Positions 1 through 64,000 of a stretch of 64,000 nucleotides of DNA are shown in pieces; the first letter of the stretch is position 1, and each line of letters opens with the position of its first letter. This DNA is from Octopus vulgaris (Eukaryota). Under the pieces are notes generated by a model. The model had not been told where the DNA came from and made no database searches. It saw only the letters and a program-made list of their open reading frames with translations. Location: the NCBI GenBank assembly GCA_951406725.2, contig OX597825.1, positions 1,860,001 through 1,924,000 of the forward strand, written 5' to 3'. The position numbers were made by a program, and so were the translations under genes.

Positions 1-407
1 TAATATTCCGATCTCTAACGGTTACTGATTCTTAACATAGTATTAGGTCGCAAATTTTAGAGAAAGGTGTTGTTCGCTAAATCGACCTAAATATCAAACT
101 GCTACATTATTCTATGGACTACAAACAGAAACCAGAACCCGAAGGTACGCAATGTACTACCACAATGCATCTGCCATCCGCTGTCGTAAATTCCTTAGCA
201 CTGAGTTCTAACAAACTTGAAAACAAGAATATGGAGAAGAAACTAGTCAATTCAACCAGTAACAAGACTCGACTGAGATCTACTTAATCGACCCTGGGTG
301 AGGATGAAGGGTAAAATTTATCTCGCGGGGAATTGGAGTATCAAAGGGACAAAGTATAAGTGTCAATTAAAGGTATATTTTAAATGAGAATGGTAGTTGA
401 GATTAAC

Positions 408-608
408 CCTTTCGGCTGTAGGTACAGGCCTGAAACTTTGGGGGCGGGGGTAATCAATCACATCGACCCCATTACCGTTACTTAATTTATCGATCCGAAA
501 GGATGAAAAGCGAAGTCGATCTCGGCTGAATTTGAACTCAGGACCTAAAAACGAACGAAATGCCGCTAAGCATTTTGTCCGGCGTGCTAACGATTCAACC
601 AGCTCGTC
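408..608 (-). mobile_element. tRNA-derived SINE, family A
   Basis: Matches >10 other copies in the window; minus strand has a B-box-like GAGTTCAAATTC and the core CTTTTCATCCTTTCGGATCGATAAATTAAGTA. Confidence 0.85.
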
Positions 609-1268
609 AGAAACGGAATGTTTTATTCAAGCATATGTGATTCACAGATCAAATTTTTATGAACATTTTTTTTTTCTCTCTTATAGAAAGGAAGAGTCCT
701 GAAATGCCAGGATATTCCTTTGACTGTGGCGGACTTATTTTCCTGCATCTATAAACTTCACTACAGAATTCTGTTGGTGTGATATATAAATATGTGTGTG
801 CGTGTGCTTGTGCGTGTGTGTGTGTGTGTGTGTGTGTACATACAAACACATGCAGAACACATTTATACGCAAATACACACACACACACACACACGATCCT
901 GTGCATTTGGTCGTCTGCGTGTCTGTGGATAATGGTCCATAGCACCGTGAACGATAAGTTCAGAATACTTTCCTGAATGAATTCTTTGCCTAATCTCACA
1001 TCACACCATAATACTTTCCTCTGGGTTAGTGTGCTTTCTTTCTTTCCTGCCTTCCTTTTTTCCGTTTTTATTTTTATTTTTATTTATTTGTTTTTTTTTG
1101 TTTTTTTTTGTCCACATACAAATTTGAACTCTGTTCAACAAAGCGACAAGACAAGAACTCATCATGCATGCAGTACTTCGGTGGATTCCAATGCCTGCCA
1201 GGACGTTTATGTGGTCGGTATGCACACGAATACTTACTTACTTACGTACTTACACATACACACACACA

Positions 1269-1303
<35 letters not shown>

Positions 1304-1451
1304 AAGTAGATGAATAAAAAATGGTGAAGTAAATGTCTTCTCGACAACAACCCATTGCGGTGTGCATTTTAGACAATATGACGACGACCAATAACCTAGT
1401 GCTAGGTCAACTACATAATGCGTGTATGGTCTAGATTTTATTCCGGGGACT

Positions 1452-1545
1452 ATACATACATACATACATACATACATACATACATACATACATACATACA
1501 TACATACATACATACATACATACATACAGACATACATACATACAC
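1452..1545. repeat. (TACA)n microsatellite
   Basis: Direct reading. Confidence 0.95.
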
Positions 1546-1751
1546 ACATGTATATATATGGTATTGTACATATATTATTTTATGTGTGTGTGCGTATATG
1601 CGTGTTTGCGAATATGTTGACACGTATATCTATAAAAGTTTCCATGCATATGGAATGAAGTTCCTTTACTTCTGCATACATATACTGAAATTGAACACCA
1701 AACTTACATACATACACACATACTTACATACATACATGCATAAATACATAA

Positions 1752-1806
<55 letters not shown>

Positions 1807-2780
1807 TATATGATTCTTCTTGATTGCTACACCTCTGTAATCCAGATTAGAATATTGTCAACAGACTGATACAAGTTTTCTGTTTAGACTCTAGTACTGG
1901 ATTTACCATTGTGCTTAGGTCTACTAAAGCGCAGGCCCCGTTGACCAGGTGGGGGGGGATCTACCTGCTCCCAAAACATAATACGATGAATTTGCTGAGC
2001 ATGTATGCCTAACTGTCCAAGTAAGGGACCTCATAACGTAACTAGCACAGGGCCTTGATTTATCCTAAATCCGGTATTATTAGGCCTATGTACTTTGGAG
2101 AAAGATTTGGATTGGCCGAACAAGAAAAATAACTTTCGGACACGGCTGCGCGATGGCAGTTCCTTGATAGATAACCACAGGCCCTGACAGAATTAGTGAT
2201 TGAACTTTCTTGTGTAGGCCCTGTTGGAACTAATATAATAGATAGTGTGTTCAAAGAGATAGTGATTTGTGTATATAAAACCTACACATGCATGTAGAGG
2301 AATGAGAAAATGGTTTCACTCAAAACTATAAAGAGAGAGAGAGAGAGAGAGACAATACGTATATGAAGAAAGTATCTTGTACATCAAACTTCCTAACTTT
2401 AGACAATATGTAATCAAAACTCTAAATGTCTATAAAAGCGATAGACACCATTAATTCTTACGATCATTTCTTATGATATCATAATCATAGTTACTATGAC
2501 TATGTGATATCGTAGTGTCAGAAAATATTCGAATGACTACTGATGCCCTACAAAGTTGAAGTAAGCTCGACAGTTCTGTAAAACTCTATACAAACTTCCT
2601 AAATGACATCAAAAAGAAAACCATCAGACTCATTGACAAAGACTCACCCGTTAATACAAAATCACAAACACAATGCAAAGTCTAAACCGCGAGTGGAATC
2701 TCGTCACTCTGATCTGTTGTCAGGCTAAACAGTCACTTCGTCCTCTCCCTCCAAATTCCGTTTGCCACGACCATCTCATT

Positions 2781-2905
2781 TCAGAACGTGGAAGTGAACG
2801 AAATGCGTTGCAGCATTTCGTCCAGTCTGCTAACGATTCTACCAGCTCACCGCCTTTTTAAGAATTTCGTCCGGCGTGCTAACGTTTCTGCCAGCACGCC
2901 GCCTT
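2781..2905 (-). mobile_element. Two adjacent 5' head fragments of SINE family A
   Basis: GCTAACGATTCTACCAGCTCACCGCCTT and GCTAACGTTTCTGCCAGCACGCCGCCTT are reverse complements of the family A head. Confidence 0.75.
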
Positions 2906-3335
2906 CGTCGACCATCTCATTTCATTTCCTTCTTATCCTCTGTGCTCTGCGCTAATCATAGAGACTTATTTGCTTTCTTCGTAACACCAACTCTATGAAG
3001 TTCCCTTACTGATGCATACATATACTGAAATTGAACACCAAACTTACGGTTCTTTACAAGTCTATTAGAACACATGACAGGTGCACTGTTCCTTCATGCT
3101 TATTAGACCTTTCAATAAACACACACACACACGTCAATATGTATGTACGTATACATGCAGGCATACGTACATGCACACACCCACTCACACAAAGACATAC
3201 ACATGTCTGTATTATCTATGCACATATGCATGCAAGTTTATATACATGCACACTTAGACACGCGCGCATAAAGAGACAGACAGACAGATAGATAGACACA
3301 AATATTGATATAGATGTATTTAAATAAATATAAAT

Positions 3336-3573
3336 GCGCCCTTTTAAAGCCTGGCCAGGCTCATGGGCCCAGTTTCCCGGTTTCAATGGCGTATGTGTTC
3401 CCCAGCTGGATGGGACGCCAGTCCATCGCAGCAACGTGAAATGAAGTGGACTGGAGCAACGTGAAATGAAGTGTTTTGCTCAAGAACACAACGCGTCGCC
3501 CTGTCTAGGAATCGAAACCACAATCTTACGATCATGATGCTGCCAGCCTAACCACTAAGCCACGCGCCTCCAC
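3336..3573 (-). mobile_element. tRNA-derived SINE, family C, with 11-bp TSD-like flanks
   Basis: Minus strand starts GTGGAGGCGCGTGGCTTAGTGG (A box) and has GGTTTCGATTCC (B box); TATAGATGTAT at 3309-3319 and 3575-3585; internal 18-bp duplication GCAACGTGAAATGAAGTG. Confidence 0.85.
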
Positions 3574-4024
3574 GTATAGATGTATACATACTTATTTAAA
3601 TACGTACAGATACAGAGACCTACACAGAAGATTAGATTAAAAGACTGTCAGATTTCGATGTGTTTCATATCGTCACCAAACATTAATCTGATTTTATCAA
3701 CTTTTATATTCGTTCATAACCTTCTCTACATTTTAAATACTATTTTTACGGATCAGCATATTTCTCTCACGTATCACGGTATCATGATATATTTATCTAC
3801 CTCTGACTTTCTTTCTTGATCTATGTATTCACTGAGTGCGTGCTTGTGCACGTGTGTGTACATGAATGTTTAATTTTCCGTTATTCTGTAGAGAGTATAT
3901 TGCAACTAAGCTAGTTCGCCAGCTGTAAGTACTGCTTTTGCAGTAAAGTATGCTTCCTACGCGAGTGTATGCATGTATGAATGCATATACTTATGTGTAC
4001 ATATATCATATACACACGCGTATA

Positions 4025-4090
<66 letters not shown>

Positions 4091-4095
<5 letters not shown>

Positions 4096-4408
4096 ACTTA
4101 TAAACATCTAATTATTGAAGTGGAAAAATTATCAGAAAAAGCCATTTCTATTCTTTCTTTTCATCTACATATAAATATATATAAACTACAGTGTACATTT
4201 AAACACACAAGGAATCCACTCATGGGATTCAACACGCTGGAAAGAACAGCTAGGTTCTATAACCACAAAATTAGGGATAACATTCGACAGCATTCCTTAT
4301 GTGTTTAAATGTACACTGTATTTTATGACTAATACATAGTCTTTGGACTAAATGTTTACACGTTAGGCCACTGGAAGTGATAATTTCTATTAATTTCCAT
4401 TTCCCTTT
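4091..4408 (+). mobile_element. TA-flanked PLE pLTR-like remnant with inverted repeat
   Basis: Inverted repeat 4187-4215 / 4292-4320 (29 bp, few mismatches); the reverse complement of the right end resembles the 5979 terminus (CCAGTGG..TAGTC..AGACTAT..AATACAGTGTAC). Confidence 0.6.
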
Positions 4409-4495
4409 GATATGATTATATATATATGTGTATGTGTGTGTATGTGTGTATACATGTATATATATATACAAACATACATATGCATATATATGTAT

Positions 4496-4822
4496 ATATT
4501 GTTGATAGTGAATTCGAGGTTTCGACCAGTTAAGCCATCGTCAGACTGCAAGGCATTAGAGTTAGTCTTTCTTTTATATAGCCTCTGTAGAGTGAAGAAT
4601 TATCTTTGTGTGTGTGGGGGTGGGCTGGAGTGAGGTGGTAAAGGTAAGAAGACTAAATCTAATGCATCGCAGCCCGACGATGGGTTAGCTGGGCGAAAAC
4701 TTCAATGTCACTGTCAACAACATTCTTGTAGAAGAATAATAAATCTGTGCTCTACAGAAATACGGAACAACCCAACAGATGAATGTAAAATTGTTTTTAT
4801 CATAACTGATTGAACAAACATT

Positions 4823-4825
<3 letters not shown>
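4496..4825 (+). mobile_element. Old inverted pLTR pair, each arm with a decayed hammerhead motif
   Basis: Arms 4496-4569 and 4649-4723 are about 80% reverse-complementary by eye; consensus AGT-CTGACGA...GAAAC...GTC-ACT; tail runs to (TG)n. Confidence 0.6.
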
Positions 4826-4890
<65 letters not shown>

Positions 4891-5270
4891 CTGCACACGA
4901 CCGAGTATTTAAGGCATCACTCGGAAATGAACTGCCTTTTAACAATGTCTGATGAAAACTGAGGACGAGCGCAAGGTGGGATAACTTATTGACTGCTACA
5001 AAGTCGTCTCTCTCTAGCTCGGAACACTACAAATATAGAACAGAACGGGCGTATCTATTGTTACGTATTACCTGACTTATTTTTCTCATGTCAGCCGCTA
5101 TGCGCTGACTTTGTATTTCTACGTATCACGCTCAGAAACAAGAAGTTTTGATAATCCGCAAAGCTTCTTTGCTAAAATTAATATACTAAGATAAGATAAT
5201 ATCCACAATGCGTCAACGAAATATTTGTCAATTTCAGCGACAGGACAACGCACTTTTACAGGTAAACATG

Positions 5271-5312
<42 letters not shown>

Positions 5313-5978
5313 ACGGGGAGTGTGTCGTTAAAAGCCTGACTGGAGGTTCAACATTCCGTGTTCGTTCACAGAACTTAGAAAATTTGAAGGACCGTTGCAG
5401 TATATATATATTTTTATCTCCAGTATATTTTAAAAATCCAAATCGAGGAACTTTGTTGCACCCCTCGTATGTCTGTCTGTCTGTACATACACACACACAC
5501 ATATACATACGTGAGTGCGTGCATATGTGTACGCACTTTACATATGTGCGTTGGTTTGTATATATACGTGTGTGTGTGTAAGTATCTATATATGTATGTA
5601 TATGTATATAAATATATACATACTCACACATACACAAATACATACATGCATACATACATACAAACATACACACACACATGCATACATATAGAAAACAGTT
5701 GCTGATTCATTGGTAAATTACGTGAATCTTGTGTGTGGATCAGGGACACATGTGAATAATCATGAATGGTAATTGACGTCTGTGTGAAACTCTGAGTAAG
5801 AAGAAGAGTGAATCACCGATTGTTAACATAAGAATATGAATCTCTGAACAATGTATTCGTCGGTCATTTCTTAGCATTATGTGGATAAACAGGTGTACAT
5901 GTGTGTGTGGGTGTGTGTGGGGGAGTTACATGAGTGCATATATATACATACATACACAAGCGCATATATATATATATA

Positions 5979-6585
5979 TTAAAAGTTTAGGGTAGCAAGA
6001 ATATTTATCAGAAAAATTCTTAGTTACCAGTGGTCTAAGCGAGAAGGAAAAAATGAGTCAATAGACTATATATTATTCAAAGAAGAATACAGTGTACGTT
6101 GAAGCAACCCAAAGAATAGGATATCTGACTCGCTAGAAAGAGCAGTTAAACTCCAAGCCTCTAATTGTTGTAATTCCGAAAGTGATTGAAAAATAAAAAC
6201 TTTTACCTTAATCCTAGACCCTGCAAGGTTTCTGCAGCCTTAAATACAGATTGAAATAAGATAATTTCAGTCTATACCTGGCGCTGCATCTTCTGTAGGT
6301 TGCCAAGACTGAACACACAGACACGGAGCTATAAGTAATCAGCCACGTGTTTAGAGGTTCTAATTCTTCGAATCCACCGCACAAATGCAGAACTCAACCA
6401 GCACTAAATAAATAAATTGCCCATTTTCTTCCAAAATTTGCCAAAAAACATTTTAGCATTAATTAAAATCTTAGGGTAGCAAGAATATTTATCGAAAAAT
6501 TCTTAGCGAGAAGGTAAAAATTAGTCAATAGACTCTATATTATTCAGAGAAGAATACAGTGTATTCTGTACAATGTACACTGTAT

Positions 6586-6593
<8 letters not shown>
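5979..6593 (-). mobile_element. Partial-tandem PLE pLTR / retrozyme-like element (484-nt period)
   Basis: Direct repeat starting TTAGGGTAGCAAGAATATTTATC at 5987 and 6471; short inverted copy 6576-6593 of 6546-6563; flanked by (TA)n and (TC)n(TA)n; contains a hammerhead motif. Confidence 0.7.
6213..6299 (-). ncRNA. Type I hammerhead ribozyme with long stem II (one core substitution)
   Basis: Minus strand: CCTA-CAGAAGA-TGCAGC...GCTGCA-GAAAC-CTTGCAGG-GTC-TAGG. Stem I CCTA/TAGG, stem II TGCAGC/GCTGCA plus inner hairpin, near-palindromic stem III; core reads CAGAAGA instead of CTGAAGA. Confidence 0.75.
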
Positions 6594-6661
<68 letters not shown>

Positions 6662-6776
6662 TTACATACACACACATATGTATATGTGTGTGAGTATACG
6701 CACACACATATCTCAAGTATATTTATATACAGAGAGAAGGGGAGGCTGTAATACACTTAAATGTAGATAGACAGAC

Positions 6777-6859
<83 letters not shown>

Positions 6860-7392
6860 CACACAAAAGAAGAACACATCGTTGAAACCATTTCTTCTCT
6901 GCGTGTGGACTTATGTTGTTTGATGTCTAAGTGACATGTAAGCTCTTTTATCACGGAGGACTGGGAGTTGATGTCATTTCGACAGATATAGCAGGTCTAT
7001 TTACTGACATCTAGGCAGACAGAAAGATTAAGGAGACTGACTGGTTGTTCAGTAGGCAAAGCCGGCAAGGTATGCCATGCAATCAGGCAAACAGGCTGAC
7101 ATAATTACTCTCAGGCACAACACATATTGTTTATTCAGTATGTTGATTAGCTAATTTATTGAAACAATCTTTCGTGTCTCTTGTATTTTCAACGCAGTTT
7201 CTGTTGAGTAAAAATAAAGAAAAAAGAAAAGAAATGGGAAAAAAAACTTTACGCCCAATGAGCGAGTCTCTTTTGCGTTTTCTCTCAATTCGCTAGAAAT
7301 ACCAGGCGGATCTTCATCACTACATTCTACAATGTTAATTCATATTGCACAATATTCCTAGTTTTGCATTTCGTTCTATCTCCCTCTGTCTA

Positions 7393-7425
<33 letters not shown>

Positions 7426-7544
7426 TTCTCTCTCTTTCCCTCTCTCTCTAGTCATTGATATTAAAAATAGAAAAATGGTTACGGTAGCAATGCTACTGAA
7501 TGACTTATTATGTCGGCTTATCTCAGGCTGAAGAACAGCAATAA

Positions 7545-7747
7545 TCTTTTCTACTCTAGACACAAGGCCCGAAATTTTTGGGGAGGGGGACAGTCAATTA
7601 GATCGACCCCAGTATGCAACTGGTACTTAATTTATCGAACCCGAAAGGATGAAAGGTAAAGTCGATCTCGGCAGAATTTGAACTCAGAACGTAAAGACAG
7701 CTAAGCATTTCGCCCGGCGTTCTAACGTTTCTGCCAGCTCGCCGCCT
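7545..7747 (-). mobile_element. SINE family A, near full length
   Basis: High similarity to other copies; head GGCGGCGAGCTGGCAGAAACGTTAG on minus strand. Confidence 0.9.
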
Positions 7748-7779
7748 AAAATAAACATCCAATAAGGTTGACTCTGCAG

Positions 7780-7913
7780 TCAATGGGCGACCTTTTTTTG
7801 AGAAGACATGGCCCATCATCAGGTGGGCCTCAAACTAAATGAAAAAACAACACAAGTTTAAGTTTCGTTAGGCGTGCCATTTAGAAAGTCCCGTGGGCTG
7901 CGGTTTGCCCATA
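7780..7913. mobile_element. Possible decayed hAT-type MITE
   Basis: Ends ATGGGCGACC and CCCGTGGGCTGCGGTTTGCCCAT are imperfectly inverted and resemble hAT terminal/subterminal motifs; no TSD found. Confidence 0.3.
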
Positions 7914-8352
7914 AACAACGGATTCGCTTGATAACCCATGATCTAAAGATGCTACATGTTGGATAATGTAATATGACAAGAACGGGAAAAAGACGGGTAA
8001 GTCATAGACTAATTACCGTAGATCAAAGCTCTGCAGGAATCAATAAATCCGAATGCTAAAATAATTCTTTGCAACGAACCATTATTATAACTGCTAAATT
8101 CATTACGCCTTCGTAAGATTGTGGTTTCGATTGTGGTTAATCTATTTATTTCATTATTTATCTATTTAATTTTAAAGCAAATTTTGTGAGCGACAGCGTT
8201 GTTGCCAATAGGTTTGCAACAGGCCATTCAGTGATTCGTTTATTCAACGTGTTTACCCTCGAATAGAACAAACACCACAAGATGTTTTTTAGTCGAAAGT
8301 ACCGGTTTACCGATTTTCTCGCTAATGTACACAAGGATACACACATTCATAC

Positions 8353-8414
<62 letters not shown>

Positions 8415-8418
<4 letters not shown>

Positions 8419-8569
8419 CAAAATAAGCAACAAGGATACCCAGAGGTAATGCAGCTGTTGCTTATTTTTATTGTAATCACCACATTTCAAATTTTATGGA
8501 TAATACCATACTAAATTCTGGTGCCTTTAATTTAAGTACCATATTCAACTGAATCTAAATTTTACTGAA

Positions 8570-8572
<3 letters not shown>
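8415..8572 (+). mobile_element. Short TA-embedded insert with inverted repeat plus tail (PLE-like)
   Basis: AATCAAAATAAGCAACA and TGTTGCTTATTTTTATT are inverted; ~100-bp unique tail; (TA)n on both sides. Confidence 0.5.
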
Positions 8573-8619
<47 letters not shown>

Positions 8620-8665
8620 TGTATATATATACATATATATTTGTGTGTGTATGTATATATATGAA

Positions 8666-8721
<56 letters not shown>

Positions 8722-9597
8722 CACATACATATATATATTCAACATGCTTCTATTTCCGTGCTATTTTTTTAAGTAGACATGGTCATAGCTCTAATATAAT
8801 CTATGTGTATTATTCATTGAACATTTTTACAATAAACACCTCCTCATTTTTTTGAATGCGATAAAATGTGCGATGATTAAGGAGATTAAGAAGATGATGC
8901 ATGTCTATAGTACCATGCATTAGCGCCGAACACGAAACTCCGGGGCTGCGAAGTAAACTTGTTAACCACACAGCCCTGCCTACGTCTAAAGTAGTATAAT
9001 TCCTGACTTCGGATGTCTGCCACCATTATTGACTATTTCGCTTTTGATGCATTCGTCACTTTCCTTCATCATCCTGATTGCTTACATCATATCTGTTGCA
9101 AGAATACTTAACCATTTACTGCTTTTATCGTTCTTACCTTTGTTTTCTGTCTTTTTTTTTGTATGTGTTGTGCGTGTGTGTGCGCGCACGTTGTTGTTGG
9201 TAGGAGTGTGTGTGTGTGTGTGTGTGTGTGTGTCTTTCTTCTCCCTTCTATCTTCTAATTAACACTATTTTTATCACTGCTTCATGTCTCGTTTAAGTAT
9301 GTCATCGTTATCGACTTCACCCGAATTATCTCTCTGCAGCCAGTCAGTCGTGAAGTAAATTGAAGTAGAATCGTCTAACTGGGAATCGATTTGAAACTAG
9401 GTGGGTGGTAGACGCAATATGAGTTGTACCTCTTTATAGCGTGAGTTCAAATCCCGCTAATAACAAACTTGTATTTCATTCTTTCAGAAATTGATGTGAT
9501 AAAGTACCTATCTTACAATGCGGTAGATATGATCGACTATTCCTTTCCCCAAATTTGAAATGTATCTTGGTACGATATCAATATTTTGTTATGGAAA

Positions 9598-9812
9598 GGC
9601 GGCGAGCTGGCAGAATGGTTAGTATGCCGGAATAAATGCTTAGGGGAATTTCGTACGCCTTCTAGGTTCTGAGTTAAAGTTCCATCTAGATCAACTTTAC
9701 CTTTCATTATTTCGAGGTCGATAAAATGCGTACCCGTCAAACATTGGGGGTGGTATAATCGACTAAGAGCCCCTCCTGAATTTGCTGGCCTTGTGCCAAA
9801 ATATGAAACCAA
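9598..9812 (+). mobile_element. SINE family A
   Basis: GGCGGCGAGCTGGCAGAATGGTTAG head, core and 3' GGCCTTGTGCCAAAA. Confidence 0.85.
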
Positions 9813-10564
9813 TAATTAGTTACGGAATGTTTTACGTTCTGATTTTAAATCCCACCGTGGTCGGACTGACTTTGATTTTAACTTGTGAAATGTTCGATCC
9901 TAATTTTAGCCGTAGATTAACAATGATTACATTATCCAAACTTTCCATCATTATTTTAAGACGGTAAGGTGTGATTGGAGGGACATTTAGCTCCTGTGTC
10001 TAGCAGGCGATTCTTTCTGAAGCCACCCATTTGTTGGTTTCGACCTACGTATTGTTTTCAGATGGAAAAATACATTACTTCAATTGAGAATTGTATTCGG
10101 AAAAGCAATTTATATATTTGCATTCCTATTAAAAACAGCAGCCAATAAACCACAACAAAATTTAATCTGTGTACAAATAAAACTAACGAACAGACACACC
10201 AGAGAATTCGCACCGGATTTTGATAAAGTTTTGGTTGCTGCGAGGAGTAAAGAATTTAACGCTTCGGGCTTTGCACTTCGTCAGGAAGCGAACAAGATAA
10301 AGAAAGTGTTGTTGTTTTGAGTGCGATGCAGCAAAAGAAAACGACATAGACAACCGTGTGATGTAGGTGTGTGTGTGTGTTTGTTTGTTGTGTCAATGAC
10401 ACTTTCTAATGAGGAAATTGCTAGCATTTTTACGTTGCATTTGCCTGTGTGTGTTTGTGTGTGTGTGTGTATGTGAGTGTGTGTGTATGTGAGTGTGTGT
10501 GTGTTGGACCACTGAACTCACCACGCTTTCTTCCATTCTCTCCCTATTTACTTCCTCTTCTTCC

Positions 10565-10692
10565 TCCTTTATGTCGCAGAGCGTAGGCTCGAAAAGGTAA
10601 GAGATTTCCCATTTTTCCCGAGCAGCAAATTAATACACTTACTTGTTGTTCCTACACCGTCTTCGTTTTTGTTTTTCTAAAAATTTGAACTA
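10565..10692 (+). mobile_element. Retroelement 3' end with decayed minimal hammerhead-like motif, joined to TA
   Basis: GAGC-GTAG-GCTC hairpin followed by GAAAAGGTA; terminus GTTTTTCTAAAAATTTGAAC-TATA recurs as GTTTTTCTGTAAATTTTAAC-TATA at 17433-17456. Confidence 0.4.
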
Positions 10693-10771
10693 TATATACA
10701 TACATACATACATAAACTGACAAACAGACAGATAGACAGATGTGTAGTTGGGAACGAGAGATTGCATGTCA

Positions 10772-10772
<1 letters not shown>

Positions 10773-10839
<67 letters not shown>

Positions 10840-11000
10840 GTATGTATGTATGTATGCATGTATCTATGTATGTATGTATGTATATGTATGTATGTATATG
10901 TATGTATGTATGCATGTATGTATGTATGTATGCATGTATGTATGTATGTATGTATGTATGTATGTATGTATGTATGTATGTATCAATGTATGTATAACAG
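10773..11000. repeat. (TTTC)n followed by (TATG)n microsatellites
   Basis: Direct reading. Confidence 0.95.
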
Positions 11001-11310
11001 TATAACATCTGTTGTGCACTAAATACTTCTCTTCGCTTGTATAAATGTTTTGTGTTTGTTTTGCTCCTGTGGCGCATAAACATTTTATTACTAATTCCAC
11101 GATTATCTTACTTTTCGCTTCTCATATTTTCATTGCGTGATTTCCCTAAAACGCACATTCGCAGCTCTTTTACCTCTTTGGTATTGTGCAGTCTCTCGTT
11201 TTTGTTTTTTGTGATTTTCCTTTTCCTTATTTAAAGTATTCGACGAATGCCTCGTAGTGCTACTTTCTGAGTGTTGCATATGTTTATGAGTCCTTTTATA
11301 TATATATATA

Positions 11311-11433
11311 TACCGGGGTAAACACATAAATGTGAAAGAAGGTGGAAAAAAAGAGTACTCAAATACCAGTGGTAGAGTAATATGCTTTATCTAAAGCAGC
11401 AGAAAATTAGAATTTTCTGCTGCTTTAAATAAA

Positions 11434-11438
<5 letters not shown>
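11311..11438 (-). mobile_element. TA-embedded fold-back insert (28-bp arms plus ~70-bp tail)
   Basis: TATGCTTTATCTAAAGCAGCAGAAAATT-AG-AATTTTCTGCTGCTTTAAATAAAGTATA; tail contains CCAGTGGT, shared with other TA-anchored termini. Confidence 0.6.
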
Positions 11439-11988
<550 letters not shown>

Positions 11989-11992
11989 GATC

Positions 11993-12170
11993 TTGAGCTG
12001 ACAGAATCGTTAGCACGCCGTGCGAAATGGCGACGTTTCGTCCGTCTTTACGTTCTGAGTTCAAATTCCGCCGGGGTCGGCAAAATAATTACCTGCTGAA
12101 TATTGGACTTGATGTAATAGACCTACCCACTCCTCTGAAATCACTAGCCCTGTGCCAAAATTTAAAATCA
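11993..12170 (+). mobile_element. SINE family A (internally deleted)
   Basis: Head, GAGTTCAAATTCCGCC and 3' end recognisable. Confidence 0.8.
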
Positions 12171-12180
12171 ATGTTTTAAA

Positions 12181-12362
12181 GGCGGTGAGCTGGCAGAATC
12201 GTTAAGGTCGCCGGACAAAATGCTTAGCGGCATTTCGTCCTTCTACCGAGGTCGACTTTGCCTTTCATCGGTTCGGGGTCGATGAAAAAGTACTAGTCGA
12301 GCAGTGGGGTAATCGACTATACCCTTCCCCCAATCTCAGGCCTTTTGCCTATTGTAGAAAGG

Positions 12363-12421
<59 letters not shown>

Positions 12422-12452
12422 CATCATTATTATTATTATTATAATCATTATT
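12181..12452 (+). mobile_element. SINE family A with (ATT)n tail
   Basis: GGCGGTGAGCTGGCAGAATCG head; ends GTAGAAAGG then (ATT)n. Confidence 0.85.
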
Positions 12453-13554
12453 AATTGACTTCCTTTTTTCATCATCCAGCATCGAGAAAGCCAATAACAG
12501 TCACATAGTGAAGTTATTTCAATAGATTATACTCCCCGATTGTAGATCGTAGTCTTGTGCCTAAACACACGCATGCAGACAAGCCAATATTTCTATATAT
12601 TCATGTGTGCGCGAGCGTTTAAGTATATCTGTGTATGAGATCTATCAAAATACAATCAATATATGTCATAATTCTCCTTAACTACTAAATCCGCGCACTG
12701 ATGCCTATCTTCACTTCCCTTTAGTAATCTATTATCATTCTGACAGTCAAGCCTTGACCCATACAACATCTAAGTACATTGGAGTGTCTGCTCTTTCGCT
12801 TCCTGCTGAAAGGATGGATTGCACTGGCTTGAAGGTTCATGATTCTTTAATAGTGAGTTTGTGTCAGGTTAGTTTTTCCGTAGACTATTCCTTGATGGAA
12901 TTGCTGTCCTGGGTCAAGCGTAAACCAATATTGGGCGTCTAATATCAGAAATCATTCACAGTGTTCGCACTTCTCTAGTATTCTTCAGAAGACTACTGAT
13001 GTGCAAAAACCGGTGATGCTCTGATGGTATAACTTAAGCATTATCGAAGATCAACTGAGCGGTCTCTCCCGGATGCTACTTTCAACATTTCCAGTGGGTA
13101 ATAAATACTTCATTTACAGCTGATGTGCCGGGCGTATCCGAGGTGTGTATAGAATTGCATGCATTCGTTCTGTGTCCAAAAATTGCCGACTTGTGTTATA
13201 TCGCAAGTCGAAGGAATCCGCATCTCTGCCTTGTCCGTCATAAAGATCACTTCACTGCCTATCTTTAGAGAGAATAGTAGACAATTTTTATCTTTGTCAA
13301 GGCCATAGCGAAAGAGTTAGCGTGAAGAACAATAGAGAAAAGAATAATGACTGCACATTTCTTCCCCAAATATGTCCTTACAATCTGCTTCAAAAACTAC
13401 TTGAAGAAGCTAAGCATGAAAGAAGAGTGCTGCTCTTCTATAAATTTGATTAAAACTTGGCGTAAATTGTCACGTATTCCTTGGTTGAGTAGGTTTGCTC
13501 TATAAGCCAGATTCCGAAGCCTCTACAAGTTCAATCAGCCTACAAGAAATATCA

Positions 13555-13685
13555 GCCTCCAATCACACCCTGGGAGAGGGTAAGTAGGATAATATGGCTG
13601 AAGGTTAATTACACATAAGAAAAATAAGAAAAAGAGATGGTCACGGTTAGAATGCCGTTGAACACAGGTCTGCTCATATGAGTTT
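13555..13685 (+). repeat. Old interspersed repeat (family E)
   Basis: GAGATGGTCACGGTTAGAATGCC..AGGTCTGCTC motif recurs near 55395-55440, 56085 and 20610, and reversed near 23890-23915. Confidence 0.6.
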
Positions 13686-13757
13686 CCTATATATTTTGTA
13701 AGCAACCTCTGTATTGTAATTTCTTATTGTAAAATCCCACATCCACTAGTGGCATTA

Positions 13758-13950
13758 GGCGATGAGCTGGCAGAACCGTTAGCACGCCGGGTGAAATGCT
13801 TTCTCCCTGAGTTCAAATCCCGTCGAAGTTGACTTTGCTTTTTATTCTTTCGAGGTCGGTCAATTAAGTACCAGTGAATTACCGGGGTCGATGTAATCGA
13901 TTAGTCCCCTCTCCCATAGTTTCAGACCTTGTGCCTTTAGTAGAAAGGAT
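13758..13950 (+). mobile_element. SINE family A
   Basis: Head, core and TAGAAAGGATTATT end. Confidence 0.85.
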
Positions 13951-14689
13951 TATTATGATTATTCGTACTAGCCGAAGACTTGTCTTTTCGCTCGTAAGTT
14001 ATTTTCTATTTAAATTTTTGTTTGCAAAACGCTCGTTAAAACTACAACCATTTCGTAGGATTTAGAGGCAAATTTTCACTTTGAAAAAGCAATCTTATAA
14101 ACAAGTAACCTTGATAGTGAATTGCAAGACAAGTTAGAGTCCTCCGCCTTCCCCCCTCAACTGGGAGGGGAGGGGAGCGCTCACCAAGTTCAAAGTACAG
14201 TGTACCATACTAATCCTATGACAACAGCTGCAGCAACAACAACAACACTGCACGGGAATTTAATTCTAATAATGAAGCTGAATTACCTGCAATGAATGAG
14301 ACAATACCAAAAACACCCAACAGCAGCAACAATAAGAATACGAGCACAGCAACTTTCAACTTCACCACCAGCTCTACCACCACCCGTCCCCACTCCACCC
14401 TTCGTCCAGAGTTCGGGTATTGCTGACTTGTGGATCTTCATCAAACAGCTTTTGATGCGTGAAGGATGGATCCCTGGTGAGCATCGCTCTCCTGCCTTCC
14501 TTTGACCAGGAAGCAAGTTTTCCTCTGACTGGTGTCTATGGCGCAAGAGGTAGTTTGATGGACAAGGTTGAAAAGGACTGAAGACGGATACTTTCCTCTT
14601 CGGCCAAGCCCACATCGACTTTTACAAGTTCCACTTGAAAAGCAAGTGGTAGTGACGGACAAACACAGGAACAAAACACACACACACAC

Positions 14690-14845
14690 ACTCACAACTG
14701 CCAGTTGTCGTTCACCAAATCCACTGACAAGGTTTTGGTCAGCCCGAAGCTATAGTAGTAGGCGTTATCCAAGGTGCCAAGCAGTGGGACTGAACCAGAA
14801 CCCTGAGGACGGGGAGCAAACTTTTTACCACAAGACCACCCTTTT
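14690..14845 (-). mobile_element. SINE family B, 5' part (diverged)
   Basis: CAAGGTGCC..GCAGTGGGACTGAACC matches the copy at 35563-35590. Confidence 0.7.
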
Positions 14846-15403
14846 ACATTGTTTCCTTTGCTGATTTTTCCCAACACTGCAATATTTTCTTCGACCAAAA
14901 GCATTTCCAATCCGACATACTGTGTATTTTTTAAATCTTTTCTCTTCCGTGTCACACAATGTAAAATGTATTCACCAGATTCCTTACTTCTTACTTCCTG
15001 CCATCAAATGTGCAGGTAGATAATATAGAGGCGGGGACCAGCGGTGGATTGTTTGGAGTCGTCGTATCAATATAACACAAAGTACAGTGCAAATTGGAAG
15101 ATGGATTAAGCGATCGAACAGAAGTAAAGTTAAATGAGTTGATAGGATGAACAGACAGGTTTTGGAAAGTTTATGGAAGCAGAGCAACTGTCGGTTGGGA
15201 AAAATAAAGCCGTGTAAGGAAAATTACGTTAGCGGAATGGAATAGTAATAAAAGTGAGGAGAGTACGTGGAAGAAGGAGATGGAGGAGAAGACGATGAAG
15301 ATGGAACGGACGAGCGAGGTGGGGAGGAGAGGAAGGAGGTTAAGGAGATAAAATATAAGAGAGATGGAGGAGGAGGAGGAATAACAGTTTGAAATGGAAG
15401 ATT

Positions 15404-15444
<41 letters not shown>

Positions 15445-15598
15445 GGGAACACACACAAATGCATAGACACAGGAGGAGATTTATAAAGATTTGAAGAATC
15501 AAAATGAAAAGAGGAAGAGGTAATAATAGATTTAGTTATAAAAATTAGATAGATAGATAGATAGATACAGAAAAAGAGAAAGAGAGGGGAAGAGAGAA

Positions 15599-15700
<102 letters not shown>

Positions 15701-15882
15701 TAGTAGAGTCGAAAATTGTTGTTTACATTAATTTCTTTTTATTGAAAATTAAAAAAGAGTGTGATGGGTGGGTGGGTGGGTGGTGTAGAGGTGGGGAATA
15801 AAGAGTTTGGAAATGGTAAGGAAAGGAGAGAATAAGTTCAGTTTACTGATCTTGCAGACTACTGGCGCAGTCAGGGTAAAAA

Positions 15883-15932
<50 letters not shown>

Positions 15933-15934
15933 AA

Positions 15935-15991
<57 letters not shown>

Positions 15992-16099
15992 GATAATCAT
16001 TTGAGAAACACAAAAAAAAGAAATATATCTTTCAGAATAAAAATTTAATCGAAACTAGACGAGGGAAAATGTAGTATAAAGCGAGAATTACTGGAGGCG

Positions 16100-16140
<41 letters not shown>

Positions 16141-16185
16141 TCTATGCGCTTTCATACACATGCGTGCGCATGCACATACGTACGC

Positions 16186-16228
<43 letters not shown>

Positions 16229-16253
16229 CATATACATAATATACACACATATG

Positions 16254-16305
<52 letters not shown>

Positions 16306-17020
16306 TAATATACACATATATCGATACATAGATATATATATATACATACACACACTTAACTTGCATCTAGAACAAGAGTTGGCGAATGAAACAAATGAGA
16401 CTGAACGAGACGTAAGTCAAGATAAAAGAAACCAACAAAAACAACCCACAAAAGAAAATAAAAATAAAACAAAGTTGATGATCGAATAAATTTGCTTTTT
16501 TTTTTTCTTTTTGGTTAACCTGCAAAAATGATTGTCGACCAAGGTGGGTGATATGTTAGCTGGTGCGGCTAGTATTATTAAACTAGTGCCTATTGCGTGT
16601 TCGTTAATCGTACTAAATCAATCACAAGCAAGCTTAGGACTGTCTGTACTAATTACATTAAGCGGATTATCACCGTTTGCTTGCTTTTTTTTTTTTAACT
16701 CTTACACTGAATATCAGGCGAACATACGGGGGGGGGGGCGACCCAGCAATTTGCAAAACACAAGAAAAAACGACCAAACAAACGCACATCATTCACACAC
16801 ACACACACACACACACACATACTTACCTAAATACACCCTAATATATACATACAAACTTACATACATCCGTTCACACACACACACACACAGTGGCACGTGC
16901 CTGTTTGCACAAACTCATATCTGCAGTGATAATCTAAACGCGAACTCCAAGGATTATGTTAAGCCATCAATACTCTGACAATCACACACACGGTAACACG
17001 CAGGCACAGCCGAGTATATA

Positions 17021-17252
17021 CAGGGTTGGCCAAAAGTCACCCGACAGTAAATCAAAATTCTATAAATATCTAAAATTCAATTTTATTTATTCATTCCAAT
17101 GATGAATATTCAATAATTCAATGCTGTGAGTCCAAATCACCGTTTTATTATTTTTTTCAACGTTTGTCTACTTATTAGCGATTAACTTTTTGTTTTAATC
17201 TTGGAATAAAATGGTTTTTGATTTATTGTCAGGTGACTTTTGGCCAACCCTG
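17021..17252. mobile_element. Tc1/mariner-type MITE, 37-bp TIRs, TA TSD
   Basis: TA|CAGGGTTGGCCAAAAGTCACCCGACAGTAAATCAAAA ... TTTTGATTTATTGTCAGGTGACTTTTGGCCAACCCTG|TA; 2 mismatches between TIRs. Confidence 0.9.
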
Positions 17253-17308
17253 TACACACACACGCATATACGAATATGTATGTGTATATATATCTATATG
17301 TGTGTGTG

Positions 17309-17339
<31 letters not shown>

Positions 17340-17373
17340 ATCTATATGTAACATATATTTATATACATACATA

Positions 17374-17427
<54 letters not shown>

Positions 17428-17574
17428 CTTATGTTTTTCTGTAAATTTTAACTATATATATATATATATATATATATACACCTTAACACATACATACAAA
17501 CATACATACATCCGTTCACACACACACACACACAATGGCACGTGCCTGTTTGCACAAACTGATATCTGTATATA

Positions 17575-17895
<321 letters not shown>

Positions 17896-18290
17896 ATACA
17901 TTATTGTTTCTATTTCCTCCTTCCTTACACTAAATCCAGTTCCCCAAAGTTTTATGCCTTTCTAACCAACAAAAGAAGTGAGATTATTCTAATCCCACCG
18001 GGATTAACCGAGGTTAGGAAGGGTGCAGTGGATTGGCGAAATCATTTGAGTGACGGACAAAAATGCCATGGCTGTTTATTTATTCCTTGTTTTCATGTTG
18101 TGCGTTCAAAGGGCGCCGAGGTGAGACTTGTTTCCAAAACTACCCCCCGAGCACCAGAGATTTATAAAATAAATACCAGTGACTTACTGGAGTCAATGTA
18201 TTCGCCTGACCCCCTCTCCCTCTAAAAAATAACCTGGTGGAACTGCTTAAATTAGAAATAACTGTTATTACTACTACCACCACCACTACC

Positions 18291-18363
<73 letters not shown>

Positions 18364-18580
18364 ATAATAATAATAATAATAACTATGACAATACGACATA
18401 CGTTGTATGTTTTCCGATCACACGCATGAAGAATCATTTGAAACATTTTTTACGAAGGAGTGTATCGATATCGATCCTCTTTCTTCATTGAAGGTTGCTT
18501 AAAAAGTAGACGAAATAAGCAACTTTTGTGCATGCGAGTGTGTGTGTGTGTGTGTGTGTGAGTGCACTGCATAAGTGTCA

Positions 18581-18621
<41 letters not shown>

Positions 18622-18883
18622 TGCACTGCATAAGTGTCAATATGTGTGTGTGTGTGTGTTGTAACATATCTGGGAAGGAATTTATGGTCGTACATTTAAA
18701 ACTGTTATCAAATACAAACTGTTAGATTTGAAATAACAAACATAACAAAATATGGAAAAAAACTGTTGCTTGAACAAACAAACGTAGGAACATAGACATC
18801 AGTCCCCTATGCACATAAAAGGGGGAAATGGAGAATGCAAAAATGGAGAGAGAGAGAGAGGGGGGAGAGAAAGAGAAAGAGAG

Positions 18884-18934
<51 letters not shown>

Positions 18935-19059
18935 TAGAAGAGAAAGATCCAGTTAAGCATTTAAATTTAATGCTTATACATACGTACGTGCAAACATATG
19001 CCATCCATCCGTCCATCCTTCCATCCATCCATGCATACATAAACACACACAACACACAC

Positions 19060-19154
<95 letters not shown>

Positions 19155-19344
19155 TCTATCCCTCCCTCCATTAATCTATCCCTCCATCCATTAATCTATC
19201 CATCCTACCACATACATATGCATACACATGAGTGGCAGGCACATAAAACCGCATACACATCAATCTAATATTGGAACTAACTAGTAAATAGATTCGGTAT
19301 GTGTTTATTACACATGTATTGATGTACATCTAACGGTTTACAGC

Positions 19345-19415
<71 letters not shown>

Positions 19416-20071
19416 CATGTGTGTATGTATAAATGAAAACATAGTAAGCAATATCGAATAATAAGTAATCCGTGTCGATATGTACAACTGATAGGCGGAA
19501 AGATCAGAAGAGTTATCGATATGGAGGAGAGAGTAGTTGGAAGCCTACACACAAGCGTGTTTCGAATATTCCACGAAGAATGTATGTATGAGAGGAATAT
19601 TCGACAATATGATTATAGGCGCATCCTAATACTAATATTGGCTTTTGATTCGTTACATTTAAGGCAAGAAATAAAATAAATACGAGGGGGCCATGTATGG
19701 TCTGTTCCTCTCCTTGAAATAGCAGCCAAATATCATTCGGATACTAGCTTCGTTGGTAAAAGAAGGAACGTGTTGAAAGAGGTAGTCCTACAAATACAAA
19801 ATGTATTACATATGCAAACACAAACAGGCAGGCGCACACACATACACACGCATACTAGAATAACCGTGGAAGTAGTTACGTAGCTATTCGCCTAGTTTGA
19901 AATAACAGCTAAGTGCACGGTTTTAAACATGAGAAGGACTCATTAATTAAAGTAACCCTTTGGCAGTACATACATAAATACATTTATACATACATGCATA
20001 TATACATATATAAATAAAATTCATATACGCATATACATGTATATATAATGTACATATATATATGCTTGTGC

Positions 20072-20147
<76 letters not shown>

Positions 20148-20384
20148 GTCTGTCTATCTGTCTATCTGTCTATCTATACATACATACATGCACACATACA
20201 TACATACATACATACATACATACATACATACATACATAAATAAAATTCATATACGCATATACATGTATATATCATATACATATATATGTGTAGGTATATG
20301 TGTGCATCTCTCTCTCTCTATCTATCTATACATGCATACACACACATACATACATACATACACACACATACATACACACATACA

Positions 20385-20418
<34 letters not shown>

Positions 20419-20448
20419 CATACATATATACATACATACATACATACA

Positions 20449-20479
<31 letters not shown>

Positions 20480-22067
20480 GAGCGATCGAAGGGGATCTTC
20501 CTTGTCGATCGGCTTCGTAGAGTAGCACTATTAAACCCAGCCTTAAAAGGAGTAAAGTATTTTGGGAGATAGAATGATGTATTCCTGGATACACAATGCC
20601 TATAAAAATACAGGATGTTCAGGAATGGATTGTCTTTGATCAAGGGTCTTCTCGATCAAGTATGAAATAGGGCTAAAACGCAACAGCTATTATTAATTTG
20701 ACTAAAAGTAGCTCCCTTTTTTCTTTTATTATTTTTTCTTTATTTATTTAGTATTTATTATATTAAGTATTCTACAGACTCATCGAAGCGGAATAGAAGG
20801 AATACAAGGTGTGGCACTAAGTGGCTTTTCAAAGAAAGTCCTTTGGAATGAATTAAGAAATAAAAGGAGGAATCGTCACGTAAAAATCCATTAGAACAGG
20901 TTCTAATTGAAATAGCATAAACTAATAATAGTAATAGTAGTGGTAATAATAATAATAATAATAACAATAATAATAATAATGATAATAATAATAATTTTCT
21001 TCTAGCAATTAAACCACGCCTCGGATTTGCCGCTAAGGGCAATGGCATGCATCATCATTCATGCATACAAAATGTGGAACGTTAAGACGAGAAGTTACAA
21101 AAATGTGTGGGGTATGACAAAGTAGTCATGAAAAATTATGGAGGGTGGGCCAGGTTAGGTACAAAGGCATCTTAAAAATTTACGGTGAAATAAAGAAGAT
21201 ATAGAAATAACCAGAAAAGAGAGCTCAATGAATCAAAGAAAAATGGTATTTAATCAGTAGATTCGTATAGGAATTCCCACCCACTCCTTGTGAGAGAACT
21301 CACTGGTTAGGTCATGTGAGAGTACTTTATGCCCCCTGCCCACTTTTCAGTTCTCGTACAAGAGTCGGATGCACCTAAATGGGTACGTCAATGGTGACAG
21401 AACGAGAAACAGCATAAGTCCTCCAGGTACTCGTGCTTTAGCATATGATAGTATCATTTACATTTTACAATGGAGCACAACCATGCTAGGACATCGCTTT
21501 GAAGGGTTTACCTACTCTATCGTATCTGCGCCAGAACCAACGAAAACTTGTTGACCGATGAGGGTAGGACTAAACAGGCGACAACGACACACGCGCACAC
21601 GTACACATGGCAGGCTTCCAGGCAGTTTCCGTCACTCAAACTCACCCACAAAGCATTGGTCAACCCTACTCCCTTGTTGCTTATATTCAGGCCATATTTA
21701 TAGCAAAGTACTCAGTATATTTCAGTACCATCAGTTCGTCCATGTAATCATCATCTAATAGATATTGGTATTGTTTATTCTGCTGTAGCTCGTTCCCCTC
21801 CCCTATCAGCCGCTATTTTCTCACTGTCACCGCTGGGCACAGCCACAAGTATAGGTCCCTTTGGATCCTGGAAATGATCCAGTTCTTGACATGTACTTTA
21901 TTTTATCAACCCCGGAAGAATTTACAGCAAAGATGACCTCCTGGCATTTGAAATCAGCACTTAAAGAGATATATCTAAATACCGCTTGGCATTTTTCCCG
22001 TTGCACAACTGCTTTTCCCAAAATGATAATTATAGAAGCAATTTAATAAATGAATTCTATGAACCAT

Positions 22068-22141
<74 letters not shown>

Positions 22142-22235
22142 ACATGTGTGTGCATAAATGTACACACACACACACATATATATATGTATATATAAACTTA
22201 GAAATCGATGCGTCACGTTCAATTAAATAATAATA

Positions 22236-22279
<44 letters not shown>

Positions 22280-22285
22280 GAGTGC

Positions 22286-22322
<37 letters not shown>

Positions 22323-23077
22323 AGGAGAAAATTTCGTGCCATTGCAGTCCCACGTCAAAAGGGTTGTAAAAGTTCCAATGACAAACAGTTGAACTGTTGA
22401 GGAGGGATTCTGGTGAGCTTCGTTGTTGTCTGCCAGCTGACAGCAGTGGAGCGTCGCACCGAACCTCAACGACTGAAGGAGAGCTAGGAAACAGCAACAG
22501 TTCAATTCACCATCTTCCAGACCTTCTGAATATGCACATCATCGTGGAACTCCGAGTATGAAGTTGGTGAAACACCGAATTTAGACCAATAAATATATTA
22601 ATACATCTATTGTATACTTTTCTCGTTTTGACCACAAAAATTAAATGTATGTACGTATATATATGTACGTACGTAAGCATGCGTGTATGTATGTATGCAC
22701 GTGTGCACGCATGATGTATGTATATATAAAAACATACACTCATATATATATAATTACACGCACACACAAATAGATACACTCATATATACACAAATATACA
22801 TGCACACTCACTGATACACCGACGCCTATGCGAGTATGAATGTGTTAGATTTTAAAATCGAATGCGAGAAATGTAGAGAGTTGCACTCTTAGTAAAAGTT
22901 CATTATGGCATTTGTAACATCCGACTTTTATAAACAATTTCATATTTATTCTGCTGTTTTAGCTTTGAATTCTTTAAGTTAGCTTGGTGTTATAATTCTA
23001 GTGAACAACTGAATAATGTATATATGTGTGTGTGTGTGTGCTTGTGTGTATACACTAATATGTGCGCGCGTGCGTAG

Positions 23078-23111
<34 letters not shown>

Positions 23112-23419
23112 TATGTATAAGCGATAAATATCTAGAAGCTTCTATAATTCAGTTTTCTTTATCGTGTTCATAGGTATAATAAGTAAAGCAAATATGCCAA
23201 AGTTCTATCAGCTTTAACCTGTTCACAGAGATGTGAGAGTCTGCGCCAAAACGATGGAAGAAATTATATTTAAAATTTCTGGAAATAACAAGTAAAACTT
23301 CCCAGAAATAGTTAAATTACTTGAAATATTTGATGTTTAATAGAAATAGTTAATATTCTCAGTTCAAGGTTTATAAGTTAGCCAATATAACGCGAGTCGA
23401 GAAGTTGTTTCTGCTGTTG

Positions 23420-23775
23420 CTGTTGCTGTTGAGCGAACGGTCTTGTCCGCAGTGGGAGAAGTCCGAAAAGTGGTCCTTTGCTATTCGTAAGACCCGCAGA
23501 AGAGAAAGCAGGTCAACCCCCGACACCGAGAGCATGGATGAATGCGCATCCAGGCTCAGCGGTTGCGTAGGAAGTCGGGGACAAGAAACAGGAAGAAAGA
23601 GTGAAAGTTGGAGCGAAAGAGTACAACAGGGGTCGCCACCACACCCTGCCGGAGCCTCGTGGAGCTTTAGAAGTTTTCGCTCAATAAACGCACACAACGC
23701 CCGGTCTGGGAATCGAAACCGCAATCCTCCGACCGCGAGTCCGCTGCCCTAACCACTGGGCCATTGCGCCTCCAC
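23420..23775 (-). mobile_element. tRNA-derived SINE, family D (tRNA-Arg-like head), 14-bp TSD
   Basis: Minus strand GTGGAGGCGCAATGGCCCAGTGG (A box), GGTTTCGATTCC (B box), (CAACAG)n tail; TSD TGTTTCT(G/A)CTGTTG at 23406-23419 and 23776-23789. Confidence 0.88.
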
Positions 23776-23924
23776 TGTTTCTACTGTTGGCGAGTAATTG
23801 ATAGAGATTGAAGGTCATACTGACGGCCTAAGTTGTGGGCAACACGAAATTGTTGTTGGTCAATTCTAATATGGCATACATATGAACATAGATGTTCCAG
23901 CAGTGACCATCTCTTTTTGTTTAA

Positions 23925-24116
23925 CCCATTAAGTCCCACTGTCCTATAAATAGGACACTAAATGAGAACATTAAATAAGCTATAATCACATTGTCTCAGT
24001 CTCCTAATTAAAGTAAAGGAGTTTTAATATTTTTTTTCCATTTTAACCTATTTTCAATCAACTGTAAAAATTTAAAAGTAATATTCAGAAATTTAAGTAC
24101 TCTGGGACTTAATGGG
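23925..24116. mobile_element. piggyBac-type MITE, 14-bp TIR, TTAA TSD
   Basis: TTAA|CCCATTAAGTCCCA ... TGGGACTTAATGGG|TTAA; CCC termini and a TTAA target are piggyBac hallmarks. Confidence 0.85.
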
Positions 24117-24858
24117 TTAAGGATGAGTTGGACTAAATTATCTGATATGACTTTTTCTTACTGAATGCAATAAGATATAATTTGAGAGGTTTGGCGGCGA
24201 ATTTCTGAAAACTCAGCGACCTCTTGTATGATCTCATGTTAATTTATGTAATAAGGTCAATGCTAGAATGAGACAGTCACAGCGTGTCTGGATTAAATTA
24301 CCTGTACAGTGGTTTTGAATTCAAATCTATTGCATTTTCAGGCAGACACTTTTTCTACAATATCTCATTCATGCAATTTAAGTGTTGGAACTAACGGAAC
24401 AATATGGGAAATATCAATTGTGAAAGAAGGGCAGACAATCCAGGTTAAGGTGTATATTTCAACTTGTTCACATCATGGATGAAGAAATAAGAAGAGGTCC
24501 CTAAAAGCCACACGATTCCTCTAGACTCATTTATCTTTATGTACGAAACATGTTCATGTTGAGGTCAATGAATCCAAAAATGAGAAACAATAAAGACGAC
24601 GAGATGGGAGAAGATATGACACTGACATGCGTAAGAAAACTTAACAGTTTATTGAAGCAGAGTTAGTCGGGCAGAGGTATTATTGTGATTGGTAGAATTG
24701 TTGGTGCATCGGTTAAAATGCAAAGCAGGATTTCTTTTAGGCCATTTTGCCTTTCATCATACCAGGGTCGATAAAGTAAATCCTGGGGACAATGTATTCG
24801 AGTAACTCAAAAATTTCAGGCTAGAGTATAACGGATGATAAAAACTGTTATAATTCTT

Positions 24859-25047
24859 AGTACGCCGGACAAAATGCTTGGCGGCATTTCGTTCATCTGT
24901 AGGTCCTGAGATAAAATTCTGCCGAGGTCGACTTGGCCCTTTATCCTTTCGGTGTCGATAAAATAAATACCAGTTGAGCACTGGGGTCGATCTAATCGAC
25001 TTAACCCCTCCCTCCAAATTACAGGCCTTGTGCTTTTAGTAGAAAAG

Positions 25048-25113
<66 letters not shown>

Positions 25114-25118
25114 TGTTG
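24859..25118 (+). mobile_element. SINE family A with (ATT)n(AGT)n tail
   Basis: Core CCGAGGTCGAC..GTCGATAAAATAAATACCAG..CTGGGGTCGAT. Confidence 0.85.
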
Positions 25119-25756
25119 TTGTCGTCTGTTGCCGTCGTAGCAGTTAGTAATATGGTAGTGCCTAAGTAAAATATTAAGTACAAATGTTCAGAAAGCAGAA
25201 TAAATCAGTTTGTACTAATGACCAAAAAGTTTAAGGGTCTCAGGCAGAACCCTTCATTAGTAGAGCTTTCAGTTATCATTCAAGTAAAACATATTCAGAA
25301 TAACCTATTATAATGGACTAAAAACAAAGAATTATCAATATTCAGATAATCCATAATCGGATTTGAACATATTTTTTTATTAACAGTATTAAGAAATAGT
25401 GAGTCGACAAGTATTAGAAAGATAAAGAAGAAAGGAAAATTAATTCAAGTAAACTAACACAACAGATTTAGGTGCAGGCAAAACGTGACCCAGAATGAAA
25501 AACTGAATTTCCAGTCTCTCCAGTTCTTAGCTATTTATTTATATTTAATTGATGTATATATTCAGTTTTAGATTTGTATTTTTTTTTTCATGTTGTGTTG
25601 GTGCATGGTTGAAACGGTTCAGTGTTTGCAAACACCATGCAGTCTAGCTTTACAGTACATAGGAATATATATATATACGGCGGTTTTAAGTTTCAGCTTA
25701 GTTCCGAACGTTCTGGTATTATCCATAGTTTTGTCACTCTATCTCAGCACAGCACC

Positions 25757-26170
<414 letters not shown>

Positions 26171-26749
26171 GCTATATACAATAGGTTAAAGTGTAGGAAA
26201 TTAGTGAGCTTCAAGCAATAGGTGGCTAGCACAGAAAACAAAAAGTGGACAGTTTAGAATAAAATGATTTATTCAGATCATAAGTTACGACTTCGATAAG
26301 CTGAGTGTTTCCAAACAAGTCACTGTTAGTAACTAACGCTGCTAAGGAAGCGAATAAAAAAATCCAAAGTGTAGGAGTGGAATCGGTATCTACTCCGCAT
26401 AAAATTTGGATTTTTATGCATACACAATCAGACGCGCGCACACACATAATTCTCCAACAAGAATTGTGTTGTCAGGGACTTCAAAGTTTCGGCTTTATGG
26501 GAAGCCATTACAACACTATTCTTGTAAAAGAATAATAATCACAAAAAGTATCCAGTAATCCTTCAATTTCATGCAAAATCGTTTTTATTGTAACTCGACA
26601 TAAAGGCGTTCATTAACATATACATATGTAACACACACACACACCTGTATGTATATATGCAATGTATTATATATGGATATATATATATATATATGTATGT
26701 ATATGTATATGTATGTATATGTATGTATAACGGCTTAGCATATCTTATG

Positions 26750-27150
26750 ATAGTTGACAGTTTCGAGTAACCCATTAGCATGGAAGCTTGTACGAAGCTC
26801 GCAAAATCTCCTATTGCAATCTTTGAAATGCTTTGTCAAGTCTTGGCTGAACATTCTTTTGCGCGAAAGCAACTTTTTCAGTTGTTCGCGTCACTCGGTT
26901 CAAGTCTCGGATCAAGATGACGAGAATTTTGGGTGAAATATTTTATCAGAGTGATTGTTCACTCACAAGATATGGCAAATAACTCGCAACCATTCACAAG
27001 ACAGTTGCAGAACAAGCTATCACCTCTCTGGCGTGGAATTAGTTATGTAGTCTATCATGAGGTCATCGCAGAAAATCTGAACAAGGGTCGCGTTACTGTG
27101 AAATTCAACCCTTGGTTCTTGACACTCTATTGAAAACAGCGACAGTTTGT
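26750..27150 (+). pseudogene. Decayed mariner transposase, N-terminal HTH region
   Basis: Translates with stops and frameshifts to CTKLAKSPIAIFEMLCQVLAEHSFARKQLFQ, DQDDENFG and GISYVVYHEVIAENLNKGRVTVKFNPWFLT; these resemble mariner motifs FCVKLGKSATETFEML, VQDDERSGRP and GISYGS..ILTEDLNMRRVAAKFVPRLLT. Confidence 0.75.
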
Positions 27151-27174
27151 CAGTTTGGTTTGAGCTTCACATTA

Positions 27175-27478
27175 AATCTGTGACTGGTTCTAGCTAGTTG
27201 ATAGAGCTGATGGATTGCTTAGCGACTGTCCTCATTGATGAATTCACAAGTTATTTCCACATCTTCTGTGATTTTAGAAGGAATTGTCTCTTTGGGTGTT
27301 CACCAAACAGAATAAACTCTCAACTGGGCTTAAAAATAGCGCATCACACAAACCCCTGCGATCGAGCAAAATAACATTTGTTAAAAGTCTAGAAAAGCAT
27401 TTTGAGGGTCTCTGTAAAAGATCTACCGAGCTTCATGCAAAATTTGATGCGAGCTATTTGCTCCGATTTGTCAGCCAT
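27175..27478 (-). pseudogene. Decayed mariner transposase N-terminus, opposite orientation
   Basis: ATG at 27478: MADKSEQIARIKFCMKLGRSFTETLKML*..., then ITEDVEITCEFINEDSR*AIHQL. Confidence 0.8.
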
Positions 27479-27644
27479 CGTAAAAATTATCGATCCCTTC
27501 CGACACAACGTACAAAACCTCGTTCACAAAAATTGAACACGGATAGCTTGTGGGGCAACGCAGAAGGCTGAGATAAACATGCACCACCACCACCACCACA
27601 CATACATTTGCGTATGTAATATATTTGACACGTCTATGTGTGTG

Positions 27645-27680
<36 letters not shown>

Positions 27681-28269
27681 CATACATATATACATATGTG
27701 TGTGTGCGAATGTATTTATTGCGTATGTAAGTATATGATACATGCGACGACAGCGAGAAAGCGAGAGAGAAAGCGAGAGAGAGAGAGGGAGAAGGAGAAG
27801 GAGAGAGAGAGAAAGAGAGAAAGAGAGAGAGTCTTTGTAAGCCATATAGAAATGCCCCAAATATCACATGTGCGTCTTTTCTTAGCAGTTTCCGCGAAAA
27901 GAGGTGAAGGTGTGATTCAAACAGTTCGCTGCTAATGACTCTCTCCTATTTGTTTAGAATGCATGTTTTGGCATCCAACCATCATCGTTCAATCGCTTGC
28001 ATGTTTGTTTGCGCCTATTACTCTGAGGACCAACTTGCATTCCACACCTTTTGCTACGTTTCCTTCTTTTTTTATATATTGCATAACACTGCCGCATTGA
28101 TAACAACATCATACTTCTAGCAGTGCATCCAGAAGATTGTTTTTGCCTAATAAATACAGCCGCTGTTTTCTCTCTCTGAAGTTGACATTTCTGATGAAAT
28201 ACTTCAGTGACATTGTACAGAGTAAAATTTCTAAAATGTTCCTGGCTTGAACACCAGGACTATCCCTTA

Positions 28270-28458
28270 TCTTTTACTTGCTCCAGTCATTGGACTGTTG
28301 CCATTCTAGGGCATTGCTTTGAAGGGGTATTTAGTCGAACAAATCGGCTGCAGTACATTTAAGAGTCTTGTTTTTATTCAGACGGTGTCTTTCCCCAAAC
28401 CGATAAGTTACAGAGACATAAAATAACCAACACCGCTTGTCAAGCGGTGATGGATGGG

Positions 28459-28546
<88 letters not shown>

Positions 28547-28745
28547 CATATATATACACCAACGACGGGCATCTTTCAGTTTCCGTCTACTAAATTCGTT
28601 CACAAGCTATTTGGTTGGTCGGGGGATTTAGTAGAAAACAGTTGCCTAAGTTGTTGCGCGGTAGAAATGAACCCGAAACCGCGTGATTACTAAGCTACAA
28701 ATATGGCTGTGAGGTTCTTAGCCACGCAGCCATACTTGCGCGTAG
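28270..28745 (-). mobile_element. SINE family B with internal (CA)n
   Basis: Colinear with 35201-35644. Confidence 0.8.
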
Positions 28746-29221
28746 CTAGATTTTGGCTTTCGCTGATCATTGAGCAGACGCTTTTCCAAATTCAGATCTT
28801 TCAAGTAAGACAAGGTTCTTCGTTGACCTGTCTAAGTTCTGGGTTCAGCTGGAAGGAAGTGTCTCCGTATTATACTAAGTGTCGAGTATTATAGTGTCGT
28901 GGAGTACCTGTGAATGCTGCTAGAGTACCTTTGAATGCAGGTACACATCGACATATGTTTCAGTATTTGTGTGAGCGTGTGTATATAAATCCATACAACG
29001 TACACATACACATATATATGTAAATATATTTGCATGTATATTGTATATACATATTTATATATGTGTGTGTGTGAGTACATACACACACGTACACACATAC
29101 ACGCACATACACATATATAGTCATGACTTGTAGATTCATAGTGTTGTATAGTGACCTATATATAAACCCGTTTGCACTCAATAATTTACTTGCATTGTCC
29201 GTTCTCTTTCTTCTTTCTCTG

Positions 29222-29309
<88 letters not shown>

Positions 29310-29630
29310 TATATACATACACACACGTACGTACATATATATATATATGAATAATGCTAGCATATAAATGATTGGATACATGTCCATGTACAAGGCTGTT
29401 TTTTTTTTCTCATTCATGTATACACACATGCATTTGATTAGAGGTACAACGAGGACTTGTAAAACATTTTAAATTTTCTTCGTTTGAGTTTTCCGAAATG
29501 AATACAAGCCAACTTGTATCATTTGCCGTAAATATGTACATATTAAACCTACAAGAAACGTAATTACACTCTTGTACACAAAAGAAACCATTACACATCC
29601 ATTACTGGAGTGAGTTTATATTCACCCAGC

Positions 29631-29666
<36 letters not shown>

Positions 29667-30068
29667 TTGACTCACTCACGTATTCCTAGATCCCCGGAAC
29701 TAGCTTGACCCAAACAACAATGACTTGTCATTTTTGTTACAAAACAACTTGACATCTACGAATAATGTAAATAAAGCTAAAATGAAAACGTTCATGTACA
29801 CACGCACACACATACATATATTTATACATACAGACGTTCGAAGACTGCTGATTCAAGCCATCACTGGGACTATAAAAATTTGTAAAATTTCCCAGAAGGT
29901 TATCATTTAAGTAAATATATTCGCATATCTAGACATGCAGCTTATATGCACGAGAATACATATATAAAACAAAATATACATATCTGCACATTCACTGACT
30001 CCAAATACTGCACTATACACACATGCATGCAAAAATACTCTGTTAATGTAGTCGACGGGATTTCGGAG

Positions 30069-30375
30069 TTCGATGTCACTGCATGGCACCTTGGGCAAGT
30101 GTTTTCTTCTATAGTTCCGGGTAGATCAATGTCTTGTCTGTAAATTTGGTAGATCGCATATGTGTGTGTGCGTGTGTGTCTATCCCCTACAGCTTGACAA
30201 CTGTTGTTGGTTCGTTTACACCCAATAACTTAGCGATTCGGAGGAAGAGTGCTGTAGAATACGTAACAGAATTTTAAAAAAAGGGTTGTGGAAATTTATT
30301 CGGCTAAATCCTTCAAGGCGGTGCACCAGCATGGCCGCAATTCACTGACTGAAACAAATGAAAGTTAAAAGTAAG
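30069..30375 (+). mobile_element. SINE family B
   Basis: TGGCACCTTGGGCAAGTG head part; 3' AAGGCGGTGCACCAGCATGGCC..GACTGAAACAA. Confidence 0.8.
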
Positions 30376-31489
30376 ATACATACATGCACAAACACACAAG
30401 TATATACATACATACATATATAATACATACATACATACATGCATGCATACACACATACATACATATATAATACACACACACATGCATGCATACACATACA
30501 TACATACATACATACATACATACATACATACATACATACATAGACTTGCAAGACGAGCACTCCGAATAGTAGCTAAGCATGTTCCCTTGTCCGTAACGGT
30601 ACTATTAACATAAATATTGGACACGTGACCGTTGCATCATATCACATTTAGAACTTTCTGATTTTTCGTTCTAAGAGCAGCAGGTATGTATGAAATAACT
30701 AATAAACGCAAGAGACAATGAAACCCTTAAAACCCACAACATGTAAAACAAAAATATCGATTATATCAGATTACTATTGAAGCTATTACACCTTGTAATT
30801 AACAGCTGCCCGAAACTGTCATCAAGGCATTACTTGCCATTACGTCATGATGTAATTGCTAAAACAAGACACAATGTCAGTCGATGGAATAACTGCTCCG
30901 GGATGAACGCATAAAACGAATCTGTTATTGAATACAAATATACAATCAGCACAAAAATTATTGGTGGAATATTCCCATGAAAACTTGGCCAAGGGCAAAA
31001 TATATAGTTTTTTTGGACAGAAAAAAAATTAACGGTTCCAGTCATTGAGTTCAGTTGTCCTGTAGATGTGAATCTTTCCTTTCACGAGCAGTTAGCAGAT
31101 GGATATGTACGGACAACTGCTTTGAAACGTGCTACGTCTCTGTCCTTCTCTTATCTTATTATAAATTCACATTTATAAAGTAATTATTGAGAATTTGACT
31201 ATCATATAATAAAACCCTATGTGTGTCCCGTCGGTCACGCTAATAGAAGGAAAGTAAAACAACAAACGGACTGGCAGTGAGTGACAACCAGAGACTCTAA
31301 ATACAGGCGAACTCTAAGAAAAGGTTTTGCTTTGAAGTCGCTGCCATATTACTACAAATAAAATTGCAAATTTTTATCGTAAATTATATCTAATGTATTA
31401 GTTTCACACACATGCACACACACATACACACATGAACTATATGTACAAATATGCATATATATATACATATCCATATATACATACATATA

Positions 31490-31690
31490 TATTGTTGTAT
31501 TTGGGGATGGTCATGTTGCCAGTTTAGCCAATAAAAACACACGTACTATATATTTGGTGTTAATTTGCTTCAGCTTTATTCTATATTAATCGTATTTCGG
31601 TCAGAGTTCTTTCGTCACACTTCTGTGACCTCATCAGTGGTCCTTTGCTTCCTTCTTTCTTATTTGTGTGTCTTTCCTTACTAATAATCA

Positions 31691-31695
<5 letters not shown>
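31490..31695 (-). mobile_element. TA-flanked insert with hammerhead core (31585-31643)
   Basis: Minus strand CTGATGA-GGTCA...TGACC-GAAATACGATT; perfect 5-bp stem II, but stems I and III are weak. Confidence 0.55.
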
Positions 31696-31720
<25 letters not shown>

Positions 31721-31721
<1 letters not shown>

Positions 31722-32230
31722 GGAAAAAAAGTTAAAGTAGAAAATGTTAAAATAATTTTATAAAAAACATTTCAGTACCCACAAGAGTAAACAAGAGAGA
31801 CAGGGTCAAGCAGAAACAAGGAATAGCCCATTGTATTTGAATACTATGCAAATATTCTTTTAAAAGTCTTTTCTTTTAATTTTAATTAAATTTAATTGAT
31901 TTCCATGCTTACAGTTGAAAAAGTCCCAATGACTGAAACCGGTACAGAAATGTTTTCTATAAAATTATTTTAGCATTTTCTACCTTGACTCTTTTTCCAC
32001 GTGTATCAACTCGTGTGTTCCTTTCCAACCTTCTACATATATTTCTTTCGTTTTCCTCCATTTTTTCTTTCTTTCTTTCTGATACCAACCTTTACTTCCT
32101 TGAGCACATAAAGAATAACATACTTTACATGTCTTTGATACAAGAATTTGGCGACACCGATTACATCGATCTGTGAAAAGTAAACAAACACGTGCACACG
32201 CATACATGTTCCCTCACGCTCGAGCATACA
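31721..32230 (+). mobile_element. Inverted pLTR pair (59-bp arms) with decayed minimal hammerhead
   Basis: 31721-31779 is inverted to 31941-31999; 31912-31947 reads CAG-TTGAAAA-AGTC-ccaat-GACT-GAAACCGGTA-CAG, and the left arm preserves the CTG that would pair as stem I. Right boundary uncertain. Confidence 0.65.
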
Positions 32231-32238
32231 CACATACG

Positions 32239-32273
<35 letters not shown>

Positions 32274-32768
32274 TTTATGTAAGCCTTTGTATGAATACAT
32301 ATATAAATATATATACATATCTATATGCATATGTATATATACATACAAACATTATATGTATGTTTTTTATATGTGTGTGTATATATGTCTGCATTTGTTT
32401 TGTATGTATATGTGTGAGTGTGTTTTGTATGTGTGTGTTTGTGCATGTCTGTATGCATGCATGTATTCGATCGAGTGTGAAGGAGGTTATATATCACCAA
32501 CAACTAATGCCTCTCTCACACATACACTCATAATACATACATATTTATTATATAATACTTGATAGCTACTTTGAAAATTCGCGATCCGGCTTTTCAAATT
32601 GATTTCTGATTGAAAAGCCAACCTTAGGCGAAACTTCGAAGTAGTTGTTAAGCTCTTTTAAAAAGAAGATATGCCTCTGTATCTTGTATTGAGTCTTTTG
32701 TAAGTGTGTGTGTGTGTGTATGTGTGTGTGTGTGTGTGTGTGTGCGTGCGCGCGCGCGTGTGTGTGTG

Positions 32769-32813
<45 letters not shown>

Positions 32814-33272
32814 ATTTGTGTGTGCATAATACACACTTGAATGGAACCATCCATGCATTTTGAAAAAAGGTAGTTCTCAGGTAACAGCGTATTTAATGTC
32901 TGTTTGTAAATGTGCATATGTGTGTTTGCAGAGTCATTCTGCGTATGTTTTTTTCTAATGTAACCATTAGTGTTGCTTTGTCTGTGTATGTAATATATGT
33001 TAGTCGGTCGATGTTGTTATAAAGATTTCATGAATAATTTATAAGTTCGAGTAACCATCAAATTTTATTTATTAATTTCTTAAAGAATGGAAACCACACC
33101 TCGTTTATGAATAACATCTTGGCGTATCTACTGTAAAGGTTTAACAATATATTTCCTGTTAGGCTCCTCTAGTTATAATAGTGATGTTGAACATAATGAC
33201 TTCTGACAGATACAAGCCCATACATTTTAGTGAGAGGAAACGATAGACTGGATATGTTTTAGCTATTTATCT

Positions 33273-33311
<39 letters not shown>

Positions 33312-34219
33312 GATAGAGGGAGAGAGACAAAGAGAGAGGGAAAGAGAGAGAGAGAGACTGGTACTTATTTAATCAACTTCACAAGGATGAACATATCAAA
33401 GTTAATTGACACAGGTGGGAATTGAAATCAAAGTATAAAGAGGTGTAACAAAAAAATACCTCATGGCAATGTTTCCAACGCCTTAACTATTCTGCCGTCA
33501 TAGACAGAAGGTCAGGCAACGTATTTGGGATGGGAAGTGGTGGAGAGGATGCTGGCCGCTAAATCGACGTCAGTGCTTGACTGATTGGTAATGGAAGTGG
33601 ACTCCAAATCTTGGAATGATTGCTTATGTTATCTTCCCTAAATTCATCCGGTAGATGAATGACAAAGGAGAAAAGTCGATTGACTCTGTTGTGATGTGAA
33701 CTTAGACCATGTAAAGAACCACCCACAAAATATTCCGTCAACCTCTCCCTACCGAACGTGCTCTTACCAATCTTCGAAATATGAATACGTACAAAATATT
33801 TTTAAAGGAACAACTGCAGTCAATTTACATTAACCCTAGGCCTTAGATAGTACTTTATTTTATTGACCTTAGAAAGATTAAAAAACAAACCTCAGACGGT
33901 AGGAATTGAACTTGGTATGAAATACAACGAAATCATATCAGCTGCTTTAATTACTTTTAGCATCTACTTTTTGCATTAACACTAATATACAACGGATATA
34001 CGAATGCAATGAGCTTGAATGTACAACTATGCGAATGTATACACGTATGTATATATGTGAGCATATGTAAGTTTATGGATATATGTGTATATACATATAT
34101 ATGTCTGTGTGTATGTATATATATCCATACACACACACACACGTATATAAACATCTGTCTATATCTATATATCTATAGCTATCTATCTAGCTATCAATCT
34201 ATCTTTCTATGTATGTATG

Positions 34220-34253
<34 letters not shown>

Positions 34254-34275
34254 TGTATGTATGTATGTATGTATG

Positions 34276-34322
<47 letters not shown>

Positions 34323-35200
34323 ATATATATCAGCAACTTTCGGTGGGGAGGGCGGTGGTAAGTCGATTACAAAGACCCCAATACTCAACTGATTTTCTCG
34401 ACCCCGAAAGGTTAAAAGCAAAGTCAGACCCCTAGGAATTTGAACTCAAAACGTAAATATATGCTAGATATTAATGTGTGCGTGTGTGTCTATATATATT
34501 ACATGTGGGAGTGTGTCTATGTATGTACATATGCGTGTGTATATATGTGCGTGCGTGTCTATGTATGTATATACACAATTCGAAATCTGATGAAGCAGGT
34601 GAGGGTTTACATTTTGAACATATTTATCTTGTTTCAAGTATAAAATGATTAAATAAAATATACAAATTTACATAATAAGTTAAATCGAATTATCAAAACA
34701 TTAAGACGTAACTTTCTGTGTACACACGGAAAGAGAGAGAACGACAGAGAGAGCGAAGGAAGGTAAGAGTGAGAGAGTAAGAGAGAGAGAGAGAGAGAGA
34801 AAGGGAGAGAGAGAGACAGAAAGAGAGAGAGAGTAAGAGTGAGGAAAAGGTGTGAGAGCGAGGGAGTGAGAGATGGGGTCGGGGAGAGAGAGAGATTACT
34901 CTGTTTGAAACCTGATAACGTGTCAAACAACATCTACAGGTAAAAGTATCTAAAGAGCATAAGAACACATCCGCTACCCGCTGTTGCGACAGCGTAACGC
35001 GATCGCAGCAGAGTTTTACATTGCGTAGAATGTTTCTGCATGAAGGAAACAGAATGTGGACATACATCAGGTACCGATCGTATCGATTTGCAGCGCAGGC
35101 ACAAGGCCACCACACCTATAATATGTAAAGGTGCGTGGGGAAGAGAAGAGGAGGGTGTCGTTATATATATATATATATATATACTTTTTTACTTTTTTAA

Positions 35201-35375
35201 TCTTTTACTTGTTTCAGTCATGTGACTGTGGCCATGCAGGAGCATCGCCTTTAGTCGAGCAAATCAACCACAGGACTTATTCTTTGTAAGCCTAGTACTT
35301 ATTCTATCGATTTCTTTTGCCGAACCGCTAAGTTACGGGGACACAAGTACAGACACACAAACATATACACGCACA

Positions 35376-35412
<37 letters not shown>

Positions 35413-35644
35413 ATGGCGGTGCCCCAGCATGGCCACAGCTCATGAGCTGAAACTAGAATCAATCAATCAATCAATATATACGACGAGGTTCTTTCAGTTT
35501 CCATCTACCAAATCCACTCACAAGGCTTTGGTCGGCCCGAGGCTATAGCAGAAAACACTTGCCCAAGGTGCCACGCAGTGGGACTGAACCCGGAACCATG
35601 TGGTTGGTAAGCAAGCTGCTTACCACGCAGCCACTCCTACGCCT
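35201..35644 (-). mobile_element. SINE family B, full length
   Basis: Head GGCGTAGGAGTGGCTGCGTGGTAAG..GGTTCAGTCCC; central microsatellite; 3' GCATGGCCACAGTCACATGACTGAAACAAGTAAAAGA. Confidence 0.9.
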
Positions 35645-36674
35645 ATATATATATATTATATATATGATGGACTCTCCCGTCTGTTTCGACGTATCGACCC
35701 TCCTCCACTAGCTCTTAACCGGTACTTTTATTTTATCGACTCTCCTCGCGGAAGAATGAAAGGCAAAGTTTAGCTATATCGAAGATAATACTTGATTGAT
35801 ACTTTATTTTATCGATTCTACCCGCCTAAAGGATGAGAAGCAAAGTTGACTATATCGAAACCAGTACTTGACGGGTGCTCTATGTTATCGATCTTAGCCC
35901 TGAAGAATGAGAGACGAAGTTCACTGCATCGAAGACAGTACTTGACTAATATTTCATTGTATCAGCCTCCAACGCCTACACCTGTACTATTGTATATATA
36001 TGTATATATGTATACATGTATACAGGCTTGGAACTACCGAAAACCACGAGACATTCATATATATATATACCTCTTTACCATATTTATTTAAACTTCAACG
36101 CATGTTACGTATATATATTTCCATGTTCACCTTCGATGTTTCTCTTCTGATAACGTCACAATAAATATGTAAATAAAGGAACCACAGAAAGAATACACAA
36201 ACACGAAACTAAACTAAACAAATCATAAAAAAACAGAAAAAAAGTCCTTTCGCAGAGCTGACAAATTCTAACCGTGAAGTGTTAGGAGAATCAGCAGTTG
36301 ATAATGATAATTTATCAATTTTGGTGATCGTAAGTGTAGTGTAGGTTTGGTGGGTGAAGCGGGTAACGGGGTATTAATTTCTGTCTACATTTTAGATTGT
36401 GGAAATATGTATAAATGTGTAGGATTTAAAACAAAATCGAATATTTTGTTATATCGCGTGTATATTATCTCCGACATCCGACCTTATACAATCTTCTTTT
36501 CATCTGCCTTTTCCTCCATCATTCTTACACACACACACACACACACACACATGTACATACATACACACCCCTGGATTCACTTCAATTGAAGTCTGACGTC
36601 CATACAACCAATCTACGCACGAACACACACGTCTATATTATACACACAGAGATGTATATATATATGAGTGTGTG

Positions 36675-36734
<60 letters not shown>

Positions 36735-36922
36735 TGAACACTTGCTAAAAGTGTAAAAAAGAAAACATGCGTATAAACATACAAATATATAGATGTGCAT
36801 GCTTCACTTGATCGATACTCCAAAATACAAAGACACACACACGCACATACGCGGGCGCGCATATATAAACACATAAATCGATAGATTAAGAATTATATAG
36901 ACCAACGGATATAGAGACTGTG

Positions 36923-36964
<42 letters not shown>

Positions 36965-37421
36965 CGCACGCATGCACACACGCACATATATATACACTCT
37001 TAATACTTTCAATATTCATTTTGACAATTGTAGAAGGAATATTTTAATGCAGGAGGTTTTGTTTGTGCGTATGTATGCGTGTTTATACATGTGTGTGTTG
37101 TACATGTGTTATGTGTGTGTGTACATTATACGATAGTTCGATTAGTGTGTGTGTCGGAGTTGAGTGCTGTGCGTGTTTTGGCGTGAAATTAAAAGAGAAA
37201 GAAAGGAAATCTCATTTACATCAACAAATGGTTTAGCTTCATTGTCATCGATAACAACGGCAGCAGCAGCAGCAGTAGCAGCAGCAACGACGACGATGAC
37301 GATGACACAACAGCAATGACAACAATAACGAGAACAACAACAACAACAACAACGACATCAACAATTATTCAATTGATGATGCCTGATGACTGCCATGACG
37401 GATCTCTTTGGATTTGTAAAG

Positions 37422-37567
37422 GCGGGTGGTGGCGGTGATGGCGGTGGCAGTGGTGGTGGTGGCGGTGGTGGTGGCGGTGGTGGCGGTGGTGGTGGTAGTA
37501 GTGGTGGTGGTGGTGGCGGTGGTGGCGGCGGCGGTAGTAGTGGTGGTGGTGGTGGTGGTGGCGGCGG
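37422..37567. repeat. (GGT/GGC)n microsatellite
   Basis: Direct reading; source of poly-G/P/T/V pseudo-ORFs. Confidence 0.9.
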
Positions 37568-38169
37568 TTTCGGTTGTGGCAACAATTACGAGATTAACAA
37601 TAACACGAACAATAGCAAATGTCGGCGGGTGGTGGGGGCATAAGTCAATATCATCGACCCCCAGTAGTACTTCACTGATGTATATTTTATTGACCCCGGA
37701 AAGACGTAAAGAAAGAAACAAACAAACTGATATCGACGTTAATCGAACTCAAAACCTAAATGACAACAGCATCATGAACAACAACAATAATCATTGTTTC
37801 TGGCATAGAGCTGAATTTCAGGAGAAAGATTAGGCGATGCCATTATTCTAAGGACGTAACTGGTACTCGATTTTGATCGATTTCGATCGATCTCGAAGAG
37901 ATATAATGTTAACTGGATTAGGTAGGGTTTGAACTCAGAGCAAAGTATCTGTATAGAGCAAGACATAATTTTTCCAACGTTCTTCCATTTGGGCCAACTC
38001 ATAAATAACAAGAATAATAACTATCATTTGTAAATTTGCCCCAAGGGCATATGTCATGAGGGGAGGGATATAGTCAATGTTATTATTCAGCATGTTCACT
38101 TGCACTTTATAGTTTTTAGCGAGGTCGCCATGGATGGATGCAACTCGAATCCGTCGGCAGGATAATCCT

Positions 38170-38618
38170 ATTAAAGCACAAGGTCTGATATTTTAGGTGG
38201 GGCGTCTTGTCGATTACATCGACCCTAGTGCTTGACTGCTACTTACTTCATCGACCTCGACAGGACGACAGGATGAAAGGCAAGGTTGACCTCGGCAAAA
38301 TTTGAACCCGGAACATAAAGACGGACGAAATGCTGTCAAACATTTAGTCCGGCGTGCTAACGACTCTGCCAGTTCGCTGTCTTATTAACAACTGCTTTCA
38401 AATTTCAAATTTGACACAAGGCCAGCAATTTCGCTTGAGGGGTTAAGTCGATTACATCGATCCCAGTGCTCAACTGATACTTATTTTATCGACATCGAAA
38501 GGGTGAAAGGCAAAGTAGACCTTGGTGGAATTTGAACTCAGAACGGTGAAGCCAAGCGAAATGCCGCTAAGTATTTCGCCCGGCGTGCTAACCACCTTGC
38601 CAGCTCGTTCGCCTGCCC
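38170..38618 (-). mobile_element. Two tandem SINE family A copies (38170-38383, 38393-38618)
   Basis: Each has core and head matching the family. Confidence 0.88.
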
Positions 38619-39809
38619 TAACAACACTAAAATTAAGACAAGCAGAAGTAATTACAATAAAACAGATGAATCCCCTAAACAATCCCTGTTTTAGGATTAA
38701 CCTAAGTGTAACACTGGGTGATAGAGGGTGGGGTGGATATTTGTATTTTAAACCCAGGTTGACCCTAAACGTGCAGCCAATTGCCAGAATTTCAAACCGT
38801 TTCCTTTTTTATTATTTCTTTCTTTATTTATTTCTTCATTTATTTATTTATTTTATTTTCGAGCAAGTTATTTATCCAGTATCTTTTAAAGAGTGTACTG
38901 AGACATGAGGAAGATTTGGCTTCTATTTCTAACCGATCGGAAAAGAGCACATAGAAGTCACCTCATTATAAGTAGCACATATTGAAGTATATATTTATAT
39001 ATATATATGTATGTATGTATATATATATATATATGTGTGTGTGTGTATGTATATATATATATATTTGTATGTATATATATATGTATATATGTATGTGTAC
39101 ATGGACATGTATGTATCTATGTATGGATGGATGTGTGTGCATATATATATATGTGTGTGTGTGTATATATGCGTGTATGTATGTATGTGTGTGTGTGTGT
39201 ATATATGGGTGTATGTATGTATATGGATGTAGCGAGAGAGAGAGAAGGTACGAGTGCGCGTAGGCTGTCGTGTATGCGTGCATGAACATGTATGTTTGTG
39301 TCTAACTCAACAAAAACTATGATGACTCCTAGCATAGGCACAGGATCACAGAGTTTGTTGGAAGAAAGACTGGCAAATCGATCTCCCGTCCATCACTGCT
39401 GCATTTTCTGTTGTCACCGTCCCCAAATGAGGTAAGACGAAATTTGACCGCGTCAAGTTTTCAACTCGCAGCATGGGATGAGAAAAACAAGATGAAGAGA
39501 ACCCAAGCGGAGGTAAAGAGGCTTGAAAAAAGAAAAAAAGAAAAAAAATACCCGCAAAAATATATCTACCAGTTCTACCACAGCAATAACACAGAAAAGC
39601 ACAAAGCTTTCTGTCAGTGTATAGTAAAATAGGTGTTTGTTACAAAAATGGATGGGAATGTGTGAGAGATGAAGATATCTATCTAGCTGGATAGTTAAGC
39701 TGTCGAGATGGAGAGATAGTAAAACTGTGTCTTTCCGTGTCGCGCCGTACCGTGACGATGTATGCGTTAGTATACATATACATACATACATATACATATA
39801 TGTATATAC

Positions 39810-39897
<88 letters not shown>

Positions 39898-40062
39898 GTA
39901 TATATGTATATATGTATATACACATACACACACACACACTCACACATATATATATATAGAGAGAGACAGAGAGAGGGACGAAGAGAGAGACGGACAGATA
40001 GATAAATAGATAGATTTATAGACAATCACAAAAATATACACACCTATATACTTGTGTATGTT

Positions 40063-40096
<34 letters not shown>

Positions 40097-40142
40097 ATAC
40101 ATATTATATATATTATAATATATATATATAATATAATATAGA

Positions 40143-40267
<125 letters not shown>

Positions 40268-40826
40268 TACATAGAGATATAGATATACAATGACACATAC
40301 GAAGCCAGAATACTCTTTCCACGGCGTATATACAAAGTGTTGATGAGAAGATATCACTTTCCTGCAGTTAGATGTGGATTTGAATGAAGAACTCCGAGTA
40401 GCAACAAAAGAGAGCGACAATACATGCATACGAACATACAAGCACAAACATTCAGATGCATGTAAACACACACACACACACACACGTGCATATATATTTG
40501 TGTATATAAGAAAGTATGTATGTGTATATATATATATATTAATATACATATGCATAGGAATTCTCTCTCTCTCTCACAGACACACACACGTATATGCCGC
40601 CGAACACAGAGCCGAATGCGTTGGTTGCGTTTGCGCTGCTTTGCATCCGTCGCCCGAGCTGATGGCGGCAGCGCCCACGAACATTCGAAAAGGCGTGCAC
40701 CCCTGCCCCGAATGGATTCCCCCGTCGCAGGAATGAAGCAGAAGAGAGCTTAGTGTTTTTACATAACACCTGTAACGGATCTTAAAACTTGTGTATACAT
40801 GTATAAGTGTGTGTGTGTGTGTGTTT

Positions 40827-40857
<31 letters not shown>

Positions 40858-40915
40858 CATTCGCAAGCGAGTTGGTGTGCATGTAGAGATGGAGGGAGAG
40901 AATGAGTGAGACAGA

Positions 40916-41013
<98 letters not shown>

Positions 41014-41486
41014 GGGACAGATAGAAGAGGGTGGAAAAGAAAGAACTAAAAAAGAGAAAGTTACAAAGACAGAAAGGAAAAAAGAAATATATAAAGGGAG
41101 AGAGAGAGAGAAAATAGAGAGAGAGAGGAATGGCAGGCAGGATGAAGAGGGGGGGATGGCTGGATTACTGTATGGATGGTTGAATTATTGGTTTCACTGA
41201 AGGATGTATGAATTGACGGTTGGATTGATGGATTGATGAATGGATAATTGGATAGAGGAGGTTGATTGAACGATGGATGCATAGATTGATGGATGGATGG
41301 ATGGATGGATGAATGGCGGCATGTAGCGATATATATATATGCATATATATATATATATATACATACAATATCAAACATAGCAATAAAATATCATTTAAAG
41401 AGGAAACCCTAGAAAGTCCTGTTGGCATGGAAATCACACAAATCTACTAATATAGTGGTATATATATATGTATATATATATATATA

Positions 41487-41568
41487 TTAATAAAGCTGCA
41501 AAGACATCACAAAAACTGTTACTCAGAGTTTCACATTCCCGCTAGTCGGACAATTTTGGTTGAGAATG
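41487..41568 (-). mobile_element. TA-embedded fragment with minimal hammerhead-like motif (41516-41554)
   Basis: Minus strand TGT-CCGACTA-GCG-GGAA-TGT-GAAACTCTGAGTA-ACA; a second, internally deleted copy lies at 51738-51800 (+). Confidence 0.6.
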
Positions 41569-41580
41569 TATATATATATA

Positions 41581-41643
<63 letters not shown>

Positions 41644-41787
41644 CATATATATACATACATGTATATGCGTGAAAAAACAAGATACAGATAAGCTGCAAGA
41701 CACACACACACACACGTAAATCTGAGTATGTATATGTATCACTGCTTGTGTGTGTGTTTATATATATATATACATACATACATATCC

Positions 41788-41837
<50 letters not shown>

Positions 41838-41858
41838 TTATATATATATATATATATG

Positions 41859-41909
<51 letters not shown>

Positions 41910-41928
41910 TTATATATATATATATATG

Positions 41929-41970
<42 letters not shown>

Positions 41971-42457
41971 TATATACATATTTATATATACATATATATC
42001 AATTTGTACAAATACGCGTGCTGTGTGTGTTTTTATGCCTGTATGTATGCATACGTACATACATGTATACGCAGACACACATATATATATATATATATGT
42101 ATGTGTATATATATACAGTGAGAAGCGGAAGGAGAAAAACAGACATGAAAAGTTAGTCAAATAAGTACTAACATATCAAAATACATATGTACATACAATA
42201 CATACATGCACACATCGATAGATACACACACACACAAACATTTATACATACACACATATACATACAGACATTGGTACACATTTGCATGACTACGTACATC
42301 TGTTAATAGTTAATGTGTTGAAAGAAAGTTTTTAACGCATCGATCCAGAATGATAGATTTGAAACAAAGACATAGATTTCCTTCTATGTAAGAATATTTC
42401 TATATACCTATATACGTATGCATGTATTTATGCATGTATGTATACGTATAATACACA

Positions 42458-42511
<54 letters not shown>

Positions 42512-42822
42512 TACACTTGAGGCGTATGTTATTCCATACACTCATACATATATAGATATGTAATATGCTTTTCGATGAAACTTTGTGTATAAGTACGCGT
42601 GTATCTATGTATATATGCATGTATGTATATACATATTATATATTTATACGTATATATGTTGATATGGATCCGTGAATACACCCACCCACCTACGAACAGT
42701 CGCATTGTAATATGAATCCAAAGTGAGTGTAAACATACCCGCCTAAACATACTCATTCACACTCACAAACACATATATACACTCGCATACATACTTTTTC
42801 TTGTTCACATATTTACATACCC

Positions 42823-43015
42823 ATATCACATTATTTTGAATGAATTTGTGTACATGTGAACATGCGTGTATATATATATACACACACATATACACACATA
42901 TATATTCATATGTATATATGAGTATATATATACACGCACGTTCACATGTACACAAATTCATTCAAAATAATGTGATATATATATACACACACATATACAC
43001 ACATATATATTCATA

Positions 43016-43022
<7 letters not shown>
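42823..43022. repeat. Local inverted plus direct duplication (A-B-A'-B)
   Basis: 42823-42878 is inverted to 42923-42978 (1 mismatch); the spacer is directly repeated at about 42977-43022. Confidence 0.85.
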
Positions 43023-43066
<44 letters not shown>

Positions 43067-43114
43067 GTATGCACACACATCTATAAATATATTTTGCGTA
43101 TACATATACATACA

Positions 43115-43149
<35 letters not shown>

Positions 43150-43876
43150 TTACATTATTTACATCATTTACATATAGTGGTGTGTATATAGATAAATATT
43201 CATATGTATACAAGTATATACAAACATATTTGTAAACATATATATATATACATGCATACATTCATTACACACACAGATAAGTTTATACCTATACACACAC
43301 GCGTCACACACGTCACACACTTATATACACTCTCCACTCTAGCTCTGGTTTGCAGAAGTACAAAATATTGTCCAGATGAATAACTTTGAATGAATAAATA
43401 ACATTGTCAAATGGATAAATAATCAAAAACGAAACACACCGAATGAAACAGTGGCTATATATATGTATATGTATATATATATGTATATATATGTATAAAG
43501 TATCATTTGTATAAAGAGAGCAAAGTGTTTAAAGAGTCGATATTAATGTGGGAAGGGTGGCTGGGCCCGAGAGAAGGGGTTAAAATGTCGTCTGCTTCTT
43601 CGTAGGAGTTGTTTTGTGGTGGATGAGTTTAAGAAGGGATGATGGATGTGGGTGGTCATGTAGGAACATGTATGCGTGGAGGGTTATGTGTGTGTATATG
43701 TACTTTTGTTTGCATGTGGCTATGTATGCATGGTATGTGTGTGTGTGTGTGTATATATATATGTGTGTGTATATATATATATATGTATGTATATATATAT
43801 ATGTGTATATATATATATGTATACACACACACATATATATATATATGTATATATATATGTGTATATATATATATGT

Positions 43877-43924
<48 letters not shown>

Positions 43925-44224
43925 GTATATATATATATGTATACACATACACACACACATGTATGCATGTATATATACACATACGCATGATTTTAAGCTG
44001 TCTCTCTGTATATGTATATATATATATACATAGGTACATGCATATACATATATGTGTGTACATGTATGTATATATAATGTAATATATATATTGTATATAC
44101 ATACATACATAAATACATCTATCTATATATTATATATGTATATATATATATACATACTCATATAAAACATGCGTACGTACTTATAAACATACATGCATAC
44201 ACGTTAAGTGTTTTGCACATTCAG

Positions 44225-44522
44225 ACGATTTGTGATGGTTGTGTGGCCATGCTGGGGCACCATTATGCATATACGTATGTATGTGTGTACGTATATCAAT
44301 GTGTGTATCGGTGCATAAGTGTGTGCCCCTGTGTATGGGTATGTATGCGTCCATGCTTGTGTACTTGCATTGCATGTATATGTGTGTGTGTATATATATA
44401 TATATATACGAGTGTGTTTGTGTACGTCAATGTTTTGTACGCGGGTGCGTATGTTTGTACGGGTGGGTTCCTGTGTGTTGGTTGGTGGTGTATATATGGG
44501 GGTATATGGTTACTTGTGTTTG
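44225..44522. repeat. Left copy of ~300-bp inverted duplication (partner 52088-52425)
   Basis: Colinear match to the reverse complement of 52088-52425, including non-microsatellite sequence such as GGGTATATG..TTACTTGTGTTT. Confidence 0.75.
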
Positions 44523-44888
44523 TATGAGTGTGTTTCTTTTTTGGTTGGGCAATTCAAGTTTGCATCGACGATGGTGGGATTGTTGGAGCGTGGAAGAGAC
44601 AGAGATAAATAAAGCTACGAGAGACAAATGAAGTGAGGCACAGAGAATGGCGGGGCAGACGACAAACAGGGGTCGGCTGACGAACATTGAGTTTTCGGTG
44701 AATGACAAACGAAAGGGCTGCCTCATTCCATTCACGATCGTTTCGGTTAGTATCGTTTGGTATGGTGAGCTGTTTAAGGTTTTTATAATCGTTCCTTTTC
44801 TACCATTTTTTCTTCTTGTTGTTATCGGTAGGGCGGTTAAATAAACAAACATATATACATATATAAATATAAAAATCATATGGCTCAC

Positions 44889-44997
44889 CTGAATAGACGA
44901 TGGTGAAGAGGTGTAATAATCGGAGAAGGTAATTCATATTCCCAGAGAAGGTTGTTTTAGGTTTAGATTCCTCATGTCGTTTTCGAATGCCCATCAT
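44889..44997 (-). CDS. Candidate first coding exon, possible signal peptide (MMGIRKRHEESKPKTTFSGNMNYLLRLLHLFTIVYS-G)
   Basis: ACCGCCACGATGATG start context, hydrophobic C-terminal stretch, consensus donor CAG|GTGAGC in phase 1, CpG-richer unique flank; no homology recognised. Confidence 0.4.
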
Positions 44998-45314
44998 CGT
45001 GGCGGTTATGGCCGACGCGGGTCACCAGTGGCAGACGACACACACTCGCTGAGGCAGACGACACACACACGCGGACACATACACATAGAGCTATCTATAG
45101 ACATAGACATATACACACATACACACGCACGTCTATATGTATATATATATATACACACACTTCTATATATATATATATCGAATATACACGCACACAGCCA
45201 CTACTGCTAGTAAAGATTTAGCATTAAACTGTTTGACGCTCCGACTCCAGCGTGCCAAATCTAAGTGCTACTATATATCGTCTGCTCGCACCTCTCGAGT
45301 GTCTGTATAGATAC

Positions 45315-45569
45315 TGCTCTCTCTCTCTCTCTCGCTTTCTTTCTTTCTATCTCTCTCTCTCTCTCTATCTTACTCTTTTCTTTCGTTCTATCTATTTTTT
45401 TTTACTTAATCTCTTTCTCTTTGCATTTCCTTCGAATTTTCATTCACTTTCTTTGTTTACATTCTCTTTCTCGATTACTTTAATATTTCTCTTTTTCTTC
45501 TCTTTTCTTTCACTCTCTTTCTTTTCATAAACAATCCTCTGTTTTGCCCTGCGTTTCTCTTAATATTTC

Positions 45570-45609
<40 letters not shown>

Positions 45610-46265
45610 TGTTCCTTTCTTTCTGTCTCTCTCTCTCTCTCTCTCTCTCTCCCTTTCTCTTTCTCTCACTTATTCTGTTAGTCACTATTTTCTTTATATT
45701 TACATCTCTCTCGTCTTCTGTTTATTTCGGTGTCTCCTACATTTTGTCATTATTTTTCAATCTTTCCTTTTACTTCTTTCTTTATTATTTTTCCTCATCT
45801 TTCTTCCTCTATAATTTTCTTTTTTACTTCTTTCGCCCCCTCTCTCATTCCCCCTCTCTCTCTCTCTCTATCTATCTTTCAGTCTACCTGTCGCGCTCTC
45901 TCTCCTCTCCCCTCCCTCTCTCTCTTTCTCCCTGTCTATCTGTCTGCCTATCTAACTACATATCTTTTCCTCTCTTTATCGTTCACTCTGTTTCAATCTT
46001 TCTCTCTCTTTCCTCAATATCTTTTTTCGCTTCCTTCTCCTTTCCCAGTTTGTCACACTTTCTTATATCTCTATATTTTACTTATTTTTCCTCTACTTTT
46101 TCTTTCTCATTTTTTACCTTGTCTTTTTCATTCTAATATGCGAAAACCTCATTCCTTTCTCTCATTCGCTTTCTTTTTTCTTCTTTCTTTTCTTTCATCT
46201 TTCTTCCTCACTCAATTTTAATCTTTTTCTCTCGCAATATTTTCCCTCAGTCTCTATCTCGCTCA
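45315..46265. repeat. Polypyrimidine (CT/TTTC-rich) low-complexity tract
   Basis: Direct reading. Confidence 0.9.
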
Positions 46266-46366
46266 GTTTATCATTTATCTATCATAGACGTAGATGCATA
46301 CAAACACATACATACGCACGTACACACATATTTACGTACATATATTACATGTGTATATATTATGTG

Positions 46367-46415
<49 letters not shown>

Positions 46416-46664
46416 ATGTATGTATGTATGTATGTATGTATGTATGTATGTATGTATGTATGTATGTATGTATGAGAGTGTGTATAAAAGTGTGTGTGTA
46501 TAGTCACACACACGTATATATATATATATAGATATATATACACACTCATATATATATATGAATCGAAGATCGAGATTTCCGTCCATTGCACCATTCAAAC
46601 TTATTGCATTGAGTACTATTTTTCTGTTTGTTCTAACAGGTGTACACAGAAATACAAACACACC

Positions 46665-46749
<85 letters not shown>

Positions 46750-46941
46750 TACAAAATTAGAGAATGGAGAAACATACTTAAATCAATAAAACATCAACTA
46801 TCCGATGATATTCAATCCATACTTTAATACACCATTACATAGGAGTAAAGGCAATATATAAAATGAAATGAGATATACAGTAATAGTAAAAAGATAAAGA
46901 GATATAAGTAAAAAATTACAAATACAATATGCAAATAAATC

Positions 46942-47057
46942 GAAACTGACAGCTGTTTCGGCAGTGAGGACAGTCATACCTCATTTAACCTATAAGCCAT
47001 AAAGGCAGGTATAAATGAGGCATTAACAAAGATGCCCCACGGCCTCTTCAGAGAATT
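46942..47057 (-). ncRNA. Type I hammerhead ribozyme (mirror copy)
   Basis: Reverse complement of 47935-48050. Confidence 0.8.
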
Positions 47058-47395
47058 AAATTAAGTTTGTTATAATAGTGAAAAATATTATATAATCATA
47101 TACATATAAATATAAAAATATAAAAAAGTAAAATATAAAAACTTATACATCATAATGCTACACTTGTATAATATAATACATATTTGTACAAAAAGGAAGG
47201 TAACCAGAACAAAATAAAACAAAATATATAACAGTGTATATATAATATTAATAAGTACCGATATCATACATATTTAGCTAATAGTTTTTTTTATAAAAAA
47301 AGGGGCTAACACATATGGAGATGAAAAATAATAATAATTAAATCCGTGGTACAGTTCATAAAATTCTAAAGCTATAAAAGTTAATAAAAATTACT

Positions 47396-47429
<34 letters not shown>

Positions 47430-47564
47430 GTAATAATAATAAAAAATAATAAAAATAGATACAGTTAAGTTATCACCAAGTCCATCCTTCCAAGATCGAA
47501 ATAACTATGAGTTAAGAAATGCTGACCACTAGGTAAAGAAAATTTAGATTATTATTATTATTAC

Positions 47565-47598
<34 letters not shown>

Positions 47599-47934
47599 AG
47601 TAATTTTTATTAACTTTTATAGCTTTAGAATTTTATGAACTGTACCACGGATTTAATTATTATTATTTTTCATCTCCATATGTGTTAGCCCCTTTTTATA
47701 AAAAAAACTATTAGCTAAATATGTATGATATCGGTACTTATTAATATTATATATACACTGTTATATATTTTGTTTTATTTTGTTCTGGTTACCTTCCTTT
47801 TTGTACAAATATGTATTATATTATACAAGTGTAGCATTATGATGTATAAGTTTTTATATTTTACTTTTTTATATTTTTATATTTATATGTATATGATTAT
47901 ATAATATTTTTCACTATTATAACAAACTTAATTT

Positions 47935-48050
47935 AATTCTCTGAAGAGGCCGTGGGGCATCTTTGTTAATGCCTCATTTATACCTGCCTTTATGGCTTAT
48001 AGGTTAAATGAGGTATGACTGTCCTCACTGCCGAAACAGCTGTCAGTTTC
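47935..48050 (+). ncRNA. Type I hammerhead ribozyme with ~85-nt stem II
   Basis: CTGAAGA (47941); stem II GGC.GTGGGG/CCTCAC.GCC enclosing ATGCCTCATTTA/TAAATGAGGTAT; GAAAC (48033); palindromic stem III ACAGCTGT; GTC triplet with predicted cleavage after 48044. Stem I is short (CT/AG). Confidence 0.8.
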
Positions 48051-48608
48051 GATTTATTTGCATATTGTATTTGTAATTTTTTACTTATATCTCTTTATCT
48101 TTTTACTATTACTGTATATCTCATTTCATTTTATATATTGCCTTTACTCCTATGTAATGGTGTATTAAAGTATGGATTGAATATCATCGGATAGTTGATG
48201 TTTTATTGATTTAAGTATGTTTCTCCATTCTCTAATTTTGTAGTATTAATTTACGGTAATATTATTACCCTTACCCATTTAATACAATAGATGAACTGAT
48301 TGCTTGACAATTTCTAACATCTATGTATTAATTTTTGTTGGGTACCTATCTAGCAGTATATTGGATATATATTATCCCATGGTGGGTTGAATTTTCAACC
48401 CCTATCTCATTTTATAATATATATATATATATATAAATATATATGTATGTGTGTGTGTGTATACATACATATATTTCTATATATATACATATACATATTA
48501 TATATATATGTATACACAGACATACATATACGCATATATACATATTTGTATGTGTATATATTATATATATATACATATATTTTATATATGCATATACATA
48601 CATGTACG

Positions 48609-48644
<36 letters not shown>

Positions 48645-48703
48645 TATCTACATATATATATGAATATATATATATATATACACGCTCGCGCACACACTCA
48701 CAC

Positions 48704-48744
<41 letters not shown>

Positions 48745-48976
48745 GGCGTTCTTTTTTCATTTGTCTATTTTCCCTCCATATCTTACTTTTTTTTAATTTC
48801 TTTTCCTTAACTGGTCTTTCAACTATTCTCATTGAAATCGTTTTTGTCAATCTTTATATCTAATACTCTTTCCTCCCACCGCTACCCTTATCTCTCTTAG
48901 TTTTCTTACTCTTTTTCCTCACTTTCTCTACTATCCATACGCAACAGAGTTTTTTCTCTCTCTCTATGTTAGCCTA

Positions 48977-49017
<41 letters not shown>

Positions 49018-49223
49018 TTCAATACATTTTATGGATAGATATCTATACACTGTAACACGTACACAGACACAAAAGCACAATATACAAGTGTGTACCTGTC
49101 TCTCTTTCTCTTTCTCTGTGCGTATGTATGTATAGTAATATGTATATGTATGTCTACGTATGTATGCATGTATATATATATATATACACACACGCACATA
49201 CTACATACATACATACATGCATA

Positions 49224-49265
<42 letters not shown>

Positions 49266-50341
49266 ATCACACACACACACACACATATATATACACACAT
49301 ATATATATACCTATCATTTGCCTTGTACCGCTCTCCTTCCAACTCACCATCTCTCTTTCACCTTTCCTCCCCTTTCTCCTGTTTACCTTAAGCTCTATCC
49401 CACCGACCAGCACTACAGTTGAAGCCTTTAAATTTCTATCTATTAGAAAGTTTTTAGCAATTTCTTTATTTCTTTCTCAAGTTTACACTTCTCAACCTCT
49501 TTTTTTCCTTTTGACATTCTGTCTCCCCGATATATTCATATGAGAAGGTTAACATTTAGGTTTCCAGTCCCAAATTCTGTCAGAGGCGATTTTGCATTTT
49601 CTAAAATCTATTGCGGCTTCACCATTGGTCAACTCTGATCCACACGACCTTTGGTCAAAGGCCACACTGTCAATTCCAGCTATTGAAATACCGAGTATTT
49701 GTACATACGCTCGAACATGACGTTTTGAAAATCAAATTTATATACGTGAAGTAGGGTGCAAAAAGTGCATATATACCAATTTCCAGCCACCTTTCATGAA
49801 AATGAGAGGTTTGTATGAAAAATATATTTGTTGTTTGCATTTACATCCTTCAGGAATATATGGCGTGACTTTTATGCATGCAAGAAACGCCGCTGATTAT
49901 GCATATTTCTTTCTCTTTTTAATTTGAGAGTAAATTTTGATTGGCCAGCAACTTGGTAGCAAGGTTGTTAAGGAAAATATCATCTTGTATTCTAAACATC
50001 ATCCTTCTAATCTGAAGAAGGTTTTGGAGATTTTTATAGTCCGATATCGTGATCTTTTGTAGCATATGGAAGAAGGATGTGCATTCTCTCCCCAAGAGCC
50101 CAAAGTTCAGCCAAACATTGCTTCGAATGGTTTGGTATGTATCCTACTGCTCCGTGTCGCGAGGGCAATTAATTTCCTCAAAAGAACATATCTTTTCGTT
50201 GTGGCCCAACACAACGATATCTGGTCGGTTGTGTTTTGATCTGCTGGCTGCTAAATTTCTACGTATGTATGTATGTATGTATGTATGTATGTATGTATGT
50301 ATGTATGTATGTATGTATGTATGTATGTATGTATGTATGTC

Positions 50342-50900
50342 AGGTCACGTTCGAGTGCTACTGGTAACATGTAACCCAGTACAACCTGTTGCATGGTCGG
50401 GTCGTCGGCGACTAAATCGGCAACCCCACCAAACTTGCTTGGTGAGGAGGGTGTTTATTGGACATCCTGCGGGATGAAAAACAAAACCCGTCAAAGGGCG
50501 GAGGAACTCTTGAGAGTGAACGGCCATCCAATAAATGTCTTAAGGATGTATCATGCGCGGGGACATAGAAATAATCGGACTGAATACCCGATCGCGCGAT
50601 TAAACCATTGGGAGTGAAGGACTCCTAGCCTTTGTTAGGGCATCCTTCTAGGAGAAGGTAACTCAGGTAACTGGGATAACTCCGACATAAAACCTGCGGC
50701 TCAGTGGTTACCGATGATGTTGACTTGTTCTTCTTTTCGAATTATGGCTGCTGTTGCTTAGTGACTGGGATTGACTCAGTGCACAGCCTTTCCTCACTTT
50801 AAAAAAATCTTCTTGCACAGGCATTGCACGATATCAACATTGATTAAGCTTCGTGCAGCTTCGTGCAATGTCCATACTCTATAACGAGGGGGCAGCCACC

Positions 50901-50902
<2 letters not shown>
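50342..50902 (+). mobile_element. Non-coding GC-richer insert within (TATG)n, probably RTE-LINE-derived non-autonomous element
   Basis: (TATG)n on both sides; TAGGGCATCCTTCTAGGAGAAGGTAACTC resembles a motif I recall from RTE 5' UTRs; no long ORF. Confidence 0.5.
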
Positions 50903-50933
<31 letters not shown>

Positions 50934-51684
50934 TACTGGCATATATCATTGTAAAATATAACACACTTGTTTGTATCGCTGACGGGTGATAATCCTCCGC
51001 CATGGCTGCCGGAACTGCCAAATGAAGTGATTTCTAACACAACATCTATTTTTAGTGAGGGATAATCATTAATATTTTGGTATTAATTGTGCTTCTGTTG
51101 CTATATTTACATTTTGGCAAGCCCACTCTCTGAATTCTATATATTGCTGAAGAGGAAGATCCAGTGCTGGGTCTAGCCGGACATCTGTCATTGTGAAGGA
51201 CGAAGAAGGTTGAAACCATGTGATCTGGGGTTTCGGTCAGCGATATAAACACGTGTGCTTATATGCACCACAACTCCATGAAGTTCTCTCGTGCTAAATA
51301 ACGCAGTATTGTGTGTTCTAACACAGACTCCACTTTTACTCGTATATGTATATATATATATAATTCCCGTATCGTCAAAAATGCCGACAGTTTCATTAAT
51401 GATAGAAGATGGCGCATCAGCACAATGATCGATTAAAACCATTGATAAATGTCACCAATTGAGTAAATATATATATACATACACAAAACTGAAGTTTTCG
51501 AACAATCAGATACAGTTGTACAATCGTATTTTCTTGAAACACGTGTAGTCTTATAAACGGAAAATACAGGATTCAGAATATAGTTAGTATAAGATTTAAT
51601 ATTTAACATTTTATGGAGTGGTCGGGTATAAAATCTGTCAGTGTTGATTGAGTTGAAGGTGGTTCTGTCTCTAAAACTACACAC

Positions 51685-51735
<51 letters not shown>

Positions 51736-51921
51736 CCTTCTCAATCAAAACTGTCCGACAAGCGGAAACGTTTTTGTGATGTCTTAACAGCTTTTTAATA
51801 ACGTATACACACACACACAAACACACGCACTCACACACACACACAAATGTATGTATGCATATATGTATATACAAATACACATACAATCATACGTACCTGG
51901 TGATGATTGAAACCAATCAAC

Positions 51922-51958
<37 letters not shown>

Positions 51959-52639
51959 TTAGACAGAAACAAATGTACTGACCCCTGAATGGGAAAACAA
52001 AAAAATGTTGTTTATCATGCAGCTTTGCAATAAGTTCCAAATCAACAAATTATAACATTGTTTTGATGAAAATTGTTCATAGTTTGAAAAACACAAGTAA
52101 TCATCATATACCCTCATACATACACCACTGACGAACACACATGTACATACCCGTAGAGATACGCACACGTGTACAAAATATAAGCATACAAAAACTTACC
52201 CGTATATATATATATAATTACACGTGCGCGTGCACACACACATACATATAATGCATGTACGCAAGCATGTACGCATACACAGTCATACATACACACGTAC
52301 ACACAAACGTACATAGGGGCACACATTCATGCACAGATACACGCATTGATATATACCTATATATGTATACACATACATACGTATATGCATGATGTTGCCC
52401 TAGCATGGCCGCACAACAATCACTCAGCTGACAAAAATGAGTCGTAGCTGTATTTCAAAGGGCCAGCCTTGGCACACTCTGTGTCACGTTGAATCTCTCT
52501 GAGGACTACATTAAGGGTGCACACGTGTCCGTGGAGAGCGCAGCCCCTTGAACGTTAATTTCACAATCAAGATGTTCCGTTGATCAGCTGGGACCCTCGT
52601 CGTCGTAACCGACGGAGTGCTCCTTTAATATATATATTA

Positions 52640-52900
52640 CTTTTTATCTTGTAGTTGTTTCAGTCATTAGACTGCGGCCATGTAATATGTAATACAGGCG
52701 TTCTAGTTGAACGAGCCCCTATATCCGAATTCTTATTCCTAAGCCGGGAACTTGATCTATTGACCTCTTTTCCGAACCGCAAAGTTACAGGGTCGTAAAC
52801 AAAACAAACGGTGGCTATTTTCAAAACAAACAAAACGCTTGCCCAAGGTGCCACGCAACGGGACTGAACCCGGATTCATGTGGCTGGGAAGTACACAGCC
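52640..52900 (-). mobile_element. SINE family B (internally deleted)
   Basis: GTTTCAGTCATTAGACTGCGGCCATG and CTTGCCCAAGGTGCCACGCAACGGGACTGAACCCGG. Confidence 0.8.
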
Positions 52901-52914
52901 GAAGTAAGAGAAAG

Positions 52915-52945
<31 letters not shown>

Positions 52946-53383
52946 AGAAAAGTAAATGAAAGCACAGAAACGTACGCGCGCGCGAGCGTTAATAATTTAC
53001 GAACATCTAATTGTTAAAGCAAATATTATTTACGATAAGAATTTACACATCAACTTCAGAGTAAAACCACTCATGCAGGTCTCCTGCATTTAGTACCTGT
53101 GACTGTCACTCACCCCTACTCCCTTTGTTGTTTTAGTTACCGTCTGCCAAAAGGACCAAGAGGAGACATCGCGTTTTATTATTTGTAAGACATATTGAAG
53201 AGGGGATTAAGTCCGAAATATTATAACTCTTTATTCTATACATTTTACATTTCCTATTCTGCCTAATAATATTAATTGTGAACGTCTCTCCTACACTTGT
53301 TACATTTGTTGTTTCTTAGGCTTTTCTTATTTGTATTTCTTTTCGCTGTGTATATACATACTTACTCACAAACATGCATATCT

Positions 53384-53608
<225 letters not shown>

Positions 53609-53702
53609 GTTGACGGAGACTGAAAAATCCCGACGAATATATTTTTTATTCATTAATTCTTTTACTTGTTTGAGTCATTTGAGTGCAACCATGCTGACGA
53701 AC

Positions 53703-54511
53703 AGGTGTGGTTTTGTGGTAAAAGGTTTACTTTCCAGCCACGTGGTTTCGGGTCCAGTCCCATCGCGTGACGCCTTGGGCAAGTGTATTCTACTATAACA
53801 TCGGGCTGACCAAAGCCTTGTGAGTGGATTTGGTAGACAGAAACTGATGTGTGTGTGTGTATATATATATATATATAAATAATTAAAAGGGCGGGCAACA
53901 GGCTGCTTCGCCGCATACCGAAGGAATTAGAAATGGCAGCCAAAGACTATTTTTTCCATTTTCTACAAGTGGAGATTCCATATACGACAAACCCTGCGAT
54001 TCACATACGCAAAATCGGAGTAGCAAATAAACGAAAACAATCTCTTACCGTTAATGATGAACATGTTTCTAGATCACAGGCTAAAAATTGCCTGATTTCC
54101 TTCGTCAACACCATATTCGATAGATTTACCAAATGCCACCGGCCTTCACCTCTGACCAAGCGACATCAGATAGTGGGGGGAGGTGTGCAGTTGTTAAAAC
54201 TAAGTAATGACTGGGACCGTAAATTTTCCCTCCAAAATTCTGCTATGCGCGCCACCTGGGTGATCGCAATGGAGTAAGAAATCCACATGGTAATACAATA
54301 AAGGGGTAAATAATTTTTCCGTGGTTTTTCGTACAACCAACAATTATTTACCAGTAAATTTCGGTATGTAAATATGACTTTTAGCGTTAGGAACTACAGA
54401 AGTTCCTGACGTTAAAAGTCATATTTACATACCGAAATTTACTGGTAAATAATTGTTGGTTGTACGAAAAACCACGGAAAAATTATTTACCCCTTTATTG
54501 TATATATATAC

Positions 54512-54561
<50 letters not shown>

Positions 54562-54802
54562 GTGTGTGTGTATGTGTGTGTGTGTTTCGTTGTATCTGTT
54601 TATCCTCCCACCATCACTTGACAACCGATGGTGGTGTGTTTATGACCTTGTAACTTAGCAGTTCGGCAAAGAGACCGATGGGATCAGTATTAGGCTTACA
54701 AAGAATAAGCCCTAGGGTCGATTTGTTTGACTAAAAATCACTTTAAGGTACTGCTCTAGTGTGGTCGCAGTCAAATGACTGAAAAGTGTAAAAAAATAAA
54801 AG
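53703..54802 (+). mobile_element. SINE family B split by an insertion in its central microsatellite
   Basis: 5' half at 53703-53850, 3' half at 54585-54802. Confidence 0.8.
53878..54503 (-). mobile_element. TA-embedded fold-back insert (~113-bp left arm, 5-nt loop, ~415-bp tail)
   Basis: Hairpin centred on ACAGA at 54406-54410, running from ATACAATAAAGGGG (54293) to CCCCTTTATTGTAT (54503) with 2 mismatches near the loop. Confidence 0.75.
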
Positions 54803-54804
54803 AA

Positions 54805-54845
<41 letters not shown>

Positions 54846-56265
54846 ATATATATATATATATGCACATGCACATGTGAGCACAGGACGTCATGAAACGTGT
54901 ACCACAAAAAAGTACGAAGCTTGAGCACATGGAGCATAAGCTATTCTTTCGAACAATGAAAGACGCAGTTGGAAAACAAAACAAACATAAAGAACGACCC
55001 TTCATCCGTTGTTGGCCATTTTTCTAGTCTCGCAATTCCACAATGAGGGTCGCTGCGTTAACGAAGCAGAAACGTCAATGGCTGTCGGGGTACGTGCCAA
55101 TAAGTAGGAGAGAACGGTGAGACGGTTCTGAACACGCACTTTTCGTCTTTGAAAAGGGGTAAAAGGCCTAAAACTTAGGAAATGGGTTCAAAAGCTGGAG
55201 CATATTTTTTTTATCCCAGATCACTTGGATCAAGTCTTGGACTATAGAGCCAAAATAATAGCAATAGCATCGGCACCACCGACATCAGCGGGAGCGCTGG
55301 TTCCAGCAACAGTTTTTGTACGAACGAGTGCAAATGCCTCTTGATGTAAACACATTTACTAACACTGTCTTAAATACAATATCTGAATAAAAGATGAGAT
55401 GGTCACAGCTGGAATGCCTTTGGTTATAGGTCTGCTCCTTTACAGTTCACATGGGACTAGACAATAACAAGAGGAACGATAATGATGGAAACGATACATT
55501 GCCCAACTAATATAGATTGCTAAATGGAGTTGTGTCCCTTTACGTTCTTATTTTAACGAATCGTGTTCCAGAGAAAATTTGATCGTTGCCCTTGCGGTGT
55601 TGCTAAAATATCGACCAATTAAGTATTGATAATCGATTAGATTGATTATAATACCTCTTCCCAAGTATTTGTTGATTTGAACTAAAATAATCAATTATAA
55701 TTTAATGCTCGAATTTTGGAACATCTGCTTACTCGTTAAACTCGTGCAGTGGAGTTGCCAAATCTTCTTCAAATTGCACCCTACGATGCAAGAAACATTG
55801 GATAATGCATTCCAAGACCCTTTATGTCTGGAAAGCAATAACTGGGTTTTCGAAGCTAGAATAATTTTGGTTAGAGCTCTCTTTGAGCAGTGCTGACTTT
55901 TGGCGAATTATTAAGGAATAAAAATTGTTCGAAGTGCTAGATAATGTCTGAGGGGTAGGGAAGGAAAAACGGGAAGGGCATACGTAAAAGGCCATGGTCA
56001 ATGAAACCTGACTTGCGATGAATCAACAAACAAGAACACATTACGTAACGTAGATCTACAATGCATTTATATCTGGAGAAAGACGAGATGGTCACGGTGT
56101 CTGCTTTATCATGACTGTCCTAATGTTAAAACTAAGCAACAGTATATTGGATGGTTTTGTTCTAGATCCCTGTGCATGGGAAACAGACGGAGCGGTTACA
56201 GCTGGAATATATGAGGTCAGAAACCTGCTCGATGAGGTTTACTGTAGCTAAACAACAACAGCAAT

Positions 56266-56302
<37 letters not shown>

Positions 56303-57193
56303 ACCACAACAAAGAACGATACACTGCGAATGTGAAAACGATGGCATAAATACAGCTGGACTGTTGCAATATATTTTCTTTACTTTCGGCAATGGCCATC
56401 AGTTGGGACTGAAAGCAGCAAGGAGCTTCTTTATAGAGACGTTTTGTTGTTGTTTCTGGTGTTATTGATGTTGCGTTGTCGTTGTTATTGTTGTTTAATG
56501 AAAAGTAAAGCACCGATGGAGCGGACCTCTCATCACAGACAGTGTCAGCCATTACCATTCTGCGTAATGTAGCTTGGAGTGATTTAATCTGTTTCATTTC
56601 CTCTTTGTAGCGGGTACAGTCTATTTTGAGGGAGATTTGGCTACCATTTCTAGTCATTGGTTCATACAGCCCCCTCTTTTTGTTGCTGCTGCTGTTGTTT
56701 AGCATCGAGTTCAACTGTGGACACCCATCTTTTTACCATATCAGCATTTGCGTTGCCCGAGATATCCATTAGTTTTTAGAAGAATAGAGCGTAACCGGAG
56801 TGCCATTTGTCTGCTATTTCTTACCTAGAAACTCATTTCTTGGTTCCTGTTGCTCCAATATTTGCTTGTAAGTAGAAATATAAAATGATTTTAAATAACG
56901 GTGCAAGGTATTTGAGTAGTTCATATGTTGCTGTTTACGATTTCCTGTCCAAGCCTATCCTAAGTCTACATTAATGTTTTCTAGTGTTATATTCGAATAC
57001 AAGGCGGAAAAAAATTCAGAAGAAAACAAATGGCTGGCTTAATGATTTTTGCTTTGTACGTTTTGCTTAAGAAACTGAATAATGTATAATTATTTTTTAT
57101 ATACGTGTAAAGCCATTATAAAGACGGTGATATTGTGTACACAACACGTATTGTTATTTTATAAACGGTTTATAATATTAATTGCTTAATTAA

Positions 57194-57415
57194 GGCGGTG
57201 AGCTGGCAGAGTTGTTAGCACGCTGGACAAAATGCTTAGCGCCATTTGGCCTGTTCGTTCTTACGTTCTGAGTTCAAATTCCACCGAGTTCATATTTACC
57301 CTTCATCCTTTCGGGGTAGATGAAATATGTACCACCCAGTTGATTACTGAGGTCGGTATTATTGACTTATCCTTGCACCTGATATTGCTGGCCTTGGTCC
57401 AAAATTTGAAATCAA
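57194..57415 (+). mobile_element. SINE family A
   Basis: Head, GAGTTCAAATTCC and core. Confidence 0.88.
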
Positions 57416-57941
57416 TATTATTTGTCTATTTTTGGCTACAATCTATGGTATTTAAATGAAATATGACATTCTTGCGACATTTTGTTCTTGCAAAAATTGT
57501 CATTTTTTCCCTTAAATATAATTTTCATGCGACTTTATTTCTGTTCACCTTCGATTCCTTTCCCATTGAGGTCATCTTCATTTTCATCATTCCTAGAATG
57601 ATAAAATAAAATACCAAGTTTGTTGTTTGATTTAGTGTCGTTTTATCTTCAGTAATTTAGCGATTCGTAAAATACTGATCAATAAAGTGAGAATCAAACT
57701 AAAATCAGTACTGGAATCGACTTAATCGCTTCCATCCCCGTCCTCACCAAATGAGTGACCTTGTACTAATATTGGGAATCAATATTCAGGGGCATGATAT
57801 CAGCAGGCTTCATCAAAATCATTTGTGATCATTCTTAACGACATCACATGAAGACCGAATCTCAAATTTGGCTTTGCTCTTCAAGGCCAGAAGATAATTT
57901 AGTCCCTAGGAACTACTGAAAAGGGGCCCAGAGATATCTTT

Positions 57942-58328
57942 TATCTTTTACCTTTTAATTGTTTCAATCGTATGAGTGCGGCCATGCTGGGGCATGCGCC
58001 TTCAAGGGTTTTAGTCGAATAAATCGATACCAGAACTTTTTGTCTTTTGTTTTGAAGCTTTGTACTTATTCTGTCGTTCTCTTTTGCCAAACCGCTATGT
58101 TACGGAGACGTAAACACACCAAAGGCGCTTGTCAAGCGGAGGTGGGGGGATAAACACAGACACAAAGACATGCACGCACATATTCAATGGGCTTCTTTCG
58201 GTTTCACTCACAAGGCTGTTGTCGGACAAGCAGTTGAAGACACTTGTTCAAATTTTCACGCAGTGGGGTTGAATCTGAAACCACGTGGTTGGGAAGCAAG
58301 CGTCTTACCTCACACCCACGCCTGCACC
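57942..58328 (-). mobile_element. SINE family B
   Basis: Colinear with 35201-35644. Confidence 0.82.
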
Positions 58329-59699
58329 TAAATGATACTGCTCGAAAAAGTTTGGATGTGTTCCTACGTATTTTCACATTACAGTTCGCTTGAAAAAATA
58401 AAAACCTTCCTAAATTCATAACCGACTTTTCTTGACCTTTCTATATTTTCATATTCGGAATCAATGGACGATGTGTTTTGCTGTTAAAGGCGTTTGATAT
58501 AAACCTTACCGACAGGAATTTTCCTGTTGTTAAATTTTAAAGTTTCAGTCAAGTGTAACTTTTCCCTCTTTTGATAAGAGGGAACAATTAAATCTGTCCT
58601 CCCAAAAAATGTGTGACCTTGCACCCCTACCGTTAATGGGAGATCATCTTGGTATACAATAAAGACATTCTTCCACTGATTCTTATGCACAAACCGCACT
58701 TAACACAATGATCCACTGGAATACACTTACCCACACAATACAACAATGAACTAAACAATCTATTCAATATAGAAAATAAGTAAATAAACTATTTATGATG
58801 GAATAAATGCTCATCATATAGAGTTGCCAAAATAAATACACAGAAAGCATGCCCTGGTCGTACGTAAGAATAAACAGCTGACTGGTAGCGTATAACTGTA
58901 AAGGTAAACATTTCAGGTTCGTGCGATGATGTCTACCTCTATCACATTAGCAACTACCGAACAGAATGAGGTAACTACATCAATTCATTCAGAAGGTAAG
59001 GTTTTGAAGGTTTACAAACGTTGCTGACAGATAATCGAACTTTATCGATCAAAACAAATTGAACTGAACTATGAACAAAGACTACTAGAACAAAACTGAT
59101 AAAAAATGTATTATATAAAAGTAAAACAACTCTACTGAAATAAAATACACACACACACTCATATTTATGCGTTTACATGTATGTACATGCTTGTTTATAG
59201 CATTGGCGTTGTTGTTTCTCTCTCTCTCTCTCTTATATGTGTGTGTATGTGTTAAAAAAAACAAATTGAAGAAAAAGCTTTGAAATCTTTATCATAGATA
59301 AAAGTAAGGAAGTATTTACCCTTTAATCAAAATATGCTACCGGTTCCAATCGCTTTAAACAGATTATTTAGTCATGCTGAAACAAAGGAATATTCTTTTA
59401 TTCTTTTGTTAGTATAATGAAATGAATTAAATTTATCTTCCTTGATAAATCTACTTGTTTTTCTTACAAAAGTCGCATGGTGTTGGTGTTTTGTTTTCTT
59501 TCTATTGTTTCAAGAATATAAAAATATGCTATTTCAAAATTATTAAGGATAAAATTATTCGTCATTTTCCAAGACACATAATTTAGAAAGCAAAGCAGTT
59601 CATTTTCCAGGGAAGCATAGCAAGATTTCCAAAAACAAAAACTAATGCATAGAAGGTAGATCTAAAATATAATGAATCATATTTTTAAAAGATGCAGCA

Positions 59700-59990
59700 A
59701 AAATGGAAGAAATACTGGAGAAGACGAGAGAGGATTGAAAACAAGTCTGATTGGTGAAACACCAATCATAAGGTTGGTTAACGATGCCATCGTCATTTCA
59801 ACGATTAAAAGAGACACTTAATAAAGCTTAGTTGAGACGTGAGCAAGATGCAGGAAATATTCGCGATGGCTGTTAATAGAGAAAAAGAATGATAATTTGT
59901 GCCGAAGCATGACAGAGATCAGTTTAAAATGAAACTGAAAATAATGTGTTAATACCTTGAGTGATTTTATCATCAAATGATACCAAATCA
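59700..59990 (+). pseudogene. Possible heavily decayed LINE reverse transcriptase fragment
   Basis: GLKTSLIGETPIIRLVNDAIVIS loosely resembles the RTE GIKIGG..NLRYADDTVLIA region; many stops. Confidence 0.25.
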
Positions 59991-60388
59991 CTCTTTACTT
60001 TGGAAAGAAGGTACTTCTGCATTATCTTTTGAGGTTAGAGATTTGATACTGTTTGAATATATTTGCAGAAGCTCCTACTCATAGCCAACTGTATGTGGTT
60101 TCAAGTACACTTAAGAGCAGTAGAATATACATGGATATACTTACGCACACACATTCGCACGTTCGCACGTGTGTGTATGTACATAATATGTGAGGGCTTC
60201 TTGATCTCTCCGAAGCTATGCGCAAACCATGTTGGCATAGACCTTTTAGATTAAATGTGCGTTTTATTAAATATCTCTTGATGTATTATGAAACTGATTG
60301 CTTCTTCCTGAACCCAATCATATTAGAATGTAAACAGATGATGCAAACATCCACCTACATCACATTATTGCATCACATCGTATATATA

Positions 60389-60616
60389 TTTCTTTATTAC
60401 CCACAGGGGGGCTACACACAGAGGGGACAAACAACGACAGACAAACGGATTAAGTCGATTATATCGACCCCAGTGCGTAACTGGTACTTAATTTATCGAC
60501 CCTGAAAGGATGAAAGGCAAAGTCGACCTCGGCGGAATTTGAACTCACAACGTAACAGCAGACGAAATGCGGCTAAGCATTTCGCCCGGCGTGCTAACGA
60601 TTCTGACAGCTCGCCG
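60389..60616 (-). mobile_element. SINE family A, alternative 3'-end subfamily
   Basis: Family A head and core, but the 3' end is TTTGTCCCCTCTGTGTGTAGCCCCCTGTGGGTAATAAAGAAA instead of GGCCTTGTGCC. Confidence 0.88.
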
Positions 60617-63600
60617 TATATATTACAAAGTACAACCTATAACATATCGTGAAATAATATACTGTCGGAAAGTGCATTCGGTAAGAAAGTGTAAATTGTA
60701 AGAGTAAACCGAAATCTGTGTTACATTACAAAATGTGAACAACGCTCCGAGATGCAACTTATGTATGATGAAACGTAATATTGCATACTGCAGCTTGTAT
60801 TATAACGTGGACTGCAAATACCGCTGTTTAGTACAAGCTTTATAATACTACTATAGAATGTAAACATGGCCTTTAATTGCGGCATGTACTATATCATGAG
60901 ACATAAATGCTATTGAAAAATGTAACCTGAACTAGTTTGTGTAATGCTGTACATATTGCAGTAAATTGCAACATATTTTGTATTTTGATATATAGCAATG
61001 TAGCAAATTGCAACCTATTGAGACACATTTACTATATAGTATTAACTTTCAGTCTGCATATTATTTTTGAGTTTCATAAATATATTACTTTATTATCGGT
61101 AAAATATTGATAATTCCATTCATTACATTATAATTCCATATCACTTTTCATCATTATATTAATTGGGTTCTGATATGCAAAGAAAAATATGTAATAAATA
61201 AGAATCATACTTAAAAAAACTCACCAAATAACGATCATTTATGTTGTTATTTTTGATGACGTACGCACATTATTGTTTTAATAAAAGTATTATTACTGCA
61301 GTCATTGTGCATACAAGTCCTTCAAAAGGCAGATCAACAACATTTCAAGTACATCCTCAGGTACAGAAATCACTGAATCATCTTAACTATTAACCTTCGA
61401 ATCAGATGAAGGTTGATTCATCTGATTCGAGGGTTGCCCCCTTCTTATTCTCACACAACATATCGTACTCGGTAGTATCCATTAATTCAAATATTTAGCT
61501 CTTCAGGAATTTTCTCTTATCGCCAATGGACCACAGTGTATCCATTTCCGGACCACGCATGTTTCCCATCATTTGAATTCGATATTCTGCCGCTAATTAT
61601 CTGTTCCTTCTAATACCCACAAGCACAGTCTTTGAAGCGAAACACGGTGTTCTGACAAACAATGTGGTTGTAAACGTGTAGCCAATCTACCATATATAAT
61701 TGAGCTGCTTCTATTCTTTGCTCTGTTTACTGACAGATCAGTATGTCCTGTAACAAATGACTTCGTTATTGGTGAAAATCACTATGATGTCATACTTGTT
61801 CATCCATCCACCAAAACGTGAACAAAATATGCAACAGTGAGGCATCATTTTCATCTTGAAAATTATCATTGGTTGAACTTACTGCCATCTTCCCTGCTTG
61901 TGGTTGCAACTGTAAATTTTCCCTTTCATGACTTATTGTTGTTAGCAACACTGTTTTAGTGACCCTTTTTATCTTTCAGTTGATTACCATCCTTGTTAAT
62001 TTCCATAGTTTTTTAACCCCGGTTCAGACACTTTTAAAAAGAGAATCATGTGTCATATGATAAAGTGTGGGTGTAGGTTCGAGTTCAAAACTGACGCCTT
62101 CCTATTGGCTTGGATCATTCTAAGATTTCTTCTTTTCGTTTCCCTGTTGGTTGGTTTCGCCTTCAAGGTTCACTCAGGTATTTTAGCTATCTGATCTCCA
62201 CAGAAAGATGACCACTCAAAAGCAGTTAAAGAAACACCAATGCTGTCACACCCAGGAACCAAAACATTTATAAACATTTAATCAACGCAGTACCCAAGAA
62301 CACTTCAACATTATATGAGACGAATGAACGGAGGACCCGGCTAATTGCCAAGACCTAGTTACATGAGCCACTGTATCTCTGTCCGGTCTCAATCGTTTGA
62401 CCAGAAAGCAAGGTACAAATGCCAGAAGGGTGATGGCAGGACATGCAGAAGAGCAGCAAGTCTTCACCAATATGGATATTATTTAATCTCTGTATGCTCA
62501 ACTTGTCAGTTGTCCCGGCAAGGGGTTGGATACTTTGTAATGCATTTTCCTGTCAATTTATTACCGGAAAATAAAACATTACATTAATCTAGCGAGGAAT
62601 TCATTAACTGGATTTTGAAAATAAATTTTGAAGTGTGAGTGACATAATAAGAAAGTGCATAAATATAATTACAGAAATTAATAGTTTTATCTGCCAGTAA
62701 TTTCCGCGCTGTTTTTACTTTTCATTGTAACTGCCATATTATCTACGCCATGAAGCGTTGATTTTTTTTAGCATTTCTTGCACATTTGGTAAGCTTTAGT
62801 CAATGTATTATATTTCATGATACAACGTATCCATATTGGATCTCCTCACAGACCTTCTCTGCTATTCGTTCGGTGTTTGTGCAGTGCATTCTATCATTGC
62901 ATAATGAATAATCTGTAATAAGTCTTTTCTTCATCTCAAACTTCCTATTGATTGCACCATATACTTTTGATTATAAGTACTCTGAGACTTGATGTATGTT
63001 ACCATTTTCAGCATATCCCTAATTCGTATTACCTTTGAGATAGGATGCCAAATTACAATAGCTGGAGACTAATGCTTTTCTCAAAGAGTACAGCTATTTA
63101 TGAAGAAATGGAATATTGAACCTTTCTGAGAGACCCGGGCCTTAAATGCTTAAAGGTTCTGATAAAAGCACAGTATATTGTTACTGACCTGGTAATCTAC
63201 AGTTGTCCCGAAATCTGCTAAACAACAGCTGTCTACAGTTTTGCTGCGAAAGCCGTGCGACCGGGTATCCTGACTCGCGCAGACAGTATAAGTAGAATGC
63301 ACGATGCGTTTCCTTTGGTTATTCACTCTTCGCTAAATGTTGCAAATGGCAGCTGGTGGATTTCAGTAAAGTTCACTGTAAATCTATTTTAAGGTAGGCC
63401 AGACAGATATACAATATATTTTTCTTTTTTTTATATTTTGTGAAATCATCCTAAAAAAGGCCTGTAGCCCAATTCTAGACAATGTATTTGAGGATAGGAA
63501 GGAAGTTGCATTAATGCCACAAAAGCTCTCTATATATACATGCATATTTAAGATAGCAAATAAAAGATGGCAATAAAAACATTAATGAAATACGATTAGA

Positions 63601-64000
63601 TGGTAATAAAAGAACTAATAAAAAAAATTGTCGGTAATAAAATTCAGTAAATGAGATAACAAAAAAAAAAGAAGAAAAACGAAAAAGGCGCCGATAAAAC
63701 ACAATAAATGGAAATGGTATTAGAGGAACCGATAAAAATATTAGAATAAAAGAAATTGCCGACATTAGTAAGGGTACTTCTTAATACGGAATTTAAAGAG
63801 ATCAAGGTCATAGTCTGCGGTAAATCAATTGGGAGAGATTCTATTCTTCAATTCAGCTGTTCTGAGAAAATGTAAACTTTGTTGTTGGGACTTGTAGTGC
63901 ATCCCTGACATATCCAGGAAGTAAGAAAGCAATTCACCAAATATGGCAACCGTAATACTGATGAGAATTTCTCAGGTCGACAATAACAGGTAATGACACG

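Follow-up and report, generated by a model that had tools for sequence, protein, structure and literature searches.

Animal non-LTR retrozymes are described as low-GC tandem units of 150–450 bp with canonical type I hammerheads (PMC7229834), and abundant retrozyme circles have been reported from coral, mussel and axolotl (PMC7229834; PMC7761336). In the accessible text of a recent preprint, Li, Clavereau and Pollet (2026) relate retrozymes to pLTRs, record many monomers, and call only arrays with two hammerheads active, with cleavage in one of nine Xenopus dimers in vitro (10.64898/2026.07.22.740005). Penelope-like elements (PLEs), as described in PMC8557442, leave partial tandems and an inverted 5'-truncated copy at (TA)n targets, and supplement S2 of that study shows Hydra-clade and PLE-X hammerheads in which the base of helix II has one unpaired letter on either side and, in many rows, helices I and III are 4 bp long. 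The core search in that study permitted a spacer of only 7–17 nt, and the cephalopod Naiads that it describes are TA-targeted, two of them being flagged as "half core". For an anole PLE, an internal start of reverse transcription and nicking of AT-rich DNA have been described in vitro, together with a hammerhead that needs the protein for cutting and is dispensable for insertion (PMC11167929), and a circular template has been proposed for PLE insertions of more than one unit (PMC4209133). A repeat annotation of Octopus vulgaris counts 31 recently active Penelope-like families, the accessible part of its text making no mention of ribozymes (PMC13282606).

Here we describe an element of about 0.6 kb in a 64 kb stretch of DNA (the window, whose coordinates are used throughout), which comprises about 1.2 copies of a 484-nt unit and one hammerhead. 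We consider it likely that the element is a decayed member of a repeat family that encodes no protein, most plausibly a non-autonomous PLE or animal retrozyme monomer, and that a Penelope-like RT/endonuclease inserted it into a TA microsatellite. Elements of this kind are already known from many animals, and the long helix II is the sole unusual trait. Our literature search, which lay mostly outside subscription journals and covered hammerheads and retrozymes of cephalopods as well as PLE hammerheads with a long helix, found no paper on this family.

Architecture of the repeat unit and its flanks

Bases 5978–6096 repeat at 6462–6563 with a period of 484, which bears out the recurrence of the terminal segment reported in the initial annotation. 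Positions 5978–6015 correspond to 6462–6499 at a spacing of 484 and 6034–6096 to 6501–6563 at a spacing of 467, with 96 of the 102 aligned positions alike (blastn E 8e-29); the deletion ascribed to the second copy is present, its size being a net 17 nt and not the ~15 bp given. On the minus strand, the full non-coding unit (5980–6463, GC 35.5%) is preceded in the RNA sense by a 5'-truncated, pseudo-LTR-like partial unit (6464–6563, also minus), which is the partial tandem of Penelope-type insertions. Beyond the partial unit stands the small inverted piece that had also been reported, a plus-strand arm of 21–24 nt (~6570–6593) that mirrors 6544–6563 head to head and runs into (CT)n, in the place and orientation of the inverted 5'-truncated copy found at the 5' end of such insertions. 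An (AT)8 microsatellite at 5964–5979, read directly from the sequence and without strand, adjoins the RNA-sense 3' end of the element and is its likely insertion target, and the other flank (6590–6659, likewise) consists of (CT)20 and then (AT)15. The element is therefore bounded at both ends by (AT)n/(TA)n, and its microsatellite target carries no clear target-site duplication, as in Penelope-type insertions.

As a short, low-GC unit lacking an ORF, the element resembles the metazoan non-LTR retrozymes, which are described as non-coding head-to-tail units of a few hundred bases with GC below 50% and one type I hammerhead per unit, dispersed monomers being common, and for which PLE origin or mobilisation has been proposed (PMC7229834; 10.64898/2026.07.22.740005). 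Its length lies slightly above the 150–450 bp of the former source and within the 51–972 bp of the latter. Unlike them, it holds only 1.2 units with one hammerhead and pairs weakly with itself: self-pairing of the unit is unremarkable (z −1.51), with 5 of 100 shuffles equally stable and 60% of the letters paired as a circle. The two-hammerhead array that the preprint asks of an active retrozyme is absent here, and the locus fits its "monomer" class only; by that rule it is a monomer derivative and not an active retrozyme, and, since it carries one hammerhead, it cannot on its own release a monomer. The short non-autonomous PLEs of the Chlamys type, MRC1 among them (PMC8557442), are comparable in having pLTRs, head-to-tail insertions and a dependence on autonomous PLEs. 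They differ in being algal and, in the published description, generally without a hammerhead, and in having a partner known by 3' likeness, of which the window unit shows none to the cephalopod Naiad ends and Hydra-1_Obim compared with it.

A six-frame scan of window positions 1–12000 (X at stops) yielded no Pfam family at E 0.01, in keeping with the ORF-less character first ascribed to the unit, and the unit alone gave two matches at E 0.08–0.3, both under the curated cut-offs. Neither the unit nor positions 1–12000 contain an RT or GIY-YIG remnant, and no ORF for RT and GIY-YIG adjoins the repeat in that range, as it would in an autonomous PLE. Two readings made by eye, one GIY-YIG-like on the plus strand at ~6070–6150 and one resembling an endonuclease tail upstream of the hammerhead, were dropped for lack of Pfam support; family insertions near 6104–6106 would shift the frame of the former.

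The hammerhead at 6213–6299

The minus strand from 6299 to 6213 is predicted to fold as a type I hammerhead, with a stem I of 4 bp, the first core box CAGAAGA (6295–6289), a helix II region of 56 nt (6233–6288), GAAA at 6232–6229, a near-palindromic helix III (6218–6229) of 4 bp with a palindromic tetraloop, and a GUC site after 6217, the predicted cut falling between 6217 and 6216. The helix II region, which makes up the whole spacer between CUGANGA and GAAA, forms in this copy a stem of 6 bp and an inner hairpin of 15 bp (6279–6242). The motif has a fold z of −2.06, and in a constrained fold the active form is less stable than the MFE structure by 1.1 kcal/mol (−26.1 against −27.2). Helix III is computed at −1.7 kcal/mol as a hairpin, and at −18.9 kcal/mol when two molecules form a 12-bp duplex. 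A hammerhead descriptor that tolerates any one change in CUGANGA, chosen after the motif had been seen, matches a single site in the 64 kb and none of 3000 dinucleotide shuffles of the element, and together with the fold this agrees with the minus-strand hammerhead, one per unit, of the initial annotation. At 6294, U4 of the core is A, such that the window copy lacks the complete core found in the family. From the conservation of the hammerhead core, U4A would be expected to impair cleavage.

With its 4-bp helix I and a basal mismatch in helix II, the motif is a hammerhead of Penelope type and not the canonical 6-bp/4-bp retrozyme type. The idea of a retrozyme-like family with an inactivated copy in the window survives in part: there is a repeat family, its state at the core is CUGA, and the 484-nt unit recurs and bears Penelope-like hallmarks. 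The sharp choice between retrozyme and ordinary pLTR that had been posed is also softer than it seemed, as the preprint describes animal retrozymes as derived from pLTRs (10.64898/2026.07.22.740005).

Relative to metazoan retrozymes, the motif stands apart in its 4-bp helix I, its basal mismatch and the 15-bp extension of helix II. Among the PLEs of Craig et al. (2021, PMC8557442) that insert into (TA)n and carry canonical hammerheads, those of the Hydra clade come closest, along with PLE-X; they share with the element the TA target, the partial tandem with an inverted 5' arm, the 4-bp helix I, the 4-bp palindromic helix III and unpaired letters at the helix II base (C and A in PLE-X1_cBra), and several Hydra families carry a similar AAAAGTT-type run just past helix I. 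Hydra-clade PLEs differ in that the window unit has no ORF and a helix II far longer than in the Hydra rows, for which the 35-nt loop 2 of PLE-X1_sMoe is a precedent, and Hydra-1_Obim shows by eye no sequence likeness to the unit; the Hydra-clade link is one of hammerhead shape and TA target only. The minimal PLE hammerheads of Cervera and de la Peña (2014, PMC4209133) are similar in their short helix I, the extra letter after A9, the retained G10.1–C11.1, a palindromic helix III suited to dimers and a helix II above canonical length. That helix is described there as 6–8 bp, in contrast to the 56-nt spacer here, where an extra A also precedes GAAA.

Rfam returned no hammerhead over the unit even at E 10, only three weak miRNA matches; across the whole window it gave 356 matches at E ≤1, and the 150 that are listed, all to miRNA-type models except for one sRNA model, stay under the respective cut-offs. 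This silence is what would be expected if the element were a MITE-like or satellite-like repeat whose hammerhead fold is chance or a non-functional relic, a reading that we regard as very improbable given that none of the 3000 shuffles produces the fold, and on which the variation among family copies also bears (see below). Searches further afield gave no relatives: 114 viral-contig matches to a long-spacer core pattern, none of which folds as a hammerhead or is like the unit, are taken as chance, and metagenome scans with two motifs, one of 20 nt from the hammerhead and one of 22 nt from the 3' part where depth is high, each returned 0 loci.

Family copies in public sequencing runs

Part of the stretch is contained in 20 of 24 listed public sequencing runs (10 studies, four organism labels). 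None of the 24 is recorded as RNA, and the evidence consists of contigs, which cannot show ends, strand or circles. Contigs of four runs, X1, X2, X6 and X12, were aligned at 80% likeness (40, 1031, 1024 and 382 contigs, respectively), and those of X2, X6 and X12 are mostly 90–99% alike to the stretch. The canonical letter at 6294 makes up 914 of 1059 depth in X2, 2021 of 2112 in X6 and 135 of 143 in X12, which places a canonical core position 4 in 86%, 96% and 94% of the depth, from 9, 12 and 7 contigs. The 86–96% of the depth elsewhere that reads CUGA marks it as the state of the family, and the CAGA of the window copy as a private lesion, in support of the core change that had been claimed; the proposed check that the core is restored in other copies thus has a positive outcome in these contigs. 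The lone contig across the core in X1 is identical to window 6190–6486 (297 nt), mutated ribozyme included; this run is only guessed to be RNA, and the contig may be DNA or intronic read-through.

The 40 variant rows listed of 73 leave helices I and III, GAAA and GUC unchanged, whereas N7 (6291) varies between A and G and one loop letter varies. Two variants give better pairing in the helix II extension, 6277 (G·U to A-U in 97–100% of depth) and 6251 (C·A to C-G in 26–52%). Nearly all other depth has C or A, not U, at 6288 and U, not G, at 6238, the latter breaking a stem II pair of the window copy. The stem II that had been called perfect does have 6 bp in the window copy, with U6288-A6233 and C6283-G6238 resting on letters that other copies lack, such that its 6-bp form is seemingly in part a private accident. 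Read from single-site variants, and assuming no partner changes among the 33 unlisted rows, the family helix II would consist of a basal mismatch (C·A or A·A), 4 bp (6287–6284/6234–6237), an internal loop and an extension of 15–16 bp (6279–6242). Overall, the pattern among the listed rows fits a ribozyme under constraint. For a MITE-like or satellite-like repeat, it counts that the variants are unphased, single-site tables being unable to reveal covariation, and that the 6238 variant breaks a pair. The restored family core, the variation at the free N7 and the loop, and the improved pairing at 6277 and 6251 argue in the opposite direction, as do inversion breakpoints that vary between copies (see below), unlike fixed terminal inverted repeats.

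The extent of the family copies follows from 32 pieces listed of 2537, the longest listed being 297 nt. The fit ends at 5979 for X2 piece 17 and X1 piece 1 as well, loose ends of X1 run into (TA)n at 6207 and 6453, in keeping with the TA target, and family members appear ~11 nt longer near 6098–6106 (letters between joints 6562/6563 and 6107). The junction 6463/6464 is crossed by X12 piece 16 (6355–6499) and X1 piece 7 (6342–6504) with at least 31 letters on each side, while X2 piece 21, from the core at 6295 to 6492 with 23 differences, ends two letters short of the bridging rule. The short ORF-less link of 165 nt is thus represented in X2, X12 and X1 pieces, which extends the claimed recurrence of the 484-nt unit to other copies. 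Copies with 12–23 differences from the window keep this same link, depth is flat over 6291–6395, no loose end falls within 6208–6452 among the 24 listed of 341, and 1–2% of the aligned X2, X6 and X12 material continues into unlike sequence. On these grounds, the short unit with its ORF-less link is a family trait, although contigs break at branch points, where a rarer ORF-bearing parent could be hidden.

The same observations weigh on whether the unit is instead a pLTR region or internally deleted copy of an autonomous PLE, the family being mostly 5'-truncated insertions with no life cycle of their own. Such truncation would give the far higher depth in the 3' part, where the summed depth over 6039–6080 and 6123–6164 is 79,000–208,000 (X2 and X6) as against 1,300–2,600 over 6291–6395, with the caveat that depth is not copy number. 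The hammerhead is moreover of the PLE type, and such motifs are described as mostly dispersed singles, thought to derive from truncated PLEs (PMC4209133). The link retained by diverged copies, the flat depth over 6291–6395, the small share of material running into unlike sequence and the lack of RT/GIY-YIG remnants in the unit or window 1–12000 lead us to regard this as an unlikely account of the family.

Other copies have inversions of their own, as expected of Penelope-type insertions: in the joint table, 8 of 13 joints change strand, their geometry not being given and their depths being like those of single contigs; they occur at differing breakpoints, and three of these joints are common to more than one run. 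Joints that go back were rejected as proof of arrays, the reference itself holding two similar copies. Six of 16 inversion breakpoints lie within 25 nt of the predicted cut (binomial p 0.0014), and depth drops at 6207 from 29,080 to 3,220 in X2, from 44,833 to 17,534 in X6 and from 3,102 to 1,017 in X12. Both observations are post hoc, depth swings tenfold elsewhere and sister subfamilies drop out of the alignment at 6156; at this strength, they hint at agreement with a cleaved linear template. A diverged fragment of a sister subfamily lies at 4110–4420 (no strand assigned), as two inverted arms of the unit's 3' region by (AT)n, without a hammerhead. It is ~70% like the unit (local score 80 vs a shuffle maximum of 45, 0 of 300) and shares the continuation of the family loose ends at 6097 and of the high-depth sister subfamilies.

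No listed piece (≤297 nt) covers the whole stretch, and no two-hammerhead array occurs among the listed pieces. A classical circularising non-LTR retrozyme with long arrays, in which an abundant 490-nt circular RNA is the insertion template, is a stronger form of our preferred explanation rather than an alternative to it, and we find it possible but doubtful. The unit length, low GC, lack of an ORF, single type I hammerhead per unit and intact family core are all as expected of such an element, and an insertion of more than one unit is expected from a circular template (PMC4209133). The missing array, the weak self-pairing of the unit, and a 4-bp helix I with a long extension in place of loop 2, unlike canonical coral hammerheads, make us hesitate to go so far.

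Proposed life cycle and related elements

Under the preferred reading of a non-autonomous PLE or retrozyme monomer, a multi-unit master locus would be transcribed, and intact hammerheads would cleave at GUC, probably most easily when paired via the palindromic helix III. Cleavage would release a monomer of ~490 nt, with ligation into a circle possible. A partner PLE protein, acting in trans, would then nick (TA)n, with reverse transcription starting inside the RNA near 5980. On cleaved linear RNA, the RT would stop at the cut after ~240 nt and leave short copies of the 3' part. A circle or uncut multimer would instead carry it through the ribozyme and beyond one full unit, as in the window copy. 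Insertion would end with the 5' inversion, and the copy would decay thereafter, U4A in the core being expected to reduce or abolish cutting. The window copy is in this sense a fossil, with little likelihood of any consequence for its host.

Several observations sit uneasily with this scheme. The listed pieces hold no two-hammerhead array, the unit is weakly self-paired, unlike the retrozyme circles described, and only one in nine Xenopus retrozyme dimers was cleaved (10.64898/2026.07.22.740005). In the published account of the anole PLE, insertion proceeds without ribozyme cleavage, uncut RNA being the main substrate (PMC11167929). Finally, the autonomous partner that the scheme calls for was matched neither among five cephalopod Naiad ends and Hydra-1_Obim, compared by eye, nor by any of three longer motifs in the PMC8557442 supplement. 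Identifying the unit with the missing hammerhead of the "half-core" Naiads is likewise unsupported, as the cephalopod Naiad 3' ends look unrelated to it. By eye, the Naiad_Obim and Naiad_Ovul 3' ends in that supplement show a hairpin, GAAAC and, ~20 nt on, a CUGAUGA box, with the core halves permuted; a circularly permuted hammerhead may lie behind the "half core" label.

The window contains other repeats, among them a second long-arm ribozyme. At 46746–48246, a 1.5-kb palindrome between (TA)n runs has arms identical over 551 bp, each with an intact-core long-arm hammerhead (47941 on the plus and 47051 on the minus strand), and probably arose by a very recent inverted insertion of PLE type from a family unrelated to the unit. 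The 47941 hammerhead has an 85-nt spacer, a palindromic helix III and only two contiguous helix I pairs (fold z −3.7). In sequence its region is unlike the unit (score 36 against a shuffle mean of 37), which, together with the long arm in both, upholds the earlier description of the two ribozymes as unrelated in sequence and alike in design. A stretch at 11478–11850 between (TA)n runs opens with sequence resembling the 3' end of the unit (a 12-mer at 11526 is exact; score 50, reached by 1 of 300 shuffles) and holds an inverted repeat (11567–11627/11785–11847); this could be a third family, more distant and sharing the RT-start region. At 54293–54503 lies a near-perfect hairpin of 208 bp (96.6%) by (TA)n, without likeness to the unit. 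A dispersed repeat of 150–220 bp, SINE-like by size and number, occurs in copies 70–84% alike at 404–606, 7540–7757, 9586–9814, 12178–12368, 13755–13963, 24845–25062, 38168–38624, 57183–57417 and 60447–60625, and a second dispersed family at 14714, 28261, 30077, 35209, 52832, 53702, 54591 and 57942.

Significance for animal retrozymes and Penelope-like elements

In this one insertion, a retrozyme unit and the insertion signature of Penelope elements occur together. This supports regarding animal retrozymes as non-autonomous PLEs and, if the host is an invertebrate, extends that view beyond the vertebrates studied. A long helix II is present twice in unrelated elements of one window (56-nt and 85-nt spacers, ~42 kb apart), and it shows that standard hammerhead searches undercount such elements, because Rfam misses the motif and the core search of PMC8557442 permitted a spacer of 7–17 nt. 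We can suggest only tentatively, and think it rather unlikely in full, that the lineage carries several unrelated Penelope-derived mini-elements with helix II hairpins of 50–90 nt, that a whole class of retrozymes and some "half-core" PLE ribozymes have on this account been overlooked, and that the lengths of their copies record the template. Were this so, copies ending at the GUC cut would represent linear cleaved RNA and the minority extending past one unit a circle, and copy lengths would provide a genomic read-out of in vivo cleavage, which is lacking for PLE hammerheads. In vivo cutting by PLE-type hammerheads is left open in the published work on the anole PLE (PMC11167929), and a pile-up of the copies' 5' ends at the predicted cut would be rare evidence that it takes place.

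Follow-up and report, generated by a model that had tools for sequence, protein, structure and literature searches.

The palindrome is best explained as a pair of truncated copies of the 3′ end of one young Penelope-like retroelement (PLE) with Hydra-clade protein motifs, placed back to back in a (TA)n repeat of the octopus genome. Both carry a hammerhead motif whose stem II measures 85 nt and for which cleavage is predicted in the dimeric state only; we give this reading a probability of about 0.85. The window, i.e., the whole 64-kb stretch of DNA that was analyzed, corresponds to C12:1860001-1924000, and the genome searched comprises 2.8 Gb. Earlier publications already cover inverted copies, a tail on one side, insertion at (TA)n, hammerheads in mirror image and a palindromic stem III; the novel part appears to be the long-stem-II hammerhead, located on one branch of octopus elements.

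The features of the locus are listed in Table 1. The two arms (46746-47445 on the minus strand and 47549-48246 on the plus strand) show 99.6% identity over the 700 columns of a pairwise alignment, the differences being a 2-nt indel inside a T run and a single base at the ATT junction; thus, the near-identical inverted arms described in the original prediction are confirmed, together with the tail on one arm only and the TA repeats on both sides. The left copy is 98.6% identical to the natural full-length copy L034 across 813 nt, and this match revealed that the proposed spacer of about 105 bp is present (103-106 nt, 47446-47551), but is not independent DNA, being the element's own upstream 3′UTR and part of the left arm. 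The right copy meets the left arm at a few bases of ATT microhomology. Both arms have five differences from L034 in common, which indicates a single source lineage. In full copies, the sequence of the tail is found directly behind the 5′ pLTR, on the way to the ORF, the ATG being located about 140 nt beyond. No host gene was found in the 64-kb window by a crude ORF listing. Elsewhere in the window, fragments at 11309-11454 are 93-96% similar to sequence of locus L133 and likely represent another repeat, while region 35727-35963 contains about three tandem copies of a 74-76-nt unit, which we take to resemble part of an octopus SINE. Two short hammerhead-like motifs on the minus strand, at 31570-31650 (core 31637, stem II of 17 nt) and at 4480-4555 (core 4544, stem II of 14 nt), both with an imperfect stem III, are probably remnants of other PLE families.

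Table 1. Features of the back-to-back insertion, in window coordinates.
Feature	Position	Strand
(TA)n microsatellite, left target flank	46669-46745	
Inverted 5′-truncated copy: element 3′ end (pLTR, tailless) and ~106 nt of upstream 3′UTR	46746-47551	-
Mirror type I hammerhead; core start 47051, C17 46948, predicted cleavage after 46948	46946-47053	-
Direct 5′-truncated copy (pLTR), beginning within (ATT)n repeat	47549-48246	+
Type I hammerhead with a weak stem I, the CUGAAGA core and GAA; cleavage predicted 3′ of C48044	47939-48046	+
CTGAAGA core	47941-47947	+
Stem II hairpin, 85 nt, 33 bp predicted, G10.1-C11.1 pair	47948-48032	+
GAA, followed by stem III and then by C17 at 48044	48033-48035	+
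Palindromic stem III ACAGCTGT	48036-48043	+
Tail, 171 nt, right arm only	48247-48417	+
(TA)n microsatellite, right target flank	48418-48436	

By its sequence, the parent element is a young PLE with Hydra-clade protein motifs. A genome search with the right arm returned 2366 candidates, 40 of which were scored and proved 98-100% identical, and an exact 25-mer of the ribozyme core occurs 628 times genome-wide; these copies and their (TA)n flanks bear out the proposal of a recently active, TA-targeting PLE family. The suggested search for arm copies beside an ORF with reverse transcriptase (RT) and GIY-YIG was also successful: full copies with a pLTR-ORF-UTR-pLTR arrangement were found in five of the 20 fetched 10-kb stretches (L031-L035). 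The complete unit is composed of a pLTR, an ORF of ~950 aa, a 3′UTR of ~1.7 kb and a second pLTR. Natural open frames of 955-962 aa were observed in three of 85 matches, and copy L066 encodes 949 aa from the ATG, with the final residues out of frame; many copies are frameshifted within homopolymer runs, where mutation and assembly error are indistinguishable here.

According to the definition of Craig et al. 2021 (PMC8557442), the Hydra clade displays a C-terminal GIY-YIG, DKT, RW[K/R], CxCx5C and CxxC/CxH. The octopus ORF contains the motifs RWR, DKT, YRDD, CxCx5C, VVY..YIG (C-terminal, GIY-YIG-like), CxxC and CxH; DKT and RWR were seen in L034 and L066, while CNCRNKNKC, CSLC and CIH were seen in L034 and L035. 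The element thus shares with Hydra the C-terminal EN, the DKT and RWK-type motifs, the CxCx5C linker and the CxxC/CxH around conserved E and N, besides insertion into (TA)n; this placement comes from motifs compared by eye with the published supplement alignment, and the tree described below includes database homologues only. The features of EN+ Penelope-like elements are also found, i.e., an ORF with RT and GIY-YIG (from motifs and homology) between pLTRs, inverted copies that are 5′-truncated, and a tail present at a single end. Pfam searches with three ORF pieces gave no RT or GIY-YIG family and nothing meaningful, so that the RT and GIY-YIG assignments derive from motifs and homology. The RT is 100% identical to an Octopus sinensis protein across 38% of the query, which makes an Octopus the likely host. 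The Naiad clade, characterized by N-terminal GIY-YIG and DKA, was rejected since here the EN is C-terminal and the motif is DKT, and so was a retrozyme, which consists of short non-coding head-to-tail repeats without an RT of its own, whereas these copies belong to a coding element and their arrangement is inverted. The octopus genome harbors at least 10 families of Hydra type whose open frames are long (718-976 aa; L131-L145). Members of the long-stem branch mostly contain Asn-rich insertions, and their ORFs are longer than those of typical relatives of ~700 aa; in a sub-branch (L134/L139/L141/L142) the aligned copies (L131, L134, L139) have other sequence in place of the CxCx5C linker.

The motif of the window copy has the characters of a type I hammerhead, namely CUGANGA, GAAA, NUH, G10.1-C11.1 and three helices, and the coordinates and the predicted fold agree with the two mirrored intact cores, each with a paired stem II of ~85 nt and a palindromic stem III, that had originally been reported. 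Stem II folds at -38 kcal/mol (z -6.4), a value as low being reached by none of 200 shuffles, and the 8-bp intermolecular self-duplex of stem III is predicted at -11.1 kcal/mol. Stem I is weak, with only two contiguous pairs beside the core, and is the weakest among the families compared. The active monomer fold lies above the MFE by 8.5 kcal/mol in the window copy, by 5.2 in the majority allele and by 2.4-8.4 in other families. No terminal loop lies near the core and no conserved loop 1-loop 2 contact was recognized in alignment A1; an Rfam scan of the window returned no hammerhead even at E<=1, just microsatellite noise. An intron in stem II, a possibility raised by the one that D. virilis carries at its hammerhead, was discarded as no joints occur in 47900-48130; a pseudoknot pairing the internal loop of stem II with a TAACAAA upstream of stem I could form in the subfamily of the window copy, but was likewise discarded, since the sister subfamily has no upstream partner.

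This sister subfamily, represented by 68 exact matches to a 22-mer, has a stem II of 86 nt in which pairing is kept. Parsing of 156 out of 161 redundant matches yielded 38 distinct variants, of which 25 were aligned and 13 were left out, five of these with deletions inside stem II. Across the 25 variants, 98.4% of the stem II cells are paired, versus 27-40% in slid controls. A two-sided change at the subfamily level was found in one stem II pair only (CG to UA via UG), the rest being mostly G-U shifts; the count of two-sided pairs was equalled in 39 of 500 shuffles of these closely related sequences, and the covariation is therefore supportive, not proof. Accordingly, the expected stem II covariation among genomic copies was seen as maintained pairing, but as compensatory change in just that pair.

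Homologous-protein searches, in which 58 and 56 candidates were scored and which do not represent a census, provided nine further families with an assignable hammerhead: stem II is 51-60 nt long in seven of them and 10-12 nt in two. In the other long-stem families, stem II folds far less stably (-9.6 to -19 kcal/mol). In a quick RT tree, the eight long-stem families all fall to the same side of a branch with SH-aLRT 99, as do two Argonauta proteins; the corresponding shuffle test (44/500) is weak because there are only two short-stem families. When the same finder was applied to metagenomic relatives, a hammerhead was called in 53 of 78, and in 52 of these 53 stem II is 10-25 nt, in line with the original view that the 85-nt stem is atypically long; shuffled loci gave one call in 234. 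The 118-nt call in L234 was left out, being inside an ORF, with an atypical stem III and of spurious appearance; the counts also omit L144 (hammerhead on the strand opposite to the ORF), L131 (L142 family, core changed), L146/L147 (no call) and the extra calls distant from the family ORF in L134, L137 and L139. The predicted long stem II has been retained along one branch of octopus elements and reaches its greatest length in the window family; the core geometry is likely unaffected by it, and the helix that it adds would be accessible to proteins or ADAR. The stem II of the 842-aa family (L132:6737) resembles that of the window family (L160:1408), as GGCC..AGACAT / TGTC..GGCC; the two families are not RT sisters in the quick tree, and pLTR exchange is possible. 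No long-stem-II PLE hammerhead was found in a literature search, which was incomplete, and longer variants may exist.

Stem III has six different sequences in 10 motifs and all of them are self-complementary, eight fully and two with one G-U pair; its palindromy is preserved despite the changes in sequence, as would be expected if two molecules cleave together, and the dimer model does predict a self-complementary stem III (PMC4209133; PMC6765202). In vitro, the cleavage of PLE hammerheads is poor (PMC4209133), and that of the PLE PAc requires its protein (PMC11167929). We lean towards cleavage as a dimer or with the help of a protein, a model in which the hammerhead would process the element RNA once two molecules pair over the 8 bp of stem III, probably assisted by a protein. 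It is rather unlikely that the hammerhead is dead, or nearly so, and that the motif is kept for RNA dimerization through stem III, delivering two templates to the two nicked strands, or for binding of the RT-EN protein. Such a loss of function would agree with the weak stem I and the high folding penalty, with the conserved palindromy of stem III, with the 43% of clusters that are two-armed and with the finding that ribozyme mutants leave PAc insertion in vitro unaffected, as stated in PMC11167929; however, eight divergent families all keep the catalytic positions, G10.1-C11.1 and an NUH site, and the pairs of stem I show sequence covariation. In the long-stem octopus hammerheads stem III is always an 8-nt palindrome, while non-octopus Hydra-like hammerheads (L171-L248) mostly have a stem III of 9-10 nt with a 1-2-nt loop.

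Candidate A-to-I editing was observed in run X1, which consists of contigs that reveal neither strand nor cleavage ends and whose RNA origin is a guess. A>G changes were found at 24 places, versus four for T>C; at least eight of the listed A>G sites fall within the ribozyme, at ~27-62% of contig depth, and are located in the upper stem II (47968, 47969, 47980, 48006, 48015) and outside it, at 48035 (A14), 48036 (A15.1) and 48038 (stem III). None of these eight sites is changed among the 38 distinct genomic variants, and genome-wide pattern counts gave no core with G at A14 and none with G at A15.1, versus 628 unchanged. As that follow a G were changed in none of five cases, the other As in eight of 19, and ADAR is known to avoid As after G. 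A14 and A15.1 are essential for hammerhead catalysis. None of the eight sites is listed in the deep run X15, and the signal is absent from the putative RNA runs X5, X6, X11 and X12, the last of which barely covers the region. A signal resembling the A-to-I editing that had been foreseen is visible as A>G changes in X1, but it is unreplicated and limited to one of five putative RNA runs. The strand bias favors the local stem II hairpin over a 700-bp duplex of the two arms; the read-through double-stranded RNA of ~700 bp that had been envisaged found no counterpart, as no read-through transcript was detected.

An alternative role for the long stem II would be that of an ADAR-sensitive switch, by which host or element edits the hairpin and the adjoining catalytic As, with cleavage turned off in some tissues. 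We consider it improbable: the A>G sites of X1 at stem II, A14 and A15.1 are absent from genomic copies and comply with the neighbor preference noted above, but the signal comes from one putative RNA run in five, with no matched DNA for X1; moreover, when a cephalopod edits a hairpin formed by a repeat, this may be incidental and without regulatory role, and the remaining long-stem families have a stem II of far lower stability. Still more doubtful is its extension to a whole cephalopod PLE branch, in which a stem II of 50-86 nt would recruit ADAR and editing of A14/A15.1 would turn self-cleavage off in high-editing tissue, forming a natural editing-gated ribozyme. No edited PLE hammerhead was found in the literature searched; if the lead were true, cephalopod ADAR activity would be tied to the control of a retroelement ribozyme.

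Returning to the preferred reading of two back-to-back PLE ends, the palindrome is an ordinary pair of truncated ends and as such already published biology: the palindrome with mirrored hammerheads, originally presented as noteworthy, is real, but it is the standard 5′-inverted structure of PLEs. Indeed, when the first 100 of the 628 listed cores were grouped with a 12-kb cut into 67 clusters, mirror-image -/+ ribozyme pairs were present in 29 (43%) and +/- pairs in none. The inverted pairs are no more than 1.2 kb apart in 15 cases out of 29, and in nine the core spacing is 1.07-1.2 kb, which makes the vicinity of the ATT repeat a hot spot for junctions; both orientations occur within 3.5 kb at 14 of the best 30 loci. 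Palindrome centers vary between loci, while L004 and L014 have in common a perfect spacer-less center near position 2415. The element has two fixed 3′ ends, 48246 and 48417, both abutting (TA)n: by the rule used, 28 distinct flanks are (TA)n after the no-tail end and 33 after the tail end, most of the others having TA within a few bases. The most likely route is that the element endonuclease nicks both strands of a TA repeat, that each nick primes reverse transcription at one of two RNA start sites, with or without the tail, and that the two resulting short cDNAs from one source, primed on opposite strands, are joined at the ATT repeat; the 3′ ends of both arms facing (TA)n and the five shared differences from L034 fit two such cDNAs. 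These fixed two-ended, always back-to-back insertions provide genomic support for priming from both target strands. That the palindrome is instead a fold-back artefact of sequencing or assembly, as the near-identity of the arms, the spacer-less center shared by L004 and L014 and the single-base deletions filling the inverted arm of L002 (L002:2415-3119; direct arm clean), presumably a type of long-read error at hairpins, might suggest, is very improbable, since the symmetry stops exactly at the fixed no-tail end of the element, followed by 28 distinct (TA)n flanks, and does not extend into the flanks, the center is element sequence and differs among loci, the orientation is always -/+, and the same structure has been published for PLEs.

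The published PLE core search, as given in PMC8557442, used a 7-17-nt spacer. Rfam missed the long-stem hammerhead and short-spacer descriptors would do the same, so that some PLEs scored as ribozyme-less may hide long-stem ones. The series of stem II lengths within one genome (10, 12, 51-60 and 85-86 nt) makes the function of PLE hammerheads testable.

As regards known systems, the closest is the Hydra clade described in PMC8557442, with which the octopus element shares an RT with C-terminal GIY-YIG, (TA)n insertion and a hammerhead in the pLTR; the supplement of that paper reports the (TA)n preference in nearly all Hydra families, and its Figure 2 legend already presents an inverted 5′-truncated copy with a one-sided tail. 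In the same source, Hydra-1_Obim has the identical CTGAAGAG core start, Penelope-13_HM has a 5′-truncated inverted copy with the hammerhead listed on both strands, and Penelope-2_SK has acag-tg-ctgt as stem III. Unlike the Hydra comparators in PMC8557442, the octopus element has a weak stem I, a tail of 171 nt versus 30-40 bp, and a unit of 5.57 kb with an ORF of ~950 aa, versus a size generally <3 kb, which is a typical rather than a strict trait. In the case of PAc (Poseidon, Anolis), studied by Frangieh et al. 2024 (PMC11167929), the two target strands are both cut and extended, and the tail corresponds to the stretch separating two RT start sites. The octopus element resembles it in its AT-rich targets and, as proposed above, in a tail defined by two start sites, cleavage and extension of both DNA strands and a protein-assisted hammerhead, but PAc belongs to another clade and its short hammerhead overlaps the ORF start, whereas that of the octopus element is ~515 nt upstream of the ATG.

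The minimal hammerheads of metazoan PLEs described by Cervera and de la Pena 2014 (PMC4209133) are similarly of type I and pLTR-borne, with a palindromic stem III and a dimer model; opposite-strand hammerhead pairs 100-700 bp apart are also reported there, as is a D. virilis variant with a helix I of 2 bp, like the one found here. The difference lies in stem II: the "larger than usual" helix II of PMC4209133 has 7-8 bp, versus ~33 bp in the octopus element, the "long helix II" of PMC13725137 has 6-8 bp, and a short stem II is stressed in PMC3088659. All Hydra rows of File S2 (PMC8557442) show hairpins of at most ~24 nt, versus 85 nt here; the longest stem II regions in that file (~50 nt, flagged as deviating) are those of PLE-X1_sMoe and PLE-X1_sTam, which are spike-moss EN- elements and, unlike the octopus hammerhead, combine a short stem with a large loop instead of forming a long helix.
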